Shown here: positions 1 to 64,000 of the stretch, piece after piece
Numbering within the stretch: position 1 is the first letter of the stretch
Layout of the letters: every line of letters begins with the position of its first letter
NCBI GenBank assembly: GCA_030698625.1
Contig: JAUYMS010000034.1
Location: forward strand, 2,835 to 66,834
Source: Candidatus Omnitrophota bacterium
Lineage (GTDB): Bacteria > Omnitrophota > Omnitrophia > Omnitrophales > Aquincolibacteriaceae
Direction: 5' to 3'
Length of the DNA stretch: 64,000 nucleotides
Translations under genes and position numbers: made by a program
The notes under the pieces: generated by a model
What the model saw: only the letters and a program-made list of their open reading frames with translations
What the model was told of the DNA's origin: nothing
Database searches by the model: none

Positions 1-3000
1 CAATCTCATAAATTTATTCGTCTTTCGGTTGATCTCCTGGGCTATCATTTCTGGTTCAAATTGGTTACCGGGATCATTCCATGCTGTTGCATCATAGCTG
101 AAATCGTTGTGCCGGGCATTGAGAATTAAAATATTGACGTTTTCAATGCCTCCCGGAGCAGATCCTGTGAACCCAGCCTTTGACCATTCCGAAAGCAAAT
201 TTGTCGGATTAGACGGCGGGCCAAAATCACTTATGACGACAGGTTTTTTACTTGGATCGATACAAGATACCGACCCATTCGTATTGCAACCCGGGATTTG
301 ATTGGCTCGTGTCTCTATAATTTCATTAGGCGCTGTTCCCCAGACATTGATAATACGTTTGAGGTTAGGGTTGTCAATATGATCATTCCAATTCACATTG
401 GGTCCTTCGTAATTGATCACCGTTTGGACATCAAAATAACTTCCGTCATCCCGAGTCTTTTCTAAAGCACCCAAAAGCGGAGCAAAAAATCCAGAATGCG
501 CAAAGGCAATCCCCTTATCCAAAATGCCTTTAGCCTTCTCAAAATCAAGCAGCTTCTTTTTCACTTCTTCTATCAGGTCATTGCCGCCTAAGGCGTTCGC
601 TAATATCGGTAAAACGGACGGTGTAATTCCTAATGCTGCCGTCTTTAAAAGTTCGCTCGCGCTGCTTAGTTTGAAAATAAAGTCTTGAGCCCAATCCAAT
701 ATATTTCCCACGAGTCCCGTTGTCTCATACATAGGAACCAGTAAGGTCTTAGCAATATTGATAATAAAATCTTTAGTCGCTAGATCGCTCACAAACGACG
801 GCATCAGCTTATCCGGCGTGTTTTCAGGAACAATTTCATTGTTGAACCCGTTGCCAAAAACGAATTTTGAAGTATCAGTGGGCGCTGCAACAGTCGTGCT
901 TGCCCCGGGGCGGACTTCAGCGCTGGCGTATGCGACCTTGCCATCAAGTATATTGAACTTGAAGAAAAGATTATCAAAAAGAGTAGGCCTTTGCGGGTCA
1001 AAATCATCAGGAATTTTGATGACAACCGGCGAAGGATTGATTTCCACATCTCCCTGAAAGATTCGACCATCCTCAGTCATCCAAGGCTTCTGATCCTCGG
1101 GACCTTTGACTGTTATTATTGGCGTCCCTTCTATGCCGTAACTCCACCCGGTAAGTTTTCCGTTATCAAAGGTTTGGTTTAGGACTGCTCCCCCACCCAC
1201 AGCAGTTTCATAAGTTAGTTTTTGATAATAAATGCCACCTCCTTCGTCTTGACCTAATCCAGTAATACGGGCGCTTCCGCCAACGCCAAAGGATTCTGTG
1301 GCTTCTCCTGTTTGGGTATTGTAATCAATCCGGCTTGAGCCATTCTGCCAGGTCCAGATGTCCCCATTTTGCGTCACAGTAGCTCCCTTTAATCCTACTT
1401 CATCTTGATAAATTCCTTCTTGAGTCTGACGGCTGAAAATAGATGAGAAAGCGCTCACTGCTTTTTTAAACCCCTGCACCGTGACATTGCCAACCCCTTC
1501 GACCACTTTTTGACCAAAGGAAACGACATTTCCAACAACATTGGCAATCCCTCGTCCGAATTTTTGCAATCCTTCCCCGATCTTCGAGAGAATGCTCTGT
1601 CCCTTGGCTTGAATATCACCCGGGCCCCCACCTCCCGAAGAACCACCTGCTAGGCCAGACGCAATGGAGCCAAGGAAGTTACTGATGAAATTTGTAGCGA
1701 TTGGCGGCGCTCCAAGAGCATCAAGTCCTATGGCCGCACCTACTGAAACAAGGCCCCCCAAGGTTTGGCCACTGGTTAAAGCATCCTTTATCGAATTGAA
1801 GACACTTCCGGCACCAGTTCCATTTGTAAGGCCATTCATCAGACCGCCGACCGAAGCCATCACGGGGATCCCGATGAGTGCTGTAATGCGCCAATCAAGA
1901 CCGAGGGCGTTGCCGGCGGCGGTGACGCCGGCGGAGGCTAGGTCCATCGTAAGATGTGGAAGAGCTGTTTGGAGGCTGGTGAGACCGGCTGCGATGGATT
2001 CGCCGCCGCCGCTAAAACCGCCTCCGAAGGCGGCGAGGCCGGCTGCGCCGATGCTGATCAAATTCGTAGCGAGAGGCGGAAGGCTTGTGTGTAGGTTGAG
2101 CATCTCGGAGGTTCCACCGGACACAAACCCTAAGCTGGCAGCGACGCCAAGGGGGTTGCCGGTCGCGAGGAGACCGATCCCCATCGCAATTTTTCCACCG
2201 GCGATGATTGTGCGGCTGAGTTTAGGTGAAACACCGACTGCTTCCAGCAGGGATCCGGCACCCTGCAGCTCAAGACCGATTAGTGCGAGGTTGAAGCCAG
2301 CGCTGCCAACAAATCCCGAAAGCGCTCCTCCGATAAGCGGAATGCCGTTCAGGAAACCCTGGACAGGTGCCAGGAGAGTTGCGTTGAGGGTTCCCAAAGC
2401 GCTGGCGAGGCCGTATCCAAATTCGATGATTCCGCCGATCACTCCGCCGGCGATCTGTCCAAGACCCGTGAGCACGCCGGCGAAAAGCCCTTGGAGGCCG
2501 GCAAGGAAGTTACCCGTGAAGAGGCCGCCGAAGAAACTGCCGAAGCCTGAGAGGATGGAACCAACGCCTGATATGAGTCCGGTAAGAACAGTGCCGATTG
2601 CTGCAATGGTGGCGCTTACTGCGGCCATGACGGCCTGTGAGATGGCAATGAATGCGATTACAAGCAGCGTGAAGAAGGCGCCGCGCACCGACATTTCTTT
2701 TTCGATGGTGAGCGCGGCGTAAGAGGCCGGATCCGCCTCCGCAGGCGGCGGCCTTTGACTTAACGCATAACCAAAACCTTTGTCGGGGTCGCTCGGGTCA
2801 ACCCAAATCGCGACGAATTCTTCTTTCGTCATCGTGACTTGGTCGAGAGCCTGTTGGGCGCCCGCGCCCGGATCAATATAGGAGATCTCGTCGTCGGTGA
2901 CGCGGGTCACAATGATGTAGTGATTACCGTTGACGTGTGCAACCAGGCGGAAGTCACAGGTGTCGGGATCAGGAGCACAGGTATCGTCGTAAATAGCTTT

Positions 3001-6000
3001 AAGCGCATCGTAGTTCAGCGCAAAGGACTGCGTCTCAAGGCCGTAATGTGCGGCAACAGTGCGCAATGCAAACATCGAGATCACCAGGTCGTCTTTCTCG
3101 AGCGGTGTGATCGTGCCGGTCAGGATGTCGATCAGGATAAGGCGGGAAGCGAGTTCGACGCGCTCGAACTCTAGGCCCGCGCGCGCGAGCATCGCCTCGA
3201 TGGCCAGATAGGCGGACTGTCCGAAGTGAAGCGAGCGGGTACGCACCCAGTCGAGCGCAGCGTTTGCTTCAGCGGCGGACAAGTCGACAACTTGTTCGGG
3301 GAGTAAACCCAAGGCCTCGGCATAAGCCAGTTTTTCGGTGTCGCTGAGCAGGAGATAAGTTAAGAGCTCGGTTTCTACATTATTCTTAATGGTCTGAACC
3401 TCAGCGGTGCGATCTAAGAGTTCCTGCGAAGTCAGCAGGCTCTGCTTCAGTGCTTCGAGATCAAACAGGCCGGTTTCGAAATCAGCGGTGGCGATTACGG
3501 CGGCGTATTCCGCCTGTGAAGGATCGCGGCCCATGATCTTGCGGTACCAGTGGTAGACAACCGGCGTGATTTCCTGCTGTAGGATGTTGCGGCGGGCAAT
3601 CTGGTTCTCGGCCTCAATTTCGGCAAATGAGGCCTCGGCTTCGCTTAGAATTTGCTGCGAGGCTTCGGCCACCTGTGCCGCGAGCTGTTCGAGGGCTGCG
3701 GCCCGCTGGGCGGCAAGCGCTTCGAGTGCCCCGTTCACCTGATCGAGCCCGACCTGAATCTGCGACAGGGCATTCCCTAAAGTACTCTTCCCCTGTTTGC
3801 CGCGCACTTCGATCGAAGCAATCTCGCCGTGCTGCGCTTCGAGCTTGTCGCGAATCGCCAGCAGACGATCGCGCGCCACGACATACTGACCTTCGAGGGT
3901 CTGACTCAGTACCTGTTCGCGTTCGGCCACGCGCGCGAGTGCCTCTTCACGCTCCACCGCGATTTCGGCACGCAGCCGCAGCACCGCGGAATCAAGCCGC
4001 CGCCGCGCCCCGCCCATTTCAATACGGATGGGGTTGCCGTCGGCGTCGTAGGAATAAACCACGAGTTGTTCGCCGTTACCGGCAAGCACCCGATCGATCC
4101 GGCCTTCGTGGTAGGTCTCCAAAACACCCTCGGCATACCTGCGCGTGACCAGTTCGCCGTCAAGCGCGTACTCGCTCTCAATCGGCAGTGTGCCCGGCAA
4201 TCCGAAGTCCTGCCACACGGTAAGAATCTGGTCCTGCCATAGTTTCTCGGCCTCGGCTTGGTGAAACTCGGCCGATTCATTGGGGTTTACGAGATGCCCG
4301 TTTTCGGTGACCAGCCCGACCATATGACCGGCCGCGCCGGTCACCGCATAAGGATTGCCGTCCCTGAATTCGGTGACTGTACCGTCATTGTGAAATACTG
4401 TGGCGTCGAGAAGTATGGACGCGCCGGTTTCGTCTGCTTCGGCGGCATCGAAACTAATCAGTGTGCCGTCGGCGAGCCGCAGGTTCGTAAGCGTGCCGTC
4501 TTCATAGCCGGCCTCTTCACCCTCGGGTCCGGTAAAACCCGTGAGTGTGATCCGATGCACTTCTTCGCCAGCCGGATTATCCACCAGGCTCACCGAAGGC
4601 ACATCCACCGTAAAGGTGGATCCGTCGGGAAGCTCGACAGTCTCGGTCACAGCAACCGTGACGACATCACGGGCCGTTTCGAAACTGTGCGCATAGCGAA
4701 ACCCTTCCGGCGTGATATGAGAAAGGATATTGCCGTCCTCACCGTACTCTTCGCGCACCCCCTGTTCGGTCGTGATGACGCGGTTACCGCCGTCATTGGT
4801 GCTGTGTTCGAAGGTCTGGCGGACGCGGCCTTTGTACACAATGGAAGAACGCAGGAGTGCGCCGTCTTCACCGTACTCATAAACCGTATCCACGCCGGTG
4901 GCCGCGGTGCGTGAGATCAGGCGTTCGGCAAGGTAGCGTTCCGCGAGACCGGTGTCGGGGTCATAAACCACCGTGATTTCTTCGCCGGCATCATTGAATT
5001 CGTAGGAGTATTCAAGTGGGCTTTCGCCGGCACGCGACATTGCGCGCACACGGCCATAGGCAAGGTCGAGTGTTTCAGCGGTGCCATCCTCGCGGGTCAC
5101 GGTCTGCGTCTGGTCGTCAAACTCGATCACGGTGCCGTCGGGCAAGCGGCTCCGGCTCACGCGGCCTGCTTCCATTTGCGAGACGGTGCCGTACAGGGTT
5201 TCAAATTCCTCGGCCTCACCGGCCGTGTCAAAATCAATGCGGGTTTCGGCCGTCAGTAAGCGGCCCCAATCGAAATCCACCTCGCCGTTGGCTTCACTCA
5301 GGCCCAGGTATTGGGCAAGCGTTTCATTGCGGTCGGAGTAGACTTCGGCCAATAAGTCTTCTTGCGTAAGCATACGGTCGAGCCAGTCTTTGACCGCAGG
5401 CGGGCGCGGCGCCGCAAAAGTCACGTTGTCGACATATAAGGGAATGCCGGGGTTTTCACCGGCGGGTTCGAAGGTGATGCGGAGTTCGTCGGCATCGGAT
5501 TTGCCTGCGTCCATCGGCAGGTAATGGTCGGCCCACTCCATGCCGACCGCGTCAATTGTCCACTCCTGGTAGGACTCGGGCTCAGCGGGATCACCGAGCG
5601 TCACTTTCACGCGGCCCTCGGCCGCCCCCACCGGCTGCGCGGCACGGACACTTACGTGCAGGTAATCGTAGAGCGAGCTCTTTACAGAACTGCTCGCGGC
5701 CTGAATACCGCCGATTGCCATGACGCTCGCAGGCAGGAAACCCGATCCGGTGCCGAGTTGCACCCGCCACTCGGTGTCACCCTCGGTATAGAGCACGCGG
5801 TCGGGAATAGCATCGCCGTTTACGTCCGTAAGCTCCGCGACTTTTCTGACATAGGCCGGCGACCGGCCGCCGCCGTTATAGGAGCGAAAATTGCGGTCGT
5901 CCTGGGTAATAGCGGTTTCGCGCGTGCCCGTGCCCTCGATACCGCTCCAGGCTACGGGGTTAGCAAAGCTCGAGCCCGTGTTGACCTCGACCCACCAGGT

Positions 6001-9000
6001 GTCGTGCGTGCCGCCGTCATTGGCATCCACACTCACACGGTCGGGCAGGCCGTCGCCGGTGACATCCATAATATCGATAAGGACATTGCGCGGCTCGTCC
6101 CAACCGAGGAAGGCGCGCACACCGACTGCCGCCACCCCGCCGACTCCGGGCAGGGCACGCACGCTATTGTCCCAGAGCACGGCAGGCTCAAACCCTTTAC
6201 CGTTATTAAACTGCACATACCATTCCTGGACCGCACCGGCATCACCGAGGAAGCTTTCCTTCACGAGCACGCGGTCGAGGCGGCCGTCTCCGTCCATGTC
6301 GACCAAGTCGGAGACGTCAGCAACTAACTCCCCTTGCGCCGTGCTCTGCCGTTCGTACCACGAGAGTGACCCGGCAATTTCAGGGTCATTGTGAAAAGTC
6401 ATATCGACACCGGTCCACAAGATGGCACTGTCGAAACCGTCGCCTGTATTGTGTTGGTAGAACCAGTGGCTGAACGGCTGCACCGCAGGCCTGACAATGC
6501 GATCGGCAAGGCCGTCACCATCGATGTCGACGAGGTCACTCAAAAGCTCCTGCACATCTTTGCCGTCGTCACGCACCTCGAGCGCATAGGCCGCCTGAAA
6601 GCTCCACTGACTCGCGGGCTGAGCGTTCTCCGCCCACACTTCGAGCGGATCAAAACCGCTCCCGTTGTTGTATTGCACGTACCAGGTCTGCTCGCCTAAG
6701 AACTTCTGCACCACGCGGTCGGGCAGGCCGTCTCCGTTCATGTCGGCGAGGTCGCCGAGCACATGCGGGTGCCGGCCTTCGAAGAAACGCAGAGCGCCCA
6801 TCGTATGGGCATTGCAGCAGACTTCATTGCCGTAATCCTGGTCCACACCGGTCCAGCGCACGGGGCTGTCAAAGCCGTTGCCGTTGTTGTACTGAATCCA
6901 CCAAAACCCCATATTGGCGGTCACATCGATAAAGACGTGGTCTTTCAAGCCATCGCCGTTCATGTCGATGAGGTCGGCCGTCTGGGCAGGCAGGTTATCG
7001 TGCACATCCATCGTATGATTGCGGCCGATATAACCGAAACTGTTGACCGGGTTATTGAGAGAGACGCCGGTCCACTCCGGATCGTATTCCCCCGCAAATT
7101 CATACACGGTTTCGCGATCAGTGTCGCTCACGAGTTTTGAGACGAGCAGTGTCGTGCCGCCGTCGAGTTCGGATGAGACGGCAAGCGGGTCGGCGAGTGC
7201 GTCATGCGCCGGGCGTGCCAGCAGAATCTCAGAGAGTTCGGGATCGGTCAGCGGTTCGGGGCGTTCGTAAGACGGGTCCAGAAAGTGAAGCAAATATTGT
7301 GTGTCACCGTCGCGCTCATACTCTTCGACGCCAGGCGTAAAACCGGTGTTCCAACGTGCCGTCCGAGAAACACGGAACTCATCCATTCGCCCCTGCATGG
7401 AATAGGCGCCGCCGTGAAGACCGCCGACACTCAAACCGCCGCTCGCACCGCTCACGTTGCGGGCAAACTCTACAGCCGCGCCGATTTGTGCGCCATCGAC
7501 AAAAGCCTTCAACTGGCCGCTCTGTCTGACAAGTGCAATGTGATACCAGCGATTGACTTGAGGGGCCCAGGTAAAATTCCGGACGCTTCCGTCTATCCAC
7601 ACTTCGAGCGATTGTCCTGCCGCGGCCGCAGCCCTCATGCCGGTGCCGCCCGAACTCCCGAGTTGAAAGAAGCCGACCGAAGATTCGCCAGGAAAATTAT
7701 CGGACTGCATCCAGAAGTCGACCGTGAAATCCCCTGTTCCGATGAGCCAGGATGCTGGTTCAGGCACCGACAGAATATCCCCGCCCGCGTTGAAGCGCAT
7801 TGAGGCATGCCCGGTCTTAAAATTGTTGGTATCGATGGTGCTTGTGCCCTGCATGGAATAGCTGTCGTCACGCGGCGCAACACCGAGCACGGCCGTGGCC
7901 GGATCAAGTAGATAAGGCACGAGGGAGTGACTCGTGCCGCCGTCAAAAGTGCGTATAAGCTGCATGCCGGCGAGAGAGCCGTCGGCAGCGTCTTCATAAG
8001 AAAGATCATAACGACGGCCTTCGATTTCTACACCGCTGACGCGCCCTTCCGCGTAGAGCACTGCCGTGCCGTCGGCACGCACGGTCTTGGTGAGAACTCC
8101 CTGTTCGATCGTCTGCTGTGTCGCATCGGCAAAGGTGAGGGTACCTGATAAAATGCCTTCCGCATCGAAGCCGGGATTTTCGACCTCACCAAAGCGGGTA
8201 TAGAGCTGCGAAACTTCACCGTCGGTCATTTCGGCATGAACACCGTCTGTTAGAACGCGCAGAAGCGTGCCGGCCGGCGTGTAGGCGCGGAAGGCATGCT
8301 CTCCTTTAAATTGAATCTCCTGAAGTCCGCCGGCCTCGCCGCGCAGGTAAGACACTGTCTGCTCGCTTGCATCCGGCAGCACAATGCGCTCGGCCATGCC
8401 TTCGCGTCCATAATAAATTTGAGCACCGTCGCTTGTGGTCAAGCGGACCAAAGTTCCATTTTCATAAACCTTCACGATGCCGTCGGATGTTTCTTCTGTC
8501 ACCGTCGCCACCGCACCATTATCGAAGCCGATCGTGTGCAGACGCGACCCGTCGGGGAACAGGATCTCGCTGATTGCACCGCCGCCATAAACAACGTGCG
8601 TGCCGTCGCGAAAATGCCACTCGCGCAGAAGGGCTTGATCGTTGGCGAAGTCATAGATCTTGCCGTCTACGGTTTCAAAACCCGTCATCACACCGTTCTC
8701 GATGGTTTGCTTGATCCCCTCCTTTGTCTCGATAATGCCGCTGATAATATTGCCGTCTTCATCCAACTCGAAATTGCTCAATTGGTTTCCTCCGACAGTC
8801 TCGAGCAGCAAGTCCACCACGGCCTCGTCGTTCAGCATGCCGTCGCCGTCGGTGTCTTCGGCCAAGCGCCGCACCGTGCCGCCGCTCGTGACAATCGACT
8901 CGAGAAAACCGGAATCATCGTAGACAAAGTCTGTGCCGTCGCGGTTAACGGTGAGCCCCTTCATGAAGGACAACTCCTCCGCATAGGAGTAGCCGGCCGT

Positions 9001-12000
9001 TTCCGCACCGGTTTCATCCAACGCCCGAAGTACTCTGCCGTCGTCGAACTCAATTACCGAGCCGTCTTCCAGGACCGTTTTCAATACACTGCCGTCGGCG
9101 GCATAATCCGCCGCGGTCATGCTCTTGGCTTCAGGAGCACTCGAGACGGCCCGGTCGAGGCTCAGGGTGTAACCGTTTTCTGCAGCAATGCGGTTGTAGA
9201 TAAAGTGGGCGCCGGCGGCGTCCTCGACTTCACGCATGATTCCGAGCTTATCGTATTTGACGGAGTCGCCGGCCGCCGTAAAGATGCGTGTCGCGGCTAT
9301 TTCGGTTTGCGAAAGCTTCTCCACTGAGTGGTATTCCGTGATATCGGCCAGGATCTCGCGCACGACGAATGCCGCGGGAGTAAAATCCATAATGCCGCCG
9401 TCTGCGGCGATGCGCCTGAGCAGAGCCCCCTCGCGGATCACATCCAAAGAGCGGTCGGGGTACCGAATTAAAGCATCCACAATCTCGTTATTTTCGTTCA
9501 GCGTAAAATCCGTGATGCGTATACCGGTTTCCGTGCGCATTTCAACCAGCTGACCCGCCGCATAAAAGGCTTCGATGCCGTCTTCAAGTGTCAGGCGCAG
9601 GGCCTCGTCCTCGTTCAGCGCTGAAGCCTCCGGCAACGTAAGCGTTTCTACCAAACTGCCTCCGGCAGCCAGGCGCCTGACCACGCCGGTCGTGTCGTCA
9701 TAGTGAATCTCACGCCCATCGGCGTACCGATAAAACGCCGTGCTGCCGTCGGCGCGGTAAATCACCTCATCGCCGGCCGGCGTGATTTCGCGCACAAGAA
9801 CATCACTTTTGTAATAGAGTTCCGTTCCGTCGGCCAGCATGAAGACTTCATCCGGCGACTCCTTCTGCCGCACGATGATCTTATCGACGTAAAGATTCCT
9901 GTCGCCGTTGGTGCAGCAGTAGTCATTTGTGAAGGCAACGGCGAATTTGCGGTTACCGGCAACGAGCTCCACATCAAAAAGATAAGAATTCCATGATGTG
10001 ACAGCCACCGGATCAGGACCGGCAATCGTTTGGTTGTCGATCTTCAGCGACATGAGCGGCCAAACACCGCCACCCTGCTGGCCCCTCGCAATGACTTCGA
10101 TTTCGTATCCGCTCGTCTCCGGTATGTTACGCGTGGCATAAACCTCACCATTCGACCAAACATTCCAACCACCCGAAGCCGGTCCGCCCGTGGTCTTCCC
10201 CATATTCTCAGCCTCTAAAGTGAGGAGGAAGGGGTAGGGAGCGGACACAACGTCCGCTCCCGAGGGGGTGTACGTGGGATCGTCGGTGAGATAAAGAGAG
10301 TCGAGAAATGTGCCGTCCTCACGCTGATAAATACGGATCGTGTGCTCCCCCGCTGAAAGCACGGGTTTAAATAGACCGGCACTCCTGTCCTTGACCTGAG
10401 CCCATTCCCATGCGGTATGCGTTCCCGTGTCCCAAAGCTGAACGGGTCCGTTGTCGATCTGCACATAGAAGCTGTCGTCATCACCGCTCGGGCTCAGCGT
10501 GCGTCCCCAGAGGTAATAGGTGCCGTCCCACGGTACGGTGGTGTTGAACGTGACACTCTTATTGATGTCGGGGCTCTTAAGAAACACCCCGCCGTTCGCA
10601 ACGCCGATGTAACTGCCTGCGCTGGCATACCAGTCTTCGTAGACGGCGAAAGGACTCGCAATCGATGCGGCATTCTCGGCTTCAAGGACAATCGGCACTT
10701 CGGCTTCAATGGGCTCATAGGCCACCGCGAAAGATGCCGTCGTCTCGTTGCCGGCCGCGTCCGTCTCCGTCACCGTCAATGTGTTTGAGCCCTCGGTCAG
10801 CGTGAAATCCTTCGCTTTATCCGCGCCGTCGGCCGTATAGGTCAGCGTATAGGCCGCACGCACTGACGTTTGAGCTGAGGTAAATACAATCGCCGGCGCC
10901 GTTGAGTCGAACGTGGTCTCGACCACCACAGCCGTGCTTTCGTTTCCGCTGTCGTCTCTGGCCGTGATCGAAAAGGAGTAGAGCTTTTCTTCCGTGAGGG
11001 TCACGGCGTACGACCATGTCGTGCCTGCACTAACGGCCACAGCCTCCGCGCCGTTGATCCAAATGCCGGTGCCGGCGGCTTTGGTGCCCGCGAGGGTGAC
11101 TGTGCCGGCGTTGGTGAATGTCGGAATGTCCTCCACGGTAGGCGGCGCAATCGTTGTCACTAAATCCACTGTCACACTGCCGGTCAAAACCGTTTCATTG
11201 CCGGCCGCGTCTACTTCATCGATTCTGAGTTCGTTAATCCCCTGCACTAGATTCTCAAAGGCCTTTGTCTTGGAGATGCCGTCAACCGTATATTCCACAG
11301 TCAACGAATCTATGGTAATGACAGGGGCAGGGCCTCCCAAGCCATCGCCGGAAGCCACGGATTGAATCTCTTCGGCTGAGAGTCCGCGCTCAAAGACCCG
11401 AACATCATCCATCAGGCCGCGGAAATAATAGCTCGAAGGGCGGTCGACCCATCCGTTCAGATTGTCGTAGCCGATCCGCCAATACCCCGGGTAGTTTTCC
11501 GCCGTCTTCACCGCCGCGTTTTCAGCTGCCAAAGTGCCGTCCATGTATAACTGCATCCCGTCCGCAGAAAGAGTTGCCGCCACGTGATGCCAGGCGCCAT
11601 CATTGTAGGAATTTACAGTCTTAATCGTTTTGACGGTGCCCGGGTAGACCCCGAAATAGAGCTGGCCGGCATTGTTCATGTAAATGTGCCGGTCATAGCT
11701 AGTACTTGTGCCCGTCTGTGATCTGCCGAACCCTATCAGCTTCCCGCCCGTCGCAGAGCCTGTCTTAAACCAAAGCGAAAGACTGAATTCACTTGGATTC
11801 GTAAATGCGGTTGTAGTCGAAACATAATCATTGATGCCGTCAAAATTCAAGCTGCCGCTGTTCGGGAGGATCACATTGGGATGGTCAGGGTTTGAAGCGG
11901 GCCCGTTCATCAATTGCCCGTCATTACCCGAACCCGACTGATCCGTCACCGTGCCTCCGCTCACATCATCAAAACTCCAATATCCGGTCTGACCTTCGAG

Positions 12001-13818
12001 CGAGGTTGTTCCCTGGAAGAATACTGAGTCCGTCACAATCTTGGGCGCGATCGTATCCAGGACCACGGTGTAACTCACCGTAGTCGTGTTGCCGGCGGCA
12101 TCCGTGCCCGTCGCCGTCAACGGATTCGCGCCCTCGACTAAGGTGTACGACTTTGTCTTAGCCGCCCCATCCACCGTATAAATCAACATATAATTCGCGT
12201 CATTCGTCAATGCGGCTGAGGTGATTGCAACGACCGGCGCGGTTTGATCGAGTGTCGTCTCGACCACCACAGCCGTGCTTTCGTTTCCGCTGTCGTCTCT
12301 GGCCGCGATCGAAAAGGAGTAGAGCTTTTCTTCCGTGAGGGTTAGGGTGTGTGACCAGGTCGTGGCCGTACTGACGGCTTCGGCCTCGGCTCCGTTAATC
12401 CAAATGCCGGTGCCGGCGGCTTTGGTGCCCGCGAGGGTGACGGTGCCGGCGTTGGTGAATTCAGGAACAACCTCCACCGTAGGAGGAACGACTGCCGGTG
12501 CCGCATTAAGAACGCGCACAGAAAAATTGTCGAACACCCTCCCATAGACATCCGCATAGATGCCGACTTTGCCGGTAAGATACGGGGCGGTATCTTCGAA
12601 TTCCGTTTTCAGGACATCATCAAAATAAACCTTGAAGTGTCCTCCCTCGACACTCGCTGTGATTTTGTGCCAGGCCGCTGAAACCGTACCGACCGAGAAA
12701 GAATGGATGGCGGCCACGCCGTCCGGGACTGATTTTTGGATCGTTCCCCGGCCCCACTCATCCACCGTCACATAATAATATTGGCGTGCGTCCGTGTACC
12801 TAAGGAGCAGCCCTCGTCTTGTCAGGCCGCCGCCGAAGTAACTCGACACCGACGCCTCATAATCGTTACCGGCCAAGGTTGGGTTAAGCGTCACACCCCC
12901 GTCATGCACCGGATAGCTGTTATAACCGTACAGCTCCGTCCCGTTGCGAACGGCATAATTGCCGCGAACCACCGCCCAGTCAGTCCCGAGCGAGGCACGG
13001 TCAAAGTTGTCGGTAAACTCAACCAACTCGCTGGCCCGATAGGATTCTGTAGCAGAAACCTGCCCGCTGTTAATCAGATCCGTTTCCCGAATGAACTCAT
13101 TCAGCAAGGCTCGCGCTTCAACCTGCGAGGGCTCCCGCACGCGATCCTCCCGCACCGCCTGCCTCAACGCACTCAGATAGTCCTCAGGCTCGACTCGGGC
13201 GACCTCGCCGCCTGCACGATAGCCGTAAATGCCGGCGTCGCTAATGACGTATTCCGTAAACTCTAAGGCTGAAGAGCGGTCGAGTGCGCTGGGGCCGGAA
13301 TCGTGGAAATCGTGGGGATGCGTGTGCGAAACAAAGCTTGCCTGATTCAATAAGTTGAGGGGGGGATCACCAACACGGATCTCATCCCGATTACCAGAAC
13401 TAAAGAGAATGATCTCCCCTTTCAAAACGGCGATGCCGACCTCAAAGGACAGATCGGTTAACCGATCGATATCGTCGGCGGTCAGGCGGTCGACAACCAC
13501 AGCGACGGCATAATCGGGGCGCAGTTCCTCGGCGGCCGTTTCAAAATTAATGCGCGCAAGGTCTCCTTCTTCCTCGGCTTCTTCTTGTTCGAGTACTTCC
13601 GAGAGAGGACTGTTGTCTGAGAGAAAATCTGTGGATGTGCGGGGCTCACGCGGCTTTTCAACCTCAAGGGCGGCGCGGGCATCTTCAACTGCCCCGGATA
13701 GCGGCGTTAGCGGGAGGGAACCGACCTCATGAAGCTCGGCAGACATTCCGATCTGCGTCGTCAGAAATGTAATCACCGTAATAACCGCGATAACCTTTAT
13801 TTTTTCTCCGTGTCTCAT
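1..13818 (-). CDS. Giant secreted Rhs/teneurin/Tc-toxin-like mosaic protein (>4605 aa in window; 3' end and stop codon lie beyond the left window edge). Domain order: signal peptide, JAB-like motif, jelly-roll/LamG lectin-like domains, Ig-like repeats, 2x CBM-like, YD-like repeats, FG-GAP propeller, YD-like repeats, coiled coil, C39-like fold, Gly-rich hydrophobic region, C-terminal domain
   Basis: Manual translation of the minus strand from ATG at 13818..13816 (MRHGEKIKVIAVITVITFLTTQIGMSA... hydrophobic signal-like N-terminus). In-frame stop upstream at 13852-13854 bounds the ORF. The ORF track lists no minus-strand ORF >=60 aa in this frame anywhere in 1..13818, consistent with a frame that never reaches a stop inside the window. 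Recognisable motifs: LamG (SLWFKTG...DDVRVFERGLSAEEI), FG-GAP-like DLxDMNGDGLPDRV...YxNNGxGF repeated 6x, many xDGxxxxYxYD YD-like repeats, LEAEN...GGW CBM-like modules. The whole frame was read by eye; an undetected frameshift cannot be excluded. Confidence 0.7.
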   Translation of the reverse strand, partial: MRHGEKIKVIAVITVITFLTTQIGMSAELHEVGSLPLTPLSGAVEDARAALEVEKPREPRTSTDFLSDNSPLSEVLEQEEAEEEGDLARINFETAAEELRPDYAVAVVVDRLTADDIDRLTDLSFEVGIAVLKGEIILFSSGNRDEIRVGDPPLNLLNQASFVSHTHPHDFHDSGPSALDRSSALEFTEYVISDAGIYGYRAGGEVARVEPEDYLSALRQAVREDRVREPSQVEARALLNEFIRETDLINSGQVSATESYRASELVEFTDNFDRASLGTDWAVVRGNYAVRNGTELYGYNSYPVHDGGVTLNPTLAGNDYEASVSSYFGGGLTRRGLLLRYTDARQYYYVTVDEWGRGTIQKSVPDGVAAIHSFSVGTVSAAWHKITASVEGGHFKVYFDDVLKTEFEDTAPYLTGKVGIYADVYGRVFDNFSVRVLNAAPAVVPPTVEVVPEFTNAGTVTLAGTKAAGTGIWINGAEAEAVSTATTWSHTLTLTEEKLYSFSIAARDDSGNESTAVVVETTLDQTAPVVAITSAALTNDANYMLIYTVDGAAKTKSYTLVEGANPLTATGTDAAGNTTTVSYTVVLDTIAPKIVTDSVFFQGTTSLEGQTGYWSFDDVSGGTVTDQSGSGNDGQLMNGPASNPDHPNVILPNSGSLNFDGINDYVSTTTAFTNPSEFSLSLWFKTGSATGGKLIGFGRSQTGTSTSYDRHIYMNNAGQLYFGVYPGTVKTIKTVNSYNDGAWHHVAATLSADGMQLYMDGTLAAENAAVKTAENYPGYWRIGYDNLNGWVDRPSSYYFRGLMDDVRVFERGLSAEEIQSVASGDGLGGPAPVITIDSLTVEYTVDGISKTKAFENLVQGINELRIDEVDAAGNETVLTGSVTVDLVTTIAPPTVEDIPTFTNAGTVTLAGTKAAGTGIWINGAEAVAVSAGTTWSYAVTLTEEKLYSFSITARDDSGNESTAVVVETTFDSTAPAIVFTSAQTSVRAAYTLTYTADGADKAKDFTLTEGSNTLTVTETDAAGNETTASFAVAYEPIEAEVPIVLEAENAASIASPFAVYEDWYASAGSYIGVANGGVFLKSPDINKSVTFNTTVPWDGTYYLWGRTLSPSGDDDSFYVQIDNGPVQLWDTGTHTAWEWAQVKDRSAGLFKPVLSAGEHTIRIYQREDGTFLDSLYLTDDPTYTPSGADVVSAPYPFLLTLEAENMGKTTGGPASGGWNVWSNGEVYATRNIPETSGYEIEVIARGQQGGGVWPLMSLKIDNQTIAGPDPVAVTSWNSYLFDVELVAGNRKFAVAFTNDYCCTNGDRNLYVDKIIVRQKESPDEVFMLADGTELYYKSDVLVREITPAGDEVIYRADGSTAFYRYADGREIHYDDTTGVVRRLAAGGSLVETLTLPEASALNEDEALRLTLEDGIEAFYAAGQLVEMRTETGIRITDFTLNENNEIVDALIRYPDRSLDVIREGALLRRIAADGGIMDFTPAAFVVREILADITEYHSVEKLSQTEIAATRIFTAAGDSVKYDKLGIMREVEDAAGAHFIYNRIAAENGYTLSLDRAVSSAPEAKSMTAADYAADGSVLKTVLEDGSVIEFDDGRVLRALDETGAETAGYSYAEELSFMKGLTVNRDGTDFVYDDSGFLESIVTSGGTVRRLAEDTDGDGMLNDEAVVDLLLETVGGNQLSNFELDEDGNIISGIIETKEGIKQTIENGVMTGFETVDGKIYDFANDQALLREWHFRDGTHVVYGGGAISEILFPDGSRLHTIGFDNGAVATVTEETSDGIVKVYENGTLVRLTTSDGAQIYYGREGMAERIVLPDASEQTVSYLRGEAGGLQEIQFKGEHAFRAYTPAGTLLRVLTDGVHAEMTDGEVSQLYTRFGEVENPGFDAEGILSGTLTFADATQQTIEQGVLTKTVRADGTAVLYAEGRVSGVEIEGRRYDLSYEDAADGSLAGMQLIRTFDGGTSHSLVPYLLDPATAVLGVAPRDDSYSMQGTSTIDTNNFKTGHASMRFNAGGDILSVPEPASWLIGTGDFTVDFWMQSDNFPGESSVGFFQLGSSGGTGMRAAAAAGQSLEVWIDGSVRNFTWAPQVNRWYHIALVRQSGQLKAFVDGAQIGAAVEFARNVSGASGGLSVGGLHGGAYSMQGRMDEFRVSRTARWNTGFTPGVEEYERDGDTQYLLHFLDPSYERPEPLTDPELSEILLARPAHDALADPLAVSSELDGGTTLLVSKLVSDTDRETVYEFAGEYDPEWTGVSLNNPVNSFGYIGRNHTMDVHDNLPAQTADLIDMNGDGLKDHVFIDVTANMGFWWIQYNNGNGFDSPVRWTGVDQDYGNEVCCNAHTMGALRFFEGRHPHVLGDLADMNGDGLPDRVVQKFLGEQTWYVQYNNGSGFDPLEVWAENAQPASQWSFQAAYALEVRDDGKDVQELLSDLVDIDGDGLADRIVRPAVQPFSHWFYQHNTGDGFDSAILWTGVDMTFHNDPEIAGSLSWYERQSTAQGELVADVSDLVDMDGDGRLDRVLVKESFLGDAGAVQEWYVQFNNGKGFEPAVLWDNSVRALPGVGGVAAVGVRAFLGWDEPRNVLIDIMDVTGDGLPDRVSVDANDGGTHDTWWVEVNTGSSFANPVAWSGIEGTGTRETAITQDDRNFRSYNGGGRSPAYVRKVAELTDVNGDAIPDRVLYTEGDTEWRVQLGTGSGFLPASVMAIGGIQAASSSVKSSLYDYLHVSVRAAQPVGAAEGRVKVTLGDPAEPESYQEWTIDAVGMEWADHYLPMDAGKSDADELRITFEPAGENPGIPLYVDNVTFAAPRPPAVKDWLDRMLTQEDLLAEVYSDRNETLAQYLGLSEANGEVDFDWGRLLTAETRIDFDTAGEAEEFETLYGTVSQMEAGRVSRSRLPDGTVIEFDDQTQTVTREDGTAETLDLAYGRVRAMSRAGESPLEYSYEFNDAGEEITVVYDPDTGLAERYLAERLISRTAATGVDTVYEYGEDGALLRSSIVYKGRVRQTFEHSTNDGGNRVITTEQGVREEYGEDGNILSHITPEGFRYAHSFETARDVVTVAVTETVELPDGSTFTVDVPSVSLVDNPAGEEVHRITLTGFTGPEGEEAGYEDGTLTNLRLADGTLISFDAAEADETGASILLDATVFHNDGTVTEFRDGNPYAVTGAAGHMVGLVTENGHLVNPNESAEFHQAEAEKLWQDQILTVWQDFGLPGTLPIESEYALDGELVTRRYAEGVLETYHEGRIDRVLAGNGEQLVVYSYDADGNPIRIEMGGARRRLDSAVLRLRAEIAVEREEALARVAEREQVLSQTLEGQYVVARDRLLAIRDKLEAQHGEIASIEVRGKQGKSTLGNALSQIQVGLDQVNGALEALAAQRAAALEQLAAQVAEASQQILSEAEASFAEIEAENQIARRNILQQEITPVVYHWYRKIMGRDPSQAEYAAVIATADFETGLFDLEALKQSLLTSQELLDRTAEVQTIKNNVETELLTYLLLSDTEKLAYAEALGLLPEQVVDLSAAEANAALDWVRTRSLHFGQSAYLAIEAMLARAGLEFERVELASRLILIDILTGTITPLEKDDLVISMFALRTVAAHYGLETQSFALNYDALKAIYDDTCAPDPDTCDFRLVAHVNGNHYIIVTRVTDDEISYIDPGAGAQQALDQVTMTKEEFVAIWVDPSDPDKGFGYALSQRPPPAEADPASYAALTIEKEMSVRGAFFTLLVIAFIAISQAVMAAVSATIAAIGTVLTGLISGVGSILSGFGSFFGGLFTGNFLAGLQGLFAGVLTGLGQIAGGVIGGIIEFGYGLASALGTLNATLLAPVQGFLNGIPLIGGALSGFVGSAGFNLALIGLELQGAGSLLEAVGVSPKLSRTIIAGGKIAMGIGLLATGNPLGVAASLGFVSGGTSEMLNLHTSLPPLATNLISIGAAGLAAFGGGFSGGGESIAAGLTSLQTALPHLTMDLASAGVTAAGNALGLDWRITALIGIPVMASVGGLMNGLTNGTGAGSVFNSIKDALTSGQTLGGLVSVGAAIGLDALGAPPIATNFISNFLGSIASGLAGGSSGGGGPGDIQAKGQSILSKIGEGLQKFGRGIANVVGNVVSFGQKVVEGVGNVTVQGFKKAVSAFSSIFSRQTQEGIYQDEVGLKGATVTQNGDIWTWQNGSSRIDYNTQTGEATESFGVGGSARITGLGQDEGGGIYYQKLTYETAVGGGAVLNQTFDNGKLTGWSYGIEGTPIITVKGPEDQKPWMTEDGRIFQGDVEINPSPVVIKIPDDFDPQRPTLFDNLFFKFNILDGKVAYASAEVRPGASTTVAAPTDTSKFVFGNGFNNEIVPENTPDKLMPSFVSDLATKDFIINIAKTLLVPMYETTGLVGNILDWAQDFIFKLSSASELLKTAALGITPSVLPILANALGGNDLIEEVKKKLLDFEKAKGILDKGIAFAHSGFFAPLLGALEKTRDDGSYFDVQTVINYEGPNVNWNDHIDNPNLKRIINVWGTAPNEIIETRANQIPGCNTNGSVSCIDPSKKPVVISDFGPPSNPTNLLSEWSKAGFTGSAPGGIENVNILILNARHNDFSYDATAWNDPGNQFEPEMIAQEINRKTNKFMRL
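1640..2700 (-). other. ~330-aa Gly/Ala/Leu-rich hydrophobic region (glycine-zipper-like, predicted membrane-inserting) near C-terminus of gene A
   Basis: Translation ...AVSATIAAIGTVLTGLISGVGSILSGFGSFFGGLFTGNFLAGLQGLFAGVLTGLGQIAGGVIGGIIEFGYGLASALG...GGSSGGGGPG shows continuous small-xxx-small (GxxxG/AxxxG) periodicity across ~1 kb. Confidence 0.55.
2820..3350 (-). other. C39-like papain-fold domain with Ser in the catalytic-Cys position (or divergent RHS-core-like region)
   Basis: LHFGQSAYLAIEAMLARAG (Q...S-AYLA.EAML where C39 peptidases have Q...CGxAALxMxL) ... RLVAHVNGNHYIIVTRVTDDEISYIDPGAG (H-containing HYVVV strand followed by DP). Also contains the ISYIDPG...VDPSDPDKGFG DP-rich stretch. 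Confidence 0.3.
4300..5350 (-). other. YD/RHS-like repeat block 2 of gene A
   Basis: GTVIEFDDQTQTVTRDGTTETLDLAYGRVRAMSRAGESPLEYSYEFNDAGEEITVVYDPDTGLAERYLAERL...VYEYGEDGALLRSSIVYKGRVRQTFEH...YSYDADGNPIRIE. Confidence 0.4.
5770..7000 (-). other. Six FG-GAP/VCBS-like repeats (predicted beta-propeller) in gene A
   Basis: DLIDMNGDGLKDHVF...WWIQYNNGNGFDSPVRW; DLADMNGDGLPDRVV...WYVQYNNGSGFDPLEVW; DLVDIDGDGLADRIV...WFYQHNTGDGFDSAILW; DLVDMDGDGRLDRVL...WYVQFNNGKGFEPAVLW; DIMDVTGDGLPDRVS...WWVEVNTGSSFANPVAW; LTDVNGDAIPDRVL...WRVQLGTGSGFLPASV. This is the Ca-binding DxDxDG plus aromatic-Gly pattern of integrin-alpha/TcB-type propeller blades. Confidence 0.55.
7370..7760 (-). other. LamG/concanavalin-like domain 2 of gene A
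   Basis: GDFTVDFWMQSDNFPGESSVGFFQLG...GQSLEVWIDGSVRNFTWAPQVNRWYHIALVRQSGQLKAFVDGAQIGAAVEF...GRMDEFRVSRTARW. Confidence 0.5.
8000..9880 (-). other. YD/RHS-like repeat block 1 of gene A
   Basis: Repeated ~20-aa units of form xDGxxxxYxYDxxGxLxxV (DGSVIEFDDGRVLRALDETG, DGTDFVYDDSGFLESIVTSGG, DGKIYDFANDQALLREWHFRDGTHVVY, TSDGAQIYYGREGMAERIVLPD, ...). Confidence 0.45.
9880..10690 (-). other. Two tandem CBM6/CBM35-like carbohydrate-binding modules in gene A
   Basis: Both modules open with LEAEN (VLEAENAASIASPFAVYEDWYASAGSYIGVANGG...IDNGPVQLWD and LTLEAENMGKTTGGPASGGWNVWSNGEVYAT...LKIDNQTIAG), the common start of CBM35/CBM6-type modules. Family assignment is tentative. Confidence 0.4.
10905..11165 (-). 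repeat. Intragenic near-identical repeat copy 2 (Ig-like domain coding)
   Basis: See partner 12250..12510; spacing ~1344 bp, an in-frame multiple of 3. Confidence 0.8.
11380..11850 (-). other. LamG/concanavalin A-like lectin domain 1 of gene A
   Basis: SEFSLSLWFKTGSATGGKLIGFGRSQTGTSTSYDRHIYMNNAGQLYFGVYPGTVKTIKTVNSYNDGAWHHVAATLSADGMQLYMDGTLAAENAAVKTAENYPGYWRIGYDNLNGWVDRPSSYYFRGLMDDVRVFERGLSAEEIQSV is a classic laminin-G/pentraxin-like pattern (SLWxK...W.HVA.T......LY.DG........F.G.IDDVR.F.R.LS..EI). Confidence 0.55.
12250..12510 (-). repeat. Intragenic near-identical repeat copy 1 (Ig-like/BIG-type domain coding; partner at 10905..11165)
   Basis: ~260 nt at 12252-12505 is ~90% identical to 10908-11160 (gaccaccacagccgtgctttcgtttccgctgtcgtctctggcc...gatccaaatgccggtgccggcggctttggtgcccgcgagggtgac). 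Both copies encode ...TNAGTVTLAGTKAAGTGIWINGAEA.AVS..TTWS..TLTEEKLYSFSI.ARDDSGNESTAVVVETT.D.TAP. Confidence 0.8.
12530..13100 (-). other. Concanavalin/DUF1080-like jelly-roll domain in gene A
   Basis: Ends with GKVGIYADVYGRVFDNFSVRV, resembling the C-terminal GxIGLQ..V.FRNI strand of DUF1080/GH16-like lectin folds. Confidence 0.3.
13285..13330 (-). other. JAB/MPN-like metal-binding motif (HTHPHDFHDSGPSALD, HxH-x7-S-xx-D pattern) near N-terminus of gene A
   Basis: Translated minus strand: QASFVSHTHPHDFHDSGPSALD. HPH-x7-S-xx-D matches the JAMM HxHx7Sx2D spacing, and an acidic residue lies upstream (GNRDEIRVGDPP). Motif-level only. Confidence 0.3.
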
Positions 13819-13999
13819 CACACGGAAAGGTACCCGCGGTTCGGTGGTTACTCAATGGGAGGAGGTCAAAATAGACGCGCGTGATCTATTATTAGTAGAT
13901 TTCTATCTATTGAATTACTTAGACGCGAGGAGATACACGATTGTGTATCTCTTCATCCAGGAGGGTACTGCACTTTGGATTTAGTGATAAAGCCTGAGG

Positions 14000-14767
14000 T
14001 TATTCTTTGGGTTTAACGCGTCTTTTGCGCCATGCTCCAAGGCCGGCAAGTGCACTTCCGAGAAGCACCATGCTCGAGGGCTCGGGAACATTTGTGCTGC
14101 CGCCCGACGGCGTCGGCGATTGAACCACCTGCCCGACGCTACCGACCGTGAAGTCGTCGAAACCAAAGAAGTCAACGCCTGCAGCGGTGTTACCAAACTG
14201 CACCTCGCTAAAGAGGTTTTGAGTGTCTATCACAGCAAAATAGAGAACTCCCCCGCCTGTTACGTTGGTGGAGTTCGGAACGGTGATGACTTGGGTGGTT
14301 CCGTTCAAAAGGGTGAGCTGTACCTGCCCGCCGAAGTCACCGATATCGGTGGCGAAGAAGCCGAAGGCCGCCACGGGATCGGACAAAAGGATTGAAAATG
14401 AACTGCCGGTCTCAAAATAGTTGTCGCCGGAGATCGGAAACCGGCCGACTCCGTTGGTACCGGATGATACGGTCTGAACAGAACCCGTTCCCTGCAGGGT
14501 CGCCGTCACACCGGCCCCCGGGAAGTTGATTACGAGCGGGGTTCCGGTATTGTCTGCAAATCCCTCGAAATCTTCGGTGCCGGGGCTGATAAGGTTACTC
14601 AAGAATGAAGCCTGTGCCGCATCGGCATTGGGATGACTGGTCTGACGCGTCCCTTCTCCGATACCGGCGTCCTCGCCGAAGAAGGTCTGCGGAACAGCGT
14701 AAGCGCCTGTTGCCAAACTGAGCACCGCGACGAATACCGCTACTGCAACAAACAGGGAGCGCTTCAT
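14000..14767 (-). CDS. PEP-CTERM sorting-domain secreted protein
   Basis: ORF track 14000..14830. Preferred start is ATG at 14767, preceded by AGGAGA with 7-nt spacing. That start gives signal peptide MKRSLFVAVAVFVAVLSLATGAYA. The C-terminus VPEPSSMVLLGSALAGLGAWRKRRVKPKE is a textbook PEP-CTERM anchor (VPEP, TM helix, basic tail). Confidence 0.8.
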   Translation of the reverse strand: MKRSLFVAVAVFVAVLSLATGAYAVPQTFFGEDAGIGEGTRQTSHPNADAAQASFLSNLISPGTEDFEGFADNTGTPLVINFPGAGVTATLQGTGSVQTVSSGTNGVGRFPISGDNYFETGSSFSILLSDPVAAFGFFATDIGDFGGQVQLTLLNGTTQVITVPNSTNVTGGGVLYFAVIDTQNLFSEVQFGNTAAGVDFFGFDDFTVGSVGQVVQSPTPSGGSTNVPEPSSMVLLGSALAGLGAWRKRRVKPKE

Positions 14768-15018
14768 TAGTGAATCTCCTAGTAAATTGAATATTTGTCG
14801 GTTACTAAAATGACGCTTATAACACAGCAACTCCTATGCCAGAAGCACCTACCCCATGAAGTTCAAAAAATTTTGCTTTAACGCATTTAACAGTCGTCTG
14901 TTAGGAGGTTATCCACAGACACACATACCCGATATGTCACAGACACACCGGGACATGCCTTGATATAGCGTCTATGGATGTGAACAATGTGAGGAATTCT
15001 CGATATAGAGACGGAAAA

Positions 15019-16884
15019 TCAAACGTCTAAAAAATGCACGCACATGAGGGTGCGGTCGTCGTGGGCCGTGTCCTGGCCGCGCTGGTAGGTTTTCATCGCG
15101 TCAAAGAGGTGCTTCACCATGTCCTTGGCCGTACTGCCGCTCTTCGCCTTGGCTTCAACCGCTTTGCTGAGCCGCTCAATACCCATCTCCGCGCCCTTGG
15201 GATCACGCAGTTCTTTAACACCGTCACTGCACAGCACAAAGCAGTCGCCCTTCTTGACAGGGATTTCGCAGGATTCGTATTGGGTCCCGTCAAACATGCC
15301 GAGCGGCATGCCGCCGACCTTGGTCACAACCTCAGTCTTGCCCTCACTCTGATGAAAGAGAATCATAGGTTCGTGCCCGGCTGAGGCGTATTTCAGTGTC
15401 ATGCCTTTGACATCAACAATGACATAGGCCAGCGTAAGGAACATTCCGGATACCTCGGCAGTTGCCAAGATATGATTGAGTTCCGCACACACATCGCCAG
15501 GTTCGCGGTCGCGCTTACTGATGCTGCGAAAATCGCTAATGGATTTTGCCATGTAGAGCGCAGCCGGCATTCCCTTGCCCGAGACATCCCCCACACAGAA
15601 TCCGTACTTGCCTTCACCAAGGTCCGCCCAATCATAGAGATCTCCCCCAACGCCCTTAATGAAACGGATCTCATATGCGACATCAATCTGTACGGGGTTC
15701 GGCGCCACGCGCGGCAGGAAGTTTTCCTGAATGCGCACAGCGGCAGAAAGCTCCTGCTGCATGCGTTCCCGCACAAAGAGCTCGGCAAGGTATTTCATGA
15801 AAAGCATGACGGCATATATCAACAGGATCACAGCCGCGGGCATGAAAAGCGGCAGGATGAAATCCGCAAAGATAAACACCGCAAGATTGATAACCCAGTA
15901 GCCGGCGATGAGACCGAGCGAGGCAAGAAGGCCGTGCACGGGCTTAAACTTAGTCATCCACCAGGAAACGGCCAGAGCAAATATGAGAAGCATCAGAAGA
16001 TGAGCGTATTCGGGCAGCTTTCTGAGCGGGCGGTTTTCAAGCAGCGTGTGCATCGCCGTTGCCTGCACCACAAGACCGACTTCCTGCGTAGAAAACGGGG
16101 TCGGCTTCAGATCCGTTGTGCCGGTCGCCGTATGCCCCACCATCACGACGCGGCCTTTAAAGAGCGCCTTCAGTTCGGCACCTTTATTCATACCGGCCAT
16201 CTTGATGACTTCCGCAACGGAAATTCTCTTATAAGCCTTTTCAGTGCCCGGATAATTGAGCCAAATTTGATTTTTAGAGTCGAGCGGCAATGCGGCCAAC
16301 CACTCATCGGCACCCTCCCCGCGCATCAGACCCGAGATATGAACCGAAGGCTGGAAAAACCTGCCCTGAGGCGTGTCGATATAGGCCTTGATGCGGCGCA
16401 CGCGGCCGTCGTAATCGGCAGAGACATTCACAAAGCCTGTGCCTCGTGACGCTTTCTGAAACGACTCAAGAGGAAACGAACCATGAAACGGCTCTTCTGA
16501 GGTATAAAAAAACGGCAGCACCACATTACCCGCGCGCTCCAGAGCCGCTTGCAGTTTAAGGTCCTCCGCAGGGTCGGGGCTTGCTTCGGTAAAGAGGATA
16601 TCGAAAAAGATGTAGTTGGGCTCGGTGCGGGTCAATATATCCAGGAGTACCCCGTAAACGCCTCTCGGCCAAGGCCATTCACCGAAAGCAGCGAGACTGG
16701 GGTCGTCTATCGTGACAAGGACGATGTCGGAGTGGGCACTTTTTTCGCCGCGGAGCTTGAACCTTAAATCAATCGCTTCAAGTTCATGGAAATCAATAAC
16801 GCGAAAGAGGTGACAGACAAATAAGAGGAGCACCACCGCCGGAATAACATAGCCCGGCCGAAACCAGGTTTTGGGTGAAGCCAC
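15019..16884 (-). CDS. CHASE2 extracytoplasmic sensor fused to PP2C-family (SpoIIE/RsbU-like) serine/threonine phosphatase
   Basis: 621-aa ORF. N-terminal TM then periplasmic CHASE2-like region, three TM helices (LLMLLIFALAVSWW...ILLIYAVMLFM), then a PP2C core: GVGGDLYDW...CVGDVSGKGMPAALYM...VLCSDGVKE...HDDRTLMCV. Confidence 0.85.
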   Translation of the reverse strand: MASPKTWFRPGYVIPAVVLLLFVCHLFRVIDFHELEAIDLRFKLRGEKSAHSDIVLVTIDDPSLAAFGEWPWPRGVYGVLLDILTRTEPNYIFFDILFTEASPDPAEDLKLQAALERAGNVVLPFFYTSEEPFHGSFPLESFQKASRGTGFVNVSADYDGRVRRIKAYIDTPQGRFFQPSVHISGLMRGEGADEWLAALPLDSKNQIWLNYPGTEKAYKRISVAEVIKMAGMNKGAELKALFKGRVVMVGHTATGTTDLKPTPFSTQEVGLVVQATAMHTLLENRPLRKLPEYAHLLMLLIFALAVSWWMTKFKPVHGLLASLGLIAGYWVINLAVFIFADFILPLFMPAAVILLIYAVMLFMKYLAELFVRERMQQELSAAVRIQENFLPRVAPNPVQIDVAYEIRFIKGVGGDLYDWADLGEGKYGFCVGDVSGKGMPAALYMAKSISDFRSISKRDREPGDVCAELNHILATAEVSGMFLTLAYVIVDVKGMTLKYASAGHEPMILFHQSEGKTEVVTKVGGMPLGMFDGTQYESCEIPVKKGDCFVLCSDGVKELRDPKGAEMGIERLSKAVEAKAKSGSTAKDMVKHLFDAMKTYQRGQDTAHDDRTLMCVHFLDV

Positions 16885-16889
16885 GCCGG

Positions 16890-17933
16890 TTATTCCTCAG
16901 GGGGTGCGTCATTAGGAACCACGGGATCGGGTTCCGGATCTTCCTCTTCGTCAGTAACAACAGCGCCGGTATCAAGCTGAGGATCGAGTCCTGCGCCGGT
17001 ACCCCCGCCGAGATCATTCTGGAAGAACTCGCCATTTCCTGCCGGCGGCTCAGAATTATTTTCCTGACGCTTTTGTGCAACGTCTTCGAGAATGTCCTGA
17101 ATCTGATCAAGCCAGAAAGGATCAATCACAGCCAAGAGAGACTCATCCGGGGATTGACCAAAATCCAAGTCGATCTGAAAACCCTCGGGCACACTCACGG
17201 CCGACCCTTCCTCGCCTTCCAGATAGACCGCGATAGAGCTAGGGTCCTCGCCTTCGTCCGGGACATCCACCGCCGCGGCAACAAACTCGCCGTTACTGGC
17301 GGTGTAGTTGACAAAATACGTGGTTCCGCGCACGGCAGCCACTGCGGTCGGTGTGGTCACCTTCCAGTTGGCATTCTTACCGAGTCCGTCGAAGACATTG
17401 TAAAGCGTGCCGTCCTCGAGAAAAATATCCGTCGGCTCAATCGCGCGAAAAACCGCACGTGTGTTGCCCGGCACCGTGACGATATTGAGGAAACTTTCAT
17501 CGAAGGCAATCTGGACGCGAGCACCTTCGCTCGTGAGCACGATATCCCCTTCCTGAATATAGCTGCCGGCTCTGAGTTTTTGCCAGTCATCAGAGCCCTC
17601 GCGCGCTATCTTGGCGCGTCCCTGTACTTCGTAAATTTTGGCCTGCTTGTCCTGTTTGCTCGCAGCAATAATCTCCGGCGTAGCCGCGATACGGCCCAGC
17701 GAGGGATCCGCAAATACCGCAGACAAAGGGTTCGGAAGCATCCCCGCAACACCCGCCTGACCCGTCGGCGGCAACACCCCCTGCATTCCGCCGTCACCGA
17801 GCAAGGCCTGGTCCACAGATACGTCGCGGCTTGAGGCCGACTCGGCCGCATGCGCCGGAAATGACACAAGACCTACCCCCACGATCACGAGAATAAGGCC
17901 CACGGCCATTTCAAAACGTATTGCTGTTTTCAT
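16890..17933 (-). CDS. FecR-domain protein (periplasmic, acidic Pro/Glu/Asp-rich C-terminal tail)
   Basis: ORF track 16890..17972. Preferred start is ATG at 17933 with GGAGG 6 nt upstream, giving signal peptide MKTAIRFEMAVGLILVIVGVGLVSFPAHA. FecR-like core: GSYIQEGDIVLTSEGARVQIAFDESFLNIVTVPGNTRAVFRAIE...KVTTPTAVAAVRGTTYFVNY. Confidence 0.7.
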   Translation of the reverse strand: MKTAIRFEMAVGLILVIVGVGLVSFPAHAAESASSRDVSVDQALLGDGGMQGVLPPTGQAGVAGMLPNPLSAVFADPSLGRIAATPEIIAASKQDKQAKIYEVQGRAKIAREGSDDWQKLRAGSYIQEGDIVLTSEGARVQIAFDESFLNIVTVPGNTRAVFRAIEPTDIFLEDGTLYNVFDGLGKNANWKVTTPTAVAAVRGTTYFVNYTASNGEFVAAAVDVPDEGEDPSSIAVYLEGEEGSAVSVPEGFQIDLDFGQSPDESLLAVIDPFWLDQIQDILEDVAQKRQENNSEPPAGNGEFFQNDLGGGTGAGLDPQLDTGAVVTDEEEDPEPDPVVPNDAPPEE

Positions 17934-17968
17934 AACAACCTCCGAAAAGATTTTTTTATACTCATCCG

Positions 17969-19339
17969 TCAAAAACTCAAACTGTAAATCACTTGTGCCC
18001 CGCCGATGTGACGGGTGTAATCGAAGAAATTATTCTGATTCCATGCGTGAATGTATCGATAAAAGCCCCGAACGCCCACATTCGGCGTTATGTAATACGT
18101 AACCCCGCCGTAAAGATCCCAATCTACTCCGCGCCGGCGGCTTGAGTCTGCCGTCGAAATCGAGGAAAAGTTATGATAAAAACTAAGTTTAAGCCCGCTC
18201 GAGGCATCAAGGTGCCATCGCTTATGAGGCGCCGCGTGCAATCCCACAGTAGCGTGACCGCCCACACTGTCAAAGTTTCTGCCCCGCGTATGCGCGCTAT
18301 CGAATTCCCCGGTGACAAATGCGAAATTCTGGAAATTCTTTGAGTAAAGATACTGCGTCACTCCGGCTTCGTTAAACACCCCGTCACGGGAAGTTGTGCC
18401 CGGGCTGAATCCGTCTCGAGCGAAATTTCCAATGGTGATTCGATCATACACGAGTGTGCGCGTACGCGGCGCAAATCGTGTGTCTGCACTCAGAATCCAC
18501 CGGTTCTTTACCGAGAACAGATCATCCTCGAGAAAGCCCATCAAAAAATCATACCGCAAGCCTGCGACGACGTCACGATCACCCACCGTTATGCGCTTGC
18601 GAAGATTCAATCCGACCTCTTCTGAATGATAATTAAACTCATTGAGGCCGTCGTCGTGGATTGTCTGCCGCACGCTATAATTAAAATCCACCGCCGCATC
18701 ACCGCGCGAATACAAGCGGTATCGCATGCCAAGGTCGGCTACCTGCCGGCCGGAATTCTGGTCGGAAGCAGCCGCCAAAGAATCGTCATCGGGTCTCAGA
18801 ATAACGTTCGAATCATATTCATATCCATATCGGCCCGCGACATTCCAGCGCTTCACCTTAGTCGGCACACCGCCCATGCGAAGATCGCCGGTGCGCACAA
18901 GCGCTGTTTCCGCCCATTCCCCGTAGGTTGTTCCCTTCCCATCTTTGGCGACGCGCGCCCATTCTTTCGAAGCCAGCTCCGCATTACCGCTGCGGTAATA
19001 GGCCTGTCCTAAAAAATAGCGCGTTGGGACATGATCGGCGTCAGTCTTAAGTAGTTTTTTAAAGATCGGGATGGCTTCAGACGATCTTCCGAGCCGATCG
19101 AGCGTCATGGCCCGATAGCGCAGCAACAAGGGGTCGCCGGGATACTTCTCGATTAGTGCATCGAGAGCGCTCAAGGTACGCTCGTAATCGCCCGACTGGA
19201 ACAGAGCACCGGCTTCGCTATTCAGAAATTCAGCTGCTGAGATGCTACTTCGCAGCCCGTCATCGGCATGTGCAAGACCGTTATTGTACAGTGCTACGAC
19301 CAGCACCGTGAAACCCAGCAGCACTTGAAGTTTCTTCAA
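17969..19339 (-). CDS. TPR-repeat plus outer-membrane beta-barrel protein
   Basis: Signal peptide MKKLQVLLGFTVLVVALYNNGLAHA. N-terminal TPR-like helices (YERTLSALDALIEKYPGDPLLLRYRAMTLDRLGRSSEAIPIFKKLL). C-terminal alternating amphipathic strands ending in aromatic ...GAQVIYSLSF, typical of OM beta-barrels. Confidence 0.65.
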   Translation of the reverse strand: MKKLQVLLGFTVLVVALYNNGLAHADDGLRSSISAAEFLNSEAGALFQSGDYERTLSALDALIEKYPGDPLLLRYRAMTLDRLGRSSEAIPIFKKLLKTDADHVPTRYFLGQAYYRSGNAELASKEWARVAKDGKGTTYGEWAETALVRTGDLRMGGVPTKVKRWNVAGRYGYEYDSNVILRPDDDSLAAASDQNSGRQVADLGMRYRLYSRGDAAVDFNYSVRQTIHDDGLNEFNYHSEEVGLNLRKRITVGDRDVVAGLRYDFLMGFLEDDLFSVKNRWILSADTRFAPRTRTLVYDRITIGNFARDGFSPGTTSRDGVFNEAGVTQYLYSKNFQNFAFVTGEFDSAHTRGRNFDSVGGHATVGLHAAPHKRWHLDASSGLKLSFYHNFSSISTADSSRRRGVDWDLYGGVTYYITPNVGVRGFYRYIHAWNQNNFFDYTRHIGGAQVIYSLSF

Positions 19340-19551
19340 GGATTCTGAGCCTCTAATAATTCTTGATCAAATCCCTGCTGTGGGGCTCCGGGACCGGTCT
19401 CCGGGGGTACGTCTGGCAGGCGGGTTACCGACAATTCTGAATCCAGAGTCGACTCGCCTAGCGCGTGCTGATTTTGCACGGCTTTGCAACCCAGTAAGTT
19501 CAAGCTCAGTAGTAAGATAAGTAAGAGTATGTGGAGTTTGGATTGGTTCAT
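19336..19551 (-). CDS. Small lipoprotein (71 aa)
   Basis: MNQSKLHILLLILLLSLNLLGC has a lipobox LLGC. The stop overlaps the downstream OM-barrel gene start by 4 nt (19336-19339), suggesting an operon. Confidence 0.5.
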   Translation of the reverse strand: MNQSKLHILLLILLLSLNLLGCKAVQNQHALGESTLDSELSVTRLPDVPPETGPGAPQQGFDQELLEAQNP

Positions 19552-19797
19552 CGGTAGGGCGGTATCTTAAACGGTGACAGCGCCTTATGCAAGCTTTTTA
19601 AGTCATTGATATGATTGAGTTTAGATCTATTTTCTCAGTTCGGCTCAGTATTTGTTGTGATTCTGCCGAAATACAGGACATGGAAATTCTAAAACTCTTC
19701 AAGAGAGAGAAGCAGGCGGCAGAGCGTCCTCAGGGTATTGCCTGGCCGAAGCCCACACAGCCGGTCGAAGGCGAACCCACCCTGCGCACCTAGCAGC

Positions 19798-20529
19798 CTA
19801 TGATTTGCTAAAGGCCTCGGCGAGTTTGTCGCGGAAGCTATCAAACCGCAGATCAAGCTCAAGGTCAAATCGATCTAGGTCCTCGTACTTTCCCGTGATG
19901 AGAAAATTCAAACGGTAATCCGGTGTGTAGAAAAAGATGTGGCGCCGGTCCTTCTTTCGAGATCCAAAATCCGTGTATTCGGCGTTCACTTCGAGTGCCG
20001 TGACCGCACCGGTATCAGTCACCGTCACCTGCGTGCTTGTCCCATACCGCTTCTCGTAAAATTCAGCAAACTTTCCGCCGAGTTTTTCGATATGCAGCCT
20101 GAATTCATCCCTCGATAGATCGGAGAGCGCCTCGCTACGCAGAGGCACTTTCCCTGCGATTACCAGGATGTCGTAATCAGGAGCCCGCCAGACCGCCGTG
20201 GCCCCGGGAGAAAGCGACTGAGCCAGTTTCTGAACCTGCGCAAAATCGGGATTGAGCTCATTGACGGGCGCGAAGTCGTCTGACAATTCTAAAAGTGAAA
20301 GCTCGGGCGGATTCGCGTCCGAGGTTTCTAGTATTTGTGCAGGGTCGTCGGTCCACGCAGTTTGAATGAACCCGGCCGGTTTAACGGCGGCAGAATCAGA
20401 TTCAGAGACTCCGGCTAGCCTACGATTCTTGCGGGCAAGAATATTGTCGAGCTCGAGTTCTGTATTTGTGGACGCACATCCTGAAACGATTAAGATTGAA
20501 ACAAGGGAGGTTGTAAGGACAGCCCTCAC
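19798..20529 (-). CDS. Hypothetical lipoprotein
   Basis: MRAVLTTSLVSILIVSGCAST has a lipobox IVSGC. No recognisable catalytic motif. Confidence 0.55.
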   Translation of the reverse strand: MRAVLTTSLVSILIVSGCASTNTELELDNILARKNRRLAGVSESDSAAVKPAGFIQTAWTDDPAQILETSDANPPELSLLELSDDFAPVNELNPDFAQVQKLAQSLSPGATAVWRAPDYDILVIAGKVPLRSEALSDLSRDEFRLHIEKLGGKFAEFYEKRYGTSTQVTVTDTGAVTALEVNAEYTDFGSRKKDRRHIFFYTPDYRLNFLITGKYEDLDRFDLELDLRFDSFRDKLAEAFSKS

Positions 20530-20540
20530 GGATCGGGCCC

Positions 20541-21236
20541 TTAGCTTTTCCTGCGGATAAATCTCCGGCTTTGCAGGCCGGCGCCTGCCAGTGCCGTTGC
20601 GAGCAGTACCATCGTAGAAGGTTCAGGGACAGCGGGGCCTGGCCCCTGATTAGGGGCTACGAACGCTGCCGTAATAAAAGCTTCTTCTCCCCCGCCGTCG
20701 ATATTCGTGAACTGCGCCGAAATACGGAATTGGTATCCGTTTCCGGTAAACAAGCTGAGATTCATGGTGGGAGAAAATACCAGAAAGTCATGAGAACCCG
20801 AACCCGTATTCGACGCCGAATACACCGTACCCGAGGTACCGGTCAACTCGATCAGACCTTCTACTGTAATCAACTGCCCCGGATCAAAGACACCGTTGTT
20901 AACCGCATCGAGTGACCAGGATGCGACCTCGGTATTGGTAGAAGGATTCCATACCTGAAAATTGGCAATAAGATTTAGATCCCGGTCTGCGGCACTCCCC
21001 GGTTCGACAAGATCAAAAGTAAAAACAGGTATCGTCGCCTGCGGGCCAGCCTGGCTTTGTAGATAGGCAAACAAGGTATCCACAAGCACAGGGCCACCCG
21101 GTTGCGCGCCGGCTCCCCACACCCCGGAAAACGAACCGCATGATGGACACCCACCGGCTACAGAAGGCACAGGCTCTTCAAACACAAAACCGCCACCTAC
21201 GGGGTCATTATCAATTCCTCCAGCCTGGGTCAACAA
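20541..21236 (-). pseudogene. PEP-CTERM protein, C-terminal part; appears frameshifted relative to its signal-peptide-bearing N-terminal part (21230..21448)
   Basis: C-terminus AVPEPSTMVLLATALAGAGLQSRRFIRRKS is a PEP-CTERM anchor. The ORF only opens with a TTG codon and has no signal peptide. The adjacent upstream ORF 21230..21490, in the +1 frame, encodes a signal peptide (MRKFIIAIAFICYMSRPALA) and ends 7 nt inside this ORF. Confidence 0.45.
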
Positions 21237-21448
21237 TACGATATCCAGGTTGCCGAGACCGGCCGGTCCGTTAAAGCCGGTAAACTAAACTGTGTCAGGA
21301 GTTGGGTATTGTAGGAGAGAAATTCGTCGAACTGACGAACGATAGGAAGGCCATCCACAATTGTTGTTGGATCCGGCAGGACCACGACCGCAAGTGCCGG
21401 CCGGCTCATATAGCATATGAAGGCAATGGCGATGATGAATTTACGCAT
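21230..21448 (-). pseudogene. N-terminal (signal peptide) fragment of the frameshifted PEP-CTERM gene
   Basis: MRKFIIAIAFICYMSRPALAVVVLPDPTTIVDGLPIV... terminates at TGA overlapping the TTG start of 20541..21236. Confidence 0.4.
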
Positions 21449-21608
21449 CGTTACGTTGTGTCGCAAGATTGATGCCAACTGCTCACACATGAAGAGCGCT
21501 GATCAATCAAATAGCCAATTTTCTATATTTAGCTTACTTTAAAGGCGTGACTGAAGCACAAACTATTCGGCAAATGCTGATTTTTTTAGACGGATTGTCC
21601 TGCGAAGA

Positions 21609-23288
21609 CTACTTCGAGGCGCTTTTGAGCATCTCTTGGGCGTGGGTCTTGGAAATTTGAGTCTCGTCTTCGCCGCTCATCATTTGAGCCAATTCCTGAA
21701 CTCTCTCCTGCCCCGCAAGGACCTTATAGGCTACTTGCGTCTTACCCTTTTCGACCCACTTCTCGACTTTGATATGCCTGTCGGCATACGAAGCTATCTG
21801 CGGCAGATGCGTGATGAGGAGAACCTGCCGTTCGCCGGAGATCTGCTTTAACTTATCCCCGACAACACGGCCGAGGCGGCCGCCGATATTCGCATCGATT
21901 TCATCGAAGATGAGCGTCGGGATGGAGTCCACTTTCATCAGCGCACGTTTAAGGGCCAGGATGATGCGCGACGCCTCACCGCTCGAGGCAATCTCGGCAA
22001 GCGGTTTGAGCGGCTCCCCGGCATTCGGACTCATAAAGAATTCGATTATGTCCTGTCCTCTCGGGCCAAAATCCCCTTTGGAAGCGCGGCATTCAAAACG
22101 CGCGTGGCGTATATTAAGTTCCCGCAACTCTCCTTCAACGACCTTTCCTAAATCCGCAGCACGCTTAACGCGCTTCTGGCTGAGCGCCGCGGCATTCTGT
22201 TTAAGGCCTGTCAGCACTTCATCGATTTCCTTATCGAGGTCCTTTTCATAAACTTCCGAGTTCTCGAGCGCATCCAGCTTCTCTTTCGCCTCCGAACAGA
22301 ACTCCAGGACCTGCTGGATCGTAATCCCATATTTACGTTTCAAGTGCTCCATCCTGTCGATGCGACTTTCAAGTTCTTCCAGGCGGTCTTCGTCAAAGGA
22401 AAGATCGGCACGATAATCCTGTACCGTTCGAATGATTTCTTCCAGGTTCAGCCCGACTGCCCCCATTTCTTCTTTCGTCTTCTCGATGGAGTCATCAATG
22501 CGGTGCCAGTCATCAAAGCACCGGCTGATACTCCCCAGCAGGCTCGACGCAGAGTCTTCCTTTTCGTCCAGCGCCGTAAGAATCTCGGAAGTCAGGTCAT
22601 AGAGCTTCTGTGCGTGAGCCAGCCGTATTTTCTCCTCGGTCAAGTGCAAGTCCTCGTCCGGCTTCGGGTTGACGCTTTCAATCTCCTCGATTTGATACTT
22701 CAGCAGGTCGACTTGCCGCTCCTTGCCGTCACGAGCCGCGAGCAGGCTTTCTTTCTTACGCAGCAGTTTTTGGAATTGATGATAGATCACGCGATAGGAT
22801 TCCAACAGAGACGCCGAAGGCCCTGCGACAATACCGGCAAGGCGGTCGATAAATTCCAGATGGGAATCCGGTTCAAACAGACGCTGGTTGTCGTAATGCC
22901 CGTGGAAATCAACAAGAGCACATGCGATATCACGCAGCGCGGAAAGATTGACAACGCGGCCGTTAACGAAATTCTTACTGCGGCCGGCGAGCGTCACCTC
23001 TCTTTTCAAGATGACATACTCATCGCCTTCTTCGAGGATCTGTTGAAAGATTTCTTTGTTTCGAAGATTTTCGTCCGTCGCTAGAAAAGCGGCTTCGATG
23101 ATACAGGGGCGGCTTTTATCACGCACCATCTCGATTTCCATCCGCTCGCCCAAAGCCATACGCAGCGCGTCAATCAAAATGGATTTTCCCGCACCCGTCT
23201 CCCCCGTAAGCGCGTTGAGGCCTGCTCCGAAATCGAGCGTCATCTCGTCGATGAGCGCGAAGTTTTTAATGGAAATCTGTGTCAGCAT
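21609..23288 (-). CDS. recN: DNA repair protein RecN
   Basis: MLTQISIKNFALIDEMTLDFGAGLNALTGETGAGKSILIDAL (Walker A), long central coiled coil, and C-terminal signature/D-loop region (ASSGEASRIILALK...LIFDEIDANIGG). Length 559 aa, typical of RecN. Confidence 0.9.
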   Translation of the reverse strand: MLTQISIKNFALIDEMTLDFGAGLNALTGETGAGKSILIDALRMALGERMEIEMVRDKSRPCIIEAAFLATDENLRNKEIFQQILEEGDEYVILKREVTLAGRSKNFVNGRVVNLSALRDIACALVDFHGHYDNQRLFEPDSHLEFIDRLAGIVAGPSASLLESYRVIYHQFQKLLRKKESLLAARDGKERQVDLLKYQIEEIESVNPKPDEDLHLTEEKIRLAHAQKLYDLTSEILTALDEKEDSASSLLGSISRCFDDWHRIDDSIEKTKEEMGAVGLNLEEIIRTVQDYRADLSFDEDRLEELESRIDRMEHLKRKYGITIQQVLEFCSEAKEKLDALENSEVYEKDLDKEIDEVLTGLKQNAAALSQKRVKRAADLGKVVEGELRELNIRHARFECRASKGDFGPRGQDIIEFFMSPNAGEPLKPLAEIASSGEASRIILALKRALMKVDSIPTLIFDEIDANIGGRLGRVVGDKLKQISGERQVLLITHLPQIASYADRHIKVEKWVEKGKTQVAYKVLAGQERVQELAQMMSGEDETQISKTHAQEMLKSASK

Positions 23289-24037
23289 TAGGCTAAGCGG
23301 CTTTTAAACTCCGGCCAGGGGAAATTGAGGCCCGGGCATTCGGTGTTCTTTCCCGGGACATCGCCGTGGCGGATAACGCGATCAGTCGAAATATTATAGT
23401 AGCTTTGCAGCGTCTTCACCAGGTAAACGAGATTACTGAGCTGCCGCTGGGAAACCCGGCTCTCGCTGTAATTGCCTACGAGCGAGATGCCGATACCGTG
23501 ATCATTCATGCCGTTGGCATTGGCGTGGGCACCGTGCTTCTGTTTAACCCATCGAGGGCCGACTTCGATCTGCCCGTCCATCTTGCCGTTTGTGCCGTTA
23601 TCCACCAGGAAGTGATAGCCCAGGCCCCCTTCCCAACCCCGCTTGTGATGCAACTGATCGATACTGCGCGCATTTCCCGCTTCGGTGGCTGTATGGTGGA
23701 TCACGATATGAGTCCAGCGAAGAGACGGAAACAGCGGCACGGTCGCGCGCGGCCCGCGCGTATCGGGGACAATGACGGTCTGACCGTTATTGATCTGCGA
23801 TGCATTAGAGATATTGTTGGCGCGCATCAACGCCTCAATCGAAACACCGTAAGTCTTTGAGATCCGCCAAAGCGTTTCGCCCGGACCTACCTCATGCGAA
23901 ATGGTGCGAGGGACGTCGAAAGGCGCGGGTGGAGCAAAACTACTGGGCGTGGTTGAGGGAAAAGGATGCTGATACGGCGCCTGTGTGGCGCAACCGGCTA
24001 AAAGAACCAGAGAGACAATGACCGCATGCCTTTTCAT
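23288..24037 (-). CDS. LysM-domain N-acetylmuramoyl-L-alanine amidase (Amidase_2/PGRP family) lipoprotein
   Basis: Lipobox LVLLAGC. LysM: ISHEVGPGETLWRISKTYGVSIEALMRANNISNASQINNGQTVIVP. Amidase_2 zinc-ligand region: WTHIVIHHTATE...GYHFLVDNGTNG...RHGDV...CPG. TAATG stop/start overlap with recN. Confidence 0.8.
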   Translation of the reverse strand: MKRHAVIVSLVLLAGCATQAPYQHPFPSTTPSSFAPPAPFDVPRTISHEVGPGETLWRISKTYGVSIEALMRANNISNASQINNGQTVIVPDTRGPRATVPLFPSLRWTHIVIHHTATEAGNARSIDQLHHKRGWEGGLGYHFLVDNGTNGKMDGQIEVGPRWVKQKHGAHANANGMNDHGIGISLVGNYSESRVSQRQLSNLVYLVKTLQSYYNISTDRVIRHGDVPGKNTECPGLNFPWPEFKSRLA

Positions 24038-24072
24038 ATCCCACAGTTTAACGCCAAAATACCTCTTTATCT

Positions 24073-26919
24073 TTAGTCTTTGAGATACGCGGTCAGACGC
24101 TTCTCAAAAGCGGCAATGCCGCCCAGCGCATTCTTGCCAAGGTCTACCACCAACAGGGGTTTTTCACGATCCGTAAGGGCCTCGTAATCACCGAGGGCCT
24201 GTGCCCGCTTTAGTTGCTCAAAGGTGAGGTCGGTGTCGGGAATCTTGAGTCCGCCGGCATCACGCGTGAGGAACAACACAAAATACCCGCGGTGGGGCCC
24301 GCCCTTATAGAGCTGACCTATCGAATGCAAATACCTGGGCCCAAAACCCAAAAGCGCCGGGACCTTAAAGTGGACACTGATCTTCTTCTGGATCCTCCCA
24401 AGGGCTTTCTGTACCTGAGGACTTCTTTCCGTGTACGCAAGCATTGCGGCATACGCGCCTTCGTTCAAGCCGTAGAAAAACTTAGCGAAGTCGAACTTGC
24501 CCCTGGCGTCCGTCAGCTCCTCGGGATCGTCGAGCTTTCCTTTCTCAGAAAGGTGCGTAAGCAGTCGTGCCGTATTGTCCTTGCTCTCTTTTACATTCGG
24601 CTCGTCAAACGGATTGATCCCCAGGACTGCACTGGCCGCCGCCGTGGCCACTTCCCATCGAAGAAACTCGGCCCCGATATCCAACCGACTTTTCCACTCA
24701 AGCTCCAGCACGGGAAACCCCGCCTTTTTGAGTGCCCGCACTCTCCTGGCAATTTCGGCGACAGGATCTCCCTTGAGCTTAATAACGACAAAAAAACGGT
24801 CATTCGCGTACTGAGCGGGATCCCGTGCCTCTTCGCCGACCACGGGAATAATTCCTTTGCCTTCCTTACCCGTACTTTCCGCTATGAGCTGTTCCAGCCA
24901 TGGCTCGAACGGACGCAGTGATTTCGATGATACGAAAGTCAGTTTGTCCCTTCCCTGCAGAGCCAGTTCCCCGAGAATCACGCCGAGATTCACACCCGGA
25001 TTATTCTGCACCTTTGAGGCAGACTGCGACTGCGCATAAAATCCGCGGGCGCTTCTCAGGATGCCGCGCACATCGGCTCCCATGAGCGAACCGGGCACGA
25101 TCCCGAAAAACGAAAGTGCCGAGTAGCGGCCGCCGATGTCGGACGGGTTCAAAAAAATCTTGCGAAACGCACGTTCACGCGCAAGTCGTTGGAGTGACGA
25201 GTCTTCATCCGTAATGGCAATAAAATGCCGGCCGGTTTTTAACCGTTGGTCCGCGCCGCTACCGATTGCCTTTGCGACGCTGTCGTAGAAGTAATGCAGC
25301 TGCGCCATCGTTTCCACGGTGCCGCCCGATTTGCTGGCCACGATGAATGCCGTCCGCTTGAGATTGAGCCGGCGATTCAACTTTGAAATCGTTCCGGCGT
25401 CGGTAGTGTCGACCACTTGAAAACGCGGGAAACTCGGAACACACCTGCATACAGCGCTAATAACCTCCGGCGCAAGACTCGACCCCCCCATACCGAGCAG
25501 GACGATATCCTTGACGCCTTCTCGGCGCAAATCGGCCGACAGCTCATCCAATTCATACAACCGGCCAAGAATCCAATCAGCCACCTCTAGCCAGCCGAGG
25601 CGATTAGCAATCACACTCCGATGTTTGGCATCCGGCTTCCATACCGACGGATCCCTCTCAAAGATGCGTTCACAGATTCTTTCCTTATCTAACGAAACAA
25701 TACGGTCGCGAATCTGGTTTTTAACCTTCGGAAGAGTGACCGTCATCTTCCCGGGTTTAAAAGCACCCTTACTCTTTTCGCGAATCATCTCAAGGCTCTT
25801 GATCAGAGAATCGAAGGAGTCGGTAAAAGAAATCACGCCGTCATACTGCAGCTTCTCGCCGGCATCGATTAGATCAATTCCCCACGTCTTCAGTTGTTCG
25901 ATGACATTACCCGCATCGTCGATATCTTTCGCGACGGTATTCGGACAAACTTCGCCGTGATCAAGAAAAGCTTCCAATGTCGCCGTCGGCATGGTGTTGA
26001 CCGTCTCGGGCCCGATAAGCGGCTCAACGTAAAGAAGATCATGGTACTTTGGGTTCTTTGCGCTTGTGCTGCCCCAGAGGACTTTCTGGATGGTTGCTCC
26101 TCGTTCCTGCAGCGCGCGAAACCTTCCGGAACCGAAGACGTCTTTAAATTCATGATAGATTAAACGGGAATTGGATACCGCCACCTTCCCGCGCAGCTTG
26201 TCGATTTCGGCCCTTTGTTCCGCATCGGTTTCGCGGGCGTAGATGACGTCTAACTGCTTGTCGACGAGACTGTCGATGCGGCTGACGAACACACTCGCGA
26301 CCGAATGAACCCGGCTCAGATCTCCGCCCGAGTCCTTAAACTGCTCAAGGCCTTCTATATATACATTGGCAACATCCTGGTAATGCTTCATCGAAAACAT
26401 GAGCGTCACGTTTACATTAATACCCTGACCGATCAAGGCTTTTACGGCAGGAAGCCCTGCAGATGTTGCGGGAATCTTGATCATGACATTCGGACGCCCC
26501 ACCTCACGAAAAAGACGCCTTCCCTCTTCAACGGAACGGGCCGTGTTGTCGGCCAGGTCGGGACGCACCTCCAAACTCACAAAACCGTGCTCGCCCTTGG
26601 AGTCCTTGAATACCGGCAGAAAAAGATCGCATGCAGCTCGAATATCCTTAATCGTAAGCGCGTCGTAGATTTGAAGAATACCCGCACCCTTGCCGAGGAG
26701 GCGGCGAATATCACGTTCATAGCCACCGCCTTGTTTATTGATAGCTTTCTCAAAAATTGTGGGATTGGAGGTCACTCCGAGAAGCCCCTGCTTTTCAATA
26801 AGGGCTTTGAGTTTGCCTGAGCTCAGAAGCTCACGGCTGATATTGTCGAGCCAAGGGCTCTGTCCTGCTTGAGCTAATTGCTTTGTCGTCGGTACGCGAG
26901 TGGCAGTCATAGTGCTCAT
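24073..26919 (-). CDS. Bifunctional transaldolase / glucose-6-phosphate isomerase
   Basis: ORF track extends to 27117, but ATG at 26919 is preceded by AAGGGAG and begins the conserved transaldolase N-terminus (MSTMTATRVPTTKQLAQAGQSPWLDNISREL...LLGVTSNPTIFEKA...IKIPAT). The C-terminal half has PGI signatures (VLLGMGGSSLAPEV, FIVASKSGGTVETM, GGRYSALSFFG). Confidence 0.85.
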   Translation of the reverse strand: MSTMTATRVPTTKQLAQAGQSPWLDNISRELLSSGKLKALIEKQGLLGVTSNPTIFEKAINKQGGGYERDIRRLLGKGAGILQIYDALTIKDIRAACDLFLPVFKDSKGEHGFVSLEVRPDLADNTARSVEEGRRLFREVGRPNVMIKIPATSAGLPAVKALIGQGINVNVTLMFSMKHYQDVANVYIEGLEQFKDSGGDLSRVHSVASVFVSRIDSLVDKQLDVIYARETDAEQRAEIDKLRGKVAVSNSRLIYHEFKDVFGSGRFRALQERGATIQKVLWGSTSAKNPKYHDLLYVEPLIGPETVNTMPTATLEAFLDHGEVCPNTVAKDIDDAGNVIEQLKTWGIDLIDAGEKLQYDGVISFTDSFDSLIKSLEMIREKSKGAFKPGKMTVTLPKVKNQIRDRIVSLDKERICERIFERDPSVWKPDAKHRSVIANRLGWLEVADWILGRLYELDELSADLRREGVKDIVLLGMGGSSLAPEVISAVCRCVPSFPRFQVVDTTDAGTISKLNRRLNLKRTAFIVASKSGGTVETMAQLHYFYDSVAKAIGSGADQRLKTGRHFIAITDEDSSLQRLARERAFRKIFLNPSDIGGRYSALSFFGIVPGSLMGADVRGILRSARGFYAQSQSASKVQNNPGVNLGVILGELALQGRDKLTFVSSKSLRPFEPWLEQLIAESTGKEGKGIIPVVGEEARDPAQYANDRFFVVIKLKGDPVAEIARRVRALKKAGFPVLELEWKSRLDIGAEFLRWEVATAAASAVLGINPFDEPNVKESKDNTARLLTHLSEKGKLDDPEELTDARGKFDFAKFFYGLNEGAYAAMLAYTERSPQVQKALGRIQKKISVHFKVPALLGFGPRYLHSIGQLYKGGPHRGYFVLFLTRDAGGLKIPDTDLTFEQLKRAQALGDYEALTDREKPLLVVDLGKNALGGIAAFEKRLTAYLKD

Positions 26920-27029
26920 CCAGCTAGCTCCCTTGTGAGTGAATGATTTCGTGGCATGCTGTCTGCAGGATACCAAAAAAATGGGCTGAGCGCTACAGCG
27001 AAACGGCGCGAACGGGATGTTCGCGTCAG

Positions 27030-27419
27030 CTAGGCAGCTTGTTTGCTGCTGAGGTAGTCGCGCACAATCGCGGCAATCTCGAACGGATTGACGGGCTTGA
27101 TGAAGTATCGCTCGCATCCCGCGTCAGATCCGTCTTGGAGGTCCTGCTCCATGCTCTTGGCAGTTAGAAAGAAGATGGGGATCTTACTCGTAGTTCGATC
27201 TTTACGAATTTTTTTGGCTGCCTCGAAACCCGTCATTACAGGCATCACGACATCCATGAGTATAAGATCGGGCTGCTTCAACTTGGCCAGACGAATGCCT
27301 TCCAGGCCATTGACGGCAACATCCAGCTCAATATTCTCGCTCTCAAAGGCCAACTGAGTGATATCGATGAGGTCAGCTTCATCCTCAACCAACAGGATAT
27401 GAGGCTTGGTCGAGCTCAT
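27030..27419 (-). CDS. Single-domain response regulator (CheY-like receiver)
   Basis: HILLVEDEADLIDI...PDLILMDVVMPVMTGFE...IPIFFLTAK: phospho-acceptor Asp and conserved Lys contexts. 4-nt ATGA overlap with the upstream kinase gene. Confidence 0.8.
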   Translation of the reverse strand: MSSTKPHILLVEDEADLIDITQLAFESENIELDVAVNGLEGIRLAKLKQPDLILMDVVMPVMTGFEAAKKIRKDRTTSKIPIFFLTAKSMEQDLQDGSDAGCERYFIKPVNPFEIAAIVRDYLSSKQAA

Positions 27420-28507
27420 GACTGCTTCTCCGCGATAAGGGAGCGCGTCACATATGAGGACTTCTGGAGCCCGTCCGTCGCCGCAGGGATAGTGAAAAAG
27501 AAATCACTCCCCTTGCCCAGGCCTTCGCTCTTCACCCCGACTTTACCCCCCTGTGTCTCTACCAATTGACGCACAATCGTAAGGCCCAATCCGGTGCCCA
27601 CATATTTCTTACCGTCCCGGTGATAGGCGCGGTAGAACTCTTCAAAGACATGCTCCCGATCATGTTCATTCAGACCGATCCCGCTATCGAGGACATTGAC
27701 GTAGATCTGCTGACCTTCTTTGTCGTAAGAGGCCGTCAGCGTTACCTTGCCCCCCGGCTCCGTATATTTAATGGCATTATTAAGAAGGTTTACGACGACC
27801 TGGGTGATGCGCTCGATATCCGCAACGACGTCGGGGATAATATCAGGGACTTCATCGATGAGCTCGATTTGCTGCTGTTCGCAGAGAATACGGTGATCAT
27901 CCACACAAGACTTAAGTACCGGCACCAGATCAAAAACGTCCTTGCGGCAGTCGATCTTCCCTGAACGAATCCGTGATAGATCGAGCAGTGAATCGATAAT
28001 GCTCGTCAAACGCTGACCTTGCATGAGAATCTTGCGTACCCGCCGCTTCTGCTCATCGTTGAGCGTACCGAGCTTTTCCCGCACCAGGATTTCGGCAAAT
28101 CCGTTAATGATGGACAACGGCGTTCTCAGTTCATGTGAAGCCACAGAGAGAAACTCGTCTTTCAATTTGTCGAATCGGTTGCGCTGCGCCTGAATTTCTT
28201 CGTCATCCAGCGGAAACCGTTTGGCCAAACGCAATCCTACAAACAGCAGCGCGGGCAGCCCGACGACTACTTGCCAGGCAATTTGAAAAGTGGGCTGAGG
28301 CCAAGTAACTCCGAAAAATCCTTGCAGGATAAAACCGAAAAAGAGGAGCGCGAATAAGACCGTGAGGCTGACCGAAAATATATTACGGCTGTCCGGCTTT
28401 TCGAGGTTGTGGTGAAGAACCATAAGGAAGGCTACTGCATACAAAATGCCGTCGGCTACGTAGCCCCACACGGCGATGCTTGAATTAGTACCGAAAACCG
28501 TCTCCAT
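27416..28507 (-). CDS. Membrane sensor histidine kinase
   Basis: Three N-terminal TM helices, H-box FLSVASHELRTPLSIINGF, and HATPase N/G boxes (LLNNAIKYT, LDSGIGL, GTGLGLTIVRQLVE). Confidence 0.85.
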   Translation of the reverse strand: METVFGTNSSIAVWGYVADGILYAVAFLMVLHHNLEKPDSRNIFSVSLTVLFALLFFGFILQGFFGVTWPQPTFQIAWQVVVGLPALLFVGLRLAKRFPLDDEEIQAQRNRFDKLKDEFLSVASHELRTPLSIINGFAEILVREKLGTLNDEQKRRVRKILMQGQRLTSIIDSLLDLSRIRSGKIDCRKDVFDLVPVLKSCVDDHRILCEQQQIELIDEVPDIIPDVVADIERITQVVVNLLNNAIKYTEPGGKVTLTASYDKEGQQIYVNVLDSGIGLNEHDREHVFEEFYRAYHRDGKKYVGTGLGLTIVRQLVETQGGKVGVKSEGLGKGSDFFFTIPAATDGLQKSSYVTRSLIAEKQS

Positions 28508-28525
28508 GTTGGTCCGTGGTCAGCC

Positions 28526-29149
28526 TTATGCCGAAGCTCTGTCTTGTGAAGCCGAACCGCCCTTCCCGTTGCGGAATTGCTCGACCTTCTCGATGAGTGA
28601 ATCGCTTGAAAACGGCTTCGTCAGGATATCATGCACACCTACTTCGCGCATCCTCGCCTTGTCTTCCTGACTACTGAGTCCGGTCATGGCGACAATAGGA
28701 ACCTCTTTGAAACGAGGGTCCTCACGCATAAACCGACAAAATTCAAATCCGTCGAGCTCGGGCATAAGGAAATCCAGAAGAATAAGATCGGGGCGTTCCT
28801 CGACAAGTTTTGCGCCTGCGAGAAAGGCGTTGCTGACTTCAATCAACTTGAGGTTGGGCAAATCGCTGAGCATGTCGTGGAGAACCTCCAGAATGCTGCT
28901 GTCATCGTCGACGGCCAGAACCACGTACTCTTTCCGCTTTTCGAGTGCTTCCTCCTCCTGCCAGGGTAAGTTGTAATTGTGGGCAAATTTGACTAGCTCT
29001 TCATGTTCAATGCGACGATGACCCCCAACCGTAGTAAAGCACTTGAACTTACCGCTCTCAATCCAGCGTATTACGGTTATGGGAGTTACCCCTATAAGTT
29101 TTGCTACTTCATGTGTCGTATAGAGCTTCTTTGTTTGAGAATCAGCCAC
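28526..29149 (-). CDS. MerR/excisionase-type HTH domain fused to a receiver domain (response regulator)
   Basis: YTTHEVAKLIGVTPITVIRWIESGK (HTH_17-like), then VVLAVDDDSSILEVL...PDLILLDFLMPELDGFE...VPIVAMTGL receiver. Confidence 0.7.
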   Translation of the reverse strand: MADSQTKKLYTTHEVAKLIGVTPITVIRWIESGKFKCFTTVGGHRRIEHEELVKFAHNYNLPWQEEEALEKRKEYVVLAVDDDSSILEVLHDMLSDLPNLKLIEVSNAFLAGAKLVEERPDLILLDFLMPELDGFEFCRFMREDPRFKEVPIVAMTGLSSQEDKARMREVGVHDILTKPFSSDSLIEKVEQFRNGKGGSASQDRASA

Positions 29150-29361
29150 TGGTCCTGCCCTCCGTCCCCGAGATGTTTGTTACTTATGTAGTGTATGTAA
29201 ACCTAGAAGAAGTATAGCCGTCCCGCGGGCTTACCGCAAATCTACGAGGCATATTTTTTAGGGAGGCAGAAAACGCTTAAGTCGTTTGTTTGTAGGTGCT
29301 TAGGCATATGGGGGCCCGATGGCGGACCCCCTGCCATAAAACTTCAATTAGTAGAGGGAAA

Positions 29362-29607
29362 TTAAGATCCTCTTTGACGCTCTGAGGAACGCTCTGAGGG
29401 ACTTTCCTGCGATCTCACGACATTGATGGCATGCTCGCCTTTCGGGCCCGCCTCAATCTCAAACTCAACAGGTTCACCTTCGTTGAGCGTCTTGAAGCCA
29501 TCACCGCCAATAGCGCTGAAGTGCACGAAGACGTCGCTTCCACTCTCTGGGGTTATAAAGCCGTACCCCTTTTTGTTGTTAAACCACTTCACTGTTCCTT
29601 TTGGCAT
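29362..29607 (-). CDS. cspA: Cold-shock protein (CspA family) with short acidic/Ser-rich C-terminal tail
   Basis: [33 protein letters not shown]...[14 protein letters not shown] has RNP1 (KGYGFI) and RNP2 (VFVHF) motifs. Confidence 0.9.
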
Positions 29608-29649
29608 ACTCTTACACCTTTCCTTTCATATGTCGCGAGCCGGCCCGGC

Positions 29650-29700
29650 TAAAAGGCAAAAAAAACGGCCACGAGGAGCTCCGCTCCACATGGCCAAACT
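29650..29700 (-). terminator. Candidate intrinsic terminator downstream of giant gene B
   Basis: Minus-strand sequence CCATGTGGAGCGGAGCTCCTCGTGGCCGTTTTTTTGCC is a GC-rich imperfect palindrome followed by T7, located 115-165 nt after the gene B stop and upstream of cspA. Confidence 0.35.
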
Positions 29701-29813
29701 TGCTAATCCTGCCTTTTATGAAGATTCCCGCTCATCATGCTTCTAGTTCCTATTGAAAGAATATCATATTCCCCTGCCCTGTCAAATACTTACATCAAAA
29801 TAAATCAAATGAC

Positions 29814-32800
29814 TTAGGCTGCGGCAGCGACTTCGATGTCGCGGAGAATATCCTTGCTAAGTTTGGCTGCAAACGCATCAATGTCGGTAAGAATTCCGCC
29901 GAAGCCGCCCTCGCTTTTGGACTTCCCGGTGGAGAAGAAGTAGTACTTATCGACTTGCTCCACGCCGATCATCGCAACGGCCAGGGCAATTTCGATATCG
30001 CGCCGCGCCTTGCGGTAGAGACGACGCCCGAGGCTGCTATCGGGGTTGACCCCTCCGGGCACACCCTTCACGAGCAGACCCTTCCAACGCTTCTCGACGA
30101 CACCTAAGGCTACCTGAGCGAAAAGGGCACTGCCCACATCGATATCAGGCGATACAAGGGTCGTGGAATTGCCCGCCTCCGCCGACGGTAAAGCGGAGTA
30201 GCCTGCCAGTTGCGCCGCTGTAACCGCGACGCGCACGGCATCGCCATAGAAGGCCGCCGCCTCCGTCCATATGGCGCCCTGGAACTCAGCGCCGGTGAGG
30301 AAGACATCGAAGTTCTCGTCGGCATTCACAACCTGGGTAACAGGCGCGTTGATGAGCATTTTCTGCAGAGGCGTAAGGCCGCCGACTTCAGCTTGAACCC
30401 CTAGAATCGCAAGCAGTATTCCCTCAAAATCATCCGCCGCCACGCCTTTCTTAATCTCATCAAGCGTGAGGCCCGTAGCCATCCGGAGCAAGAACTCAAC
30501 CTTCAGTTTAAGACCGGCATAACGCTCAGCTTGCGCCACCGACAGGTCTTCGGAGCGCAGTTCGGAGCGCAGAATTCCCTCGAGATCACTCAACGTCTGA
30601 GTGTACGCAAAGATTTCATGCAGGACATCGTAGACTTTAGTGCCTTGAGGCAGTTGACCACTCAGCTGGGCATAGATGGAGTCGATCCTCTCGGTAATAT
30701 GATAGTGTTCAAACTCGTGATTGGCCCACAGACGCAGGTCGCGAACTGCATCGTCTTCCGGCACACTCAGGAGCTTGCGCGCATTCAAGCCCATGATGGA
30801 TTGCATCCGGTCTTCCAGCTGCTTCTTCTGGAAGAAGGCAACCGCGTCGGCATTCAGTCCCGTAAATTCTTCCAGGGAGATACGGACGCCGTTAGTCCCC
30901 TGCACCAGATCCCTCAGTTCGCTATGATCCGGGAAGGTGCGGTCGAAGATTCGCTGCAAGGCTTCCACCTGCTCGACTTCCAGCTTCTTGCGCAGGTCAC
31001 GGCTCAGCGCCTGTTCGATATTGGTCGATGTATCTTCTATATAACGCAGTTCCGAGCGCTGGCTAAGCTCATTGACACGCGAGAGCAGGCGGCCGGCCTC
31101 GATTAGGACACCGACGTGTTTGAGGTCCTTAGCGTACTTGGGGTCACTTTGCACGGCACGCAACCTCTCGCGGACTTCCTTGAGATCCTTCAACGCAGCG
31201 GCCCTCTGAAAGTCACTAATCTCGTCACCTGAAAGAATCTCATCGATACCGTCCAGACGTTTCGCAAGGCCTTCAAAGAAACGGTCGAGACGTACGTCTG
31301 TGAGCGTCTTCTTACCCGAAAGCAAATTCGTGATTGTGAGATTCAGGCCTTTAGCAATCGCCAGGAACTCGTCCCGGTCTGTCGCGAATTTCGCAACCCT
31401 TCTGTCTTCAGCCACGGCCTCTATTACCGGCGTAAGGGATTTAGCGTCTTCGATAAGAAGGGCCAATTCGGCCTGAATATCGCCCAGTCGGCCGACCGTG
31501 ATCCTCTCACTTGCAAAGATCTCGTCATAATAATGACCGAGCAGTTCCTTAACCACGCGGAAGGTCAGGTTCGCAGCCGCCTCTTGGTCGCGCTTCGCTT
31601 GCGGCAGGCTTTCTGCGATAATACCCGCACGGTTCATGATGGCCTTGAGGTTGGTAATGCGTTCACGCAAGGCATCCGCCGAAAGACTACGAAGCTCCAA
31701 GTCTGTCCGCTCGAACAGCTCCTTGAATTTCCCGACCTCCACATTCAGCTCGCGAAGCTTATCGAGCGTCAACTTCTCTTCTTCGACGATCAGCGCCAGC
31801 ACATCGCGATGGGCCTGGAGGGCGCGCTCAATCGGCGCGGCGAAGTCCGCGTATTCCTTGTCCTGTTCGTTGGTCTCAGCCGTCGGGACATAACGGCTCT
31901 GGACATCACGCACCGACGCAAGATACTCATCCGTGCGTGCGAGAGCCTCAGCCGGGTCAAAATCCTCGGCCGGTGCTTTCCCTTTGCGGCCGTAAATGCT
32001 GTCACCCAGCTGCCCGGTGTCGATGTGCAATTGACGCAGGATACCGGCATCGAGACCCCTTTGCCTGTAAGCCAACGCACTCTCCGGGGTTTCGGTTGCC
32101 GCAAGAGTGTCTTTCAGAAAAGCCTGAGCATTCTGCAGTTTTGTTTGGTCAGCCGGGCTGAGCAGTTCCCTATTTTCCTCGATCAGTGCGCGGTCAACTT
32201 GCTGCTTAAAATTATTCAGCTCTTCGCGGAACACGGCGAGTTCCTCAGGCGTTTCGAAAGAGCGGAAATTGCCTTCGCTGTCATAACTCTCTTTTTGCAA
32301 GTCTTCAAAAGCCTTATTGAGATTGGCCGCCTCCGCTGTGGCCGCAGCCTTGCGCTTCTCCAGGTCGTAGTAAACGCGGTAGTCCGCGGGCGAGTCGAGC
32401 TGCGTCGCGAGGTTCGTGGCCTTTGACTGTGCCTGTTTGATGCCGGCTGTCAGTTTTTTGCGTTCCGCATCGGCTATGGCCGTAGGAACCTCACCCGATA
32501 ATTTATCGAGTTCCGTATTGAGACCGAGAAGCTGCGCCAAAAGTATCGGCAATTCATCATCCTGAACGGGTTCGGAGGCAAGTAATTTACTCTTGAGTTT
32601 TTCCAGTTCGGAGCCGAGCCCGGCAACACGGTCGCTGATCCGCTTTTTGGTCCGTTCGGCGTCGAGCGTTTCTTCGCTCTTGAGCGTCGCCAGAAGTCCA
32701 TCGATCGTCTTAGCGAGAGCCACGGCCTTTTTGTTGCCTTCCTCGCCGAGAACGTCTTTGTATTCAGCAGCAATCCTATCGCGAGTTGCCTTCAGGGCCT

Positions 32801-35800
32801 CCACAGAGCGCTTCAGCGTTGTATAGGCCTCCGTATCAATAGACTCCTCACCGGTCAACTGCGCGGCGAGCTTGTCGATTTTACTCTGAATACTGTTCAG
32901 TGCCGTCCGGCCGCGTTCACTCTTCGGGACAAAGTCGATCACGGCGAAGTCGCTCGATTCCGTAAGGGCCGCCGGTAATTTCAATCCCGACTTTTTGAGA
33001 CCGACGACCAGGAACTTGCGGCCATCGCTCTTGCGTTGGATGACATCAAAGGCAAAATCAGCGTCTGTGCCGGTCAGGAGATCGAGGACGTCTTCGGTAT
33101 CCGAGAGCTCGATAATTTGCAAGCTGCCGTCACCGACGATCACGCCTTTTTTGCGGGCGTTCTTCTTAACCATGGCTTCGGCCTCGTTAATTTTCTTTTC
33201 AGCCAGATCGAGGTCTTTGGTTCCGAGTCTCTCGACAAGCGCCTTATGTTCTTCCTCGAGGAATGCCTGCCGATCATCCGGTGCGACACTCTGCGCACGT
33301 TTCTGAATATCCTTCGGCACCCGGCCCTGCTCAAAGCTGCGCAGGTCATTCAGGGTTTTACGCTTTACGTCGAGCTCTTTCTTCGCTTCCTTATATTCGC
33401 TGTCAAACTCACGTGTGGCTGTCAGCAACTCGCTCAAAGAGACGGCTTTGTCCGCACCGAAGCCCGCCAGGAATTTCCGGCGCACTTTGTCATTTTCAAA
33501 TGACCCTTCTATGAGAGAGTCGAACACAATCTGCCCGATCCCTTCCGCCGTGAGTTTGCTATCCACACGCAGCTCCGAACGCACCGTACCGGGCAAGAAT
33601 TCGGCCAGGAGAGAAGGATCGACGCCGCCGTCGCGCAGGCGGTCCACAAGTGTCCTCAGGAGACGCGCGCGCTCGTCGCGCTTGCCGTTACTGTTCAAGT
33701 TGAAGTCAACAGGAACTGCGTTGATCTGCTCGATCTCGGCCTGAATCGCTTTCTTCTGCGCCTTGCGTGTACGGTTGCGCAGACGGAAGCCCGTCACACT
33801 AAAGCCGGCGATCTTATTGTCAAGCCTCTCAAAACTCTTTTTGACATTGCTCGCCGTGGCGTCGTCGACGATCCTGCCCTGGGTTATGTTGCGCACAATA
33901 GCATTGAGCCATTCGCCCTGTGTAGAACGATGCGTCAGTGTCGATGCTTCATCGGTAGAATGCTCCCGCCCTCCGTCGCGTGCCGCATCGCCGCCGCCGT
34001 CACCGAAGTTAAAGGAAATGATGTCCGGATTGTGTGTGCGCACGTGATAGAAGTCACCGTACTCGTCAGTCACAACACGCTCCGAATAACCTTCTCCCAC
34101 TTTTTCCACGCCGCGGAAAACATGGGCCTGGTCGACACCGAGCTTATTGCCTTCCTCATTGACCAATTTGCCGAGTCCGGCAAATTCCGTCTTGTCAATC
34201 GTCTCACCTTTAGCATCATCGGGATGAAAGATTTCGGTGTGTATTCCGGGGTCCTTATCGCCGAAAAAGTCTTTGCCGCCCTTCTGCTCACGGCTGCCGC
34301 CTTTACGGAAGAAGCCCTTATGGCCCGCTTGTGAGTCCGCGGTAACGTAAACGACCTGGCGCTTCTCATCACGGAAAAATTCCGGATCTGCAATCTTGGA
34401 ACCGAGCCCAATTTCTTCACCCACGGTAAAGACCAGACGGAACTCCCCGCGCTCCTCACCGGCAACAGTATCGAAGGCATCGAGGGCCAGCCCGACACCT
34501 GAGCGGTTATCGGCACCAAGTGCCGTTGTCCCGTCGGTGCGAACGACTCCGTCCTTGCCGAGGATTGTCGTCAGCGGACCTTCGCGGATTTCCGGCCGGA
34601 CATCCATATGGCCGCCAACCACCGTAACGGCATCCCTTTCATGACCCTCGGTGGCTTTAAAGGTGATATATAGGATACCGTTGGCATCGACCTTAACTTC
34701 ATAATCTTGCAGACGGTCCGCACGGCGGCGGACTTTGGCGGCATCTTCGGCCTTACCTTCGCCCTCCAGCCGGACAGCCTCAGCTTCAAGACGGGTCGTC
34801 TCACTAATGATCGTATCAAGGACCATGTCCTGGATCGCAATCGAGACTTCCGGCTCGTGAAGTTGATACTGGCGCCTGACCTCATCGCTGGCTCCCGCAG
34901 GCGGCGTTGCCCGCGGCGTGCGCCCGATACTCAAAAGATGATGGTATCGCTCCAGGCTGCGACGCTCACGATCGCGGTCAAACGTTTTACCCGGATGACG
35001 CTTCTTGAAGTCTTCTTCCACCTTGTCGATTGCCGTTTCCAGATTCGCGCCGAAATCGCGGCTGCTGCGTTCGGCATTACGGCGGGCCAGCAACGCGGAG
35101 CGCGATTCGTCATTCAGTTCGGCAACAAATTCACTGCCCGGCCGCGTCGGATCGAAACCTCGCAGGATCGTCTCGAGGTCCTGACGGCTATTCTCATAAG
35201 TCTCGTCCTGAACCGTGTACATGAAGCTGAACACGTTTTCGAGCAGCATGCGGATGCCCTCCGGCAGCGCGCGGCGGTCAAACTCATCATCGATGTCGAG
35301 GTCGAGCAAGGACACGAGTTTCTTGCGAATGGCGTCGTATTTCTTGCGCAGCTTGTCGACCGACTTCAGTTGACCGGGATACTTATCGTCAGTCAGTGAA
35401 TAGAAGATGTCCTCATCCTCATAGACATCATCAATAAGATGCGGCAGCTCCCGTATCGCCTGATCCTCGAGCGTGCCGAGACTGCTCTTTACCGCGCGCA
35501 CGGTATCGCCGCTTAACATACCCAGGAGGCCGTCAATCAAGTTATCCAGCGTGTCGGATTTCTGAACGGCCGCGGTGAAACGGCGGAAGAACTCATCGCG
35601 CGCGGCATCATCCAGGCCCGCACGGGTCTGCAGCGTGAACAGCAGGTCGGCGATGGTCTCGAGCTTGCCGAAGAGCGCCTGGACTTCAGGCTTTTTCGGA
35701 TCCAGTTTGAACTGGTTCACGTAGTTACGAAGACCGTCGATGATCGTACGGCGATAATGGCGCGCGAGTTCCTTTTCGTCGAGGTTGCCGTCGCTGCGGT

Positions 35801-38800
35801 AGATCGTGTCGTTATCCGACGGGTTGTTGCGCCAGCCGTTGGTTTCGTGCACAAACGAATGGATCTCGGAAAGCATGCCCTGCTGGCCCAGGATAAGCGG
35901 ATCACGCATCACCGGGAACTGCGACAGCACGAGCAACTCATCCAGATCGGCAAACTGCTTTTGGCGATTCTCCCACAGGTACTGCGAACGTGCATGCCCC
36001 AGTTCGTGGGCAAGGTCGCGCAGGTTGAGACCTTCCGGGAATTTGGTCTTGTCTTTCTTCTCGGGAACGATCACCAGCGTACCAAAACCGGCACGGTGAC
36101 CGAACCTAATCGCGGCACCGTCGCTGCTGTCGCCCTTACCGTTACGCTTCATGAATTCTTTAAACTTGTCCTCCTTGAGTTTCAGAACAAGGATACCGTC
36201 CCGATCGATCAGTTCCGCGCCTTCAAGATCGGACTCAAGATGCTGATAGTCAAAATGGATATCTTCGGTCGGGTCCTGGCGTGTAAGCAGGAAGTCGCGC
36301 GTTTCTTTCGCCGAGGTGTCGTAGGAACGGCTCACGAGATCCTTATTGGTCTGATCCTGGAAGGCCTTGCGGACTTCCAAGAGCGTCTCACGGGCCTTGG
36401 CCGCATCAGGCTCGCTCACTATAATCAGCTTCTGCAGCGCAAAATAGACAAGCGCGCGGTAAGTATCCTCGGCCAGGAAGCGGCGGCGTTCGAGTTCGAG
36501 ACGCCGTCTCTCAGCCCCGGATGTCCCCTCGGGAATACCCAGCTCGCTGACCTTCTTTTTAATGCCATCGAGTCCGTCAGGGTGTGTCGCCGACAGCAGC
36601 CCTGCCTGCTCCGCGGTCGCCTTCGCCTGCTCGATCTGGTAGCGGTGAGCCGGCGGCACGAGGTGCTTGATACGGTCATAAACCCGGTCGTGCTTAGTCC
36701 TGTCGTAGTCGGGAGCATCGCTATGCACAAGGGCTAGGACATCACCGCGGATGCGGTTGAAGGAATCAGCCACGCGGTTCGGATGATCACCGGTCCGGCG
36801 GCGGCGGCGATGCTCTTCGAACTTGGTCTCATAGTCGACGGCATTATCTTCGACGGTATACCGCTCGCGGTCGGCCAGAGCAAAGCCCGTATACGTAATA
36901 TCACGGTTGCGCTCAAAGTTAGAACGGCTGATCTCGAGGGCCGAGCCGACGAGCCTGCCCGAGCGGCTTTGCGCAAGGAGGTTATTAAAGTAATGGAAAG
37001 TCGGATCGCTGATCGAAGGCTCACCCGTCTTAGCGCGCTGTTCGTCACTCTTCTTTTTCTTTTCATCCAGGACACGCTTGGCCTCCTCGACCTGCCCCTT
37101 CTGCAGGGCCTCCTCAAACTCAAAGATCCAGCGGTAAGCGACGTTAGTGCTGAAGTATTCTTCGTAGGCTTCCCAAGCGTTTGTGTCGCCGCTCAAGAAG
37201 CGCGTAAACGGATCCTGGTCGAGTGGTTCATTAACAATGCGCTCCTTGAAAGCGGCCTTATCACGGTACACATATTCCCCGCGGGTCATGGCCAGCGCAC
37301 GGTAGAACTGCACGGTGGCGTCCTGCTTCTCACGTGACTGGAACTTCAGGAAGTTACTCGCGACATATTCCGCGTAGTAGTCGCGGAACATCTTGAACGG
37401 ATCATCGGAAGCCACCGTCCGGCCGTGCACCGTGCCTTCGTCGATGACACGGCTGATGATACGGCCCATGCGCTCCACCCGCTCTGCTTTGACGTAATTC
37501 CCCGAGGCGCGAAGCTGGCGTGCCCGCAGGCTGAAATTCGATATATTTTTACTGCGCTGGAACGGATTGAGATAGGAATCGTGAACGCCCTCGGAAAAGT
37601 CATTGAGTTCGTACTCGATGACTTCGTGGAGAAGATGCTGACTCACATAACCGATCAAGCCTTTGTCGGGCTGGCTGACCAGACCGCTATAGCGGCCTTC
37701 GAGAAGGTCGTCCAGGACCCAGTCTGCGAAGAAGATCTTGCCGCCGCGGACAAAAGCCGGGGTGTCGGCCGCGGGCTCGATCTCAATCGGCAGGTCGCGG
37801 ATATGATCGATGAGAACGCGGAGAATGTCTTTGAATTCGTCCGGCGCAGCGGGATTCCCGAGAATGGCATCGGCATCTCTGATGATCTCACTCTTGAAGT
37901 GCTCAAGGTCAGCTTTCGTGTACGCGATGCCGTGACGCTTGCGGAATTCGATGATGCGCTTACCGTAGCCGGGGAATGCGGCGGCGACCGCATCCAGTTT
38001 GGCGAGGACCTCGTTTTTGAGCCTCTCCTGCTCGGCCGGAATGCGATCTTCCTTGTCCTTGTGGCGCCGCATCTTCTGAATGCGTTCCTCGCCGTCCTCC
38101 TGCAGCTTCGAGGCCTCATGGAATAGAATGGCCGCCAGACCCTCGCGCAAGCGTGCGGCTTCGTCGGCGCGTAAAGCGTCCTGCTCCACAATAGCGAGCC
38201 GCGCTTCATAGAGCCGCTTCAGGTTTTCAAGCGAGAGCGGCGTGCCGGTCCCGAAGAGGTCTTCGCCCAAAAGGTGCTGTGAAATCAGGTTGAGTTTGTT
38301 AGTCCAGGCCGTACGCTCGCCGCGCGCAATGGCAAAGGCGTCGTCGATCGAAATGTCATTAGCCAGAATACCGTCATGAACACCGGCAAACAGGCCCTGC
38401 AAGAGAGGATCAAGTGCAAGGCCCGCAAAACCGGCGTCACTGGCGTGATCAAGATTCACGCCAAATTTGTTAAGAATGCTCTTAATGTCGCGCAGCGACG
38501 GCCGGCCCCGGCCTTCCTGCTCGCGTTCGGCAATCACGCCGCGGATCGCGGCAACAGCGCGGCCGATCTTGATCACCGCCGCGACTGAGGCTTTTTCATC
38601 GAGGCGGAGATGGTCAAAGATCGCCTCGCCCATCCCCATACTCCCGTCGATGTCGCTGACCAGCGTTTCGTCATCCCTGAAACCACTCTCCCCGGCCTTC
38701 ACCTTGTCCGCCAGGTTCTTGCGCTCCTGAGTGATCTTCTCCGACAGCCCCTCGAAGAGTTTGTCGATCTTATGCGCAAGTCCGACCGGATCACGCCCAC

Positions 38801-41800
38801 CGTCCATCAGGGCCGCGATCTGGATTTCTCCCTTTATCTTCTCCAAGGCTGCGTTGTAAGCGCGGGCATCACGCCAGAAATCTTCTTCATTAAAGACTTC
38901 GCCAAAGCCTACGGAGTTTCGGCGTTCCTCGAGCGCTTCGGGACTGCTGCTCTCGCGGAATCTTTTGACTTCTTTATTAAAGCGCTTAAATGCGGTACCG
39001 CCGGAATCGATCGCAAGACCCGCCTCGAACTCTGCGGCCTCGTCCAGGTGCCAGCCGCCTTGAATGAGGTTTAGGGCATCCGCCACTTCGAGATTATGCT
39101 TCCGGGTAAGTTCGAGGAATTCCTTGTGACCGAGAGTGGTGTGGATCGGGTTCTTGGACAGGAGTTTCTCACGGACATCCTTCTTATTGAGATCGGTATT
39201 CTTGTCGGCCAAGCCGATTTGCGTAAGGCGATCCTTGTAAGCAGTGAGAACCTCCATCTGAAAGGCCACGAGAGGATCGGCCGCCTTCTTCAGATCTTCA
39301 AAAATCTCCTCACCGAAGAATTTGACGGACTGCTTCTGCGTCGCATAAGTCTTCTTGAAATCCGCGATACAGGCCGGCGCACAGCTCAGATCCTTCTCCC
39401 ATTCTTCGAGCTGATGCTCAAGCTGCTTCTTTTGCTGCTCTATCTGGACAAGTTTGTCCTTGTCCTTCTCATTTTCTTTGAGCTTGTCGAGATAATCAAA
39501 GTTCTGCTGGAAGTTTGAGTACTTCTGGTAATCCCCGAGCACCGACGGCCCGTACTTTTTCTTGCGGACGAGGGCCTGGATGGAATCTTTGGCCTTCTCC
39601 TGATATCGCTCCTGAACGCTCTTCTGCAACGACTGGTCTTTCTTCACGCGGTTCAGGGCTTCGCGGTCCCTCACGAGAGCGAAGTATTTGTCGATCGTTT
39701 CTTTGGACGGATTGTTTTCGGGCGCCAGGGCGATACGGGCGCGTGTCCACAAGCTGGTCGCTTCATCGTCGGCAAGGGCCGCAATACGCGAGCGCAGCCA
39801 CTTCGCTTCGGCATGGCGGTCCACCAAACCGAGCAAGATCCCCTTGAAGAAATAGCTGAGGTAGAACTTAGCACCCACAAACGGGGGCTTCGCATTCCCT
39901 TCCGCATCAAAAAGCGTACTCCGCGTATAGTAACCGCTCAATGCCTTGTAAAGGCCGACAAGAGAGCCGACGCCGACCAACGGGTACCAGACATAGCTGC
40001 TGCCGAGCACTCCCACAACCGTCTTACCAAGAGCAAATGTCGCCGCCGTACCGAGAGCACCTTTAACCGCCGCGAATGCCGTTACGAGCCAGCCGATGAG
40101 CGGGAACGAGAATCCCAATCCGAGCCCCGTCGCAATGGCCGGCAGGCCGAAAACCAAAAGTGCGCCGATGCCGGCTAGCGCCAGCCAGAAGAGCGGGCTG
40201 CGGGCAAAACCAAGCAGGTATGTCTCGATGTTCCGCACGGCACGGAATTGTGAGATCAGCAGAAGCGCCGCCAAAACCGCTGCAACAATCATCGAAACGC
40301 TAACGAGCACCGCGCCTCCGAGGAAGAATCCCCCGGCCAAGAGTCCTGCCGCTAGGCCGATCTCGAGGGTACGGCGGAGCGGCGTCACATGGGTGATCTT
40401 GCCTTCCTTATCGATTCTGTCTAAGCGCTCCTTCGTCTTCTCGACGCGTGACGTAAAGAAGAACTTAATCTTCTCGACTGCGGCGGAGAAGAAGGCCTTG
40501 ATGCGCGTACCGAAGAAGAGGACGATGCCGGTAATGGCAAGCGCGCCCACCACAATAACGGTCGGCACGACGATCATGGCGAGCAGTGATCCGCCGGCAA
40601 TCACAGCCGCGCCGATGTTAAATAAGATGAATCCGAGCAGACCGAGACCGAGGCCCACCTTGCCGATTTTCAGAAGCGTCTCATTGCGTTTCGCACGGCG
40701 CAGTTCCCGGACCTGTTCTCGGGCGTCATTGCGCAGCTCGACAAGGCGTGCGGCGTCAAGCACGCCGCGCTCCGTGCCCTCCGTAACGATAACCGCGAGG
40801 GCAGCACGCTCCTGACGCAGCGACTGTTCGAAGAGTTCTTCGGTCTTGATCTGGTCGTCGGTGCGGTTCTGTCCATACCAGGCCGTCCATTCATCCGGCA
40901 GTATGGAATCGAGGACCTTTTCGGCACCCCGCCGCAATAGCATGCGTAAAATAAAGAAGAAGCGTGCAACCTTCGTGTCGGGGACTCTAATCCGCTCCGG
41001 CAGAATACTCGTCCAGGCGCCGAAGAAATCACCATAGGACTCGGCGCGAATGCCTAACGCCCCGCGGTAGATCACGCGCCGCTCGGAACGCAAAGCGAGG
41101 TTGGTCTTGCGGAGGTTTGCGCGGACACTCGCAGGCACGTCGGTAAAGGCGGCATGTGAAACTTCTTGGTTTAGAGCCGCCAGCGCGTCGCGGGTTGCGC
41201 CCACATCGCCGCTGCTTGCTGCCGCGCGCACGCGCGCAATCCCGTTAATAACCCCGGCCAGACGTGTACGCTGTGCTGCCGGCAGTCGGTCGAGCGCGGC
41301 CTTCGACTGCCCGAGGGCCGTATCGATGCCGCTTTCAGCCGCATCCGTAAGCGTCGCCGCCGGCCGCAGGCTCTCCTTCTGGCGGCGCGAGAGACGTGAG
41401 GTATTGATGCCCGACAGGATATCGCCGGCACCCTGAGTGAGGTCGATGCCTTCGATGTCTTCCGCATTAATGTAGGAATCTTCAATCAAGTAACCGCTGC
41501 CGATGTCGGCAAGGACCGTCGAACCATTGATCGTGGTATCGTCACCGATGGTCACGTCGTCGCCGATGATCGTGGTGCGCTGTTTGAACTTGTCCTTATC
41601 GTCCTTCTTCTTATCGGGATTGATCTCACGATTGCGCAGACGCACATTGCGGCCGATTTGCACGCGACGGCCGACCACCACACCTTCGCCGACAACCGAG
41701 TTCTTACCGATAACGGTCGGACGCTCACGGTCACCGTCCTTGATGGTGGCGCCCCGGCGTACCACTGAGTTCGCTTCGAGGCGGACATTGCGGCCGATCT

Positions 41801-44800
41801 TGGCCTGAGCCTGAATCACCACACCGCTTGAAATATAGACACTTTCATCAATTTCGGCGAACGTGTCGACATGCACAAACGCAAAACCGCCGTCATCAGC
41901 TTTAACCCACCGCAGTTTGCCGCGTTCCACGTCGATCTGTGTCTTGAGACTCTTGAGCTCGGCCGACACCTCGATGGCCGCGGCCGTATGGCCCTGCTCG
42001 AGTTGCTGCAGCATCGGGTCGGCGGCCACCATCTGTTCATAAGTTTGCCCGTAGACCGCCCGCACAACGAGATCGCCGTCATTGCCGGCCTCGGTCCGCT
42101 CGCGCAGGCCATAGAAGTTGATCCCGCCCGAGGTAATGCGGCCGACGCTCAGGGAGTCAACCCGGTTAAGCAGAGCCTCGGGATTCTGAATGAGAGCCCG
42201 GCGCTCGTCTTCATTGAGTTCGAGCCGGATACGCGGCTTTCCGGGCTGCCTGATGACAACTGTGATCCTGCGGTCAGAGCAGTCACCGGCGCCGCCGCAC
42301 ACCGCCGAGCGATCAAGTTCGCGCAATGCGAGGATGGCGTTGGAAAGCGCCCGGCTGGTGGACTCGCTCGAAGTATTTTCCGTATCAACCGTAACCGTCG
42401 CACCGGCATCGGTACGTTCCACAATCACAACGTCCTCGGCCGTATGGACAGACGTTGCTGCACCGGCTTCGGTTTCAGTGGATTCAACAGCAGGAGCGGC
42501 GCGTTCGGCTCGTTCATCCTCAGCAATACGGATCACGATAGGTTCATACTCTCGCACCGACTCAACCGTATTATTGTATTGAACATTCCGAATCACTTTG
42601 AGTTCACCTGCAGGCGTCTTTAGCTGCGCCTGGCGGTTGCCTTCGAGCACGTTGCCGAGACCGCCTTTTACGACCGTCTGCGTCGCCACGATCTTGGTGG
42701 CCCGGTTTCCGACGAGTGCCGCGGCATTAAAGCCGATCGCGGCCAGAATCGCCGGAATAAGCGGCAGCCCCAGCAGAACCGCTGCGCCTGCTCCGGCGCC
42801 TATCACGGCCAGCCCAAGCAGCAGTACAACGGCAATAGCGCCGCGCTTGCCGATACGGTTCTGCAATGCGCTGAATCCCAGATACCCGGCAGTCACGCCG
42901 ACGAGAAGGCCGAGGACGGTACCGGCGAGTATGACCTGCGCGAAGAGAATTCCGGCCACAATTAAGCTGCCGAACGCCGCCGCCAATCCTCCGGTAAGGG
43001 CTAGTGTGCGCAGGAAGCTGAAGCCTGCGGCACCGGCCTCCTGAATCCGGGCACGGAAACTCCCGAGACCCACGAGGTCCATAATCCGTCCGATCGTATT
43101 GCGTATAAGCCAGTTGAGACCCAAGCGGCTGCTCAGCGTCGGCAGTACCGACAAGACGAGTCCCGCGCCGAAAACAATACCGGCAACAAGTAAGACACCG
43201 AATGGCGCAAGGAAGAAGCTGACGGCGGCCGCTACAAGCGCGCCGGCAACGGCAATACCGCCGATCACACCTGTGCGTCCGCGGAAGCGATTGAGCGCGC
43301 GGCCGACCTTGCTCAAGTCTTTCGGCGCCGTCGCATCCGCTACGTCGGCGGCCAAACCGGGGTGAGCTTTCTTGAGCTGGTCCAAGGCATCCGCGACGGT
43401 ACGCTCGCGGACTGCACCCAACGCCAGCGCGGCCTGTAGGCCCTGCACGCCAAGGTAAGAACCTTCGCGGCCGAGGCTGCGAAACTCGACGGCGCAACTC
43501 GAACAGCTGTTCAACACCGATCGCGCGGCAGTCTCTGCTTCGGAACCGATAATACTCTTAAGTGAAACATTAAGCGGCACTCCCGATTCCCGGACCGCGA
43601 TCAACACCTGGGCCGCACGGCGGGCTTTTAACGCATGGTCGGTAAGCGTGTCCTGGTCGGCGATAAACTGATTCAGGATATCCGCCAAGAGTGTCTGCTT
43701 CGCCTCTTCGCTGAGTGTTTTGTCGTTGCTGATCTCTTCACGGATGCGGCTGACAAATTCATTCTCGAGGCGGCTCTCGGCATTGTGAATCCCCCGGACC
43801 TCAAGATTACGCCGCTTCTGTTCCGACTGTTCCTCCAGCTTCAGAGAATGTTCGTAGGCGCCGTTGATCAACGCGCGGCCGAGGTTGTCGATATACTCGC
43901 GTTCGGAAACAGCTTCTTCAGCCAGCAGGCGGAGGCGGTAGGCTTCGGCACGGCGCGCCGCTACATCGTGGTCTCTGCCCTCTTCGGTAAATAGCGGTGT
44001 CCCGGTCGTCTTAGTGCGTTCGCCGCGTATACGGTTCAGTTTATCGATACGTTGCGCGTTCGCATAGCGCCTCGCATCGTCGACGCGCGCGGCGTCGACA
44101 AGTCGGTAACCGAAAGCTTTGAGTTTCGCTTCAACTTCACTGGCATTCTCGGCGGTGACTTCCGTCTCAAGCGAACCCTCGCGGCCGATGGCAAACTGCC
44201 AACCGAGCGCGCGCAGCTTGCCGTTCAACCACGACAGAGCCGCGGCCTGACCGCTGTTTTGGGCACGGGTTCTATAGTCGCTGAAAAGCTGCGTCACTGC
44301 ACTCGTGACTGCGCGATGACTGAAATAGGAATCCTCCGCTGACCCAAGACCAGCCACGACCTTCTTGTACTCCTGTTGGATCTGCGCAGGCGTTCCGCGA
44401 AACGCTTCGAGCCTCTTCGCTTCCTGCAGATAGCCGAGCCCGCGCAAGAAGCGGCCCAACCGTCTCTGTAAGAGTTGCGCGTTGCCCTGAACTTTTCGGC
44501 CGAGACGCAAACGCTCGACGCGGCTCTTGAAAAAGCCCTTAATTTCACGATCGCCGTTGGTCTGCCGGTCGCCTGCGATGACATACTCATTCAACGCCTG
44601 CTTCTCGCTCGTGAGTGTCACGCTCATGCGGCTATAGTTCAACTTGACGGTATAACGTTCATTACCGATCTCAAGCGTCTTGCCGTCAGTCAACTGATAA
44701 TTAACGCCGCCGACCTTGAGACCTGTAATCTGACCGTCCTTGTATGTAAAGTCAAAATTTTGTCCGTTCTCCTGAACAACCTGACTACCGCTCGCATCAG

Positions 44801-47800
44801 CATCACTGCCGCTCTTATCAGCAGGGACGCTGAATTGTACACGGGTATTTCCGTTTTGATACTGCTGGTATGCCGCCTCACCCTTGGATGCCAGATACTC
44901 GGTAGTCGAGACCGCGCCGTTTTTCTGCTCACCTTCAAATTGTGAGAACTTCTGTGACTCCTTAGCGCGGGCATTAAACTCGACCTTGCCGGGCAGGTGG
45001 TCGATCAGAATGCGGTCAGCCGTGGCTTCGGTCGTATTCCTGCGCGCCTGGCTGAGAAGCGCTTCGAGCTTGGCCCGCTTTACGTCGAGCTTGCGTTCAA
45101 GCCCCGTCGTGTCGCGTCCTTTAGCGCGAGCGGCCTCGACCTTTTGCTGCAAGGCGAAGTACTGAGCCAATGTTTTCTTAAAGAGCGCAAAGCTAGCGGC
45201 ATCGGCTTTCGTTCCCGGCAGGTTTTCAAAGCCGAGCGCCACAATCTCATTTACGTCCCACTCATTGACATAAATCTCACCGACGCGGCCGGGCGCTTCA
45301 TTGCGGCCGGAACGCGCCACTGCCTGCTCGAAGTCAAAGAGGTTGCGGCTTGCGCCCACGGCATAACCCAGTTCCCCGTAGGCGTAGCTGACACTAAACT
45401 TGTCGAAGAATTCTGCGACATGCGTTCGATACGCCGCTTCGATCTCTTGCGGCGTCGCCGAACTCTCAAGGCCGAGCTTCTCAAGAAGGCTCGTACGCGC
45501 ATCACCGCTTGTCGCTTGCGCTTTGGCTACCGCGGCATTCCCAGTTTCGGCACTAAACTTATCAAGAAGCTTCATCACATCGTCACGCGTCAACTCATCC
45601 GTGACCGGCAGTCCGACGCTGCTGCGCAAACCGTTGATAAAGTCGAGAACCTTCTGCCGTTCCGCCTCGGAATAACCGGCGAGTACTTCACTCAGCTTGA
45701 CTGTTGCCGTCTTATCGTTCAGGTTCTCACGCAGCGCATCCTGCAGAAGCAAGCGCTGCAAATGATGGAGCTTCTCCAATTGCTCGGTCTGCTCATTGGC
45801 GCTGTAACCTGCCTGACGCAGCAGCTCGCGCAGGCTTCGTTCCACGCTCTTGTCCCTGTCTCCGCTCTTGACGCTTTGTGAAAAGGAAGCGAAAGGCGGC
45901 ACGAAGTTCGTACCACGGCTGACATTATTCGAGGCAAAAACGACACCGCGCAGGAGACCGCCGTCTTTACCTTCCTTGCGGCCATAGTCACTTTGAGATC
46001 CGTCGAGAAGGTAGATGCGGCCGGCACTGAGAGACAGGTCCTCGAGACCGTGCAGGGCCGTAAGTAAATCGAAATCCGTCCGCACACGCGAACGCAGGTT
46101 GGAGAAAAAGCGGCGCACGGCATTATTGAGTGCCGGCTTCGCGGTCGCATCACCCCACTTGCTGCTCAACTCTTGAAGCAGGTTCTCGAGTTCGGCCAGC
46201 ATGGCCGTGATTTCAGCGTCCGTGAGACCCAGTTTCGTCTGGTTTGCCCTGAGCGTGGCCTCCGCCTGCGCCTTCACATTGGCAATGTAACTCTTTACAT
46301 ATTTGCGATAGGCCTGCTGGGCTTGTTCCGGCGACTTAAAGAACAGACGCGAGATCGTGCGGTAGTTCTTCTGTGCATCGGCCACCAGGTCGGCGATAAC
46401 CCGGTCCACTTCTGCCGCCGTCGTAAATTTGGTCTCATTGATAAATCGCGCACGCCTAATATGGGTATCGAAGTTTAGATAGTCCTCCGGGCTCGCGATG
46501 ATCTTGAACGCGGCCGCTAGCTTCAGGAAGGCCTTATCCTCCGTCTGGATGAAGGCCTGATCACGACTGCCGGAAGGTATGGATTTCACGGATGCCAGGA
46601 CCGTACCGCTCGATCCACTGAGGTCCATGCTACCATCCTCGAAACGCCGCGTCTTCATCTCAAAAACCACAAGACTGTCATTCTCACCGCTGGTCTTGCT
46701 TTCCGCTTCGACCTTAAGGACACCGCCGTTGTCAAAAACCAGGGACTGGAAAGCGGCTTCCAAAATAGTGCCGCCGAAATTGCTTTCGCGCTGCGTCGAG
46801 ACACCTTCGTTGCTCATCACGCGCACTTCATAGACGGGCGTACCGCTCTCGTCAATCTTGTCGCCTTTGGCATCTTCAGCCACTTTGAACCCGAAATCCT
46901 TGCCCGCACGGCGAGCCAGTAGGATCTCGAGACTGCGGCGCAGGAGCATCTCGAAAGCCTTGTCGGGATTCTGCAGCTGCTTGCGTTCCTCTTCACTGAG
47001 AAGCAAGTTGGAGTTGTCGAGTCCGAGCTGGGCAAAGAAATCTTGAACGTTACCCCCTCGGCTTTCGACGCGTTGCACAAATTTCTTGTAGAGTTCCTTC
47101 GACTTCTTGCTGAACTCGTCGGTCGTGCGCAGGCTTAACCGGCCGTCAGTCCCCTCGGAATCTTCAAGGACAAAAAGCGTGCCCGGTTCTGTACGGCTCA
47201 AGAGCCGACGTGCGGTGCGGGCCCACTTCTCATGGGTGCGCTCAGTCGCACTTTCGGTGCGGATGCCGAGGTCCTGCTCCACGAGTTCCTGAGCAAAGCC
47301 GAGAAGAGTGCCGAAGTTTTCGACATTCTTCTTCGCAAGACTGCGGCCCCCTTCCGCATTGATATAACGCATCAGGATCATAAAGATGGCGTCAATTTCG
47401 TCCACGCTCAGGATGTATGAGTCGTCCGAGAGGTTCTTGTCGTTAGGCGCACTGCTCTGGTCTTCTAAATACGCAAACTGATAGTCGGAAATCGATATGT
47501 ACAGGACGCGCGGCTTTTGTTCCTTGTTTGAAAATGCCTGTTTGAAGGTATCCCTGCCCATCTTGTTCTTCTTGAGGCCGTAGGTTTCAATACCGAATGC
47601 CGCATAAACGGCCTGGTTTTCATTCAAGAGGTCGTCGCTTACGGCCTGTTCGGTATGCAGGAGATGAGCCACGGTAGGCCCGACAAAGGCCTTCAGAATA
47701 TTTCGGAAGAGCAGTGTGCCGGTCTTACCCTGCGCGGTCGGGATACCGCTAAGGATGCCCTGAATCAAGGCCGCGCCTTCTACCAGCTGAATGCCGCGAA

Positions 47801-50800
47801 CCGAATAGTCGAATGCCGCATTGAAGTGGCGCTGGGCAATGGTCCCGGCCACGAGGAACTTGAAGACGATATCGTTCGGAATTTCCCGGCCCTGAATTTC
47901 TTTCGCTTTGTGATACTCATTACCGAGGGCTTTCAGTTGGGCCGCGAGGAGTTGTTTCAGAGAGTCGGAGGCATTAAAGAGTTCGTGAACCGCATTGAGG
48001 GTATCAACCGCCGCCTGTTCTTGGCTGCTGAGGAAGACAGATCCCTTGTCGTCATACAGCCCGCGCTTGCCCTGTTCGACGAGCTCGCGGAGCAGTGTGC
48101 GAAGCGCTGCCTCTTTCTCCGCCTCTGAACGTGCCGTATCGAAAAGGATATCCCGCACGCCCGCAAGCCTGTTGCGCAGAGGCTCCGGCAAGGCATCGAA
48201 ATCCGCGGCCGACAACTTTCCATTTTTAAGGGCCTTCAAGAGAAGCTTCACTTTGATGTCAAACTCTGCCAGTTGTTCGAGATAGATCGCCTTCTTCGCG
48301 CGCGCAGAAGTCTCTGCGTCATCACCCTTCAGTTGGAGCAGGCGCTCCCTCTCAGTAAAGGAGGCGATATCGTCCTTGTTTTCTTCAATACGAAGGTACT
48401 TGCTATCGAAGGCATCGGCCTCTTTGGCGGCTTCGACCCCTTCGACCAAGTCAGTCAGTTCAATGGACCGCGGGTTGTCCGGCGTGAGCTTGGCGTTCTC
48501 ACCGACCAGCCCTTCCAGGCTTCGGATGCGGCGTGAGAGTCGATCATTCTGGATCTGTAGTTCACGCTGGCGCAGAGGATTACGCAATTCATCTCCGGCC
48601 TTCAATTGCGGCCCGATGACGTGCTCACGAAATTCCACGAAGTGGTCATGCAAGGCTTTGCCGGCTTTCTGGATTTCGCCCTCGGCTTCTTTGGCCTTCT
48701 TGAGCAGTTCTTTGGCTTCTTCCCTCAGGGTATTAAGAGTCGCGCGAAGCCTAACCTTGCTCGCGCGTGAACCCCGCGCGGCAAGGAGACTCTCGGTCTC
48801 TTTGACCTGCTCATCTACTGCAATGAGCTGTGCCCGGATGCGCGCGAGAACCCCATTAGCGGCGTCAAACTCCGACTCGAGGACATCGGCTCTGCGGTCC
48901 AGAGTCAGAACAATTTCATCCGTGCTAAGGACATTGCCGTCGGCATCGAATTCCGCCCTGAAGGCAATGCCCGTGCGGGCGTCTTCGACATAAACCACGA
49001 CCTTGCCGTCGAGGTAGAAGAGATCCGTCCCCGGCTTGAGCTCCCGGCCAAAACCGTTGACGCGGTGCCCGGCAATGTGACCCGTGTTGTCGAGAAAGGC
49101 CTTCTGGGCATTTTCGCCGTAGTTGCTGTAGCCGATTTCCTGCAGGCCGTCGGCGTCACGCCCGGCAAATGTGCGGAAACCAACCTCGTCCCCGTTTTCA
49201 TTAAAGAACCACACCGCATCCTGACCATTCAAACGGCCTTTGGCGATAAAACCGCCTGAGGCCGTCACACGCACGTCGCGCTCATCCACCTCGGCGCCGC
49301 GGTTCACGGTCAGATCCGCATGAAGTCTTTGACGCCGTTCCTCGAGCTCTTTTGCTTTACTCTCAGACCTTTTGGTCGTGCCTCGCGTCGCAGGATCTCT
49401 GCGATTCAGGAAGCGGTTCGTATCCCGGAGCAGCCGGTAACTGCCTGAAAGTGTCACGAGGAAGCCAAAACCGTCGAGCTTGGCGAGGGCCGCGAGGAGT
49501 TTCGCGCGCTGGTCCGGCGTGAGTGTCTTAAAGCGTTCGACATCGCCGTTGATAACGATGGCTTCCTGATCGGCAGCGGCAACTCCGGCGGCCGTCAGCT
49601 CCTGATGATGCAGCTCGTGGCCGGTGAAAAAGCCGAGCAGAAGCGACAACTCACCCGCGCTAAACTGACCGGAGAAAAGGCTCGCATCCAAACGGATCGT
49701 CCCGGTTGCAAATTCGAAGTCTGCAGGATGCGGGGCATTCTCAAGTATTTCAATCCTCAGATGGTTCGGAACCGCATGGCCAAGCGCGGCAAGCCTGGCG
49801 ATCGTCCGGTTCTGGAGGAGAATTGCCGTCACGATAAGGCGGCGGCGCTTCATCCCCTCGGCGTCGGTACCGATCCCGAGTGACACAAAAACGTCTTCAA
49901 GTTCCGCGAGCAGTTGACGCCGTGCGCTCAACACGTCCGTGACGCGGCCAAGTGCCCTGCGGTCAAGAACGATCGTGCCGGTAGCCGGGTCGATTGTCAC
50001 AAGACTTGAGCCCGAAACGGTAGGCGTTACACCCTCAAGAACATTGGTGCCTGCACCGCGGGTATCGGCGGTCAGAACCGGGAACGCGGCGGCGGCAGCG
50101 GTACTGCTCTCATCTCCCTCACGCAAAGCAGCACCTGCGTGGGCCGCGACATTTTCGGCTTCGCGGCGTTCGAGCTCGCTCAATTCGCGGCCTTCGGCCA
50201 GGCTCGCGTAAAGCGATTCCTGCAATGCCGCCGTGCGGACGGCAAGCTCGCTGAAGTGGTCTTGCAGGGTCCGGTCGCCGGCAGTCACCGCAACATACTC
50301 GGAACGGAACTCCTGTAACACGCCTTCGCCGGCAAGCGCGAGGTGAGCATTACTCTCACCCGTAGTGTCGAAACTGAGCGTAAGCGCATCATATTTGGCC
50401 TGGAACTGATTACGCGCAGTTTCGGTATTCCGCACTGCCGCTTCAAGGGCGGTACGGGCCGCCTGCACCTGGGCATAAGTGGCACCTTCGCCCCGGAGGT
50501 AGCTGCTATAGATCCCGCGGAACTTCGCGGCTGCTTCGCGCTGCGAGTCCGCAGCCGCTTCGTATTGATCGCGCAGAGCACGCAACACCGCAAGCTCCGA
50601 GGCACCGCGGCGGCTGAGGTCTTCGGCCGCGTGAGCATCGTCCTCGGTGAGCCTTATGGCCTCGTCGGTGACGGGCGCGGCATCAAGATCGATACCGGTA
50701 CGGCGGGCCTCGAGTCTGGCGCGGCCTTCCGAGAGGTTGTCTCTAGCTGCCTGCACCAAGGCGAGAAGCCCGGCAAGCTCGGCGTCAGTGAGATTGCCTC

Positions 50801-53800
50801 CCTTTAATAAGATTTCCAGATAGCTTCTAGCCTCGTCGAGCGACTCCCCCGCAAGCCTCAGCTGGCGCTCGGCGCCCTCAATCGTGGCCCCTTCAGCCTC
50901 CGCCCGAGCGGCCGCGTTTGTCGCGACTCGGGCATTCACTTCAATGCCCAGTCGATACGCTTGTGCCAGCAGCGCTTGTGCTTCCTGCAGTGTAATTTTT
51001 TCGTCCTTTAAGGCACTGCGAATGCCGGCGATAAGCGCCCTGAGCTTACCCTGAGCCCGAATGCCCTTCGTAAGATCAAGATCCGCCCCTCTAGCGAGTT
51101 CCTCAGCCTGAGCCTGCGTCGCGTTCAGTCCATCAAGGACCGTCGTATCACGCGTGCCGGCTTTGTTGATCTGCTCATTAATCGCATTGATCACTGCGTC
51201 AAGTTTGGTATTGAACTCCTGATTGGCTTCAGATAATGCCTTTGCCCTTGTTCCCTTAAGCAAGCCTCTGAGTGTCTTTTTCAACTCGGTGATGTCTGTT
51301 ACTTTGTGAAGGGCGTCGAGTTTCGAAACAACAGCACGCGCCGCATCGAGATCTCCGCGCAGGACCAGGGCTTCTGCCAGCTCGGCGGCCGTTCCGACCT
51401 GCTCTGCCGTATAGGTATCTGCCGTACGCGACGCGGCCCAAACTCCAAACTCCGCATCGGATAGAACCGCCGCTTCTGACGCCGACAATTTTTGAATCCT
51501 CTCAGTGTCCGGCCCCCGCGCTTCTTTCTCAGCGGTTTCACGGCGGTTGCGCGCCACATCCAGGACCTGCTCGATCGCCGCGTGCACGGCTTCGTCGCGC
51601 GGCGCGCCCTTAGCGGCACGGTTAGCAAAGTTCACGGCGCAGGAGCTGCAGGTCGCATCAAGGGCTTCAAGGTCTGCGGCAAAATCAGCGTCGATCTCAA
51701 TTCCCGAACGCGCTACGTTTTCAAAGGTATGCCCCACACGGTCGGCCCGTTCATCGGCAAGTTCCTGCTTCTGCGCCTCACTGAGCGAAGACCCCTTGAT
51801 GCCTTCGATCATGGCATCATGCGCCTGCTTCTGCTGCTGCAATGCGGTCCGAAGCGCATCCCGATCACCCGCCCGAATCGCGTCTTCCACCGCCAGCTCG
51901 GCCCTAATGGCCGCAAGTTCATGACTTGTTTCGCCGCAGCCACCGCCGCCGCATAGTTCCTGGAACTTCGAGACGTTGTTCCGGACAGCGTTGATGTCCA
52001 GCGTATCCACACGGCTCAAAGCGGCGGCGGCCTTCGCCCGGAACTGATTAGCCTGGTTCGCCGTCACACCCAGTTCAGCCTGCAATGTCTGCGTCTCGGC
52101 ATAGAGCCCGAGGATTTGAGCGCGCAGCTGCTGCATCTGACGGTAGGTCTGCGCCGTCCGCGGGCGAGCCTGAAGAGCGGCTAGTTGGTCGATCTTGGCA
52201 AGTAACTCATCAGCGGCTTCGACGAGCCGCTGCGCTTTGGCGCGGGCCGCCGCATCCCTCTTGAACGCCTCGTCGATGTCATTCAGGAAGTCTGCGCCGT
52301 CAACGAAAAGATCGGCGGCCGTCACGGGAATGGCGGCTCTGGCGGCCGCGGCCGCTGTCGCAAGTTCTACGCGAAGCGCGCCGAGTTCTGCGAGCACAGT
52401 CGCATGCAGAGAAACTGCCTCAGCGGCCGGCGCATAATTCAATACTTCTCCAGCATGCCGGTAAGCGGCGCGCAGTTCTCGAGCGGCTTGCGTCAGTTCG
52501 CCCTTAACGAGATGTTCACGGGCCTTGGCGGCACGCGCCCGAGCCTTGGCCGCATGTATTTCAGCTGCGGTGCTTGGTTCGGAGGCCTCAGCCGCCGCTT
52601 CTTCATCAGCCGAAATCAATCGATTGAGACGGTCCGCGAGATCCTGACGTGCCGACCGGATTCCATTGCGTATCGCATCGGGTACTGAAAAGAGCATGAC
52701 CAGAAGACGCAGGGCAATCCACTCAACCAGGATGACGGCACCACCGGCAACGAGGCCGGCCGTGATGGCCAGGGCGATCGTAAGCATTACAGCAATGGCC
52801 ATCGAACCGCCGACAAGGGGCACCAACACCGGCAAGAGCAGTGCAAACATAACGATACCGGCCGCAATCGCCAAAACTGACGCGATGTTAAAGTACTGCG
52901 TACCCAACGTACCGAGGACCCATCGTAAGCCGTCGACGATCCGCGAAGACAGGGTCTTGCCGGTCCTCTCAGCCGGCGCAATCGTCTTAGCCAACCATTC
53001 GATCAAGCCCTTCTTGCCGTTTTCGAATGCCTGATTCAGAGCGCGAGCCACTGCCGCAATCCTTGTAGACACTGCAATGACCGGCGGTGCCAACGCGCGC
53101 GTTATGAGCACCGCAACAATAATCGCCGTCAGTACGGCCGCGGCAACAACACCGACCGTAAGACCGAATACCAGGGCGAGTGCAAGCGCAATACCCGCAG
53201 TAACCGCCAACTGATCGGAGACACGGCCTGTCAAAAAGCGGTACATCCCTTCCGGTATCACCTCAGAGATGGCCCAGCCGGCAAGGCCAAGCATGCCTAG
53301 GAGCAGAGCCACACCCAGGAAACTCAGCACTATGCCGGTAAGCGTGTAAGCCGCCCCGGAGATTATTAATCCCGCCAATGCCACAAGCGCCGGAACTCCC
53401 AACACCAGCGCCGTCACCACGGCGGCGGCCGCACCCATCACAAGAAGCATGCGTGTCGGCGAAATACTGGCAACGCGATTCCGGATTGCCGTACCCAAAG
53501 AACTCGCGAAGCCCCTCAGTAAGGTCCTCAGGTTGATCGGGATACGGAGAACGGTTTCTTCGGGTCTGGTCTCCCCGAATGCCGGTATCGTGATGGTTTG
53601 AGTGAAGAGAAATAAATCACTGACATACAAGACTGCCGCAACCAGAGCGCTCACGATGACAGCCGCGACAAGCCCCGGAAGAATACCGCCGAGAACAAGA
53701 GTGAAGCTGGTGATCACGGCTGCCGCAACAGCGGCAGTAACAAGGGCAATCGCGATGCGGCGCCCGTAATTGACAGCAATATCAACCGCCTTGTCGAAGG

Positions 53801-56800
53801 TAGCTTGCGCCGCGAGCAGGCTGAGCGCAACGGCCGCCGCCCCCATAAGCACTGCAAGGCTGAAGGCGTATGCAATCTGCTGGCGATAAACGATGGCTAG
53901 CGTGACAAGCGTCGTCACAACAGCAACCGCCGCAACCGTCCCAAAAACCAGCGCAAGTCCGAGCGCAACACTGCCGAGTGTGAATCCGAGGATCGTGCCG
54001 ATGCCGGCAAGCACAAACGGTGCAAGCACTAAGGCGAGGATGATCTGTCCCGCACGGTCGCCGGTTAAGCCGAGCAACGAACCGATTTGAATGGCATACG
54101 GGATCACGGTCGCAAGAGTTGCAATGATGGCGATTGTTGCAATGGCATTAATCACACCGCCGACAACGAGACCTACGGCCGAGACCGCCAACACACCTGC
54201 CGCAACAACAGTTAAACCAATTCCAATTTGACGGCGGTACTTGACAGCAAGTTCGGTCAGGTTCGACGCACCTTCATATGCGAGAGCGGCGACGATAACG
54301 CTTATGATCCCAATCGCGATAGCCGCGCCGGCGCCATAACGCGCTAGCGTACGGCCGACGGGAGGCCCGTATCGAACGGCCAGGTCCTTCAATCCGACAA
54401 GCAGGTTGTAAGCAACGGAGAGACCCGCAATAACGGTAAACACACCGATAATGGCCCCGGCAACTGCTGCAAACACCAGGGCCTCGCCGATTTCGCTGCG
54501 ATAAGCGACGGCCACGATGACTAGCGCCGCAACTGCCGCAATCGCCAGGGTAACGCCGATCAGGATAACGGCACTCGCCACAAGGCTAACGCCCAACACA
54601 GCGTTCACACCGAGCAGCAGGCCGACGCCGGCCGCAAGTGCGGCTCCGGCAATACGAATTCGCTGTGCATTGGCCGCATAGAAGTTCGCGACGGCAGTCC
54701 CGGCAGATGAAAGCGCCGAAGTTATTGCAGTCGTAATCGTGCTGCCATAAGTACGAATCAACCAATTAATACCTGCCGCGACGGCAGCGACACCGGCAAT
54801 TGCAGCAAGGCCGAGAGCGGCATACAACCCCACCGTCAAGGCCAAGGCCGGTGCCAAGCCAATGCCGAGAATCGCGGCCACACTTGCAAGTACAATCCCG
54901 GTCGCAACACGATGACTCCACAGGAACTGGGCCACCCTGCCGATCACGCGACCGGTCGCCATAACGGTCTGGAAGATCAGATAAACAGCGGCGCCGAATA
55001 ACGCCGCGGCCAACGCAAAGGCACCGAAATACGCCAGTGATGCAAGAAAGCCGCCGGTCAGCGGAATAAGAGCAAATGCCGCACCGAATACGACGGCACT
55101 GAGCCCGAGGGCTATGGCGATCGCGCGGACCACCTGAGCTGTCTCGGATTCTCCTGCTTTTACCCAAGCGGTAATCGACGCAATAAAACCCCAGAGACCG
55201 GTCAATGCAGTCAGTGAGGCTTGCTGCAAAGTAGTGCTGAGTATGAGTCCGATAGCGATAAGAACGGCAGCCGCAACAGCGGCCCCGACCACACCGCCCA
55301 GGAAGAATGTCGCCGCTCCGCCTGCCGCAAGGACCAACGCGACAGCCGCGACGGCGCGCAGGTTCATACGGCTCAGGAATCCGCGCAATTTGCTGAAAGC
55401 AAAGTAAGTGGCCCCGAGGGCGAGAAACCCCGCGAGAACCATGTAGATCTGGTTGATGAAGGGCCTTATTTGGTCGGCACTTTCGGGGAGACCCGTATTT
55501 TGCCCTATACCTTGCGAATCAAGAAATACAAGAAGGAGAGCAGCCAGCGCAAGTCCGGCGATACCACCAGCGACAATCTTGACCATTTCTAGCAGTGCGG
55601 AGCCCCCACTCCCTGAACGAGCGCGCCGGCTCGGAGTCGTACGCCCGGAAGGCGCGACGGCGCCCGAATCAGACGGTGTCACGACCACGCCACCGTCATC
55701 CGGTGCTTCGAATGCGTCGGCACCAGATGCAATGGGCGGAGCAAAATCCGTAATGGGGGGGACAGCTTCGGCCTCATCGACTATCGGCGGTGCCGGCGCC
55801 GCTCTGCCAACGGGAACCGTTTTATCTGCCTCCGCAACAGGCAGGGCATTCAGTTCGGCCTGCGTCGACGCTGACCGCGACGTAGCATCCGCGGCGTCCT
55901 TCGTCATGCCTAACGCGGCGTAAAGCTGCGCTGCCTGACGGTAACTCTGTATGGCAAGTCTATACTCGGCCGCAGCCGCGGCATAATACGAGCCGGCATC
56001 CCTTGAATCAGCTCTCCTCGCGCGAAATTCAAAGTCCTTTGCCAAGGTATAATGCGAGTCTGCTTCGCCATACAGCGACTCCGCCTGAGCCGAAGCAGCG
56101 GCCATATCGGGCACTCCGGGTGTGACAGGCGCCGCCGGCGCAGACTGATCAGACGCACTTTCGACAATGGCCGCGCGAAATGCCTGCACAAGCGGCTGCG
56201 CATGGGTATAGCCGGTGTTGTACAAGTATGCAGCGTCACCTTCGAAAAATCGGGCATTCAGGCCCAGCGGCTTCCCATTCGCGCCCTGGGCTTGCTCGGG
56301 ATATTCAATGCCGGGCGCCGATATGCCCGCCTGCAGCACGACTGTGTCATTGACGCCATACGGAGTGATTGCTCCATCTGCGAGTTCCACATGCCCTTGC
56401 CAACTGATATCGTATTCGGCATTGTGGTGGAAGGAGTAAATAAGTTTGCCGTCCTTTGACTGAACGAGAACGGTGCGGACATCGCCTCCAAAGGCATCGT
56501 TATACCGCGTTTGATCGGACAGAATGCCGTTTTCGAAATCGGGCGCCGATCCTTCCTGCCGAACACCCTGTTCGGACGGGTTACTCGAATGATTGAATGC
56601 GACGTATTGACCCCCGTCCGCCAAGGTCGCCGCATACCCGGCCTGTTTGACCATGCTATCGACCACGCTCAACGGTATAAACAGGGCGGCATCGAGCGCA
56701 TCACCCAGGGTCGTTCCGTCAATGACTTCAAGACCGTCGAGGTAATCGCTCACGCCCGTGCGAAGTGTCTGCTGTGTTTCATGATGTCCCTTGCCGAGCC

Positions 56801-59800
56801 AGGTGACCTGCTCAGTATTTTCGGCGTCCCGAGCCAGATGCGAGGCGACCCGCCACTCGCTCTGGGAATTACTCTTATACGCGAGTCGGAGATTGACAGT
56901 GCCGTCAGCCTCGACGACATAGAGCACCACGGCCGCGCGTCCGTCGATCTTAGAAACCGAAAAGGCGTCGGAGGAATAGACCACCTTCCCGCCGATCGTG
57001 AACTTGTGTTTGGGGCCGAGACCCGCATCCTGAAGTCTCGCAAACACCTTATCTGCCGTGTTGTACTTGCCGTCTCGCGAAATGATGTGTTCAATCGGAA
57101 AGTAGGTCTGTCCCAGCTGCTCATCATTCGACAGGCGCAGGTTGCCGGAACTCACTTCCGGGGCTTCAGTCACAGCACCGTTCTGAACCACATTGCCGAT
57201 CCGAACGCCGCCGGTAGCCGCAGGTGCTTCCACCCGGGCGCCACGCCCTTCAGCACGCGCCTGCGCTTCATTGCGAGCCGCCAGCTCCTGCTGTTCAGCC
57301 GAATCGATCGTGGGCGCTCCTGAACGCAAGCGGCTGGCGGCGTCCCGCGCTTCCCTTCCCGCCGTATCCACCCTTGCCGCATCTGCCGTGTGGCCAAGCT
57401 CTTCATAACGACTTTGCGCATCGGCGAACAGGCGTGCCGCGATATCAAACTCCGCGGCCGCACCTACTGCTGACATAGATTGAAAATTAAGAGCAAAGGC
57501 GACCTTAACCTCGGCCTGCTCCTCGAGATCCCGGGCCTCATTTAACAACTTTGCCGAATCGGAGGCAGTGCGAGAGGCGTCCCCTTCCTGTTGCTTCAAC
57601 CCGGCTTCAGCGCGCGCTCTAAGTGTGCGGGCGTGATCGAGTCGTTCCTGGATCCGATCCTTTGATTGTCCGTAATTCTGTCCCAGGCCCGTCGCCAATG
57701 TCAACGCATCGCTAAGATCCGCCTCGGCACCCTGCGCATACGGCAGGGCCCGGGTAAAATCGCCCGCATCGATATTGCCTTCCGCCCATTCAATCCGCGC
57801 CTCGGCCCGTTCGATGTTATTGATGACGGCGCTAAGCGATGCTAAATCGCTGCTCAGTTTCCGTGCGGCAGCCTTCTGACGCCCGCTCGTCCTATTGACA
57901 AGGCGGCCCAATTGCTGCTGAAGATTTTTCAACGCAGCCTTCGCCGTCCGGAGCCGCTCTTCGGCCTTTCCGGAATCATCCGCCGCGGCGTAGGCGACAG
58001 CCTGCGCGACGGTCCGGACAATCTTAGCGTAGGTATCCTGCGCTTCAGTCAAGACGCCTTGAGCCCCTTCGCCTTCGCCAAGGTAGAGTTCCGCAGCTTG
58101 CTGACTGAGGCTGCGTGCGTTCACAGCAAGCGCGCCGAATCCGGCGTACCTCGCTGCATGCCGGTCAAACTCGCCGGCGGCATGGTTCAACTGCACTTGA
58201 GCCAGAGCGAAGGTACTGTCCCCCCGGCCTTCGACGGACTCACGGCCCAGGGAGTAACTGACGGCTGCCTCGGCAACTCGATTCGCGGCCTGTGCTTCAA
58301 TCGTATATTTATCCGCCTGAGCCTTGTCTGCCGTCTCCTCGGCAAGCTCGGTGAAAACAGCCGCGGCCTGCCTCAGCAGGGTTGCCGCTCTGACATAATT
58401 CGATTCCGTGTACGTGACCGTTCCGGCCGTCGAATCAGGCAAGCCGAGCAATTCGAGAGCGCTTTTCACAGTGCTGCGGGCGGCTCTGGCCCGTTGTGTC
58501 ACACTCTGCGATGGCGCCACCGTGCTCTGCAAGATTTCGCCTTCACGCCCGCGGCCGGTGAGGACGCGGAGGTTATTGGCGATATGCGAGGCGATGGCTG
58601 CGAGCAAGCCAAGAGGCCCTGCCCGGAGTACGCCCCGCGCCATGCGGCCGGCAAATTCCTTGTGGCGAAGTTGACGCTCATTTATGATTTCAGACACCGT
58701 TTGCGCTGCCGCACCAGTCACCGCACTCGCTCCGCTGCTTTTTACGATCTCTTCGGCAGCCCTGCGGTCTGCGCTCTTATGAGCCGCCGCAAATTCACGG
58801 TTGGCCTGGACAAAGGCGCGCAGCAGGGCGTTGCGAAAACCGTGACCTGCACGCAGATTCTGCACGAGCAATACGGCAGGCCGCCCAACGCGGAAATAGA
58901 GCTCTTCGGCGACGGGGACAACGAGACCGTTGACTAAAAGGTTCGCGGGTTTGGATGATATGAAGTCGAGGCCGGTCCCGATGAGCCGGCCGGCCGAACC
59001 GAAGATCGCGGCCAGGGCATTGAGCACGCCCTGCGCCAGGGCATTCAGGCGGCTGAGGAACCCGGGCCGGGCTTCAGCGGCCGTCGCCCGGTAGAGGCGG
59101 GTAATTTCGTCCCTTTTGCCCTCGATATCCTGGACCCGTTCGAATCCCGCCCGCGTCAATAGCCGTTCATACGCATTCGCGCGCCGGGATCCCGTGGTTT
59201 CCTTCTCGGCCCCGGCGGCCTCATCCACGACCCTCTCGCCGCGCTGGGCCGTCGAGAGGACGTCGATGCCGAGGGCCCCCAGGCCCCTCGCAGCGCCCAT
59301 GAGCTTGCGCGCGAAGTCAATCGAATCCTTGGAGGCATTGGCCGATATGCGGGTCAGAGAACCGCCCACTGTGAAGCCGATCTCCACATAGGAGTCCCTG
59401 ACATTCAGGCCTTTCGCGAGGGAGGCGTCTCTCCAGTTGATGATCAGGTCCTTCCCGTTCACACGGCCATAGGCATGAAAACTCACCGCCGTAATATATG
59501 CGAAACGCAGGCCCGGGAATTGCTCGTGCAGGAGCACCAGGGCCCGTTTGCCGTTTTCCGGCAGGCGGCTTGCGCCCGGCGCAATGGCTTCCAGACGGCG
59601 TCCAAACGCAAGTTCTATCGTGCTCGCGAGGCGCTCACCTTTGGCGGCAGTTCCGATAATGACACTCACATTATGGGCGATGTGCTTGCCAATCGCGGCT
59701 CCGAGTCCCAAGATACCAGAGCTCCCTGCAGCGGCGGCGAAATCTTTGGCAAGATTTTCATAGTATTTGAATTCTGCGCTATCCACCCGCGAAACATCGG

Positions 59801-62800
59801 GATGAGCCAGCGCAAACTGCCGGGCGGCTTCATTCTCCGCTTCATCCCGAGTCATCCCCTGCTCACGCTGCAACTTTGCCGGCAGGATACGGCGGAATGT
59901 AATTTCTTCGACTATCGGCACAATGAAACCGTTGACAACCAGATTTGCCGCCTTCGTGAGTGTTAAAACGTCGAGGATAGTGCCGACAACCTTCCCGGAA
60001 GTACCGAAGATCCCACCAAGCAAGTTTGCGAAGAAACTGCCGAAGCCGCCGACTGATGTGGCGGCGCGTCTTTCGGTCTCGGCCTGTTCGGCTTGGCCTG
60101 TGCGGTCGCGTTTCAAGGGTTCAATTTGGAATTCATCGAGGAGCGTTTGTGCGGCTACCTGGCCGAGAGAGCGGCCGAGACTGGCAAGAAGGATGTCGCT
60201 TCTGCCGGCCGCATCTAAATTCGGCAGGACTTCTTCAATTAAGGCGTTCACTTCGGGGGGTGCACGAGCCGCCTCGCTGCCCAGCACCCCTTGAGAAAGT
60301 GCGACACCGAGTAATTCCGCCAATCGCGCGGCGCGGTCGTTGCTGAGCTCCGCAAGAAAGGCTCGGACGAGTGCGGCCTTGCGGGTCTGCCCTTGACGCT
60401 CCAGGGACTGCGCCAGCACCGCAAGGACTTGCTCCAGGACCAGCCCGTTCAACTGCCGGCCGGCCAGCCTGTTCATATTAATGAGATTCGTAATAGCGTT
60501 GACGAACAGCTCGGCGAATGTCGCTTCCGCGGCCGTATTTGCGGTGCCCGAAACTGAAATCGCCAGCAGCTGGCTCAGGAATAATGCCGCTGATTCTTCG
60601 GCAGACGTTGCGCCCACGAGGCCGCTTTCGCGAACAAAATCTGCAGAACGCAAGGCCGTCAGGAAATTGACCGCCCGCTTCACACGCTCGGCACGGTCCT
60701 CCGCCTCATGACCCGTGTTAACTTCGTTGAGCAAGCCGGCAAAGACGTTGAGCACAACCGGCACAATCTGGGCCGCGGCCGCGGCATCGGCTTCCAGTCC
60801 CAGGCTCTGGGTCAGCATCTGCTGCAACAATTCATTCCGAATGACCACATCACCGCCGCGGGCCGCCTCCACCAGGATGTTCGCAAACGCGCGAACCTCG
60901 GCGGCCGTCAGATTAGACACACCGGCGAGAAGCGCCGCCGCTCCTTCAGCCGATATCTGCACAAACTGAATGGATCTTCCGTCTTCCGAGGCAATGCCGA
61001 GGAAGTTTCCGTTCTGAGCCGCCCACAGCGACAAGGCAAAGTTACCGCCGAGGACAAGGTCGATGTCTACAGCAATGGCCGGGATAGCCGAGGCATCGAC
61101 TATCGCGCCGTCGGTCAGATTGGTGTTTCCGATATTAAAACCCACGATCTGGAATCCCGCACCCTGCACCATATTCCGCAGCGCCTCGGAGCCGCGCACA
61201 AAGTTTGCTTCGCCTGAGACGATGAGGATCGGCACCGTATTGCCGGTCAGAAGAAGCCCCGACAATGCGACCCCATTGGCGGTCAAGTTGCGGAACTGAT
61301 TGAGGAACTGCGGCGAGCTAAGGTCTTCCTGATTCAGCACGAAGATCTGCGTCTCGCCCGTGAGATTATTAGAAATTTCAGAGCCGGTGATCGAAACCGG
61401 CGTCAGGGTTCCGATGACGGCACCGGCAATCTGATTGGCAAGCGCGGCATCTGCTGCGCCCAGCTGCGCTAATGCACCGACAAGAGCGGTCACGACACCA
61501 GCAACGCGTACGGCGTGTGCATTGTTGGTGACGGCAAGATTGGCGAACTGCGCCCCAAAGCTTGCAACCGTCGCGGCCGAAACACCGCGCACCCCGCTGA
61601 TCGCCAACACACTTTCAGAGATTGTCAAGGCAAGAGCACTGCCGGCCGCGTCTGTTCCCAAGAGGGTAAGGATATCGGCTGCGAAGGTCGCGCCTGCCGC
61701 AGCGTTAGTCACGGCAACCGCTGTGACCGCATCGGCGATCGCTACTGCCTGCGCTGAGTTCGTCTCGTTCAGGGTCATAAGGGCCGCGGCAAACCCGGCC
61801 TGTGTGGCCGCGCTCGCCGACGTATTGCCGAGAGCTGTGACGGCACGGCCGATCGACTGCGCAACCGCAGGCTGCGTTTCGGTCAAATCAAGCAACCGCG
61901 TCGCAAGATTTACGAGAGTGTCACCGGCAACGTTAGCTGCGGAGAGACTCGCGATAGCACCGGCCGTTGCAGAAGCAAGGGCCGGATTGCTGACAGACAG
62001 ATTGCTGAGGCGCAGGGCAGCGCTTGTGACGCGCGCGGCATTATTACCAGAAGCGAGCGCAATCGCGTTTACACTTTGTGAGATGGTCACGGCAAGGGTG
62101 AAACCGGCGGCGTCTGTACCAAGAAGCCTGAGTATATTGGTTGTGAATGACGCACCGGTGGCTGCATCGGCCGTGACGACGGCCGTAACCGCATCGGCGA
62201 TCGAGCGAGCAACCGCAGGCTGCGTTTCGCTCAGGCTGAGCAGCTGAGTCGCTAAACTCAGGACAACGCCGCCGGAAACATTGGTCCCGGCCAGAGCCGT
62301 AATAGCGCCTGCCGCCGCCAACGCAAGGGTCGGATTGTTGACGGCCAGGCTGCCGAGGATCAGGGCGGCATTCGTGACAATCGTCGCATTGTTATTAGAA
62401 GCACTTGCAATCGCAGTCAGGCTTCGGACCAGCGTCCGGGCGGCGGCCGTCTGATTGCTCACAAGCATGGCCGAAACGGGGAGGGCAATGGCATTGATCG
62501 CGAAGGTATTGAAGCCGGTCGCCGCGGCAAGCACTGAGATGCCGTGCGCGATATCCGCTGCCGCGGCCGCGTCCGTCCCCGCGAGAGTGACGATCCCGTT
62601 GACAAAATTCGTGACGGTCGTGCCGTCCAGCGAGATGTTGGCCGTAGCAACCGCTGTCACCGCATTGGCAATCGTAACCGCCAGCTCTGAGCTCGTCGCG
62701 TTTAGATCATTCAGGGTCATGATGTCCACGGCAAACCCGGCCTGTGTGGCGGCGCTCGCCGACGTATTCCCGAGAGCTGTCACCGCACTGCCGATCGACT

Positions 62801-63965
62801 GCGCAACCGCAGGCTGCGTTTCGGTCAAATCAAGCAACCGCGTCGCAAAATTCAACACGACACTGCCGGGAGCGTTGGTTCGGGCCAGAGACGTAATCGC
62901 ACCTGCCGTCGCGGAAGCAAGAGTCGGGTTGTTGACAGTCAGACTGCCGAGGCGCAGTGCAGCACTCGTAACGAGCGCCACATCATTATTTGAAACAGCC
63001 GCGATTACGGTCAAGCTGCGCAGTAACGTCCGGGCCGCGTTCACCTGATTCGCTTGATTGGTTGCAATCGCGGCGGAGACAGGCACGACAACGGCATTGA
63101 TCGCTACAGCATTGTTGCCGGTTACCTCGGCAAGCACCGAGATACCGTGCGCAATGTCGACTGCTGCAGCCGAGTCCGTCTTGGCGAGATTGACAATCCC
63201 GCTGGTAAAATTCATGACGGCCGTGCCGTCTAGTCCGGCATCGGCGCTGGCCTGCGCCACAATGGTGATTGCCGCAATCAGAGCATTCTTTGTGCCGTTA
63301 CCCAAGTCAATTGCCGGTATTTCTAGCAGTTGCGTGATCACGGCAATCATGCTGCCGCCGGTGATTTGGAGACTGCTCAGGGCACTGAATGCCTGAGTCA
63401 GGCCGGCAGCGAAATCCAGGCCGCCGCGAGTCGTGATCAGAGTCGAGACCTTGTCTGCAAGCGAAGTGATGGCGCCAGGCTGAACCTGGATACTGGCAGC
63501 TGCCAAGAGGGCATTCGAAAAGAGATCACGCGCCTGCCCGTGGCTGTTCACATCGATTCTGCTGAGGCTGCTCTCTAGCGTTTCCTGCAGGCCGCCTATC
63601 AAGGCCTGAAGATCCTGCACTGTCGTCAGTCCCTGGATATTGCCGATGACTGCGGCCAAGGCCTGTCCGAAAAGAACACCATGCCCCTGCGTCGCCCGAA
63701 TAATCAAATCCATAACCTGGAGGGCATCGGCCGATAGCATGCCTCTCCCCATCATGCCGGTCATCGACATCGCAAGACTGGTTCCAAAAGAGACATCGAT
63801 CGTTTCCTGCACCACAGCCAGCTTATCAATCAGACTCTGAAGTGTCCTTGCCTCGGTACCGGGGGTCGCCGCGGCACCGACCGCCCGCGACAACTCGCTG
63901 GCAAAAACAATATCCTGTCGGCTGGAGATGCGGATCGACGTCAAGCGATCCACGATACTGCGCAC
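29814..63965 (-). CDS. Giant mosaic membrane protein, 11,383 aa in window. The 5' end may extend beyond the right window edge: 63965 is only the first in-window start codon (GTG), and the frame stays open to nt 64000
   Basis: Single uninterrupted ORF in the six-frame track (34,152 nt). In-frame codons upstream of 63965 (...ITNLFANDTPA-V-RSIVD) contain no stop before the window edge, and the N-terminus MRSIVDRL... has no signal peptide. Motif-defined parts are listed as separate features. Confidence 0.85.
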   Translation of the reverse strand: MRSIVDRLTSIRISSRQDIVFASELSRAVGAAATPGTEARTLQSLIDKLAVVQETIDVSFGTSLAMSMTGMMGRGMLSADALQVMDLIIRATQGHGVLFGQALAAVIGNIQGLTTVQDLQALIGGLQETLESSLSRIDVNSHGQARDLFSNALLAAASIQVQPGAITSLADKVSTLITTRGGLDFAAGLTQAFSALSSLQITGGSMIAVITQLLEIPAIDLGNGTKNALIAAITIVAQASADAGLDGTAVMNFTSGIVNLAKTDSAAAVDIAHGISVLAEVTGNNAVAINAVVVPVSAAIATNQANQVNAARTLLRSLTVIAAVSNNDVALVTSAALRLGSLTVNNPTLASATAGAITSLARTNAPGSVVLNFATRLLDLTETQPAVAQSIGSAVTALGNTSASAATQAGFAVDIMTLNDLNATSSELAVTIANAVTAVATANISLDGTTVTNFVNGIVTLAGTDAAAAADIAHGISVLAAATGFNTFAINAIALPVSAMLVSNQTAAARTLVRSLTAIASASNNNATIVTNAALILGSLAVNNPTLALAAAGAITALAGTNVSGGVVLSLATQLLSLSETQPAVARSIADAVTAVVTADAATGASFTTNILRLLGTDAAGFTLAVTISQSVNAIALASGNNAARVTSAALRLSNLSVSNPALASATAGAIASLSAANVAGDTLVNLATRLLDLTETQPAVAQSIGRAVTALGNTSASAATQAGFAAALMTLNETNSAQAVAIADAVTAVAVTNAAAGATFAADILTLLGTDAAGSALALTISESVLAISGVRGVSAATVASFGAQFANLAVTNNAHAVRVAGVVTALVGALAQLGAADAALANQIAGAVIGTLTPVSITGSEISNNLTGETQIFVLNQEDLSSPQFLNQFRNLTANGVALSGLLLTGNTVPILIVSGEANFVRGSEALRNMVQGAGFQIVGFNIGNTNLTDGAIVDASAIPAIAVDIDLVLGGNFALSLWAAQNGNFLGIASEDGRSIQFVQISAEGAAALLAGVSNLTAAEVRAFANILVEAARGGDVVIRNELLQQMLTQSLGLEADAAAAAQIVPVVLNVFAGLLNEVNTGHEAEDRAERVKRAVNFLTALRSADFVRESGLVGATSAEESAALFLSQLLAISVSGTANTAAEATFAELFVNAITNLINMNRLAGRQLNGLVLEQVLAVLAQSLERQGQTRKAALVRAFLAELSNDRAARLAELLGVALSQGVLGSEAARAPPEVNALIEEVLPNLDAAGRSDILLASLGRSLGQVAAQTLLDEFQIEPLKRDRTGQAEQAETERRAATSVGGFGSFFANLLGGIFGTSGKVVGTILDVLTLTKAANLVVNGFIVPIVEEITFRRILPAKLQREQGMTRDEAENEAARQFALAHPDVSRVDSAEFKYYENLAKDFAAAAGSSGILGLGAAIGKHIAHNVSVIIGTAAKGERLASTIELAFGRRLEAIAPGASRLPENGKRALVLLHEQFPGLRFAYITAVSFHAYGRVNGKDLIINWRDASLAKGLNVRDSYVEIGFTVGGSLTRISANASKDSIDFARKLMGAARGLGALGIDVLSTAQRGERVVDEAAGAEKETTGSRRANAYERLLTRAGFERVQDIEGKRDEITRLYRATAAEARPGFLSRLNALAQGVLNALAAIFGSAGRLIGTGLDFISSKPANLLVNGLVVPVAEELYFRVGRPAVLLVQNLRAGHGFRNALLRAFVQANREFAAAHKSADRRAAEEIVKSSGASAVTGAAAQTVSEIINERQLRHKEFAGRMARGVLRAGPLGLLAAIASHIANNLRVLTGRGREGEILQSTVAPSQSVTQRARAARSTVKSALELLGLPDSTAGTVTYTESNYVRAATLLRQAAAVFTELAEETADKAQADKYTIEAQAANRVAEAAVSYSLGRESVEGRGDSTFALAQVQLNHAAGEFDRHAARYAGFGALAVNARSLSQQAAELYLGEGEGAQGVLTEAQDTYAKIVRTVAQAVAYAAADDSGKAEERLRTAKAALKNLQQQLGRLVNRTSGRQKAAARKLSSDLASLSAVINNIERAEARIEWAEGNIDAGDFTRALPYAQGAEADLSDALTLATGLGQNYGQSKDRIQERLDHARTLRARAEAGLKQQEGDASRTASDSAKLLNEARDLEEQAEVKVAFALNFQSMSAVGAAAEFDIAARLFADAQSRYEELGHTADAARVDTAGREARDAASRLRSGAPTIDSAEQQELAARNEAQARAEGRGARVEAPAATGGVRIGNVVQNGAVTEAPEVSSGNLRLSNDEQLGQTYFPIEHIISRDGKYNTADKVFARLQDAGLGPKHKFTIGGKVVYSSDAFSVSKIDGRAAVVLYVVEADGTVNLRLAYKSNSQSEWRVASHLARDAENTEQVTWLGKGHHETQQTLRTGVSDYLDGLEVIDGTTLGDALDAALFIPLSVVDSMVKQAGYAATLADGGQYVAFNHSSNPSEQGVRQEGSAPDFENGILSDQTRYNDAFGGDVRTVLVQSKDGKLIYSFHHNAEYDISWQGHVELADGAITPYGVNDTVVLQAGISAPGIEYPEQAQGANGKPLGLNARFFEGDAAYLYNTGYTHAQPLVQAFRAAIVESASDQSAPAAPVTPGVPDMAAASAQAESLYGEADSHYTLAKDFEFRARRADSRDAGSYYAAAAAEYRLAIQSYRQAAQLYAALGMTKDAADATSRSASTQAELNALPVAEADKTVPVGRAAPAPPIVDEAEAVPPITDFAPPIASGADAFEAPDDGGVVVTPSDSGAVAPSGRTTPSRRARSGSGGSALLEMVKIVAGGIAGLALAALLLVFLDSQGIGQNTGLPESADQIRPFINQIYMVLAGFLALGATYFAFSKLRGFLSRMNLRAVAAVALVLAAGGAATFFLGGVVGAAVAAAVLIAIGLILSTTLQQASLTALTGLWGFIASITAWVKAGESETAQVVRAIAIALGLSAVVFGAAFALIPLTGGFLASLAYFGAFALAAALFGAAVYLIFQTVMATGRVIGRVAQFLWSHRVATGIVLASVAAILGIGLAPALALTVGLYAALGLAAIAGVAAVAAGINWLIRTYGSTITTAITSALSSAGTAVANFYAANAQRIRIAGAALAAGVGLLLGVNAVLGVSLVASAVILIGVTLAIAAVAALVIVAVAYRSEIGEALVFAAVAGAIIGVFTVIAGLSVAYNLLVGLKDLAVRYGPPVGRTLARYGAGAAIAIGIISVIVAALAYEGASNLTELAVKYRRQIGIGLTVVAAGVLAVSAVGLVVGGVINAIATIAIIATLATVIPYAIQIGSLLGLTGDRAGQIILALVLAPFVLAGIGTILGFTLGSVALGLALVFGTVAAVAVVTTLVTLAIVYRQQIAYAFSLAVLMGAAAVALSLLAAQATFDKAVDIAVNYGRRIAIALVTAAVAAAVITSFTLVLGGILPGLVAAVIVSALVAAVLYVSDLFLFTQTITIPAFGETRPEETVLRIPINLRTLLRGFASSLGTAIRNRVASISPTRMLLVMGAAAAVVTALVLGVPALVALAGLIISGAAYTLTGIVLSFLGVALLLGMLGLAGWAISEVIPEGMYRFLTGRVSDQLAVTAGIALALALVFGLTVGVVAAAVLTAIIVAVLITRALAPPVIAVSTRIAAVARALNQAFENGKKGLIEWLAKTIAPAERTGKTLSSRIVDGLRWVLGTLGTQYFNIASVLAIAAGIVMFALLLPVLVPLVGGSMAIAVMLTIALAITAGLVAGGAVILVEWIALRLLVMLFSVPDAIRNGIRSARQDLADRLNRLISADEEAAAEASEPSTAAEIHAAKARARAAKAREHLVKGELTQAARELRAAYRHAGEVLNYAPAAEAVSLHATVLAELGALRVELATAAAAARAAIPVTAADLFVDGADFLNDIDEAFKRDAAARAKAQRLVEAADELLAKIDQLAALQARPRTAQTYRQMQQLRAQILGLYAETQTLQAELGVTANQANQFRAKAAAALSRVDTLDINAVRNNVSKFQELCGGGGCGETSHELAAIRAELAVEDAIRAGDRDALRTALQQQKQAHDAMIEGIKGSSLSEAQKQELADERADRVGHTFENVARSGIEIDADFAADLEALDATCSSCAVNFANRAAKGAPRDEAVHAAIEQVLDVARNRRETAEKEARGPDTERIQKLSASEAAVLSDAEFGVWAASRTADTYTAEQVGTAAELAEALVLRGDLDAARAVVSKLDALHKVTDITELKKTLRGLLKGTRAKALSEANQEFNTKLDAVINAINEQINKAGTRDTTVLDGLNATQAQAEELARGADLDLTKGIRAQGKLRALIAGIRSALKDEKITLQEAQALLAQAYRLGIEVNARVATNAAARAEAEGATIEGAERQLRLAGESLDEARSYLEILLKGGNLTDAELAGLLALVQAARDNLSEGRARLEARRTGIDLDAAPVTDEAIRLTEDDAHAAEDLSRRGASELAVLRALRDQYEAAADSQREAAAKFRGIYSSYLRGEGATYAQVQAARTALEAAVRNTETARNQFQAKYDALTLSFDTTGESNAHLALAGEGVLQEFRSEYVAVTAGDRTLQDHFSELAVRTAALQESLYASLAEGRELSELERREAENVAAHAGAALREGDESSTAAAAAFPVLTADTRGAGTNVLEGVTPTVSGSSLVTIDPATGTIVLDRRALGRVTDVLSARRQLLAELEDVFVSLGIGTDAEGMKRRRLIVTAILLQNRTIARLAALGHAVPNHLRIEILENAPHPADFEFATGTIRLDASLFSGQFSAGELSLLLGFFTGHELHHQELTAAGVAAADQEAIVINGDVERFKTLTPDQRAKLLAALAKLDGFGFLVTLSGSYRLLRDTNRFLNRRDPATRGTTKRSESKAKELEERRQRLHADLTVNRGAEVDERDVRVTASGGFIAKGRLNGQDAVWFFNENGDEVGFRTFAGRDADGLQEIGYSNYGENAQKAFLDNTGHIAGHRVNGFGRELKPGTDLFYLDGKVVVYVEDARTGIAFRAEFDADGNVLSTDEIVLTLDRRADVLESEFDAANGVLARIRAQLIAVDEQVKETESLLAARGSRASKVRLRATLNTLREEAKELLKKAKEAEGEIQKAGKALHDHFVEFREHVIGPQLKAGDELRNPLRQRELQIQNDRLSRRIRSLEGLVGENAKLTPDNPRSIELTDLVEGVEAAKEADAFDSKYLRIEENKDDIASFTERERLLQLKGDDAETSARAKKAIYLEQLAEFDIKVKLLLKALKNGKLSAADFDALPEPLRNRLAGVRDILFDTARSEAEKEAALRTLLRELVEQGKRGLYDDKGSVFLSSQEQAAVDTLNAVHELFNASDSLKQLLAAQLKALGNEYHKAKEIQGREIPNDIVFKFLVAGTIAQRHFNAAFDYSVRGIQLVEGAALIQGILSGIPTAQGKTGTLLFRNILKAFVGPTVAHLLHTEQAVSDDLLNENQAVYAAFGIETYGLKKNKMGRDTFKQAFSNKEQKPRVLYISISDYQFAYLEDQSSAPNDKNLSDDSYILSVDEIDAIFMILMRYINAEGGRSLAKKNVENFGTLLGFAQELVEQDLGIRTESATERTHEKWARTARRLLSRTEPGTLFVLEDSEGTDGRLSLRTTDEFSKKSKELYKKFVQRVESRGGNVQDFFAQLGLDNSNLLLSEEERKQLQNPDKAFEMLLRRSLEILLARRAGKDFGFKVAEDAKGDKIDESGTPVYEVRVMSNEGVSTQRESNFGGTILEAAFQSLVFDNGGVLKVEAESKTSGENDSLVVFEMKTRRFEDGSMDLSGSSGTVLASVKSIPSGSRDQAFIQTEDKAFLKLAAAFKIIASPEDYLNFDTHIRRARFINETKFTTAAEVDRVIADLVADAQKNYRTISRLFFKSPEQAQQAYRKYVKSYIANVKAQAEATLRANQTKLGLTDAEITAMLAELENLLQELSSKWGDATAKPALNNAVRRFFSNLRSRVRTDFDLLTALHGLEDLSLSAGRIYLLDGSQSDYGRKEGKDGGLLRGVVFASNNVSRGTNFVPPFASFSQSVKSGDRDKSVERSLRELLRQAGYSANEQTEQLEKLHHLQRLLLQDALRENLNDKTATVKLSEVLAGYSEAERQKVLDFINGLRSSVGLPVTDELTRDDVMKLLDKFSAETGNAAVAKAQATSGDARTSLLEKLGLESSATPQEIEAAYRTHVAEFFDKFSVSYAYGELGYAVGASRNLFDFEQAVARSGRNEAPGRVGEIYVNEWDVNEIVALGFENLPGTKADAASFALFKKTLAQYFALQQKVEAARAKGRDTTGLERKLDVKRAKLEALLSQARRNTTEATADRILIDHLPGKVEFNARAKESQKFSQFEGEQKNGAVSTTEYLASKGEAAYQQYQNGNTRVQFSVPADKSGSDADASGSQVVQENGQNFDFTYKDGQITGLKVGGVNYQLTDGKTLEIGNERYTVKLNYSRMSVTLTSEKQALNEYVIAGDRQTNGDREIKGFFKSRVERLRLGRKVQGNAQLLQRRLGRFLRGLGYLQEAKRLEAFRGTPAQIQQEYKKVVAGLGSAEDSYFSHRAVTSAVTQLFSDYRTRAQNSGQAAALSWLNGKLRALGWQFAIGREGSLETEVTAENASEVEAKLKAFGYRLVDAARVDDARRYANAQRIDKLNRIRGERTKTTGTPLFTEEGRDHDVAARRAEAYRLRLLAEEAVSEREYIDNLGRALINGAYEHSLKLEEQSEQKRRNLEVRGIHNAESRLENEFVSRIREEISNDKTLSEEAKQTLLADILNQFIADQDTLTDHALKARRAAQVLIAVRESGVPLNVSLKSIIGSEAETAARSVLNSCSSCAVEFRSLGREGSYLGVQGLQAALALGAVRERTVADALDQLKKAHPGLAADVADATAPKDLSKVGRALNRFRGRTGVIGGIAVAGALVAAAVSFFLAPFGVLLVAGIVFGAGLVLSVLPTLSSRLGLNWLIRNTIGRIMDLVGLGSFRARIQEAGAAGFSFLRTLALTGGLAAAFGSLIVAGILFAQVILAGTVLGLLVGVTAGYLGFSALQNRIGKRGAIAVVLLLGLAVIGAGAGAAVLLGLPLIPAILAAIGFNAAALVGNRATKIVATQTVVKGGLGNVLEGNRQAQLKTPAGELKVIRNVQYNNTVESVREYEPIVIRIAEDERAERAAPAVESTETEAGAATSVHTAEDVVIVERTDAGATVTVDTENTSSESTSRALSNAILALRELDRSAVCGGAGDCSDRRITVVIRQPGKPRIRLELNEDERRALIQNPEALLNRVDSLSVGRITSGGINFYGLRERTEAGNDGDLVVRAVYGQTYEQMVAADPMLQQLEQGHTAAAIEVSAELKSLKTQIDVERGKLRWVKADDGGFAFVHVDTFAEIDESVYISSGVVIQAQAKIGRNVRLEANSVVRRGATIKDGDRERPTVIGKNSVVGEGVVVGRRVQIGRNVRLRNREINPDKKKDDKDKFKQRTTIIGDDVTIGDDTTINGSTVLADIGSGYLIEDSYINAEDIEGIDLTQGAGDILSGINTSRLSRRQKESLRPAATLTDAAESGIDTALGQSKAALDRLPAAQRTRLAGVINGIARVRAAASSGDVGATRDALAALNQEVSHAAFTDVPASVRANLRKTNLALRSERRVIYRGALGIRAESYGDFFGAWTSILPERIRVPDTKVARFFFILRMLLRRGAEKVLDSILPDEWTAWYGQNRTDDQIKTEELFEQSLRQERAALAVIVTEGTERGVLDAARLVELRNDAREQVRELRRAKRNETLLKIGKVGLGLGLLGFILFNIGAAVIAGGSLLAMIVVPTVIVVGALAITGIVLFFGTRIKAFFSAAVEKIKFFFTSRVEKTKERLDRIDKEGKITHVTPLRRTLEIGLAAGLLAGGFFLGGAVLVSVSMIVAAVLAALLLISQFRAVRNIETYLLGFARSPLFWLALAGIGALLVFGLPAIATGLGLGFSFPLIGWLVTAFAAVKGALGTAATFALGKTVVGVLGSSYVWYPLVGVGSLVGLYKALSGYYTRSTLFDAEGNAKPPFVGAKFYLSYFFKGILLGLVDRHAEAKWLRSRIAALADDEATSLWTRARIALAPENNPSKETIDKYFALVRDREALNRVKKDQSLQKSVQERYQEKAKDSIQALVRKKKYGPSVLGDYQKYSNFQQNFDYLDKLKENEKDKDKLVQIEQQKKQLEHQLEEWEKDLSCAPACIADFKKTYATQKQSVKFFGEEIFEDLKKAADPLVAFQMEVLTAYKDRLTQIGLADKNTDLNKKDVREKLLSKNPIHTTLGHKEFLELTRKHNLEVADALNLIQGGWHLDEAAEFEAGLAIDSGGTAFKRFNKEVKRFRESSSPEALEERRNSVGFGEVFNEEDFWRDARAYNAALEKIKGEIQIAALMDGGRDPVGLAHKIDKLFEGLSEKITQERKNLADKVKAGESGFRDDETLVSDIDGSMGMGEAIFDHLRLDEKASVAAVIKIGRAVAAIRGVIAEREQEGRGRPSLRDIKSILNKFGVNLDHASDAGFAGLALDPLLQGLFAGVHDGILANDISIDDAFAIARGERTAWTNKLNLISQHLLGEDLFGTGTPLSLENLKRLYEARLAIVEQDALRADEAARLREGLAAILFHEASKLQEDGEERIQKMRRHKDKEDRIPAEQERLKNEVLAKLDAVAAAFPGYGKRIIEFRKRHGIAYTKADLEHFKSEIIRDADAILGNPAAPDEFKDILRVLIDHIRDLPIEIEPAADTPAFVRGGKIFFADWVLDDLLEGRYSGLVSQPDKGLIGYVSQHLLHEVIEYELNDFSEGVHDSYLNPFQRSKNISNFSLRARQLRASGNYVKAERVERMGRIISRVIDEGTVHGRTVASDDPFKMFRDYYAEYVASNFLKFQSREKQDATVQFYRALAMTRGEYVYRDKAAFKERIVNEPLDQDPFTRFLSGDTNAWEAYEEYFSTNVAYRWIFEFEEALQKGQVEEAKRVLDEKKKKSDEQRAKTGEPSISDPTFHYFNNLLAQSRSGRLVGSALEISRSNFERNRDITYTGFALADRERYTVEDNAVDYETKFEEHRRRRRTGDHPNRVADSFNRIRGDVLALVHSDAPDYDRTKHDRVYDRIKHLVPPAHRYQIEQAKATAEQAGLLSATHPDGLDGIKKKVSELGIPEGTSGAERRRLELERRRFLAEDTYRALVYFALQKLIIVSEPDAAKARETLLEVRKAFQDQTNKDLVSRSYDTSAKETRDFLLTRQDPTEDIHFDYQHLESDLEGAELIDRDGILVLKLKEDKFKEFMKRNGKGDSSDGAAIRFGHRAGFGTLVIVPEKKDKTKFPEGLNLRDLAHELGHARSQYLWENRQKQFADLDELLVLSQFPVMRDPLILGQQGMLSEIHSFVHETNGWRNNPSDNDTIYRSDGNLDEKELARHYRRTIIDGLRNYVNQFKLDPKKPEVQALFGKLETIADLLFTLQTRAGLDDAARDEFFRRFTAAVQKSDTLDNLIDGLLGMLSGDTVRAVKSSLGTLEDQAIRELPHLIDDVYEDEDIFYSLTDDKYPGQLKSVDKLRKKYDAIRKKLVSLLDLDIDDEFDRRALPEGIRMLLENVFSFMYTVQDETYENSRQDLETILRGFDPTRPGSEFVAELNDESRSALLARRNAERSSRDFGANLETAIDKVEEDFKKRHPGKTFDRDRERRSLERYHHLLSIGRTPRATPPAGASDEVRRQYQLHEPEVSIAIQDMVLDTIISETTRLEAEAVRLEGEGKAEDAAKVRRRADRLQDYEVKVDANGILYITFKATEGHERDAVTVVGGHMDVRPEIREGPLTTILGKDGVVRTDGTTALGADNRSGVGLALDAFDTVAGEERGEFRLVFTVGEEIGLGSKIADPEFFRDEKRQVVYVTADSQAGHKGFFRKGGSREQKGGKDFFGDKDPGIHTEIFHPDDAKGETIDKTEFAGLGKLVNEEGNKLGVDQAHVFRGVEKVGEGYSERVVTDEYGDFYHVRTHNPDIISFNFGDGGGDAARDGGREHSTDEASTLTHRSTQGEWLNAIVRNITQGRIVDDATASNVKKSFERLDNKIAGFSVTGFRLRNRTRKAQKKAIQAEIEQINAVPVDFNLNSNGKRDERARLLRTLVDRLRDGGVDPSLLAEFLPGTVRSELRVDSKLTAEGIGQIVFDSLIEGSFENDKVRRKFLAGFGADKAVSLSELLTATREFDSEYKEAKKELDVKRKTLNDLRSFEQGRVPKDIQKRAQSVAPDDRQAFLEEEHKALVERLGTKDLDLAEKKINEAEAMVKKNARKKGVIVGDGSLQIIELSDTEDVLDLLTGTDADFAFDVIQRKSDGRKFLVVGLKKSGLKLPAALTESSDFAVIDFVPKSERGRTALNSIQSKIDKLAAQLTGEESIDTEAYTTLKRSVEALKATRDRIAAEYKDVLGEEGNKKAVALAKTIDGLLATLKSEETLDAERTKKRISDRVAGLGSELEKLKSKLLASEPVQDDELPILLAQLLGLNTELDKLSGEVPTAIADAERKKLTAGIKQAQSKATNLATQLDSPADYRVYYDLEKRKAAATAEAANLNKAFEDLQKESYDSEGNFRSFETPEELAVFREELNNFKQQVDRALIEENRELLSPADQTKLQNAQAFLKDTLAATETPESALAYRQRGLDAGILRQLHIDTGQLGDSIYGRKGKAPAEDFDPAEALARTDEYLASVRDVQSRYVPTAETNEQDKEYADFAAPIERALQAHRDVLALIVEEEKLTLDKLRELNVEVGKFKELFERTDLELRSLSADALRERITNLKAIMNRAGIIAESLPQAKRDQEAAANLTFRVVKELLGHYYDEIFASERITVGRLGDIQAELALLIEDAKSLTPVIEAVAEDRRVAKFATDRDEFLAIAKGLNLTITNLLSGKKTLTDVRLDRFFEGLAKRLDGIDEILSGDEISDFQRAAALKDLKEVRERLRAVQSDPKYAKDLKHVGVLIEAGRLLSRVNELSQRSELRYIEDTSTNIEQALSRDLRKKLEVEQVEALQRIFDRTFPDHSELRDLVQGTNGVRISLEEFTGLNADAVAFFQKKQLEDRMQSIMGLNARKLLSVPEDDAVRDLRLWANHEFEHYHITERIDSIYAQLSGQLPQGTKVYDVLHEIFAYTQTLSDLEGILRSELRSEDLSVAQAERYAGLKLKVEFLLRMATGLTLDEIKKGVAADDFEGILLAILGVQAEVGGLTPLQKMLINAPVTQVVNADENFDVFLTGAEFQGAIWTEAAAFYGDAVRVAVTAAQLAGYSALPSAEAGNSTTLVSPDIDVGSALFAQVALGVVEKRWKGLLVKGVPGGVNPDSSLGRRLYRKARRDIEIALAVAMIGVEQVDKYYFFSTGKSKSEGGFGGILTDIDAFAAKLSKDILRDIEVAAAA
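30705..30719 (-). other. HExxH motif 3 (HEFEH) about 300 aa from the C-terminus
   Basis: AVRDLRLWANHEFEHYHITERIDSIYAQL. Confidence 0.2.
33880..34700 (-). other. MH-clan (M42/M20/M28-type) co-catalytic zinc aminopeptidase-like domain
   Basis: ILYITFKATEGHERDAVTVVGGHMDV (His ligand, nt ~34597-34612) ... TTALGADNRSGVGLALDAF (bridging Asp in the G-A-D-N-R-x-G box) ... RLVFTVGEEIGLGS (Glu-Glu catalytic/ligand pair) ... YGDFYHVRTHNPD (C-terminal His). Order and spacing match M42/M20 peptidases (e.g. GxDDRxG / TVQEEVGLRGA). Confidence 0.55.
35994..36008 (-). other. HExxH motif 2 (HELGH) in metalloprotease-like context
   Basis: KFPEGLNLRDLAHELGHARSQYLWENRQKQFADLDELLVL: an Ala-His-Glu-Leu-Gly-His-Ala core with downstream Glu candidates for a third ligand. 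Confidence 0.35.
39930..40690 (-). other. Transmembrane cluster 3 (~8-10 predicted TM helices)
   Basis: LLKIGKVGLGLGLLGFILFNIGAAVIAGGSLLAMIVVPTVIVVGALAITGIVLFF ... LAAGLLAGGFFLGGAVLVSVSMIVAAVLAALLLISQF ... WLALAGIGALLVFGLPAIATGLGLGFSFPLIGWLVTAFAAV. Confidence 0.55.
41470..41870 (-). other. Left-handed beta-helix / hexapeptide-repeat (bactofilin- or acyltransferase-like) block
   Basis: VYISSGVVIQAQAKIGRNVRLEANSVVRRGATIKDGDRERPTVIGKNSVVGEGVVVGRRVQIGRNVRLRN...TTIIGDDVTIGDDTTINGSTVLADIGSGYLIEDSYI shows hexapeptide [LIV]-G-x-x-x-x periodicity across ~130 aa. Confidence 0.45.
42700..43290 (-). other. Transmembrane cluster 2 (~8 predicted TM helices)
   Basis: GVIGGIAVAGALVAAAVSFFLAPFGVLLVAGIVFGAGLVLSVL...AIAVVLLLGLAVIGAGAGAAVLLGLPLIPAILAAIGFNAAALVG. 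Confidence 0.55.
45700..47850 (-). other. SecA-like DEAD motor / SF2-helicase-like ATPase module
   Basis: Four blocks in canonical order: (1) IAQRHFNAAFDYSVRGIQLVEGAALIQGILSGIPTAQGKTGT (nt ~47731-47830) vs SecA [30 protein letters not shown]; (2) VAHLLHTEQAVSDDLLNENQAVYAAFGIETYGL vs SecA [31 protein letters not shown]; (3) SYILSVDEIDAIFMIL (nt ~47391-47402) vs SecA HYALVDEVDSILIDEA; (4) GGLLRGVVFASNNVSRGTNFV (nt ~45901-45918) vs SecA motif V TIATNMAGRGTDIVL. Alignment is by eye, from memory of the E. coli SecA sequence. Confidence 0.4.
49605..49619 (-). other. HExxH motif 1 (HELHH)
   Basis: GQFSAGELSLLLGFFTGHELHHQELTAAG. Motif-level only. Confidence 0.25.
52650..55600 (-). other. Polytopic transmembrane cluster 1 (~950 aa, roughly 25-30 predicted TM helices)
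   Basis: From ALLEMVKIVAGGIAGLALAALLLVF to WIALRLLVMLFSVPDAIRNG the translation is almost entirely A/G/L/V/I stretches of 18-25 residues separated by short polar loops. Confidence 0.6.
58550..58950 (-). other. CPBP-like intramembrane metalloprotease-like module 2 (tandem duplicate of module 1)
   Basis: EELYFR (nt 58890-58907) ... FAAAH ... HIANN in the same order. The flanking sequence is parallel to module 1 (SKPANLLVNGLVVPVAEELYFR vs TKAANLVVNGFIVPIVEEITFRR). Confidence 0.5.
59600..60000 (-). other. CPBP (CAAX protease / Abi, PF02517-like) intramembrane metalloprotease-like module 1
   Basis: All three CPBP motifs occur in canonical order and spacing: EEITFRR (EExxxR, nt 59889-59909), FALAH (FxxxH, 59802-59816), HIAHN (HxxxN, 59670-59684). 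They lie in hydrophobic context (GGFGSFFANLLGGIFG...NLVVNGFIVPIVEEITFRRILP ... SSGILGLGAAIGKHIAHNVSVIIGTAA). Confidence 0.5.
61400..63400 (-). repeat. Intragenic repeat array in the 5' part of gene B (Ala/Thr/Asn/Val-rich protein repeats)
   Basis: Nucleotide blocks 61790-61910 and 62725-62850 are ~90% identical (caaacccggcctgtgtggc.gcgctcgccgacgtatt.ccgagagctgt.ac.gcac.gccgatcgactgcgcaaccgcaggctgcgtttcggtcaaatcaagcaaccgcgtcgcaa), offset 932 bp. A more diverged related copy lies at ~62170-62300. Protein repeats: NNPTLASATAGAITSLARTN...ATRLLDLTETQPAVAQSIG.AVTALGNTSASAATQAGFA occurs 3 times. Confidence 0.75.
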
Positions 63966-64000
63966 AGCCGGGGTGTCATTGGCGAAAAGGTTCGTAATGA

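Follow-up and report, generated by a model that had tools for sequence, protein, structure and literature searches.

In M20 enzymes, the lid/dimerisation domain closes the active site around very short substrates, and in Peptidase T (PepT), which also has a longer His-to-Asp segment, the lid limits the enzyme to tripeptides. Within clan MH, activity without a lid of the M20 type is known from families M28 and M42; in the M42 enzymes, which form dodecamers, a PDZ-like domain separates the first His from the bridging Asp. Among M20 enzymes, DapE without its dimerisation domain is inactive (PMC4012986), so activity cannot be taken for granted in an M20 domain that lacks its lid. Previous studies have also described giant proteins of Omnitrophota, mostly unannotatable, for which peptidases have been named generally, and C39 and S8 specifically (West-Roberts et al., 2023, 10.1101/2023.11.21.568195; Nielsen and Lui, 2026, 10.64898/2026.06.07.730766). 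The term "M20" is absent from the main texts of both papers and from one supplementary file.

The DNA analysed here is a stretch of 64,000 nucleotides (hereafter "the window") in which one giant open reading frame (ORF) probably contains a diverged, lid-less catalytic domain of M20 subfamily B (M20B; PepT-like), predicted to be a two-metal hydrolase. The ORF and its landmarks are:

29814–64000, minus strand: giant ORF hosting the M20-like domain, its frame open from base 64000 and its stop at 29814
47379–48032, minus strand (~aa 5312–5529): divergent ATPase domain, SecA_DEAD-like, in this giant (Pfam PF07517)
40131–40676, minus strand (~aa 7764–7945): final cluster of hydrophobic helices (Kyte-Doolittle scan)
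33840–34829, minus strand (aa 9713–10042): lid-less M20B (PepT-like) catalytic domain, as the envelope of the giant-type HMM

The encoded protein has at least 11,383 aa, with its N-terminus outside the 64-kb window (the ORF call runs from 29814 to 63965 and is still open to 64000). PF07517 matches it over the gathering score (E=1.4e-11, 44.6 bits), ~28 hydrophobic helices are found in a Kyte-Doolittle scan, and Pfam detects hexapeptide repeats (Hexapep, acyltransferase-like) in the giant. As the same scan predicts no membrane segments after ~aa 7945, the M20-like domain sits within a ~3,400-aa tail free of transmembrane (TM) helices; it is the sole recognisable enzyme domain in the last 3,400 residues, and PDB sequence searches with the 1,765 aa that precede it and the 1,328 aa that follow it gave no match. 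The neighbouring genes are closest to, and syntenic with, those of Omnitrophota MAGs (Tal/PGI at 47–56% identity, response regulator at 63–72%), and the order giant, response regulator, histidine kinase, transaldolase/PGI is common to the window and to L011, a second locus with a homologous domain. A phage or plasmid origin was rejected because the adjoining genes are chromosomal housekeeping genes with this synteny. The host is probably a giant multi-pass membrane protein of Omnitrophota, and it shows every mark of the SecA_DEAD giants of that phylum, i.e., more than 10,000 aa, many TM helices, a SecA_DEAD domain and an Omnitrophota genome.

Within the domain, the catalytic motifs and the insert that interrupts them are, from N- to C-terminus:

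34599–34616, minus strand (aa 9784–9789): GGHMDV, with metal ligand H9786 and HxD-motif D9788, aligning with H76/D78 of canonical M20B
34494–34517, minus strand (aa 9817–9824): GADNRSGV, with bridging ligand D9819, within the M20B/C-type signature TDGTTALGADNRSG
34401–34427, minus strand (aa 9847–9855): TVGEEIGLG, with general base E9850 and metal ligand E9851, aligning with E140/E141 of canonical M20B
34329–34346, minus strand: VTADSQ, with fourth metal ligand D9877 (34335–34337), placed by hhalign in the column of canonical D164
34041–34328, minus strand (aa 9880–9975): giant-specific insert of ~100 aa, with no alignment to the canonical lid
33948–33965, minus strand: EHSTDE, with terminal ligand H10002 (33960–33962) and E10006, aligning with H345/E349 of "IHTPDE" in canonical M20B

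The preliminary description had reported GGHMDV, GADNRSGV and TVGEEIGLG, and these were confirmed in position, in frame within the minus-strand giant ORF and in correct ligand order; its span for the domain (33880–34700) was right in location, the HMM envelope being slightly wider. The fourth ligand Asp and the terminal His, which it had left unplaced, are located here at D9877 and H10002. All five ligands (H9786, D9819, E9851, D9877, H10002) match invariant columns of 40–53 canonical M20B proteins and align with 3gb0, and both the M20 general-base Glu before the ligand Glu (E9850) and the HxD Asp (D9788) are present. The spacing is H-33-D-31-EE-26-D, vs 31/33/23 in canonical PepT-like M20B. 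EHSTDE comes after a strand, IISFNF, with H10002 and E10006 forming the M20 "H-x-x-x-E" motif, and the GADNRSGV stretch aligns with "DGTTILGADDKAG" in 3rza, 1fno and 3gb0 in the PDB sequence search.

Judged from its sequence, the region is a genuine, highly diverged domain of the PepT-like M20B type, a predicted two-metal peptidase. PepT-like M20B was the best match in every search. Specifically, NCBIfam TIGR01883 (PepT-like) matches at E=4.7e-10, although its 39 bits lie below the family cut-off of 274, and the window sequence finds the tripeptidase 3rza at E=4e-7. A profile of five giant-type copies aligns end to end with Peptidase T 3gb0 (E=1.4e-15); the two run collinearly, starting at the N-terminal helix and reaching the terminal His, with the lid as an insertion on the target side only. 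Next is 3rza (6e-13), ahead of DapE (7uoi, 1.1e-6) and the M42 structures 2cf4 (5.6e-7) and 1vhe (1.9e-4). Comparison with 40 canonical M20B proteins in hhalign gave 99.5% probability and E=3.3e-23, and the C-terminal piece alone fell into the same register (P=4.4e-4). Among 1.84 billion representatives there were 121 matches at E<=1e-3, those inspected being M20-type enzymes or copies in giant proteins, and canonical tripeptidases of ~370 aa dominated the whole-domain profile search. An AF2 model (pLDDT 60, pTM 0.58) built from an M20B-dominated alignment, and in that sense not independent, had only MH-clan matches in Foldseek—with 3rza first (E=5e-7, TM 0.43), M20 at the top, then M42, and DapE structures also present—and is of low confidence in its central part, near D9877 and over most of the insert (pLDDT <50). 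Modelled from the single sequence without an alignment, the domain reached pLDDT 38.

The catalytic residues are also conserved where the rest of the sequence has diverged widely. Four homologues of the domain, at ~25–35% identity to it, occur in other giant proteins; the giant-type set thus comprises the window, L011, P0059 and P0045 as full-length copies and the fragment P0013. Across the full-length copies, invariance is limited to 31 of 246 aligned columns, among them all 8 catalytic positions (hypergeometric P ~3e-8), while P0013 keeps each of the 3 that it covers. The catalytic residues of GGHMDV are invariant in 4/4 full-length copies, the positions of D9819 and E9850/E9851 in the giant-type copies, and the Asp and Gln of VTADSQ and the His and Glu of EHSTDE in 5/5 sequences; the Gln, which follows the fourth-ligand Asp, is specific to the giant type. 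The preliminary description had made its assignment depend on an MH-clan profile match and on ligand conservation in homologues of the giant, and both were found. L011 lies on contig JBAYGD010000001.1, from which a 62,866-aa protein has been reported (Nielsen and Lui, 2026, 10.64898/2026.06.07.730766), and P0045 is a homologous 7,157-aa protein whose Pfam record is empty.

The distribution of the module is narrower than that of the giants. It was not found in the C-terminal 1,500–3,000 aa of four Tal/PGI-adjacent giants (L003, L004, L009, L027; E<=10, filters off) and so does not belong to the core of these proteins. HMMs of the modules that flank it in L011, P0059 and P0045 did not match the window's giant at E<=1, which leaves the M20-like module as the only demonstrably shared part. 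A word-indexed protein search with the domain gave four weak canonical M20 matches and no homologue in other giants, and one with a profile restricted to the C-terminal half, the giant-specific part, gave nothing; no relative turned up when GTDB genomes were scanned with the domain, and a metagenome scan with the L011 and P0059 alignment returned only L011's own contig.

What sets the module apart from canonical M20B lies between the fourth and fifth ligands. Pfam finds no match to PF07687 (the M20 lid/dimerisation domain), the distance from ligand Asp to ligand His is 125 aa vs 181 aa in canonical proteins, and the ~100-aa insert occupies the place of the lid and of part of the catalytic domain. 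This insert is common to P0013 and, in part, to P0045, and the canonical "GG[ST]DA" region has become an invariant "GDF" in the giant-type module. From these alignments, the lid is judged to have been lost, with giant-specific sequence standing instead, so that the site is either open or newly capped. The domain most likely functions as an active exopeptidase or amidohydrolase with two metals and an open site, and it would lie on the same membrane side as the SecA-like ATPase. By homology, H9786, D9819, E9851, D9877 and H10002 would coordinate a pair of divalent metals (Zn or Co), and E9850 would act as the general base on a metal-bridged water, which, once activated, would attack the N-terminal peptide bond or another amide bond. 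With the lid replaced, the site could admit larger substrates, as that of single-domain M28 aminopeptidases does, or a new element could cap it.

Loss of the lid also raises the possibility, which we consider unlikely although a serious one, that the module has kept its metal site but lost hydrolase activity with the lid, serving instead as a pseudo-enzyme in a metal-dependent peptide-binding or structural role. The inactivity of lid-less DapE (PMC4012986) is consistent with this, as are the replacement of the lid region by unrelated sequence that is modelled with low confidence and the dispensability of the module in related giants. On the contrary, the general-base Glu and the HxD Asp, which are required for chemistry beyond metal binding, are invariant at ~25–35% identity, and the M28 and M42 enzymes work without such a lid.

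Rather improbable is a non-peptidase amidohydrolase, comparable to DapE, ArgE, aminoacylase or carbamoylase, that would deacylate small molecules, or else precursors or fragments of the cell wall. Many M20 members are indeed not peptidases, DapE structures are among the fold matches, the same giant contains the acyltransferase-like Hexapep repeat, and Omnitrophota giants have been tied to cell-wall polymer processing (10.1101/2023.11.21.568195). However, PepT-like, PepT or PepD proteins (M20B/C) are nearest by every sequence measure, with the signature "DGTT-LGAD[ND]", and DapE lies about nine orders of magnitude behind.

A more elaborate version of the peptidase reading, which we regard as a long shot, extends to the HExxH motifs on either side of the domain:

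35994–36008, minus strand (aa 9320–9324): HELGH motif, 466 aa upstream of ligand H9786
30705–30719, minus strand (aa 11083–11087): HEFEH motif, 300 aa ahead of the C-terminus

The HEFEH motif marks a terminal HExxH module whose position is conserved in these giants: an HExxH occurs 235–300 aa ahead of the C-terminus in the window, L011, P0059, P0045, L003, L004 and L009, and the L003 tail aligns to aa 11060–11280 of the window's giant, while Pfam gives no credible match to the region. HELGH stands differently. The preliminary description had put it ~465 aa upstream, which agrees with the measured distance, and had concluded that the C-terminal part has a multi-protease character; this character depends on HELGH only, the region of which has no credible Pfam family and no matching solved structure. 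Its counterparts by context and position are HExxxH in L011 and P0059 (HHEVVGH, THEQEGH), which breaks the zincin spacing, and HEYKH in P0045. A zincin protease site at HELGH is thus not supported, HExxH being unconserved in L011 and P0059 and profile and structure matches absent. In the elaborate version, the upstream HExx(x)H motif, the M20-like module and the terminal HExxH module ~240–300 aa from the C-terminus would form a recurring C-terminal cassette of Omnitrophota giants, with the M20-like module as an open-site aminopeptidase acting on the N-termini of long polypeptides. Trimming or maturation of the giant, or of its cargo, would be the task of this cassette, and the SecA-like ATPase might be coupled to it in cis. 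An association of SecA with PepV (M20A) has been reported in S. aureus (PMC12004944), and such coupling may, by analogy, echo it.

The preliminary description had left the family as M42/M20-like and looked to TET and FrvX. An MH-clan two-metal domain of the M20 type is what the 3gb0 match upholds; a self-compartmentalising aminopeptidase of the M42 TET/FrvX type is very improbable. For the window sequence alone, PF05343 (M42) does have a lower E-value than PF01546 (M20) (0.0016–0.0018 vs 0.012–0.12), and M42 structures appear in the Foldseek list. Yet the Pfam scan that had been proposed as a check took neither family to its own threshold (17.8–18 bits vs a gathering score of 23.2 for PF05343; 12.7–16 vs 24.6 for PF01546), and the PF05343 match is confined to the Asp-to-Glu-Glu stretch (profile positions 129–172), whereas that of PF01546 is collinear from His through Glu-Glu. 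M20B structures and profiles score better by at least 8 orders of magnitude, the His and the bridging Asp are 33 aa apart, too close for the M42 PDZ-like insert, and a TET dodecamer is unlikely for a domain inside a protein of >11,000 aa. We therefore rejected M42 on spacing and profile ranking and, on E-values, also the scarcely credible chance co-occurrence of motifs, for which the great length of the ORF and the sub-threshold single Pfam matches might speak, against independent profile comparisons of 4.7e-10 to 3.3e-23 and a collinear alignment over the whole domain.

As both Pfam matches fall under threshold, standard annotation overlooks the domain, and published catalogues of giant-protein domains may miss it too. 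The host protein resembles the described Omnitrophota giants (West-Roberts et al., 2023; Nielsen and Lui, 2026) in its SecA_DEAD domain, its many TM helices and its mostly unannotatable sequence, in which the M20-like module is a recognisable enzyme part, small enough to be expressed and open to activity assays.

With the PepT-like M20B enzymes (TIGR01883; 3gb0, 3rza) the window domain shares the order and near-equal spacing of H, the HxD Asp, bridging D, EE and D, the "DGTT-LGAD[DN]" and "GEE-GL-G" signatures and the terminal strand-His-x-x-x-Glu-helix; those enzymes, however, are cytosolic, ~370 aa long and lidded, whereas this domain is lid-less and lies inside a membrane protein of >11,000 aa. 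Peptidase T (1fno, 1vix, 3ife) has the same metal-site motifs and catalytic-domain fold, but its longer His-to-Asp segment and its lid are both absent here. The M42 TET, FrvX and deblocking aminopeptidases (2cf4/2wyr, 2gre, 1vhe) are alike in belonging to clan MH, in their five-ligand two-metal site and in lacking an M20-type lid, and differ in the His-Asp spacing and much weaker sequence scores. The stand-alone P0140 (350 aa) and P0048 (377 aa) and the membrane-anchored P0031, P0050 and P0108 also have the M20B N-terminal half without PF07687, but in these a short linker leads into a second half of canonical form ("G-GSDA ... G ... IHT..E"), whereas the middle section of the giant-type module is longer and of another kind. 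Engineered lid-less DapE (4h2k, 4op4), likewise an M20 catalytic domain without the dimerisation domain and among the Foldseek matches, is artificial and inactive (PMC4012986), whereas the giant module is natural, conserved in several giants and equipped with a replacement insert. A natural M20 catalytic domain that shed its lid and kept all its catalytic residues bears on how far M20 enzymes depend on the lid, given that DapE truncations are dead. The domain is a lid-less variation on a well-known M20 enzyme and reveals no new kind of system.

An M42/M20-like dinuclear zinc aminopeptidase domain had been proposed near the C-terminal quarter of the giant from three motifs (GGHMDV, GADNRSGV and TVGEEIGLG), and all three are where the preliminary description put them, in the giant's minus-strand frame (translation of 33000-36500). 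Its call of an MH-clan domain with ligands in the right order also stands: the module at aa 9713-10042 is homologous to M20B peptidases, carries a complete catalytic residue set that is conserved in other giants, and has lost its lid. The last two entries below, which that description had left unplaced, were located in this analysis.

34608-34610, minus strand: H9786 in VVGGHMDV, first metal ligand
Minus strand: D9819 in ALGADNRSGV, bridging Asp
Minus strand: E9850 and E9851 in TVGEEIGLG
Minus strand: D9877 in VTADSQ, fourth ligand
Minus strand: H10002 in EHSTDE, terminal His, with E10006

By spacing the site reads H-33-D-31-EE-26-D, where canonical PepT-like proteins have 31/33/23.

Close relatives of the giant were absent from the collections searched (protein search with the domain; GTDB genome scan); module copies in other giants emerged from the exhaustive scan of representatives and from loci fetched by synteny. 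Full-length copies lie in the giant of Omnitrophota contig JBAYGD010000001.1 (L011), in P0045 (7,157 aa, module at about 6440-6780, no precomputed Pfam match on record) and in P0059, a 1,389-aa fragment occupying an entire 4.3-kb contig, while the 144-aa fragment P0013 holds only the module's C-terminal half. On the P0045 contig (ERZ1426681, 63,962 bp), a 7,410-aa gene precedes P0045 with a 23-base overlap; a frameshift or gene-calling error may have divided a single giant of >14,500 aa into this pair. The four full-length copies, window included, are identical at only 31 of 246 aligned columns, among which are all eight catalytic positions (H, HxD Asp, bridging D, E, E, D, H, E; hypergeometric P about 3e-8, to be read with the caution that alignments anchor on motifs). 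P0013 keeps all three catalytic positions that it covers. The domain call, staked on conservation of the ligands in the giant's homologues, survives this test. The giant type also has invariants of its own: Q9879 (in "DSQ"), N9986 and the "GDF" of aa 9970-9972. Not all of these giants carry the module; it was not found in the last 1,500-3,000 aa of the giants adjoining transaldolase/PGI (Tal/PGI) genes in L003, L004, L009 and L027.

Which MH-clan family the module belongs to is equivocal from Pfam alone, as PF05343 (M42; E=0.0016-0.0018, about 18 bits) and PF01546 (M20; E=0.012-0.12) both match and both fall below their gathering scores. Other profiles are clearer: NCBIfam TIGR01883 "peptidase T-like" and PepT match at E=4.7e-10 and 6.3e-10, and phmmer against the PDB retrieves tripeptidase 3rza (E=4e-7) and PepT 1fno (E=4.4e-5). 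A HMMER scan of 1.84 billion representatives gave 121 matches at E<=1e-3, with those inspected being M20-type enzymes or giant-protein copies, and hhalign of four giant-type copies against 40 canonical M20B sequences gave 99.5% probability (E=3.3e-23) across the H, D, EE, D stretch. The profile of all five giant-type copies aligns with 3gb0 (Peptidase T, 373 aa) at E=1.4e-15 in a single collinear alignment from the N-terminal to the C-terminal helix, where "viNfgdGgdgeHktgEs" of the module pairs with "tvNLAvGyeeiHTtNEk"; the module's C-terminal piece alone recovers the same register (P=4.4e-4). M42 structures score far more weakly with this profile (2cf4, 5.6e-7; 1vhe, 1.9e-4). M42 enzymes insert a PDZ-like domain between the first His and the bridging Asp, which cannot fit here because the gap is 33 aa. 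Given these scores, this gap and the TDGTTALGADNRSG signature, which is of PepT/PepD type, the module is by sequence M20B-derived, and the M42 half of the original proposal is rejected. An AlphaFold2 model (56-sequence alignment) is mediocre (pLDDT 60, pTM 0.58; N-terminal half 62-85, C-terminal helix 72-79, insert mostly <50), and Foldseek matches it only to MH-clan structures in the PDB—3rza, PepD, PepT, DapE and CPG2, then M42—at a best E-value of 5e-7 and TM-score <=0.43. This is consistent with the M20B assignment, though not independent proof of it, since the model was built from an M20-rich alignment.

The surrounding protein has the following features.

63965 to a stop at 29814, minus strand: giant ORF, frame open to base 64000, at least 11,383 aa, N-terminus outside the window
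52821-55577, 42726-43199 and 40131-40676, minus strand: clusters of about 19, 5 and 4 hydrophobic helices (hydropathy scan)
About aa 5312-5529, minus strand: divergent SecA_DEAD domain (E=1.4e-11), between first and second helix clusters
About aa 7370-7490: hexapeptide repeats (LbH acyltransferase-like), between second and third helix clusters
49605-49619 (aa 4783), 35994-36008 (aa 9320, HELGH) and 30705-30719 (aa 11083), minus strand: HExxH motifs

This architecture matches the published picture of Omnitrophota giants (10.1101/2023.11.21.568195; 10.64898/2026.06.07.730766). "M20" is absent from the main texts of both papers, and one supplementary file of the latter holds no M20, M42 or M28 accession. 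The about 28 helices end at about aa 7945, and in the TM-free tail beyond, the module is the sole recognisable domain (Pfam; PDB sequence searches of flanks). This tail would face the cytoplasm provided that the SecA-like ATPase does so too and that each of the two later clusters makes an even number of membrane crossings. Staphylococcus aureus PepV (M20A) is reported to associate physically with SecA (PMC12004944), a curiosity here; nothing in this analysis supports a functional link between the module and the SecA-like domain.

Three HExxH motifs compare with 0.12 expected from composition. HELGH, reported ~465 aa upstream of the module's motifs, lies at 466 aa; the "multi-protease character" drawn from it is a lead, not a result, and HELGH as a protease site is unsupported. 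Its region has no credible Pfam match and no PDB match, and its counterparts (by context and position, without alignment) in L011 (HHEVVGHDYENL) and P0059 (THEQEGHRYENL) read HExxxH, which breaks zincin helix spacing. HExxH is kept at the equivalent position in P0045, L003, L004 and L009. We therefore do not count HELGH among established protease sites. A second HExxH, 235-300 aa ahead of the C-terminus in seven of seven giants examined, has no profile match; its region looks like a positionally conserved C-terminal module.

Downstream of the giant lie genes for a response regulator, a histidine kinase, a transaldolase/PGI fusion, a LysM amidase, RecN and PEP-CTERM proteins, whose closest relatives occur in the same order in Candidatus Omnitrophota MAGs (identities of 47-56% for Tal/PGI and 63-72% for the response regulator). 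The order from response regulator to LysM amidase (plus RecN where covered) is kept in the window (21609-29149, minus strand) and in the Omnitrophota loci L001, L002, L003, L007, L011, L016 and L062. A giant gene sits directly upstream in only some loci; L007 and L062, which are nearest to the window in Tal/PGI, show no ORF of >=1,500 aa. The L011 giant ends at about contig position 96,460, and because 62,866 aa onward from there meets the contig end (285,061), it is very probably the 62,866-aa TSP3-repeat protein named in 10.64898/2026.06.07.730766, and its length is probably no less than that. Elsewhere in the window, a CHASE2-SpoIIE phosphatase, a FecR-like protein and a TPR protein are encoded near two PEP-CTERM-tagged proteins (14000-14830 and 20541-21236, minus strand). 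The plus-strand block at 1-13300 comprises about ten ORFs of 120-350 aa (e.g., 1664-2722, 5524-6327, 8296-9327) with zero Pfam or PHROG matches, and the window holds no tRNA genes.

If active, the module would hydrolyse an N-terminal peptide or amide bond by a two-metal mechanism assisted by Glu. A binding-only pseudo-enzyme is improbable beside this complete and conserved catalytic set, yet stays a serious rival because DapE with its lid deleted has no activity (PMC4012986). For the putative hydrolase, the active site may lie open, as in M28, and admit larger substrates, or a new insert may cap it: aa 9880-9975 (about 100 aa) bear no relation to canonical M20B sequence. Among the matches from the representative search, a separate family of 640-740 aa (P0031, P0050, P0108) joins a glycine-rich TM-like N-terminal region to a lid-less, otherwise canonical M20B domain, which shows that M20B has lost its lid naturally more than once. 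In canonical M20B enzymes, the lid/dimerisation domain PF07687 sits between the fourth ligand and the terminal His, 181 aa apart; in the giant's module these are 125 aa apart, no PF07687 is detectable (Pfam, hhalign, 3gb0 profile alignment), and the lid of 3gb0 falls out of the alignment with the giant-type profile as a target-side insertion.

Follow-up and report, generated by a model that had tools for sequence, protein, structure and literature searches.

A single unbroken open reading frame (ORF) on the minus strand of the window, the whole 64-kb stretch of DNA analysed here, encodes a giant protein with a minimum length of 11,383 aa. The protein carries three clusters of genuine transmembrane (TM)-type helices, which are not low-complexity linkers. 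By its likeness to published descriptions, it belongs to the known Omnitrophota class that combines many TM helices with a divergent SecA-like ATPase. The reading that we favour, and consider fairly probable, is that the clusters are hairpin arrays that anchor soluble modules to the cell's own inner membrane, with the SecA-like, beta-helix and C-terminal parts in the cytoplasm. The sequence-only reading had proposed three polytopic TM clusters within one polypeptide, and this was borne out, as the single ORF holds all 34 of the segments found by the hydrophobicity scan.

The ORF runs from position 63965 to 29814, with its stop codon at 29814-29816 and the frame open to the window end (29814..64000, minus strand). 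Because the ORF scan found no stop from 63965 to the window end, the N-terminus must be encoded beyond it. Three proteins encoded nearby, RecN, an amidase and a CHASE2 protein, were exact matches to NCBI records of a Candidatus Omnitrophota bacterium metagenome-assembled genome (MAG), and they place the ORF in an Omnitrophota genome under the depositors' taxonomy. A second giant ORF, of secreted type, was observed at positions 1-13818 of the same window. The contig is metagenome-assembled, and no homologue independently supports aa 1-5275, where cluster 1 lies; both points would suit a mis-assembly or multi-gene fusion in which the clusters are not on one polypeptide. We regard such an artefact as extremely unlikely. 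With a GC content of 57-60%, the 34 kb hold no stop codon, and the ORF shows uniform codon-position composition throughout. An independent Logan assembly (SRR13727534) contains a 4,094-residue, contig-truncated gene call directly upstream of the same neighbours, matched by position only. The two homologues described below are collinear with the giant protein across the SecA region, cluster 2, the beta-helix, cluster 3 and the C-terminus. In the TM clusters, codon position 2 is rich in T (0.41-0.44 vs ~0.26) while GC1 and GC3 are constant, which indicates that the reading frame is correct.

The giant protein was scanned on the Hessa scale, and segments with a 19-residue sum of at most 3 were accepted. 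The results showed that 34 segments passed, of which 33 were uncharged and one had a single charged residue; the sum was below 0 in 24 of them. All 34 fell inside the three clusters, which make up 12% of the chain. Cluster 1 spans aa 2797-3761 (52683-55577, minus strand), cluster 2 spans aa 6898-7087 (42705-43274, minus strand), and cluster 3 spans aa 7770-8006 (39948-40658, minus strand), in agreement with the positions proposed earlier. The clusters contain 42-46% ILVFMW, 27-35% A+G and 6-11% charged residues, compared with 26.5% ILVFMW and 26.6% charged residues in the rest of the protein. The high content of Ala and Gly is what could be expected if the clusters were low-complexity Ala/Gly/Val linkers from a GC-rich sequence and not membrane segments. 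This is hardly credible here, given the ILVFMW content, the scarcity of charges, and segments that are 17-26 residues long and paired. Moreover, 36 non-overlapping windows reached a Kyte-Doolittle mean of at least 2.0, against an average of 5.6 and a maximum of 14 in 200 composition-preserving shuffles. The enrichment of T at codon position 2 is confined to the clusters, and cluster positions are kept in homologues at 30% identity while the sequence drifts. The segments being of genuine TM type, the chain enters the membrane many times, as had been suggested.

Helices were counted and assigned to sides by our own heuristic dynamic-programming segmentation, and the values are approximate: about 26 helices (22-30) in cluster 1, about 6 (4-7) in cluster 2 and about 6 (4-8) in cluster 3. 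Hydropathy and this segmentation together give 34-38 TM helices along the protein. The earlier estimate of ~25-30 for cluster 1 was right, while those of ~8 and ~8-10 for the other two were somewhat high. Cluster 1 consists mostly of uncharged stretches of 46-66 aa, and the motif [LIVA]A[IV]xY[RG]xx[IVL] occurs five times in it. Cluster 2 consists of three uncharged stretches (49, 50 and 46 aa), which we interpret as six helices. A basic amphipathic loop in cluster 3, about 48 aa long, is conserved. The clusters are kept apart by multi-kb spacers, as had been noted before: one of 3,136 aa that holds the SecA-like region and one of 682 aa that holds the beta-helix.

A search of 1.84 billion representatives found only two relatives, P0004 and P0005, at ~30% identity. 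P0004, the best homologue, takes up a whole contig of a groundwater MAG from Omnitrophota and is collinear with the giant protein over aa 5276-8308; P0005 is collinear over aa 6551-11347. In both, hydrophobic clusters occupy the sites of clusters 2 and 3, with helix numbers that differ. At the cluster 2 site each relative has 2 helices, and the last hairpin of cluster 2 is kept in both; the two extra cluster 2 hairpins of the giant protein appear as gaps in the P0004 alignment, as whole units. At the cluster 3 site, P0004 has 2 helices (3 at another threshold) and P0005 has 6. P0005 has one extra hairpin. Cluster 1 had no homologue in a word-indexed search, nothing in the 3,092 aa ahead of the P0004 SecA domain corresponds to it, and the region around it (aa 1-4000) had no family match in Pfam (E <=0.1) or NCBIfam (E <=0.01).

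The hydrophobic units are best read as helical hairpins whose two helices are joined by an uncharged 2-5-residue turn. Among 22 stretches that are hydrophobic and uncharged, 15 are 39-66 aa long with K/R-rich ends. The 15-aa flanks of the stretches hold 106 K/R against 40 D/E, the reverse of the soluble background, where D/E exceed K/R. AlphaFold models were too poor to reveal hairpins (mean pLDDT 42.6 and 38.9). Segmentation by hydrophobicity only gave 6 helices for cluster 2, with 17 K/R facing the flank side and none the turn side, and 6 helices for cluster 3 (T=3), with 26 and 0, respectively; other thresholds gave 5 or 8 helices for cluster 3. This charge distribution favours an even helix number with both flanks on one side, and the soluble parts flanking clusters 2 and 3 are thus likely to be cytoplasmic. 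Many crossings need not place the soluble parts on alternating sides. The suggestion that the chain spans two membranes found no backing, as the segments look like alpha-helical hairpins of inner-membrane type and nothing suggests outer-membrane elements.

For cluster 1, the same segmentation left K/R near-even (23 vs 27). Once any charge term was added, the topology with both ends inside was the best in all three clusters, with a margin of only 1-5 score units for cluster 1, whose helix number ranges from 25 to 30 with the parameters. We therefore consider a mixed topology possible, although clearly less probable than the favoured reading: one cluster or more, with cluster 1 the likeliest, would have an odd helix number, and long soluble segments would alternate between the cytoplasm and the periplasm or surface, for example with the N-terminal repeat region displayed outside and the SecA-like part inside. 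The N-terminus lies beyond the window and a signal peptide could be present there. For such proteins, published work predicts an outside location of HEAT-type repeats and of most domains, and 39% of the long proteins of Omnitrophota belong to the class with both a signal peptide and TM helices (Nielsen & Lui 2026, 10.64898/2026.06.07.730766). On the other side, cluster 1 has basic sequence at either end (RRAR...K before, RNGIRSAR after) and an acidic first loop, so that the positive-inside rule favours a cytoplasmic location for its flanks and for the N-terminal 2,800 aa. Export of a charged helical region of more than 2,800 aa needs a signal sequence, and none was seen within the window. The secreted-type second giant ORF is quite unlike this protein, being beta-rich and of lectin-type composition.

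Cysteines also bear on the side of the membrane. Cysteine is depleted about tenfold and occurs strictly in pairs; Met and Trp contents are also low. All 10 cysteines lie in five tight pairs on the minus strand: C4005-x4-C4010 (CGGGGC, 51936..51953), C4106-x2-C4109 (CSSCAVNF, 51639..51650), C6821-x2-C6824 (CSSCAVEF, 43494..43505; 77 aa ahead of cluster 2), C7223-x5-C7229 (42279..42299) and C8195-x3-C8199 (39369..39383). The last two are kept in P0004 and P0005, and the motif CSSCAV(N/E)F is common to two pairs 2,700 aa apart. Such a composition is more usual in exported proteins; it is counted against an all-cytoplasmic location of the soluble parts and in favour of the mixed topology.

Few domains were recognised in the soluble parts. 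Between clusters 1 and 2 lies a divergent SecA_DEAD domain (aa 5312-5529, 47379..48032, minus strand; Pfam PF07517, E 1.8e-11, 44.3 bits vs a cut-off of 24.6; PDB SecA 3bxz, E 0.0028), with the Walker A motif PTAQGKTG (GKT at aa 5413) and DEID (aa 5522). A possible second RecA-like lobe (45294..45947, minus strand) contains the strings ASNNVSRGTNF (~aa 6011-6021) and ARSGRNEAPG (~aa 6216-6225), which by eye resemble SecA motifs V and VI and are both kept in P0004; the lobe itself had no Pfam or PDB match. Pfam gave no match to the SecA scaffold/wing domain (SecA_SW) or, at E <=0.1, to the preprotein-binding domain (SecA_PP_bind). The spacing from DEID to the motif V-like string is 490 aa, and an unrecognisable insert may stand there in place of the preprotein-binding domain. 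Between clusters 2 and 3 lies a left-handed beta-helix of hexapeptide repeats (aa 7366-7485, 41511..41870, minus strand; Pfam Hexapep, E 8e-15, 54.2 bits vs a cut-off of 27). It is the sole confident part of the AlphaFold model (pLDDT 78-90), with short-strand periodicity, and NCBIfam LpxD/LpxA-like matches to it were far under their cut-offs. Self-BLAST detected N-terminal internal repeats (aa 245-841, 61443..63233, minus strand; <=66% identity between copies), which are A/T/S/N-rich and helical-looking. It also detected a duplicated module (aa 1314-1450 and aa 1649-1816, 58518..60026, minus strand; E 2.6e-11) that had no Pfam match; by eye, both copies carry EExxFR, FxxxH and HxxxN motifs. 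A partial metal-binding segment like that of M20/peptidase T may lie at aa 9783-9857 (34395..34619, minus strand; Pfam 14.2 bits, under the cut-off; PDB tripeptidase 3rza, E 2.5e-7).

In the favoured reading, the three clusters would be arrays of alpha-helical hairpins, two helices per unit, that insert co-translationally into the inner membrane of the producer. A YidC/SRP-type route would probably be sufficient for insertion, because almost nothing has to cross the membrane. As recurring anchors, the hairpins would then tie one soluble module after another to the membrane. Clusters 2 and 3 have an even helix number and strongly basic flanks, so that the SecA-like ATPase, the hexapeptide beta-helix and the C-terminal 3,400 aa would most likely all lie on the cytoplasmic face. 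An ATPase requires ATP, which points to the cytoplasmic side. The donors of hexapeptide acyltransferases are generally acyl-CoA, acyl-ACP or nucleotide sugars, which points to the same side.

Omnitrophota have been proposed to be epibiotic predators whose giant proteins act on prey surfaces, and uncharged hairpins of 40-60 aa are also found in colicin-type pore domains and chlamydial Inc proteins. The clusters could accordingly be destined for another membrane, as pore-forming or translocation hairpins in a prey membrane or as a bridge between inner and outer membranes. We think this very unlikely. About 1,390 aa at such a content of ILVFMW, with 24 of 34 Hessa sums below 0, cannot remain soluble, and SRP captures such hydrophobic segments during translation. 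Neither an amphipathic shielding domain nor a beta-barrel signal was seen, the basic flanks suit the producer's own inner membrane, and an ATPase lies between the clusters. An improbable but somewhat less remote idea is a self-contained membrane machine, in which a conduit would be made by cluster 1, the orphan block of about 26 helices, or by the hairpin arrays together, the SecA-like domain would be the motor that drives it, and arms stapled by cysteine pairs would give a defined megadalton scaffold on the inner face. If this were true, one polypeptide would hold both conduit and motor, and the cysteine pairs would be Rad50-like zinc hooks or short disulfides joining distant helical arms.

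The likeness of the favoured hairpin anchors to known systems is architectural only. Hairpin anchors with minimal exposure on the trans side include ATP synthase subunit c and the chlamydial Inc proteins, whose bilobed hydrophobic domain measures 40-60 aa. The giant protein would share with them an uncharged unit of two helices, 40-66 aa in length, in which the turn is tiny and the two ends lie on the same side; about 19 such units appear to be concatenated in three arrays, with no known sequence similarity. Its left-handed beta-helix is like that of the hexapeptide-repeat (LbH) acyltransferases. Like canonical SecA, the protein has a first lobe for nucleotide binding that carries Walker A GKT and the DExD-type motif DEID; the strings that by eye resemble motifs V and VI follow further on. 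Unlike canonical SecA, its domain is very divergent, has far longer insertions between motifs, and is without a detected preprotein cross-linking, scaffold or wing domain. Canonical SecA is a soluble protein of about 900 aa, whereas this domain lies 5,300 aa into a membrane protein.

The norm of at most one terminal anchor, assumed in the sequence-only reading, does not hold in Omnitrophota, where giants with numerous TM helices, up to 331 in one protein, have already been reported. Among 916 long Omnitrophota proteins analysed with DeepTMHMM, 94% had TM helices or a signal peptide, 46% were TM-only, the mean at >=10 kAA was 22 TM helices, and the PF07517 architecture group comprised 20 proteins (Nielsen & Lui 2026, 10.64898/2026.06.07.730766). 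A SecA preprotein-binding domain overlapping the DEAD domain is reported to be common in long and giant Omnitrophota proteins. West-Roberts et al. 2023 (10.1101/2023.11.21.568195) predicted most domains to be extracellular and called these predictions unreliable. The present protein is like the giants of both studies in phylum, in length (>10 kAA), in TM helices scattered along the chain, which take up about 6% of residues here against a survey average of about 2%, in a SecA_DEAD domain without scaffold/wing, in few recognisable domains and in near-singleton sequence. It passes the 10-kAA limit of Nielsen & Lui and, at least within the window, is shorter than the >30 kAA 'giant' set of West-Roberts et al. 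The archaeovorin subtype of the latter study has HEAT, GT5/GT1, TPR, methyltransferase and NUDIX domains. In the giant protein, Pfam (E <=0.1, whole protein) gave no HEAT repeats, GT5/GT1 glycosyltransferases, TPR, methyltransferase, NUDIX or dockerin. As described by Seymour et al. 2023 (PMC10066038) after Kizina et al. 2022, the Velamenicoccus archaeovorus LiM giant (39,678 aa, 42 predicted TM helices) is likewise an Omnitrophota ORF with dozens of TM helices between soluble regions, and is 3.5 times longer. The giant protein differs from published Omnitrophota giants in its high GC content of 57-60% and in the arrangement of its TM helices in three dense blocks, one with ~26 helices.

The giant protein was encoded in a single reading frame of 11,383 aa on the minus strand, from window position 63965 down to 29814. 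No stop codon was found from 63965 to the window end, so the reading frame continues past the window edge. The N-terminus of the protein is missing from the window because the frame is still open there. A stop-free stretch of 34 kb at 57–60% GC cannot be a product of chance, and the codon-position composition (GC1 and GC3) was even along the whole ORF. In the independent Logan assembly of SRR13727534, a 4,094-residue gene call, contig-truncated and matched by position and not by sequence, lies directly upstream of the same neighbour genes. We consider it extremely improbable that the ORF is an assembly artefact. Downstream, the same strand carries ordinary genes of chromosomal type, which encode a response regulator, a histidine kinase, a transaldolase-PGI, a LysM amidase, RecN, PEP-CTERM proteins and CHASE2-SpoIIE. 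Three of the encoded proteins are identical to NCBI proteins from a Candidatus Omnitrophota MAG, whose contig measures 70,371 bp and carries MDP3920460.1. The fused transaldolase–phosphoglucose isomerase gene is located at window 24073-27117 (minus strand); its Logan call is 948 aa, so the start of the listed 1,014-aa ORF is probably too far upstream. An exact-match look-up with this ORF gave no record, probably owing to a different start codon. No tRNA or Rfam matches were found in the 64-kb window.

A sequence-only reading had placed three polytopic transmembrane clusters within this polypeptide. A 19-residue Hessa-scale sum ≤3 was used as the segment criterion, and a Kyte-Doolittle scan was run alongside. 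The two scans of the whole protein were concordant, with 34 of 34 segments inside three blocks where that reading had put them: cluster 1 (aa 2797-3761, window 52683-55577), cluster 2 (aa 6898-7087, window 42705-43274) and cluster 3 (aa 7770-8006, window 39948-40658), all on the minus strand. Thirty-three of the 34 Hessa segments had no charged residue, and the sum was below 0 in 24 of them. Strongly hydrophobic windows numbered 36, compared with 5.6 (maximum 14) in the shuffled protein. The clusters contained 42–46% ILVFMW and 6–11% charged residues, and the rest of the protein 26.5% and 26.6%, respectively. T at codon position 2 rose from approximately 0.26 elsewhere to 0.41–0.44 inside the clusters only. 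The clusters are not low-complexity Ala/Gly linkers, which had been named as the alternative. Helix counts and sidedness came from our own heuristic segmentation and not from a trained topology predictor; the counts were approximately 26 (22–30), 6 (4–7) and 6 (4–8) for clusters 1, 2 and 3. The earlier estimate for cluster 1 (~25-30) agreed with this, but those for clusters 2 and 3 (~8 and ~8-10) were somewhat high.

Fifteen of the 22 uncharged hydrophobic stretches were 39–66 aa long, a length that accommodates two helices joined by a tight turn. The 15-residue flanks of the uncharged stretches held 106 K/R versus 40 D/E, whereas K/R (12.4%) was rarer than D/E (14.3%) in the soluble background of the protein. 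When segmented by hydrophobicity only, cluster 2 gave six helices whatever the threshold; its flank side carried 17 K/R and the 8 turn residues 0. Cluster 3 gave six helices at the middle threshold, with K/R at 26 versus 0. The hairpin signal of clusters 2 and 3 is unusually clean, and their positive charges are all one-sided. In the heuristic segmentation, N-in/C-in was the top topology of all three clusters with any positive-inside term; this preference weakened from cluster 2 (robust) through cluster 3 (moderate) to cluster 1 (marginal). The motif [LIVA]A[IV]xY[RG]xx[IVL] occurred in five copies at helix ends of cluster 1, and without a charge term the K/R of this cluster split 23 versus 27. 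An odd number of helices in cluster 1 would give the protein a mixed topology, which we regard as possible but rather unlikely.

When 1.84 billion representatives were scanned in full by HMMER, using aa 6880-8020 as the query, only two true homologues emerged, P0004 and P0005; the 16 other matches covered the beta-helix only. P0004 (5,567 aa) occupies the entire contig of an Omnitrophota groundwater MAG, and P0005 (4,266 aa), which comes from a microbial-mat assembly, represents a C-terminal fragment. Collinearity extends over aa 5276-8308 for P0004 and aa 6551-11347 for P0005, at 24–36% identity. Both have hydrophobic clusters exactly at the sites of clusters 2 and 3, but the helix numbers differ: two in each at the cluster 2 site and, at the cluster 3 site, two (or three, depending on the threshold) in P0004 and six in P0005. 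P0005 has one additional hairpin elsewhere. No counterpart of cluster 1 was found within the 3,092 aa upstream of the SecA domain of P0004. The alignment showed conservation of the final cluster 2 hairpin and, in cluster 3, of the first hairpin and basic loop, and the two extra cluster 2 hairpins of the giant protein were whole-unit gaps in P0004. That hairpin character and position are kept while the sequence drifts favors a membrane-anchor function and speaks against linkers, which we find hardly credible. An alignment-profile scan of genome and metagenome contigs gave no contigs beyond those of P0004 and P0005, and a viral-contig scan gave no match. Word-indexed searches with the SecA-like region, cluster 1 and a two-sequence SecA alignment showed no homologues among up to 8,000 candidates each. 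The SecA-alignment search missed even P0004, so this candidate number is saturated and the negatives carry little weight.

Between clusters 1 and 2, a SecA_DEAD domain was identified at aa 5312-5529 (Pfam, 44.3 bits, cut-off 24.6). A PDB sequence search backed this assignment (E 0.0028), and Walker A (PTAQGKTG) and DEID are both intact. Two further strings, at ~aa 6011-6021 and ~aa 6216-6225, look like SecA motifs V and VI and are kept in P0004; a PDB search with aa 5960-6260 gave nothing significant and thus no confirmation of them. Between clusters 2 and 3 lies a hexapeptide beta-helix (aa 7366-7485, Pfam 54.2 bits, cut-off 27). An M20 peptidase segment (aa 9783-9857) was a weak Pfam match, and the PDB search backed a peptidase T-like assignment (E 2.5e-7). 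Pfam found no domain in the first 4,000 aa, and PDB searches with aa 2251-2600, aa 8651-9500 and aa 1301-1833 gave nothing significant. AlphaFold2 models of cluster 2, beta-helix and cluster 3 (three sequences, mean pLDDT 42.6, the beta-helix being the only confident part) and of the SecA-like region (two sequences, mean pLDDT 38.9) were too poor to interpret.

Several other soluble segments were recorded. The A/T/S/N-rich N-terminal region has internal repeats (aa 245-841, window 61443-63233, minus strand) of approximately 150 aa with up to 66% identity and no Pfam match. A module is duplicated at aa 1314-1450 and aa 1649-1816 (window 59616-60026 and 58518-59021, minus; 40% identity, E 2.6e-11). 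Both copies lie in weakly hydrophobic surroundings without a Pfam match, and each carries EExxFR, FxxxH and HxxxN strings. This is the order found in CPBP/CAAX-type intramembrane proteases; that assignment was not adopted, the motifs having been found by eye without Pfam support. HExxH strings occur in unannotated soluble parts at aa 4783 (HELHH), 9320 (HELGH) and 11083 (HEFEH), window 49605-49619, 35994-36008 and 30705-30719 (minus), and also in the corresponding C-terminal part of P0005. No family match to them was found; zincin-like modules, perhaps with a role in self-processing, are one possibility. At ~aa 6128-6186 (window 45400-45580, minus), an insert relative to P0004, with the string LLEKLGLESSATPQEIEAAYR, gave a weak J-domain-like match to the DnaJ-like protein PDB 7am2 (E 0.12). 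It lacks the HPD motif, and the match is probably due to chance.

ATP synthase subunit c is an established example of a hairpin membrane protein. We believe that the clusters are probably helical-hairpin arrays, inserted co-translationally in the inner membrane of the producer. The hairpins would enter this membrane during translation, and a YidC/SRP-type route may suffice, as for hairpin proteins such as subunit c. The hairpin turns would be 2–5 uncharged residues, so nothing large would need to be translocated. The hairpins would staple consecutive soluble modules onto the cytoplasmic membrane face, which fits the ATP-dependent SecA-like domain and the hexapeptide transferase-type domain between the clusters. 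The many membrane passages of the sequence-only reading are retained here; nothing was found in support of its two-membrane span.

The amino acid composition must be weighed against a cytoplasmic location. The giant protein has only 10 Cys in 11,383 aa, an approximately tenfold depletion versus the ~0.9–1.1% of neighbouring genes, and Met and Trp are also low. All 10 form five tight pairs (Cx4C, CxxC, CxxC, Cx5C and Cx3C; window 51936-51953, 51639-51650, 43494-43505, 42279-42299 and 39369-39383, minus). CSSCAV(N/E)F is common to two pairs 2,700 aa apart, and P0004 and P0005 have no cysteines other than those at the counterparts of the last two pairs. The Cys/Met/Trp pattern counts against a fully cytoplasmic protein, and it resembles that of exported proteins, or else the pairs may be functional CxxC sites, for example zinc hooks. 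Delivery of the clusters to a prey membrane or to the outer membrane is highly unlikely in our judgment. In a second giant ORF, clearly of secretion type, cysteines likewise occur exclusively in pairs (CC, CC, Cx6C, Cx7C); therefore the trait may belong to the giant proteins of this organism and not to one compartment.

The second giant ORF (window 1-13851, minus, ATG at 13818) encodes at least 4,606 aa and runs past the left window end. A signal-anchor-like segment is present at its N-terminus, and its domains are two Laminin_G_3, CBM60, one Ig-like and Peptidase_C39 (aa 3580-3672), the last followed by a hydrophobic hairpin (~aa 3726-3770). Among long Omnitrophota proteins, it belongs to the adhesin/C39 type. 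Plus-strand ORFs at 1.6–13.3 kb were rejected as small genes, being antisense frames of it.

The largest proteins known include giant Omnitrophota proteins, and the present member of this class is small enough to be handled. If the hairpin and one-sided-charge signal holds, its soluble mass, including the SecA-like ATPase, would be cytoplasmic, and the protein would be a membrane-stapled intracellular scaffold and not a surface coat. This would do away with the export problem for thousands of residues and would have direct consequences for the hypotheses of predation and adhesion that concern these proteins. The premise that giant bacterial proteins have at most one terminal anchor holds for many adhesin-type giants, but not for Omnitrophota, where TM-rich giants are common, so the clusters lose the exceptional status first given to them. 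All full-length giant genes of the phylum have numerous TM regions, and most giants have divergent SecA DEAD domains without a scaffold/wing domain, which adjacent TM regions were suggested to anchor; the authors called their own topology predictions unreliable (West-Roberts et al. 2023, bioRxiv 10.1101/2023.11.21.568195). Most giant ORFs of Omnitrophia have multiple TM helices, and a 39,678-aa protein of V. archaeovorus is cited there with 42 (Seymour et al. 2023, PMC10066038). DeepTMHMM, run on 916 Omnitrophota proteins ≥10 kAA, gave 46% 'TM-only' proteins, interpreted as membrane-anchored cytoplasmic, and up to 331 helices in one protein; PF07517 defines a 20-protein architecture group (Nielsen & Lui 2026, bioRxiv 10.64898/2026.06.07.730766). 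Hairpins, the positive-inside rule and cysteines are mentioned in neither West-Roberts et al. 2023 nor Nielsen & Lui 2026. Several TM clusters in a giant Omnitrophota protein are not new in themselves; modest additions are the one-sided charge of the cluster 2 and cluster 3 hairpins, the differences between homologues by whole hairpin units, and the Cys pairs that are conserved. Overall, the giant protein fits the published kind of giant Omnitrophota protein with many TM helices and a divergent SecA DEAD domain.

Follow-up and report, generated by a model that had tools for sequence, protein, structure and literature searches.

The question raised by this locus is what a SecA-type ATPase motor does in the middle of a giant membrane protein. 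A SecA-type motor inside the substrate itself is the sole mechanistic lead so far, as yet a hypothesis, on how bacterial proteins of 10,000–100,000 residues are inserted into or exported across the membrane. In the window, i.e., the whole stretch of 64,000 nucleotides analysed here, giant gene B occupies positions 29814–63965 of the minus strand (11,383 codons counted from the first GTG); its reading frame is open up to position 63998, and the true start may lie upstream of the first GTG, outside the window. The product is a membrane protein of at least 11,383 residues from an uncultured Omnitrophota bacterium; residues are numbered from the GTG at 63965 in the minus-strand frame, and all the features described below lie on the minus strand. 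The genes adjoining gene B correspond to the NCBI entries MDP3920460, MDP3920461, and MDP3920464, annotated as 'Candidatus Omnitrophota bacterium', and Rfam and tRNA scans of the whole window found nothing. The window contains neither secY nor a canonical secA.

The original prediction had placed a SecA-like ATPase at positions 45700–47850 (residues 5372–6089) on the basis of sequence blocks that are indeed present in the minus-strand translation: RHF at residue 5379, AQGKTGT at 5411, LSVDEIDAIF at 5519, and ASNNVSRGTNF at 6011. The additional block 'V.H...A..D...N......FG.T.G' (residues 5431–5463) coincides in HMMER alignments with the SecA segment that follows Walker A, and the family alignment confirms that Walker A, Walker B, and motif V were correctly assigned. 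The resemblance of RHF to the SecA R-H-F-D-x-Q segment proved coincidental, this segment being aligned to S-V-R-G-I-Q at residues 5388–5393. The predicted interval falls inside the module but is too short at both ends: the module begins about 60 residues earlier, near residue 5312 (Pfam profile position 6), and ends about 170 residues later, leaving motif VI outside the predicted coordinates.

The SecA-like identity itself is supported by profile searches, which return SecA and nothing else. PF07517 (SecA_DEAD) was the only NTPase family in the Pfam search, scoring 44 bits where the cut-off is 24.6, and the NCBIfam matches were to SecA and SecA2 models only, although the equivalogs TIGR00963 and PRK12904 scored 29–33 bits against cut-offs of 800–814 and matched only over positions ~6–211. 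A search of the PDB found SecA with a single sequence (E about 2e-3) and SecA/SecA2 only with family profiles (E from 1.6e-12 to 1e-6), and hhalign against a SecA alignment gave a probability of 96%. Identity to SecA is about 20%. The AF2 model of residues 5340–5830 (pLDDT 70) is an alpha/beta RecA-type domain with an inserted domain, not the all-alpha coiled coil that the original prediction had named as a refuting outcome, and in Foldseek it is closest to SecA, with alignments spanning 435–456 of 491 columns. An ordered SF2/SecA pattern set ([AG].GK[ST], DE.D, RG.[DN], and Q..[AG]R.GR with spacing limits), chosen after viewing the sequence, occurs once in the real 11,383-residue protein, and none of 2000 composition-preserving shuffles contained it, so that chance resemblance is excluded. 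The domain is real, and residues 5312–6262 are homologous to the DEAD motor of SecA, from which they have diverged strongly.

The whole module (positions 45180–48032, residues 5312–6262), delimited by Pfam and PDB profile matches, the family alignment, and structure, begins with an N-terminal helical lead of NBD1 (47799–48032, residues 5312–5389; approximately SecA_DEAD profile positions 6–80). According to the profile and family alignments, the first part of NBD1 (47376–47798, residues 5390–5530) contains the invariant Gln of R-G-I-Q (residues 5390–5393), motif I or Walker A 'IPTAQGKTGT' (47715–47744, residues 5408–5417), the post-Walker-A block, and motif II or Walker B 'SVDEIDAI' (47385–47408, residues 5520–5527), the two motifs being read from the translation and the family alignment. 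An inserted domain of 233 residues, delimited by the AF2 model and Foldseek, follows at the PPXD position (46677–47375, residues 5531–5763), and the chain re-enters NBD1 with motif III 'DLSGSSGTV' (46599–46625, residues 5781–5789), the counterpart of SecA 'LSGMTGTA'.

The remaining NBD2-like region (45180–46598, residues 5790–6262) is defined by motif-level evidence. Its elements include 'F(P/D)TH..RAR' (residues 5832–5840), a strand 'RTISRLFF' (5869–5876), and 'IYLLDGSQ' (5984–5991), and it is interrupted by two large inserts. The first is helical (46041–46331, residues 5879–5975), varies in length among family members, and reaches pLDDT 80–93 in AF2 model 1; the second, defined by the family alignment, separates motifs V and VI (45381–45899, residues 6023–6195) and presumably sits where some SecAs have a variable subdomain. 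Motif V 'GVVFASNNVSRGTNFV' (45900–45947, residues 6007–6022) matches SecA 'VTIATNMAGRGTDI', and motif VI 'FDFEQAVARSGRNEAPGRVG' (45279–45338, residues 6210–6229) matches SecA 'QLRGRSGRQGDPG', with the core 'QAVARSGR' (Q..ARSGR) at residues 6214–6221 (45303–45326). A conserved beta-rich module follows the motor.

In the second half, motifs III, V, and VI keep the SecA order; motif V is recovered by hhalign (E 8e-4) and HMMER (conditional E 1.7e-5). When SecA and the family are aligned unsupervised with MAFFT E-INS-i, SecA GMTGTA, GRGTD, and RGRSGRQGDPG fall opposite the family GSSGT, RGTD, and ARSGRNE.P. A family profile of NBD2 only did not recover SecA significantly from the PDB (SecA2 at E 9), and neither PF21090 (the second P-loop domain) nor PF01043 (SecA_PP_bind) appeared in the module at E ≤ 10. 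The insert is flanked by long strands (residues 5531–5542 and 5753–5763) resembling the PPXD stem, and hhalign of the insert against SecA gave no PPXD match. For the 1011-residue module, AF2 gave a poor model (pLDDT 53), with which Foldseek found nothing but noise. The putative NBD2 and PPXD-like assignments are based on the collinearity of the motifs and a model of moderate quality rather than on significant profile matches; for NBD2, the motifs are conserved in the family and the profile matches are weak. Two registers were considered for the start of NBD2: we prefer, because of the secondary structure, that in which 'FPTH..RAR' corresponds to SecA 'IPTN.P..R.D', correspondence to 'PILVGTAS' being possible. 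A pairing of 'QRES.FGAT' with SecA 'RRWSDGLHQA' was dropped; MAFFT pairs the former with 'QRESQTLA' of the particular SecA aligned, and both pairings lack significance. An alignment by the MAFFT tool with full-length SecA was discarded because it misplaced motifs III, V, and VI.

Compared with canonical SecA and SecA2 (PDB 1M6N, 1TF5, 2FSF, 3DIN, 6ITC, 6SXH), the module has in common the NBD1 profile and fold, an insert between Walker B and motif III, and the order and wording of motifs I, II, III, V, and VI. However, canonical SecA is a soluble protein of roughly 900 residues, whereas the gene B motor is embedded in a membrane protein of 11,383 residues, and SecA carries the HSD with its two-helix finger, the HWD, and the SEC-C zinc finger, none of which was detected in the module. 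PF07516 (scaffold/wing) gave no match at E ≤ 10 in residues 5850–6300 and 6231–6730 a scan of the entire protein at E ≤ 0.01 gave none either, and hhalign of the family alignment after motif VI against SecA found nothing past motif VI and no scaffold match. Since the scaffold, wing, and zinc-finger domain were not detected, the module is not a SecA orthologue.

The family is small, with about 13 proteins of uncultured bacteria, either giants or fragments. A search of 1.84 billion representatives turned up only 7 relatives. BLAST homologues are 27–33% identical across stretches of about 400 to over 1,800 residues. Homologue searches with the single sequence, a 7-sequence alignment, and a 12-sequence NBD1 alignment returned nothing or canonical SecA only, missing family members although the collection contains them, and a related-locus search with a protein query returned nothing. 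Further members were obtained with a hand-made degenerate DNA pattern, which gave 12 loci; three of these (L001, L006, and L012, the latter two from Ktedonobacter relatives) matched the DNA pattern by chance and contain no in-frame motif.

Within the family, all 12 sequences retain the adenine-contacting Gln, the Lys of Walker A, and the Asp-Glu pair of Walker B, and nine of nine retain the arginines of motif VI. The first Gly of SecA TGEGKT is replaced by Ala in 11 of 12 members and by Asp in one, the Walker A Thr is kept except in P0006 and L009, the motif V Asp is Asn in the gene B protein only, and P0008 has lost the motif V Arg and carries DEVE and QGND. Lys, Asp-Glu, Gln, G(S/T)GT, and R(S/A)GR are fixed in sequences that are 23–44% identical overall, which is the pattern expected under selection for catalysis.

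The original prediction had called a motor of this kind inside such a protein unusual, which is correct in general, but it has already been described for giant proteins of this class. West-Roberts et al. (2023, bioRxiv 10.1101/2023.11.21.568195) reported that giant transmembrane proteins of Omnitrophota and some Actinobacteriota carry divergent SecA_DEAD domains without scaffold and wing, focused on far larger proteins of up to 85,804 aa, and proposed an export role for such motors as a hypothesis; a later catalogue of proteins of at least 10,000 aa (bioRxiv 10.64898/2026.06.07.730766) contains a 'PF07517' architecture cluster of 20 proteins. Compared by description, gene B resembles these giants in its Omnitrophota origin (by neighbour annotation), its length above 10,000 aa, its many transmembrane segments, a divergent SecA DEAD domain near transmembrane regions with neither scaffold nor wing, PF07517 as nearly the sole Pfam match, and an acyl-transfer type domain. 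It differs in that PF01043, which overlaps the DEAD domain in the published giants, was not detected in its module, and its subfamily is set apart by about 13 detectable members, a P-loop that reads TAQGKT, and two large inserts in NBD2. The SecA-like motor is real, yet such motors were previously reported in giant proteins of this phylum, and as earlier papers describe the feature for Omnitrophota, its presence here is not a discovery. What gene B offers is a comparatively small, well-delimited example with exact motif coordinates, a 13-member alignment that marks the conserved catalytic residues, and a module of roughly 950 residues that suits expression and assay.

Kyte-Doolittle scans revealed about 30 hydrophobic segments in the gene B protein, arranged in three clusters, and the module is placed between clusters of the same polypeptide. 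The upstream cluster (52677–55577, residues 2797–3763) comprises about 20–25 Ala/Gly/Val-rich transmembrane-like segments; the two downstream clusters lie at 42756–43265 (residues 6901–7070) and 40041–40676 (residues 7764–7975). We lean towards the view that the module is a membrane-tethered cytoplasmic SecA-type motor which pushes extracytoplasmic stretches of the giant protein itself across the membrane. The module would lie in the cytoplasm and would hydrolyse ATP, and the transmembrane segments of the protein would act as a tether in place of the SecA scaffold and wing. Unfolded polypeptide, most likely the extracytoplasmic stretches of the giant protein itself, would be gripped by a clamp to which the inserted domain contributes and pushed through the membrane via SecYEG or a conduit of the protein's own helices. 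The conserved residues of ATP binding and hydrolysis, the SecA-only matches, the flanking transmembrane-like clusters, and the parallel in the literature support the motor reading. Against it we count the absence of PF01043, PF21090, and PF07516 matches, the E value of 9 for the NBD2-only profile, the pLDDT of 53, the motif substitutions, and the missing two-helix finger, which in SecA pushes the substrate and is part of the scaffold domain. The suggestion that the motor serves the neighbouring gene A found no support: gene A starts about 16 kb downstream, with about ten unrelated genes between.

It is unlikely, but deserves consideration, that the module is an active SecA-derived ATPase with a job other than export, such as unfolding or remodelling, protease feeding, or a conformational switch; it may remodel cytoplasmic parts of the giant protein or, as a switch, regulate its membrane-embedded parts. 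The retention of the catalytic motifs while the SecY-docking and substrate-pushing parts (scaffold with two-helix finger, and wing) are absent would fit such a role, as would the two family-specific inserts of NBD2 and the conserved beta-rich module after the motor. However, nothing points positively to another substrate, every one of the nearest relatives, by structure or by sequence, is a protein translocase, and the insert lies exactly at the PPXD site.

The substitutions described above could also mark a degenerate, catalytically dead SecA relic kept for structure or binding. The replaced first Gly of the P-loop (TAQGKT), the Asn of motif V in the gene B protein, the Walker A Thr missing in P0006 and L009, and the DEVE and QGND of P0008 are in line with this, as is the strong divergence of a branch with so few relatives and a second half with no profile match; nevertheless, the fixation of Lys, Asp-Glu, Gln, G(S/T)GT, and R(S/A)GR despite such low overall identity makes a dead relic rather improbable.

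An SF2 nucleic-acid helicase, DEAD-box-like and acting on RNA or DNA instead of protein, is very improbable. The module shares the RecA1 fold with such helicases, DEAD-box and other SF2 RecA1 domains have its RecA-like alpha/beta fold and generic motifs (I, II, III, V, and VI), and DEAD-box proteins, reverse gyrase, and DinG are among the weaker structural matches; but their structural scores are clearly below those of SecA, the inserted NBD1 domain is a SecA hallmark, and neither PF00270 (DEAD) nor PF00271 (Helicase_C) matched the module in searches at E ≤ 1 and E ≤ 10. Chance resemblance or an artefactual ORF, for which nothing more than the low identity to SecA speaks, is practically negligible in view of a 34-kb frame with no stop codon, the BLAST homologues, the Pfam match above the gathering score, and the shuffling result.

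A bolder version of the export motor, to which we give little weight, combines it with the transmembrane clusters of the same polypeptide into a self-contained, SecYEG-independent exporter that threads either a partner giant protein or the C-terminal region of its own chain. Having lost the scaffold that docks on SecY, the motor would stay permanently attached to a channel made of the giant protein's own helices, through which thousands of residues would be threaded to the cell surface; if true, a predatory or symbiotic nanobacterium would possess a new form of autotransport.

Besides PF07517, almost the sole Pfam match of the gene B protein, a hexapeptide-repeat domain (PF00132, 54 bits) of the left-handed beta-helix acyltransferase type was found at positions 41631–41870 (residues 7366–7445). 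The stretch around it has BLAST homologues in P0004 and P0005. It should be noted that these two proteins come from groundwater MAGs, the kind sampled by giant-protein surveys, which is only a hint that the gene B protein may belong to the giant-protein clade of the published SecA_DEAD tree.

Gene B, the giant membrane-protein gene, occupies one uninterrupted minus-strand frame (29814..63965; 11,383 codons from the first GTG). Its residues are counted from the GTG at 63965, and all residue numbers are relative to it. The frame is also free of stops upstream of this GTG, at positions 63966–63998 up to the window edge, so that the true N-terminus may fall outside the window and the protein may exceed 11,383 aa. 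The four SecA-like blocks of the original prediction were all found in the translation, at aa 5379 (RHF), 5411 (AQGKTGT), 5519 (LSVDEIDAIF) and 6011 (ASNNVSRGTNF). The observation at 45700–47850 was confirmed, with the boundaries of the module corrected to nt 45180–48032 (aa 5312–6262); motif VI lies about 370 nt past the lower boundary of the original interval.

The proposed identity of this module as a SecA-type ATPase is supported by Pfam, NCBIfam and PDB matches, which are to SecA families only. SecA_DEAD (PF07517) was the sole NTPase family that Pfam placed on the module; its 44 bits exceed the gathering score of 24.6, and the match spans profile positions 6–211 (aa ~5312–5529). NCBIfam returned only SecA and SecA2 models, at 29–33 bits, far under the equivalog cut-offs of 800–814. 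A PDB search with the single module sequence gave SecA chains only (E about 2e-3), and profiles of the 7- to 13-member family gave SecA/SecA2 only (E 1.6e-12 to 1e-6). The hhalign alignment of NBD1, one of the two RecA-like halves of the SecA motor, with SecA had a probability of 96%; profile methods detect NBD1 alone, as far as Walker B. Overall, it is very probable that the module is a SecA-type motor.

The conserved blocks of the family alignment follow the SecA order and wording: the adenine-contacting Gln in RG(I/V)Q (aa 5390–5393; FD.Q in SecA), Walker A T(A/D)(Q/E)GKT (aa 5410–5415; TGEGKT), Walker B DE(I/M/V)(D/E) (aa 5522–5525; DEVD), motif III G(S/A/G)(S/T)GT (aa 5784–5788; GMTGTA), motif V (R/Q)G.D, which is RGTN in the gene B protein (aa 6017–6020; GRGTD), and motif VI Q..(A/S)R(S/A)GR...P (aa 6214–6225; QLRGRSGRQGDPG). 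Alternative hhalign alignments placed motif V onto its SecA position at E 8e-4 and motif VI at E 0.04, and with the 7-sequence alignment the motif III region aligned very weakly (E 0.5). HMMER gave a second collinear domain match over motif V (conditional E 1.7e-5), and unguided MAFFT E-INS-i paired three SecA motifs with their family counterparts. From these collinear conserved motifs we infer that NBD2 is present as well; this half has no independently significant match: Pfam did not detect PF21090, the second P-loop domain, even at E ≤ 10, and a profile of the NBD2 part only did not retrieve SecA significantly. The preprotein-binding PF01043 likewise went undetected at E ≤ 10.

The first AlphaFold run (1011 residues, seven sequences) was poor, with a pLDDT of 53, and its Foldseek result is meaningless. 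The second run covered aa 5340–5830 with the family rows and one SecA row limited to residues 1–226, and the insert in NBD1 was therefore modelled without SecA input (pLDDT 70, pTM 0.50). When this model was compared with PDB, the top 33 Foldseek matches were all SecA or SecA2 (E 1e-9 to 2e-4), most of the alignments covering 435–456 of 491 columns. The model shows a 233-residue alpha/beta insert between two long strands, one leading out of NBD1 (aa 5531–5542) and one leading back (aa 5753–5763), at the site where SecA carries its preprotein-crosslinking domain, PPXD. This two-strand stem is laid out like the PPXD stem of SecA, and on the predicted model the insert is likely, short of proven, to be PPXD-like.

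The helical scaffold, wing and SEC-C of SecA were not found, Pfam being empty at E ≤ 10 in aa 5850–6300 and 6231–6730 and hhalign giving no match to SecA past motif VI. The membership tests class the module as a DEAD motor core derived from SecA, not as an orthologue of SecA. The motor is followed (window ~44400–45180, minus strand, aa ~6262–6520) by a family-conserved helical stretch, 'L..L..EAR...T.....RI.I....AR.EF..N', and a small beta-rich module that the family also shares, 'I.I.G..Y.V....G.I.GL'; a 'GPNGDG' motif is often present in this region as well, all three being without a Pfam or SecA match.

An exhaustive phmmer search over 1.84 billion representatives found only seven relatives, canonical SecA being absent among them. 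These relatives, which derive from metagenome-assembled genomes, are partial sequences of further giant proteins; one carries the label Omnitrophica, another 'bacterium' and a third Aenigmarchaeota. The third (P0005, locus L007; JACQNY010000098.1, 23,686 bp) was deposited as 'Candidatus Aenigmatarchaeota archaeon', and it was probably assigned to the archaea through mis-binning, since the 23.7-kb contig contains nothing besides this partial giant gene. Six more family members came from metagenome and GTDB contigs by means of a degenerate DNA pattern of the block from the Gln to Walker A; three other loci (L001, L006 and L012) matched it by chance, lacking the in-frame motif, and were rejected. 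L006 and L012 come from Ktedonobacter racemifer and a Ktedonobacteraceae MAG. BLAST homology between gene B and its relatives covers aa 4954–6726, 7046–8308 and 8457–9116. It should be noted that a word-indexed protein search missed the family members P0004–P0010 even with their own sequences in the query alignment, though they are part of the collection searched, and its negatives are weak for such proteins.

According to hydropathy scans, the module sits among three clusters of transmembrane-like segments. The upstream cluster (window 52677–55577, minus strand, aa 2797–3763) comprises about 20–25 Ala/Gly/Val/Leu-rich hydrophobic segments over nearly 1,000 residues with very few charges, an approximate count, as hydropathy fixes neither how many true transmembrane helices there are nor their parity. 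Two smaller clusters lie at aa 6901–7070 and 7764–7975, and between them is a hexapeptide-repeat domain of the left-handed beta-helix acyltransferase type (window 41631–41870, minus strand, aa 7366–7445), the stretch around which has homologues in two of the relatives, P0004 and P0005.

The nucleotide-binding and catalytic positions are all conserved in family sequences of only 23–44% identity. In the proposed mechanism, the module would be cytoplasmic, would hydrolyse ATP and would act as a membrane-tethered motor translocating the giant protein's own extracytoplasmic parts. Such an export role has roughly even chances, and the statement that combines SecA-type motor identity with export is slightly favoured. 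An active motor with a role other than export is possible and rather unlikely. A dead relic is improbable; it is suggested by the Asn in place of Asp in motif V of the gene B protein and by three relatives that have lost either the Walker A Thr or the motif V Arg. That the module is a nucleic-acid helicase is very doubtful; DinG and DEAD-box RecA1 domains rank after SecA in Foldseek (E > 1e-3), the RecA1-only alignments extending over about 170–180 columns. Chance resemblance is negligible: the real protein contains the ordered generic I-II-V-VI pattern set once, and none of 2000 shuffles reproduces it.

The SecA-derived motor of gene B is real and mechanistically interesting, yet already described for the same group of organisms. 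All full-length giant Omnitrophota genes are reported to have numerous transmembrane regions and most to have divergent SecA DEAD domains, with the preprotein-binding domain present and the scaffold and wing absent; these form a long-branched clade apart from the normal SecA of the same organisms, and a role in exporting the giant protein itself was proposed (West-Roberts et al., bioRxiv 2023, 10.1101/2023.11.21.568195). A 2026 preprint reports a PF07517-defined architecture cluster of 20 proteins among Omnitrophota proteins of at least 10,000 aa (10.64898/2026.06.07.730766). Since such domains are already published, the gene B module adds another example of a described type, its own traits being a very small detectable subfamily, Ala for the first P-loop Gly, two large NBD2 inserts and an NBD1 insert that has diverged beyond the reach of PF01043.

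On the minus strand, gene B is immediately followed downstream by a response regulator (HTH and receiver) and a histidine kinase (window 27416–29149), and these in turn by a 1,014-aa transaldolase/phosphoglucose-isomerase fusion; amidase, RecN, PEP-CTERM, TPR and FecR proteins and a CHASE2-SpoIIE phosphatase are also encoded downstream on this strand. Farther downstream, the second giant gene, gene A (window 1–13851, minus strand, at least 4,617 codons), is cut off by the left edge of the window. Its product combines a hydrophobic anchor at the N-terminus with two Laminin_G_3 domains, CBM60, Big_13, FG-GAP and a Peptidase_C39 that adjoins two transmembrane-like segments. Gene A resembles neither gene B nor the relatives of gene B. 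The suggestion that the motor might serve gene A found no support. In its Laminin_G_3 domains, gene A resembles the giant Omnitrophia ORFs in which such domains were noted (Seymour et al. 2023, PMC10066038). The G+C content is 47% in window 1–2000, which belongs to the edge-truncated gene A, versus 52–61% elsewhere in the window.

Follow-up and report, generated by a model that had tools for sequence, protein, structure and literature searches.

Two tandem CPBP-related modules in a giant SecA-DEAD-type protein of Candidatus Omnitrophota, candidate endopeptidases that may have left the membrane

CPBP or Rce1-like proteases (PF02517), such as MmRce1 (4CAD), the MrtX myxosortase and MrtJ, are recognised by three motifs, EExxxR, FxxxH and HxxxN. 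In canonical CPBPs, the glutamate and the first histidine hold the attacking water, and the second histidine and the asparagine form the oxyanion hole. The motifs sit in TM4, TM5 and TM7 (PMC11980579). The characterised members cited here are all membrane-embedded, and those with intact motifs are, where characterised, all endopeptidases (PMC11980579). In the literature consulted, the understanding of the catalytic mechanism leans largely on one archaeal crystal structure, and the current description of the family is that of glutamic intramembrane endopeptidases (PMC11980579). The label 'glutamate-zinc metalloprotease', used in an earlier sequence-only reading of the DNA described here, is therefore dated.

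Giant bacterial proteins are the other point of comparison. Those of West-Roberts et al. 2023 (10.1101/2023.11.21.568195) each come from one ORF longer than 10,000 aa; they have numerous TM segments, a SecA_DEAD domain that is divergent, and enzyme domains scattered along the chain. For the peptidase domains embedded in giant proteins (C39, S8), the proposal is that they cleave these proteins into pieces (10.1101/2023.11.21.568195). The giant-protein papers explicitly ask how such polyproteins are processed, without settling the point. Neither that paper nor a 2026 Omnitrophota preprint mentions a CAAX or CPBP domain, which agrees with the earlier remark that a tandem CPBP pair in a giant protein is unusual.

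The window is a stretch of 64,000 nucleotides from a Candidatus Omnitrophota bacterium. The source DNA has a GC content of about 57%, and PEP-CTERM genes are present. One gene is exceptionally long, and it has these parts in addition to the modules:

29814..63965, minus strand: giant ORF ('gene B' of the earlier reading), 34 kb, 11,383 aa, uninterrupted, its translation ending in one stop
52683..55577, minus strand: first hydrophobic cluster, about 25 strong segments, aa 2797-3761, a real transmembrane region, in contrast to the modules
47379..48032, minus strand: SecA DEAD-like ATPase domain, aa ~5312-5529 (PF07517, E 1.8e-11)
41415..41879, minus strand: left-handed beta-helix (hexapeptide) acyltransferase-like domain, aa ~7363-7517 (PF00132, E 8e-15; LpxD-like PDB chains)
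34374..34628, minus strand: weak M20 or peptidase-T-like segment, aa ~9780-9864 (PF01546, E 0.042; 3rza_A, E 1.1e-5)

The codon-position GC of this ORF is 0.65/0.44/0.65, and neighbouring genes are similar. Opposite-strand ORFs across the module interval gave no Pfam match. The protein has about 35 strongly hydrophobic segments (Kyte-Doolittle at least 2.0), grouped as three clusters. Its SecA DEAD-like domain forms part of a region, aa 5356-6033, that is conserved with L002 and with P0002, a relative described below. From its sequence, the host is best read as a giant multi-enzyme membrane protein of the SecA-DEAD type, with the modules within its N-terminal third. It resembles the giants of West-Roberts et al. 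2023 in the length of its single ORF, above 10,000 aa, in its numerous TM segments, in the divergence of its SecA_DEAD domain and in the enzyme domains scattered along it. Three domain types typical of those giants, HEAT, glycosyltransferase and dockerin, were not detected in it.

The modules and their motifs are located as follows:

59616..60080, minus strand: CPBP-like module 1, aa 1296-1450
59892..59909, minus strand: motif 1 of module 1, EEITFR, aa 1353-1358, with E1353 aligned to the catalytic Glu of CPBPs
59802..59816, minus strand: motif 2 of module 1, FALAH, aa 1384-1388, within the hydrophilic helix TRDEAENEAARQFALAH
59670..59684, minus strand: HxxxN motif of module 1, HIAHN, aa 1428-1432, found by regex and aligned to real CPBPs
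59079..59615, minus strand: inter-module segment, aa 1451-1629, without recognisable domain
58521..59078, minus strand: CPBP-like module 2, aa 1630-1815; an insertion of 25 residues stands ahead of its last helix
58890..58907, minus strand: motif 1 of module 2, EELYFR, aa 1687-1692
58779..58793, minus strand: motif 2 of module 2, FAAAH, aa 1725-1729
58572..58586, minus strand: HxxxN motif of module 2, HIANN, aa 1794-1798

All motifs of both modules were located by regex on the translation. The two full EExxxR/FxxxH/HxxxN triads reported earlier both exist within one uninterrupted ORF. The offset between the motif sets, given before as about 330 aa, measures 334 aa. Written as a pattern, EE...R-(20-45)-F...H-(30-75)-H...[ND], the triad occurs twice in the giant protein, against 0.0025 expected per composition-preserving shuffle of the whole protein, and none of 2000 shuffles contained two. 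The two triads are not independent events, because the modules are paralogues. One more EExx[FYW]R stands at aa 8360, unaccompanied by the other two motifs.

The modules, about 160-190 aa long, are some 31-37% identical, with E 3e-19 (BLASTP of aa 1280-1625 against aa 1620-1960; 31% over 195 columns). Judged by this similarity they are true, ancient paralogues. They had been called parallel in motif order, flanks and spacing. This holds for the order and for the flanks, NLxVNGxxVPxxEE upstream and VxxGxxxxGExLxST downstream. The spacing is a canonical 31 and 40 residues in module 1, and module 2 has longer intervals. Behind the last helix comes a conserved tail, V..G....GE.L.ST. No copy in the giant protein beyond these two was found with a module HMM. 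The inter-module segment gave no Pfam match even at E 10, and has no similarity to the sequence following module 2.

A search of 1.84 billion representative proteins turned up a sole relative, a colinear giant protein fragment of 7,895 aa. This is P0002 (MBI4168028.1, hypothetical protein, partial); the groundwater MAG that it comes from bears the label Candidatus Aenigmarchaeota. It is a fragment, and its single ORF fills the entire 23.7 kb contig. The module family has two sequenced carriers. P0002 and the giant protein share the CPBP-like module, the SecA_DEAD region (30% identity over 712 columns), the hexapeptide domain and a C-terminal conserved block. They differ in that P0002 has one module instead of two, and lacks the large TM cluster that the giant protein has between module and ATPase.

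The three copies are mutually 36-41% identical, so around 60-64% of aligned positions differ. The first Glu, F...H and H...N are kept in all three. Motif 1 of P0002 reads ETIWFQ; the second Glu and the Arg are replaced, and these are the only changes in its motifs, so that the catalytic E, H, H and N are kept. Searched alone, the P0002 module gave no match.

PF02517, the Pfam family to which the earlier reading pointed, is the top Pfam match of both modules, but the matches are marginal and cover motif 1 only. Module 1 alone reaches E 6.8e-4 and 20.3 bits (profile positions 5-35 of 93), and module 2 alone reaches E 0.004 and 17.9 bits (positions 5-25 of 93). With both modules in one 1000-aa query, the score is 27.8 bits against a gathering score of 22.4, which each module alone stays below. 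The family was not recovered when a 4000-aa chunk of the giant protein was scanned. In NCBIfam, module 1 matches MrtJ best, a CPBP protease (E 0.023), and this match covers EE to FALAH.

A comparison of profiles goes further. A profile of the three modules was aligned by hhalign to one of four independently retrieved PF02517 proteins, which gave P 1.5e-4 over 101 columns, with EE, FxxxH and HxxxN all in register. The score of 31.7 compares with a mean of 10.8 (sd 2.2, maximum 22.1) for 200 column-shuffled controls, and with 8.1 for a reversed alignment. In a plain MAFFT alignment of seven sequences, real CPBPs included, F62, F89, H93, H133 and N137 are invariant. When 263 tiles from three giant proteins (about 26,000 residues) are scored with an HMM built only from real CPBPs, the two modules take the top places. 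In the other direction, an exhaustive scan with the module profile retrieved no canonical CPBP at E 1e-3. Taken together, the profile similarity, the motif register and the Pfam match bear out the proposed kinship with CPBP/Rce1-like proteases, as a relationship that is supported but remote.

Compared to MmRce1, MrtX and MrtJ, the order of motifs is the same, and the spacing is the same in module 1 only. CPBPs have a conserved LGxxLG in the third helix, where the modules have only A..G, and the tail behind the last helix is extra in the modules. CPBPs are also proteins of a few hundred residues (MrtX has 239 aa), whereas the modules are a tandem pair inside a protein of 11,383 aa. The four-helix core of CPBPs would be common to both. 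An AlphaFold model made from the three module-family sequences alone has a pLDDT of 47, and Foldseek found no structural match with it. A model from a mixed alignment reaches pLDDT 70-94 over the core, in an alignment which itself contained real CPBPs. This second model is compatible with an Rce1-type four-helix fold for the modules.

The hydropathy of the modules is not that of the family. The best 19-residue Kyte-Doolittle window of the motif-2 helix lies between -0.23 and 0.16, where real CPBPs have 1.4-2.3. The helix after it is also hydrophilic, and both are rich in charged residues. Helices 2 and 3 have a mean Eisenberg hydrophobicity of -0.40 to 0.09, where real CPBPs have 0.35-0.71, and this loss is common to all three copies. 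Moderate hydrophobicity is seen in the HxxxN helix and in the helix that leads up to EE and includes it, with 19-residue Kyte-Doolittle windows of 1.2-1.6. Hydropathy scales, on which this judgement of location depends, are a crude measure. The modules had been presented as intramembrane, which may fit helices 1 and 4. Because the FxxxH helix and the following helix are hydrophilic, the other half of each module speaks against membrane embedding, so that the sign which the earlier reading itself had named as refuting, a lack of embedding, is half present.

In P0002, about 640 aa or more separate the module (aa 2394-2539) from the closest hydrophobic segments before and after it. No hydrophobic segment parts it from the ATP-dependent SecA-DEAD domain (aa 3514-3720), and for this reason both are probably on the cytoplasmic side.

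We hold, with about even confidence, that the modules are catalytically competent, solvent-exposed CPBP-derived endopeptidase domains in a giant SecA-DEAD-type protein. They would be old paralogues of a strongly diverged domain that descends from a CPBP/Rce1-like glutamic endopeptidase fold. Its core would be four helices, with the motifs on helices 1 (EExxxR), 2 (FxxxH) and 4 (HxxxN). The Glu/His/His/Asn catalytic set is retained in all three copies, which speaks for selection on these residues. Since charged residues have taken over those sides of helices 2 and 3 that would face lipid, the active site is probably in a helical bundle exposed to solvent or at most peripheral to the membrane, with the cytoplasm as its likeliest side. 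The most likely activity would be endoproteolysis, with either the giant polypeptide (in cis) or a partner as the substrate, and processing in cis is plausible. A more specific version has the CPBP/Rce1 fold leaving the membrane, to act now as tandem cytoplasmic cis-processing proteases that cut the giant SecA-DEAD-type polyprotein into functional pieces. This is tentative, and in its full form rather doubtful.

The modules could instead be pseudo-enzymes or scaffolds, with the CPBP fold presenting substrates or binding proteins without cleaving them, much like APH-1 (of gamma-secretase), SpdC/LyrA or LnsB. SpdC, LnsB and APH-1 have the CPBP fold, are known or proposed to be non-proteolytic, and have lost the catalytic residues (PMC7387801). 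The modules keep E, H, H and N, and unlike these integral membrane proteins they have too little hydrophobicity for all of their helices to cross the membrane. In three copies that have diverged at most positions, and in a protein with a low His content (1.2% overall), the first Glu, the two His and the Asn do not vary. A scaffold is therefore unlikely. The same catalytic residues might serve another hydrolytic or transfer reaction, together with the acyltransferase-like and peptidase-like domains. An LpxD-like hexapeptide domain and an M20-like segment are indeed on the same polypeptide, and LnsB, a CPBP relative, belongs to an acyl-transfer system (PMC7387801). But LnsB is without these motifs and is regarded as non-catalytic (PMC7387801), the known activity of intact-motif members is endopeptidase throughout, and the other domains are thousands of residues away. 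We give such a reuse of the site only a slim chance.

Two further explanations concern the membrane and the ancestry. As ordinary intramembrane CPBP proteases, which the earlier reading assumed, the modules would have all their helices inside the membrane or inside the large TM assembly that the protein itself forms, and would cleave membrane-anchored substrates there. The uniform membrane embedding of characterised CPBPs favours this, as do the hydrophobicity of the EE and HxxxN helices and the many strongly hydrophobic segments of the giant protein, which could shield polar helices. Against this stand the high charge of the motif-2 helix and the next one in all three copies, and the distance of the P0002 module from any hydrophobic segment, which make an intramembrane site quite improbable. 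It is also conceivable that there is no common ancestry with CPBPs, and that convergence or chance produced an unrelated, possibly metal-binding (Glu, two His) helical bundle. The motifs are short, matches to curated models cover about 30 residues near threshold, the exhaustive scan retrieved no CPBP, and the model made without CPBP sequences matched no structure. On the other side, the profile similarity depends on column order and is far above its shuffled controls, the three motifs are in register with two aligners, module 1 has the canonical spacing, and the CPBP-only HMM selects exactly these two modules from all tiles. To an unrelated origin we assign little credence.

The sequence-only reading had also suggested a link to PEP-CTERM/exosortase machinery nearby, and this found no support. 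The giant protein ends without a PEP motif, a TM helix or a basic tail, a PF07589 search of the protein gave no match, and no exosortase domain was detected in the 20 neighbouring ORFs scanned. The PEP-CTERM genes are distant:

20541-21236 and 14000-14830: two PEP-CTERM genes, 9-16 kb past the giant gene's 3' end

Housekeeping genes stand in between, and the loci that part them from the giant gene are a two-component system, transaldolase-PGI, an amidase and RecN.

The sequences show directly that the motifs exist, that the modules are paralogous, that their profile resembles that of CPBPs in column order, that a distant orthologue keeps the catalytic residues and that hydrophobicity has been lost. 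Two carriers are known and the homology is remote; fold, catalytic competence, location, activity and substrate are what we infer from these sequences. If this reading is true, the modules are an unusual non-membrane version of a family otherwise known as integral membrane proteins. It would mean that an intramembrane protease fold is able to leave the lipid phase, and the CPBP/Rce1 family would gain a model enzyme that is potentially soluble. It would also provide a concrete and testable candidate for the processing of giant bacterial polyproteins.

One unbroken ORF on the minus strand (29814..63965, 11,383 codons) encloses the interval 58550-60000. Its GC by codon position is 0.65/0.44/0.65, like that of the adjoining genes, so this is native coding sequence. 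Opposite-strand ORFs were rejected as genes; the plus-strand ORFs within the motif interval have no Pfam match.

Features of the giant protein encoded by this ORF, in amino acids (aa) unless window positions are given
1353 (EEITFR), 1384 (FALAH) and 1428 (HIAHN), minus strand: first triad, from the translation
1687 (EELYFR), 1725 (FAAAH) and 1794 (HIANN), minus strand: second triad, from the translation
2797-3761, 6923-7064 and 7764-7972, minus strand: clear transmembrane clusters, from hydropathy
~5312-5529: divergent SecA_DEAD domain
~7363-7517: hexapeptide/LpxD-like domain
~9780-9864: weak M20 peptidase-like segment
Window 58521-58565 and 59616-59660, minus strand, and aa ~2525-2539 of P0002 (the relative MBI4168028.1): conserved tail of the modules

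A sequence-only reading had described two catalytic triads with parallel flanks inside this gene, and the translation bears this out. The triads start 334 residues apart, and by chance a shuffled version of the giant protein would have the composite pattern 0.0025 times, against the two seen. The modules that carry them (module 1, aa 1296-1450; module 2, aa 1630-1815) are 31% identical over 195 columns by BLASTP (E 3e-19). In a MAFFT alignment they are 37% identical, with the flanks NLxVNGxxVPxxEE and VxxGxxxxGExLxST in both. Judged by this similarity, the triads are paralogous modules and not independent events.

The segment between the modules (aa 1451-1629, window 59079-59615, minus strand), some 180 aa long, looks like a small globular domain. 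It has no Pfam match even at E 10 and no counterpart after module 2, and BLASTP of it against P0002 came back empty. Right after the HxxxN helix, three of three modules, that of P0002 included, have the tail V.V[IL].G....G[ET].L.S[TA], which has no counterpart in the canonical CPBPs aligned. Its role may be structural and specific to these modules, or it may serve for recognition or cleavage.

The modules had also been read as CPBP proteases, for which the support from curated models is consistent but marginal. For either module alone, PF02517 (Rce1-like) leads the Pfam families, at 20.3 bits for module 1 (E 6.8e-4) and 17.9 bits for module 2 (E 4e-3), both below the gathering score of 22.4 bits, and the match spans only profile positions 5-35 of 93, the helix with EExxxR. 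A 1000-aa query with both modules has a PF02517 protein score of 27.8 bits; with a 4000-aa query the match is lost. In NCBIfam, module 1 matches the CPBP protease MrtJ best (E 0.023), from EE to FALAH. A profile search of PDB sequences matched no CPBP.

For comparison, four real PF02517 proteins (P0004-P0007) were fetched with a consensus query; it is the database annotation that assigns them to the family. With default settings, hhalign aligned motifs 1 and 2 of the three-module profile to them (P 6e-4), and a second run put all three motifs in register (P 1.5e-4). The hhalign score of 31.7 compares with a mean of 10.8 for column-shuffled CPBP alignments (sd 2.2, max 22.1, n=200) and 8.1 for the reversed one. 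In an unguided MAFFT alignment of the seven sequences, the invariant columns are F in EExxFR, F and H in FxxxH, H and N in HxxxN. An HMM built from the four real CPBPs only places modules 1 and 2 at the top of the 263 tiles cut from three giant proteins. Shared ancestry of the modules and CPBP is likely on these profile comparisons, but remote.

AlphaFold on the three-module alignment gave a pLDDT of 47, and Foldseek found no match to the model. With the four real CPBPs added, pLDDT is 65.8 overall, 70-94 in the motif-1 and motif-2 helices and 70-78 in the last helix; Foldseek again found no match. Because CPBPs were in the alignment, this model shows compatibility with the CPBP fold and is no independent proof.

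Relatives are few. An exhaustive HMMER scan of 1.84 billion representative proteins with the two-module profile gave three matches. P0001 and P0003 were rejected as repeat-protein artefacts, which leaves P0002, a 7,895-aa partial hypothetical protein in a singleton cluster. The same scan brought up no canonical CPBP at E 1e-3. P0002 is encoded on a 23.7 kb contig of a groundwater MAG labelled Aenigmarchaeota; a single ORF fills the contig. It is colinear with the window protein in its module, SecA_DEAD region (30% identity over 712 columns), hexapeptide domain and C-terminal block. Its contig (L001, JACQNY010000098.1) is binned as Candidatus Aenigmarchaeota, and the window genome has PEP-CTERM, RecN and LysM-amidase genes and is therefore that of a bacterium. 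The contig may be misbinned, or the protein family may cross domains.

The single module of P0002 reads VPVFETIWFQ...FADAH...HIRNN. In motif 1 the first Glu stays but the Arg and the second Glu are replaced; the His of each of the other two motifs and the final Asn are kept. Pairwise identity among the three copies is only 36-41%, so the duplication is old, and the catalytic set has outlived the replacement of about 60% of positions per lineage.

A metagenome scan with the helicase alignment added a third family member, the contig Ga0187893_10001708 (L002), which has the helicase and C-terminal blocks in common. It has no module within 3,253 aa upstream of the helicase region; the contig runs 12 kb further upstream. 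A module HMM found no additional or degenerate copy in the giant protein, in P0002 or in the covered stretch of L002. Metagenome and viral contigs scanned with the module alignment gave no match, nor did viral contigs with the helicase alignment. A plasmid tblastn with module 1 and with a CPBP consensus gave no useful match. Word-indexed searches with aa 1290-1830 and aa 8457-9116 had no homologue among the matches listed, a weak negative, as they missed both P0002 and a 4,094-aa C-terminal fragment of the giant protein called on Logan contig SRR13727534_43213. Such negatives are unreliable for this Ala-rich protein: aa 8457-9116 went unmatched though that contig carries the fragment.

By definition, a CPBP domain comprises four transmembrane helices, TM4 to TM7; EExxxR sits in TM4, TM5 carries the His that bridges the water, and HxxxN is in TM7 (PMC11980579). 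In the modules, two helices are only moderately hydrophobic (1.2-1.6 in 19-residue Kyte-Doolittle windows): the one that leads up to and through EE, and the one with HxxxN. The FxxxH helix (TRDEAENEAARQFALAH in module 1) has values of -0.23 to 0.16 in the three copies, versus 1.4-2.3 in real CPBPs, and the helix after it is polar too. Eisenberg means for helices 2 and 3 are -0.40 to 0.09 in the modules versus 0.35-0.71 in real CPBPs. Since the same protein has unmistakable transmembrane clusters, this is an internal contrast and no artefact of scale.

A SecA_DEAD ATPase must face the cytoplasm. In P0002 there is no hydrophobic segment between the module (2394-2539) and this ATPase (3514-3720), so the module, on this segment-free link, is most likely cytoplasmic too. 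The window protein has about 25 hydrophobic segments between the modules and SecA_DEAD, from which the side is not deducible. The AT skew reaches +0.18 and +0.25 at window 52001-56000, and nowhere else in the window. This interval coincides with the roughly 25 hydrophobic segments (aa 2797-3761), and the skew probably reflects hydrophobic residues, whose codons on the coding (minus) strand have T-rich second positions.

The genes downstream of the giant gene are of chromosomal housekeeping and signalling kinds and encode a cold-shock protein, a response regulator with histidine kinase, a transaldolase-PGI fusion, a LysM amidase and RecN. The fusion (PF00923 with PF00342, phosphoglucose isomerase; window 24073-27117, minus strand) is 1,014 aa long; the product called there in the Logan assembly has 948 aa, which puts the start codon elsewhere. 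Beyond RecN lie PEP-CTERM proteins and a TPR/FecR/CHASE2-SpoIIE group. Between the two PEP-CTERM proteins at 14000-14830 and 20541-21236 lie a CHASE2-SpoIIE phosphatase, a FecR-domain protein and a TPR protein; the whole (window 14000-21236, minus strand) is possibly a surface or signalling cluster. A link of the modules to PEP-CTERM/exosortase machinery had been suggested. It was dropped as unsupported: the giant protein ends without a PEP-CTERM tail, and none of the 20 neighbouring ORFs scanned in the window has an exosortase domain. Window 1-13300 holds eight plus-strand ORFs of 170-350 aa with no Pfam or PHROG match, and GC is 0.47 in the first 2 kb versus 0.52-0.61 elsewhere; a phage or mobile-element origin of this left part has no PHROG support.

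Residues 1-1290 of the giant protein (window 60096-63965, minus strand) are extreme in composition: rich in Ala (19.8%), Leu (12.5%), Val (9%), Thr (8.6%) and Asn (6.4%), and poor in Lys (0.5%), His (0.5%), Tyr (0.0%) and Cys (0). They have no Pfam or PDB sequence match. The start is not signal-peptide-like, and several Ala/Val-rich segments are borderline in hydrophobicity. All 10 cysteines of the 11,383 aa are closely paired (C4005/C4010, C4106/C4109, C6821/C6824, C7223/C7229, C8195/C8199; aa 4005-8199, window 39368-51953, minus strand). The 4106 and 6821 pairs both read CSSCAV. The pairing suggests a small number of metal-binding or redox sites.

The giant genes described by West-Roberts et al. 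have numerous TM regions and mostly also divergent SecA DEAD domains, a class that the window protein matches. In their proposal, embedded C39 and S8 peptidases may cut those giant proteins into pieces (10.1101/2023.11.21.568195). CAAX or CPBP is mentioned neither there nor in two further giant-protein papers.

We propose, as the best-supported reading, with about an even chance of being right, that the modules are a catalytically competent pair of CPBP-derived glutamic endopeptidases. Their active site would no longer be buried in lipid, they would probably sit on the cytoplasmic side, and they would cleave the giant polypeptide itself or a partner. What speaks for catalysis is that they keep the full residue set that is lost in SpdC, LnsB and APH-1, CPBP-fold proteins with a known or proposed non-proteolytic role (PMC7387801). 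The same residues make a non-catalytic scaffold unlikely.

The other readings are each rather improbable. A conventional intramembrane arrangement, shielded by the giant protein's own TM helices, has such helices to draw on, and would have to accommodate the polar FxxxH helix. Convergence without homology to CPBP would suit the sub-threshold Pfam scores, and sits poorly with three motifs in register. The last of them is a different chemistry. As for the proposed endopeptidase pair, it rests on two sequences and a remote homology; its solvent exposure, if real, would be surprising for the CPBP family.
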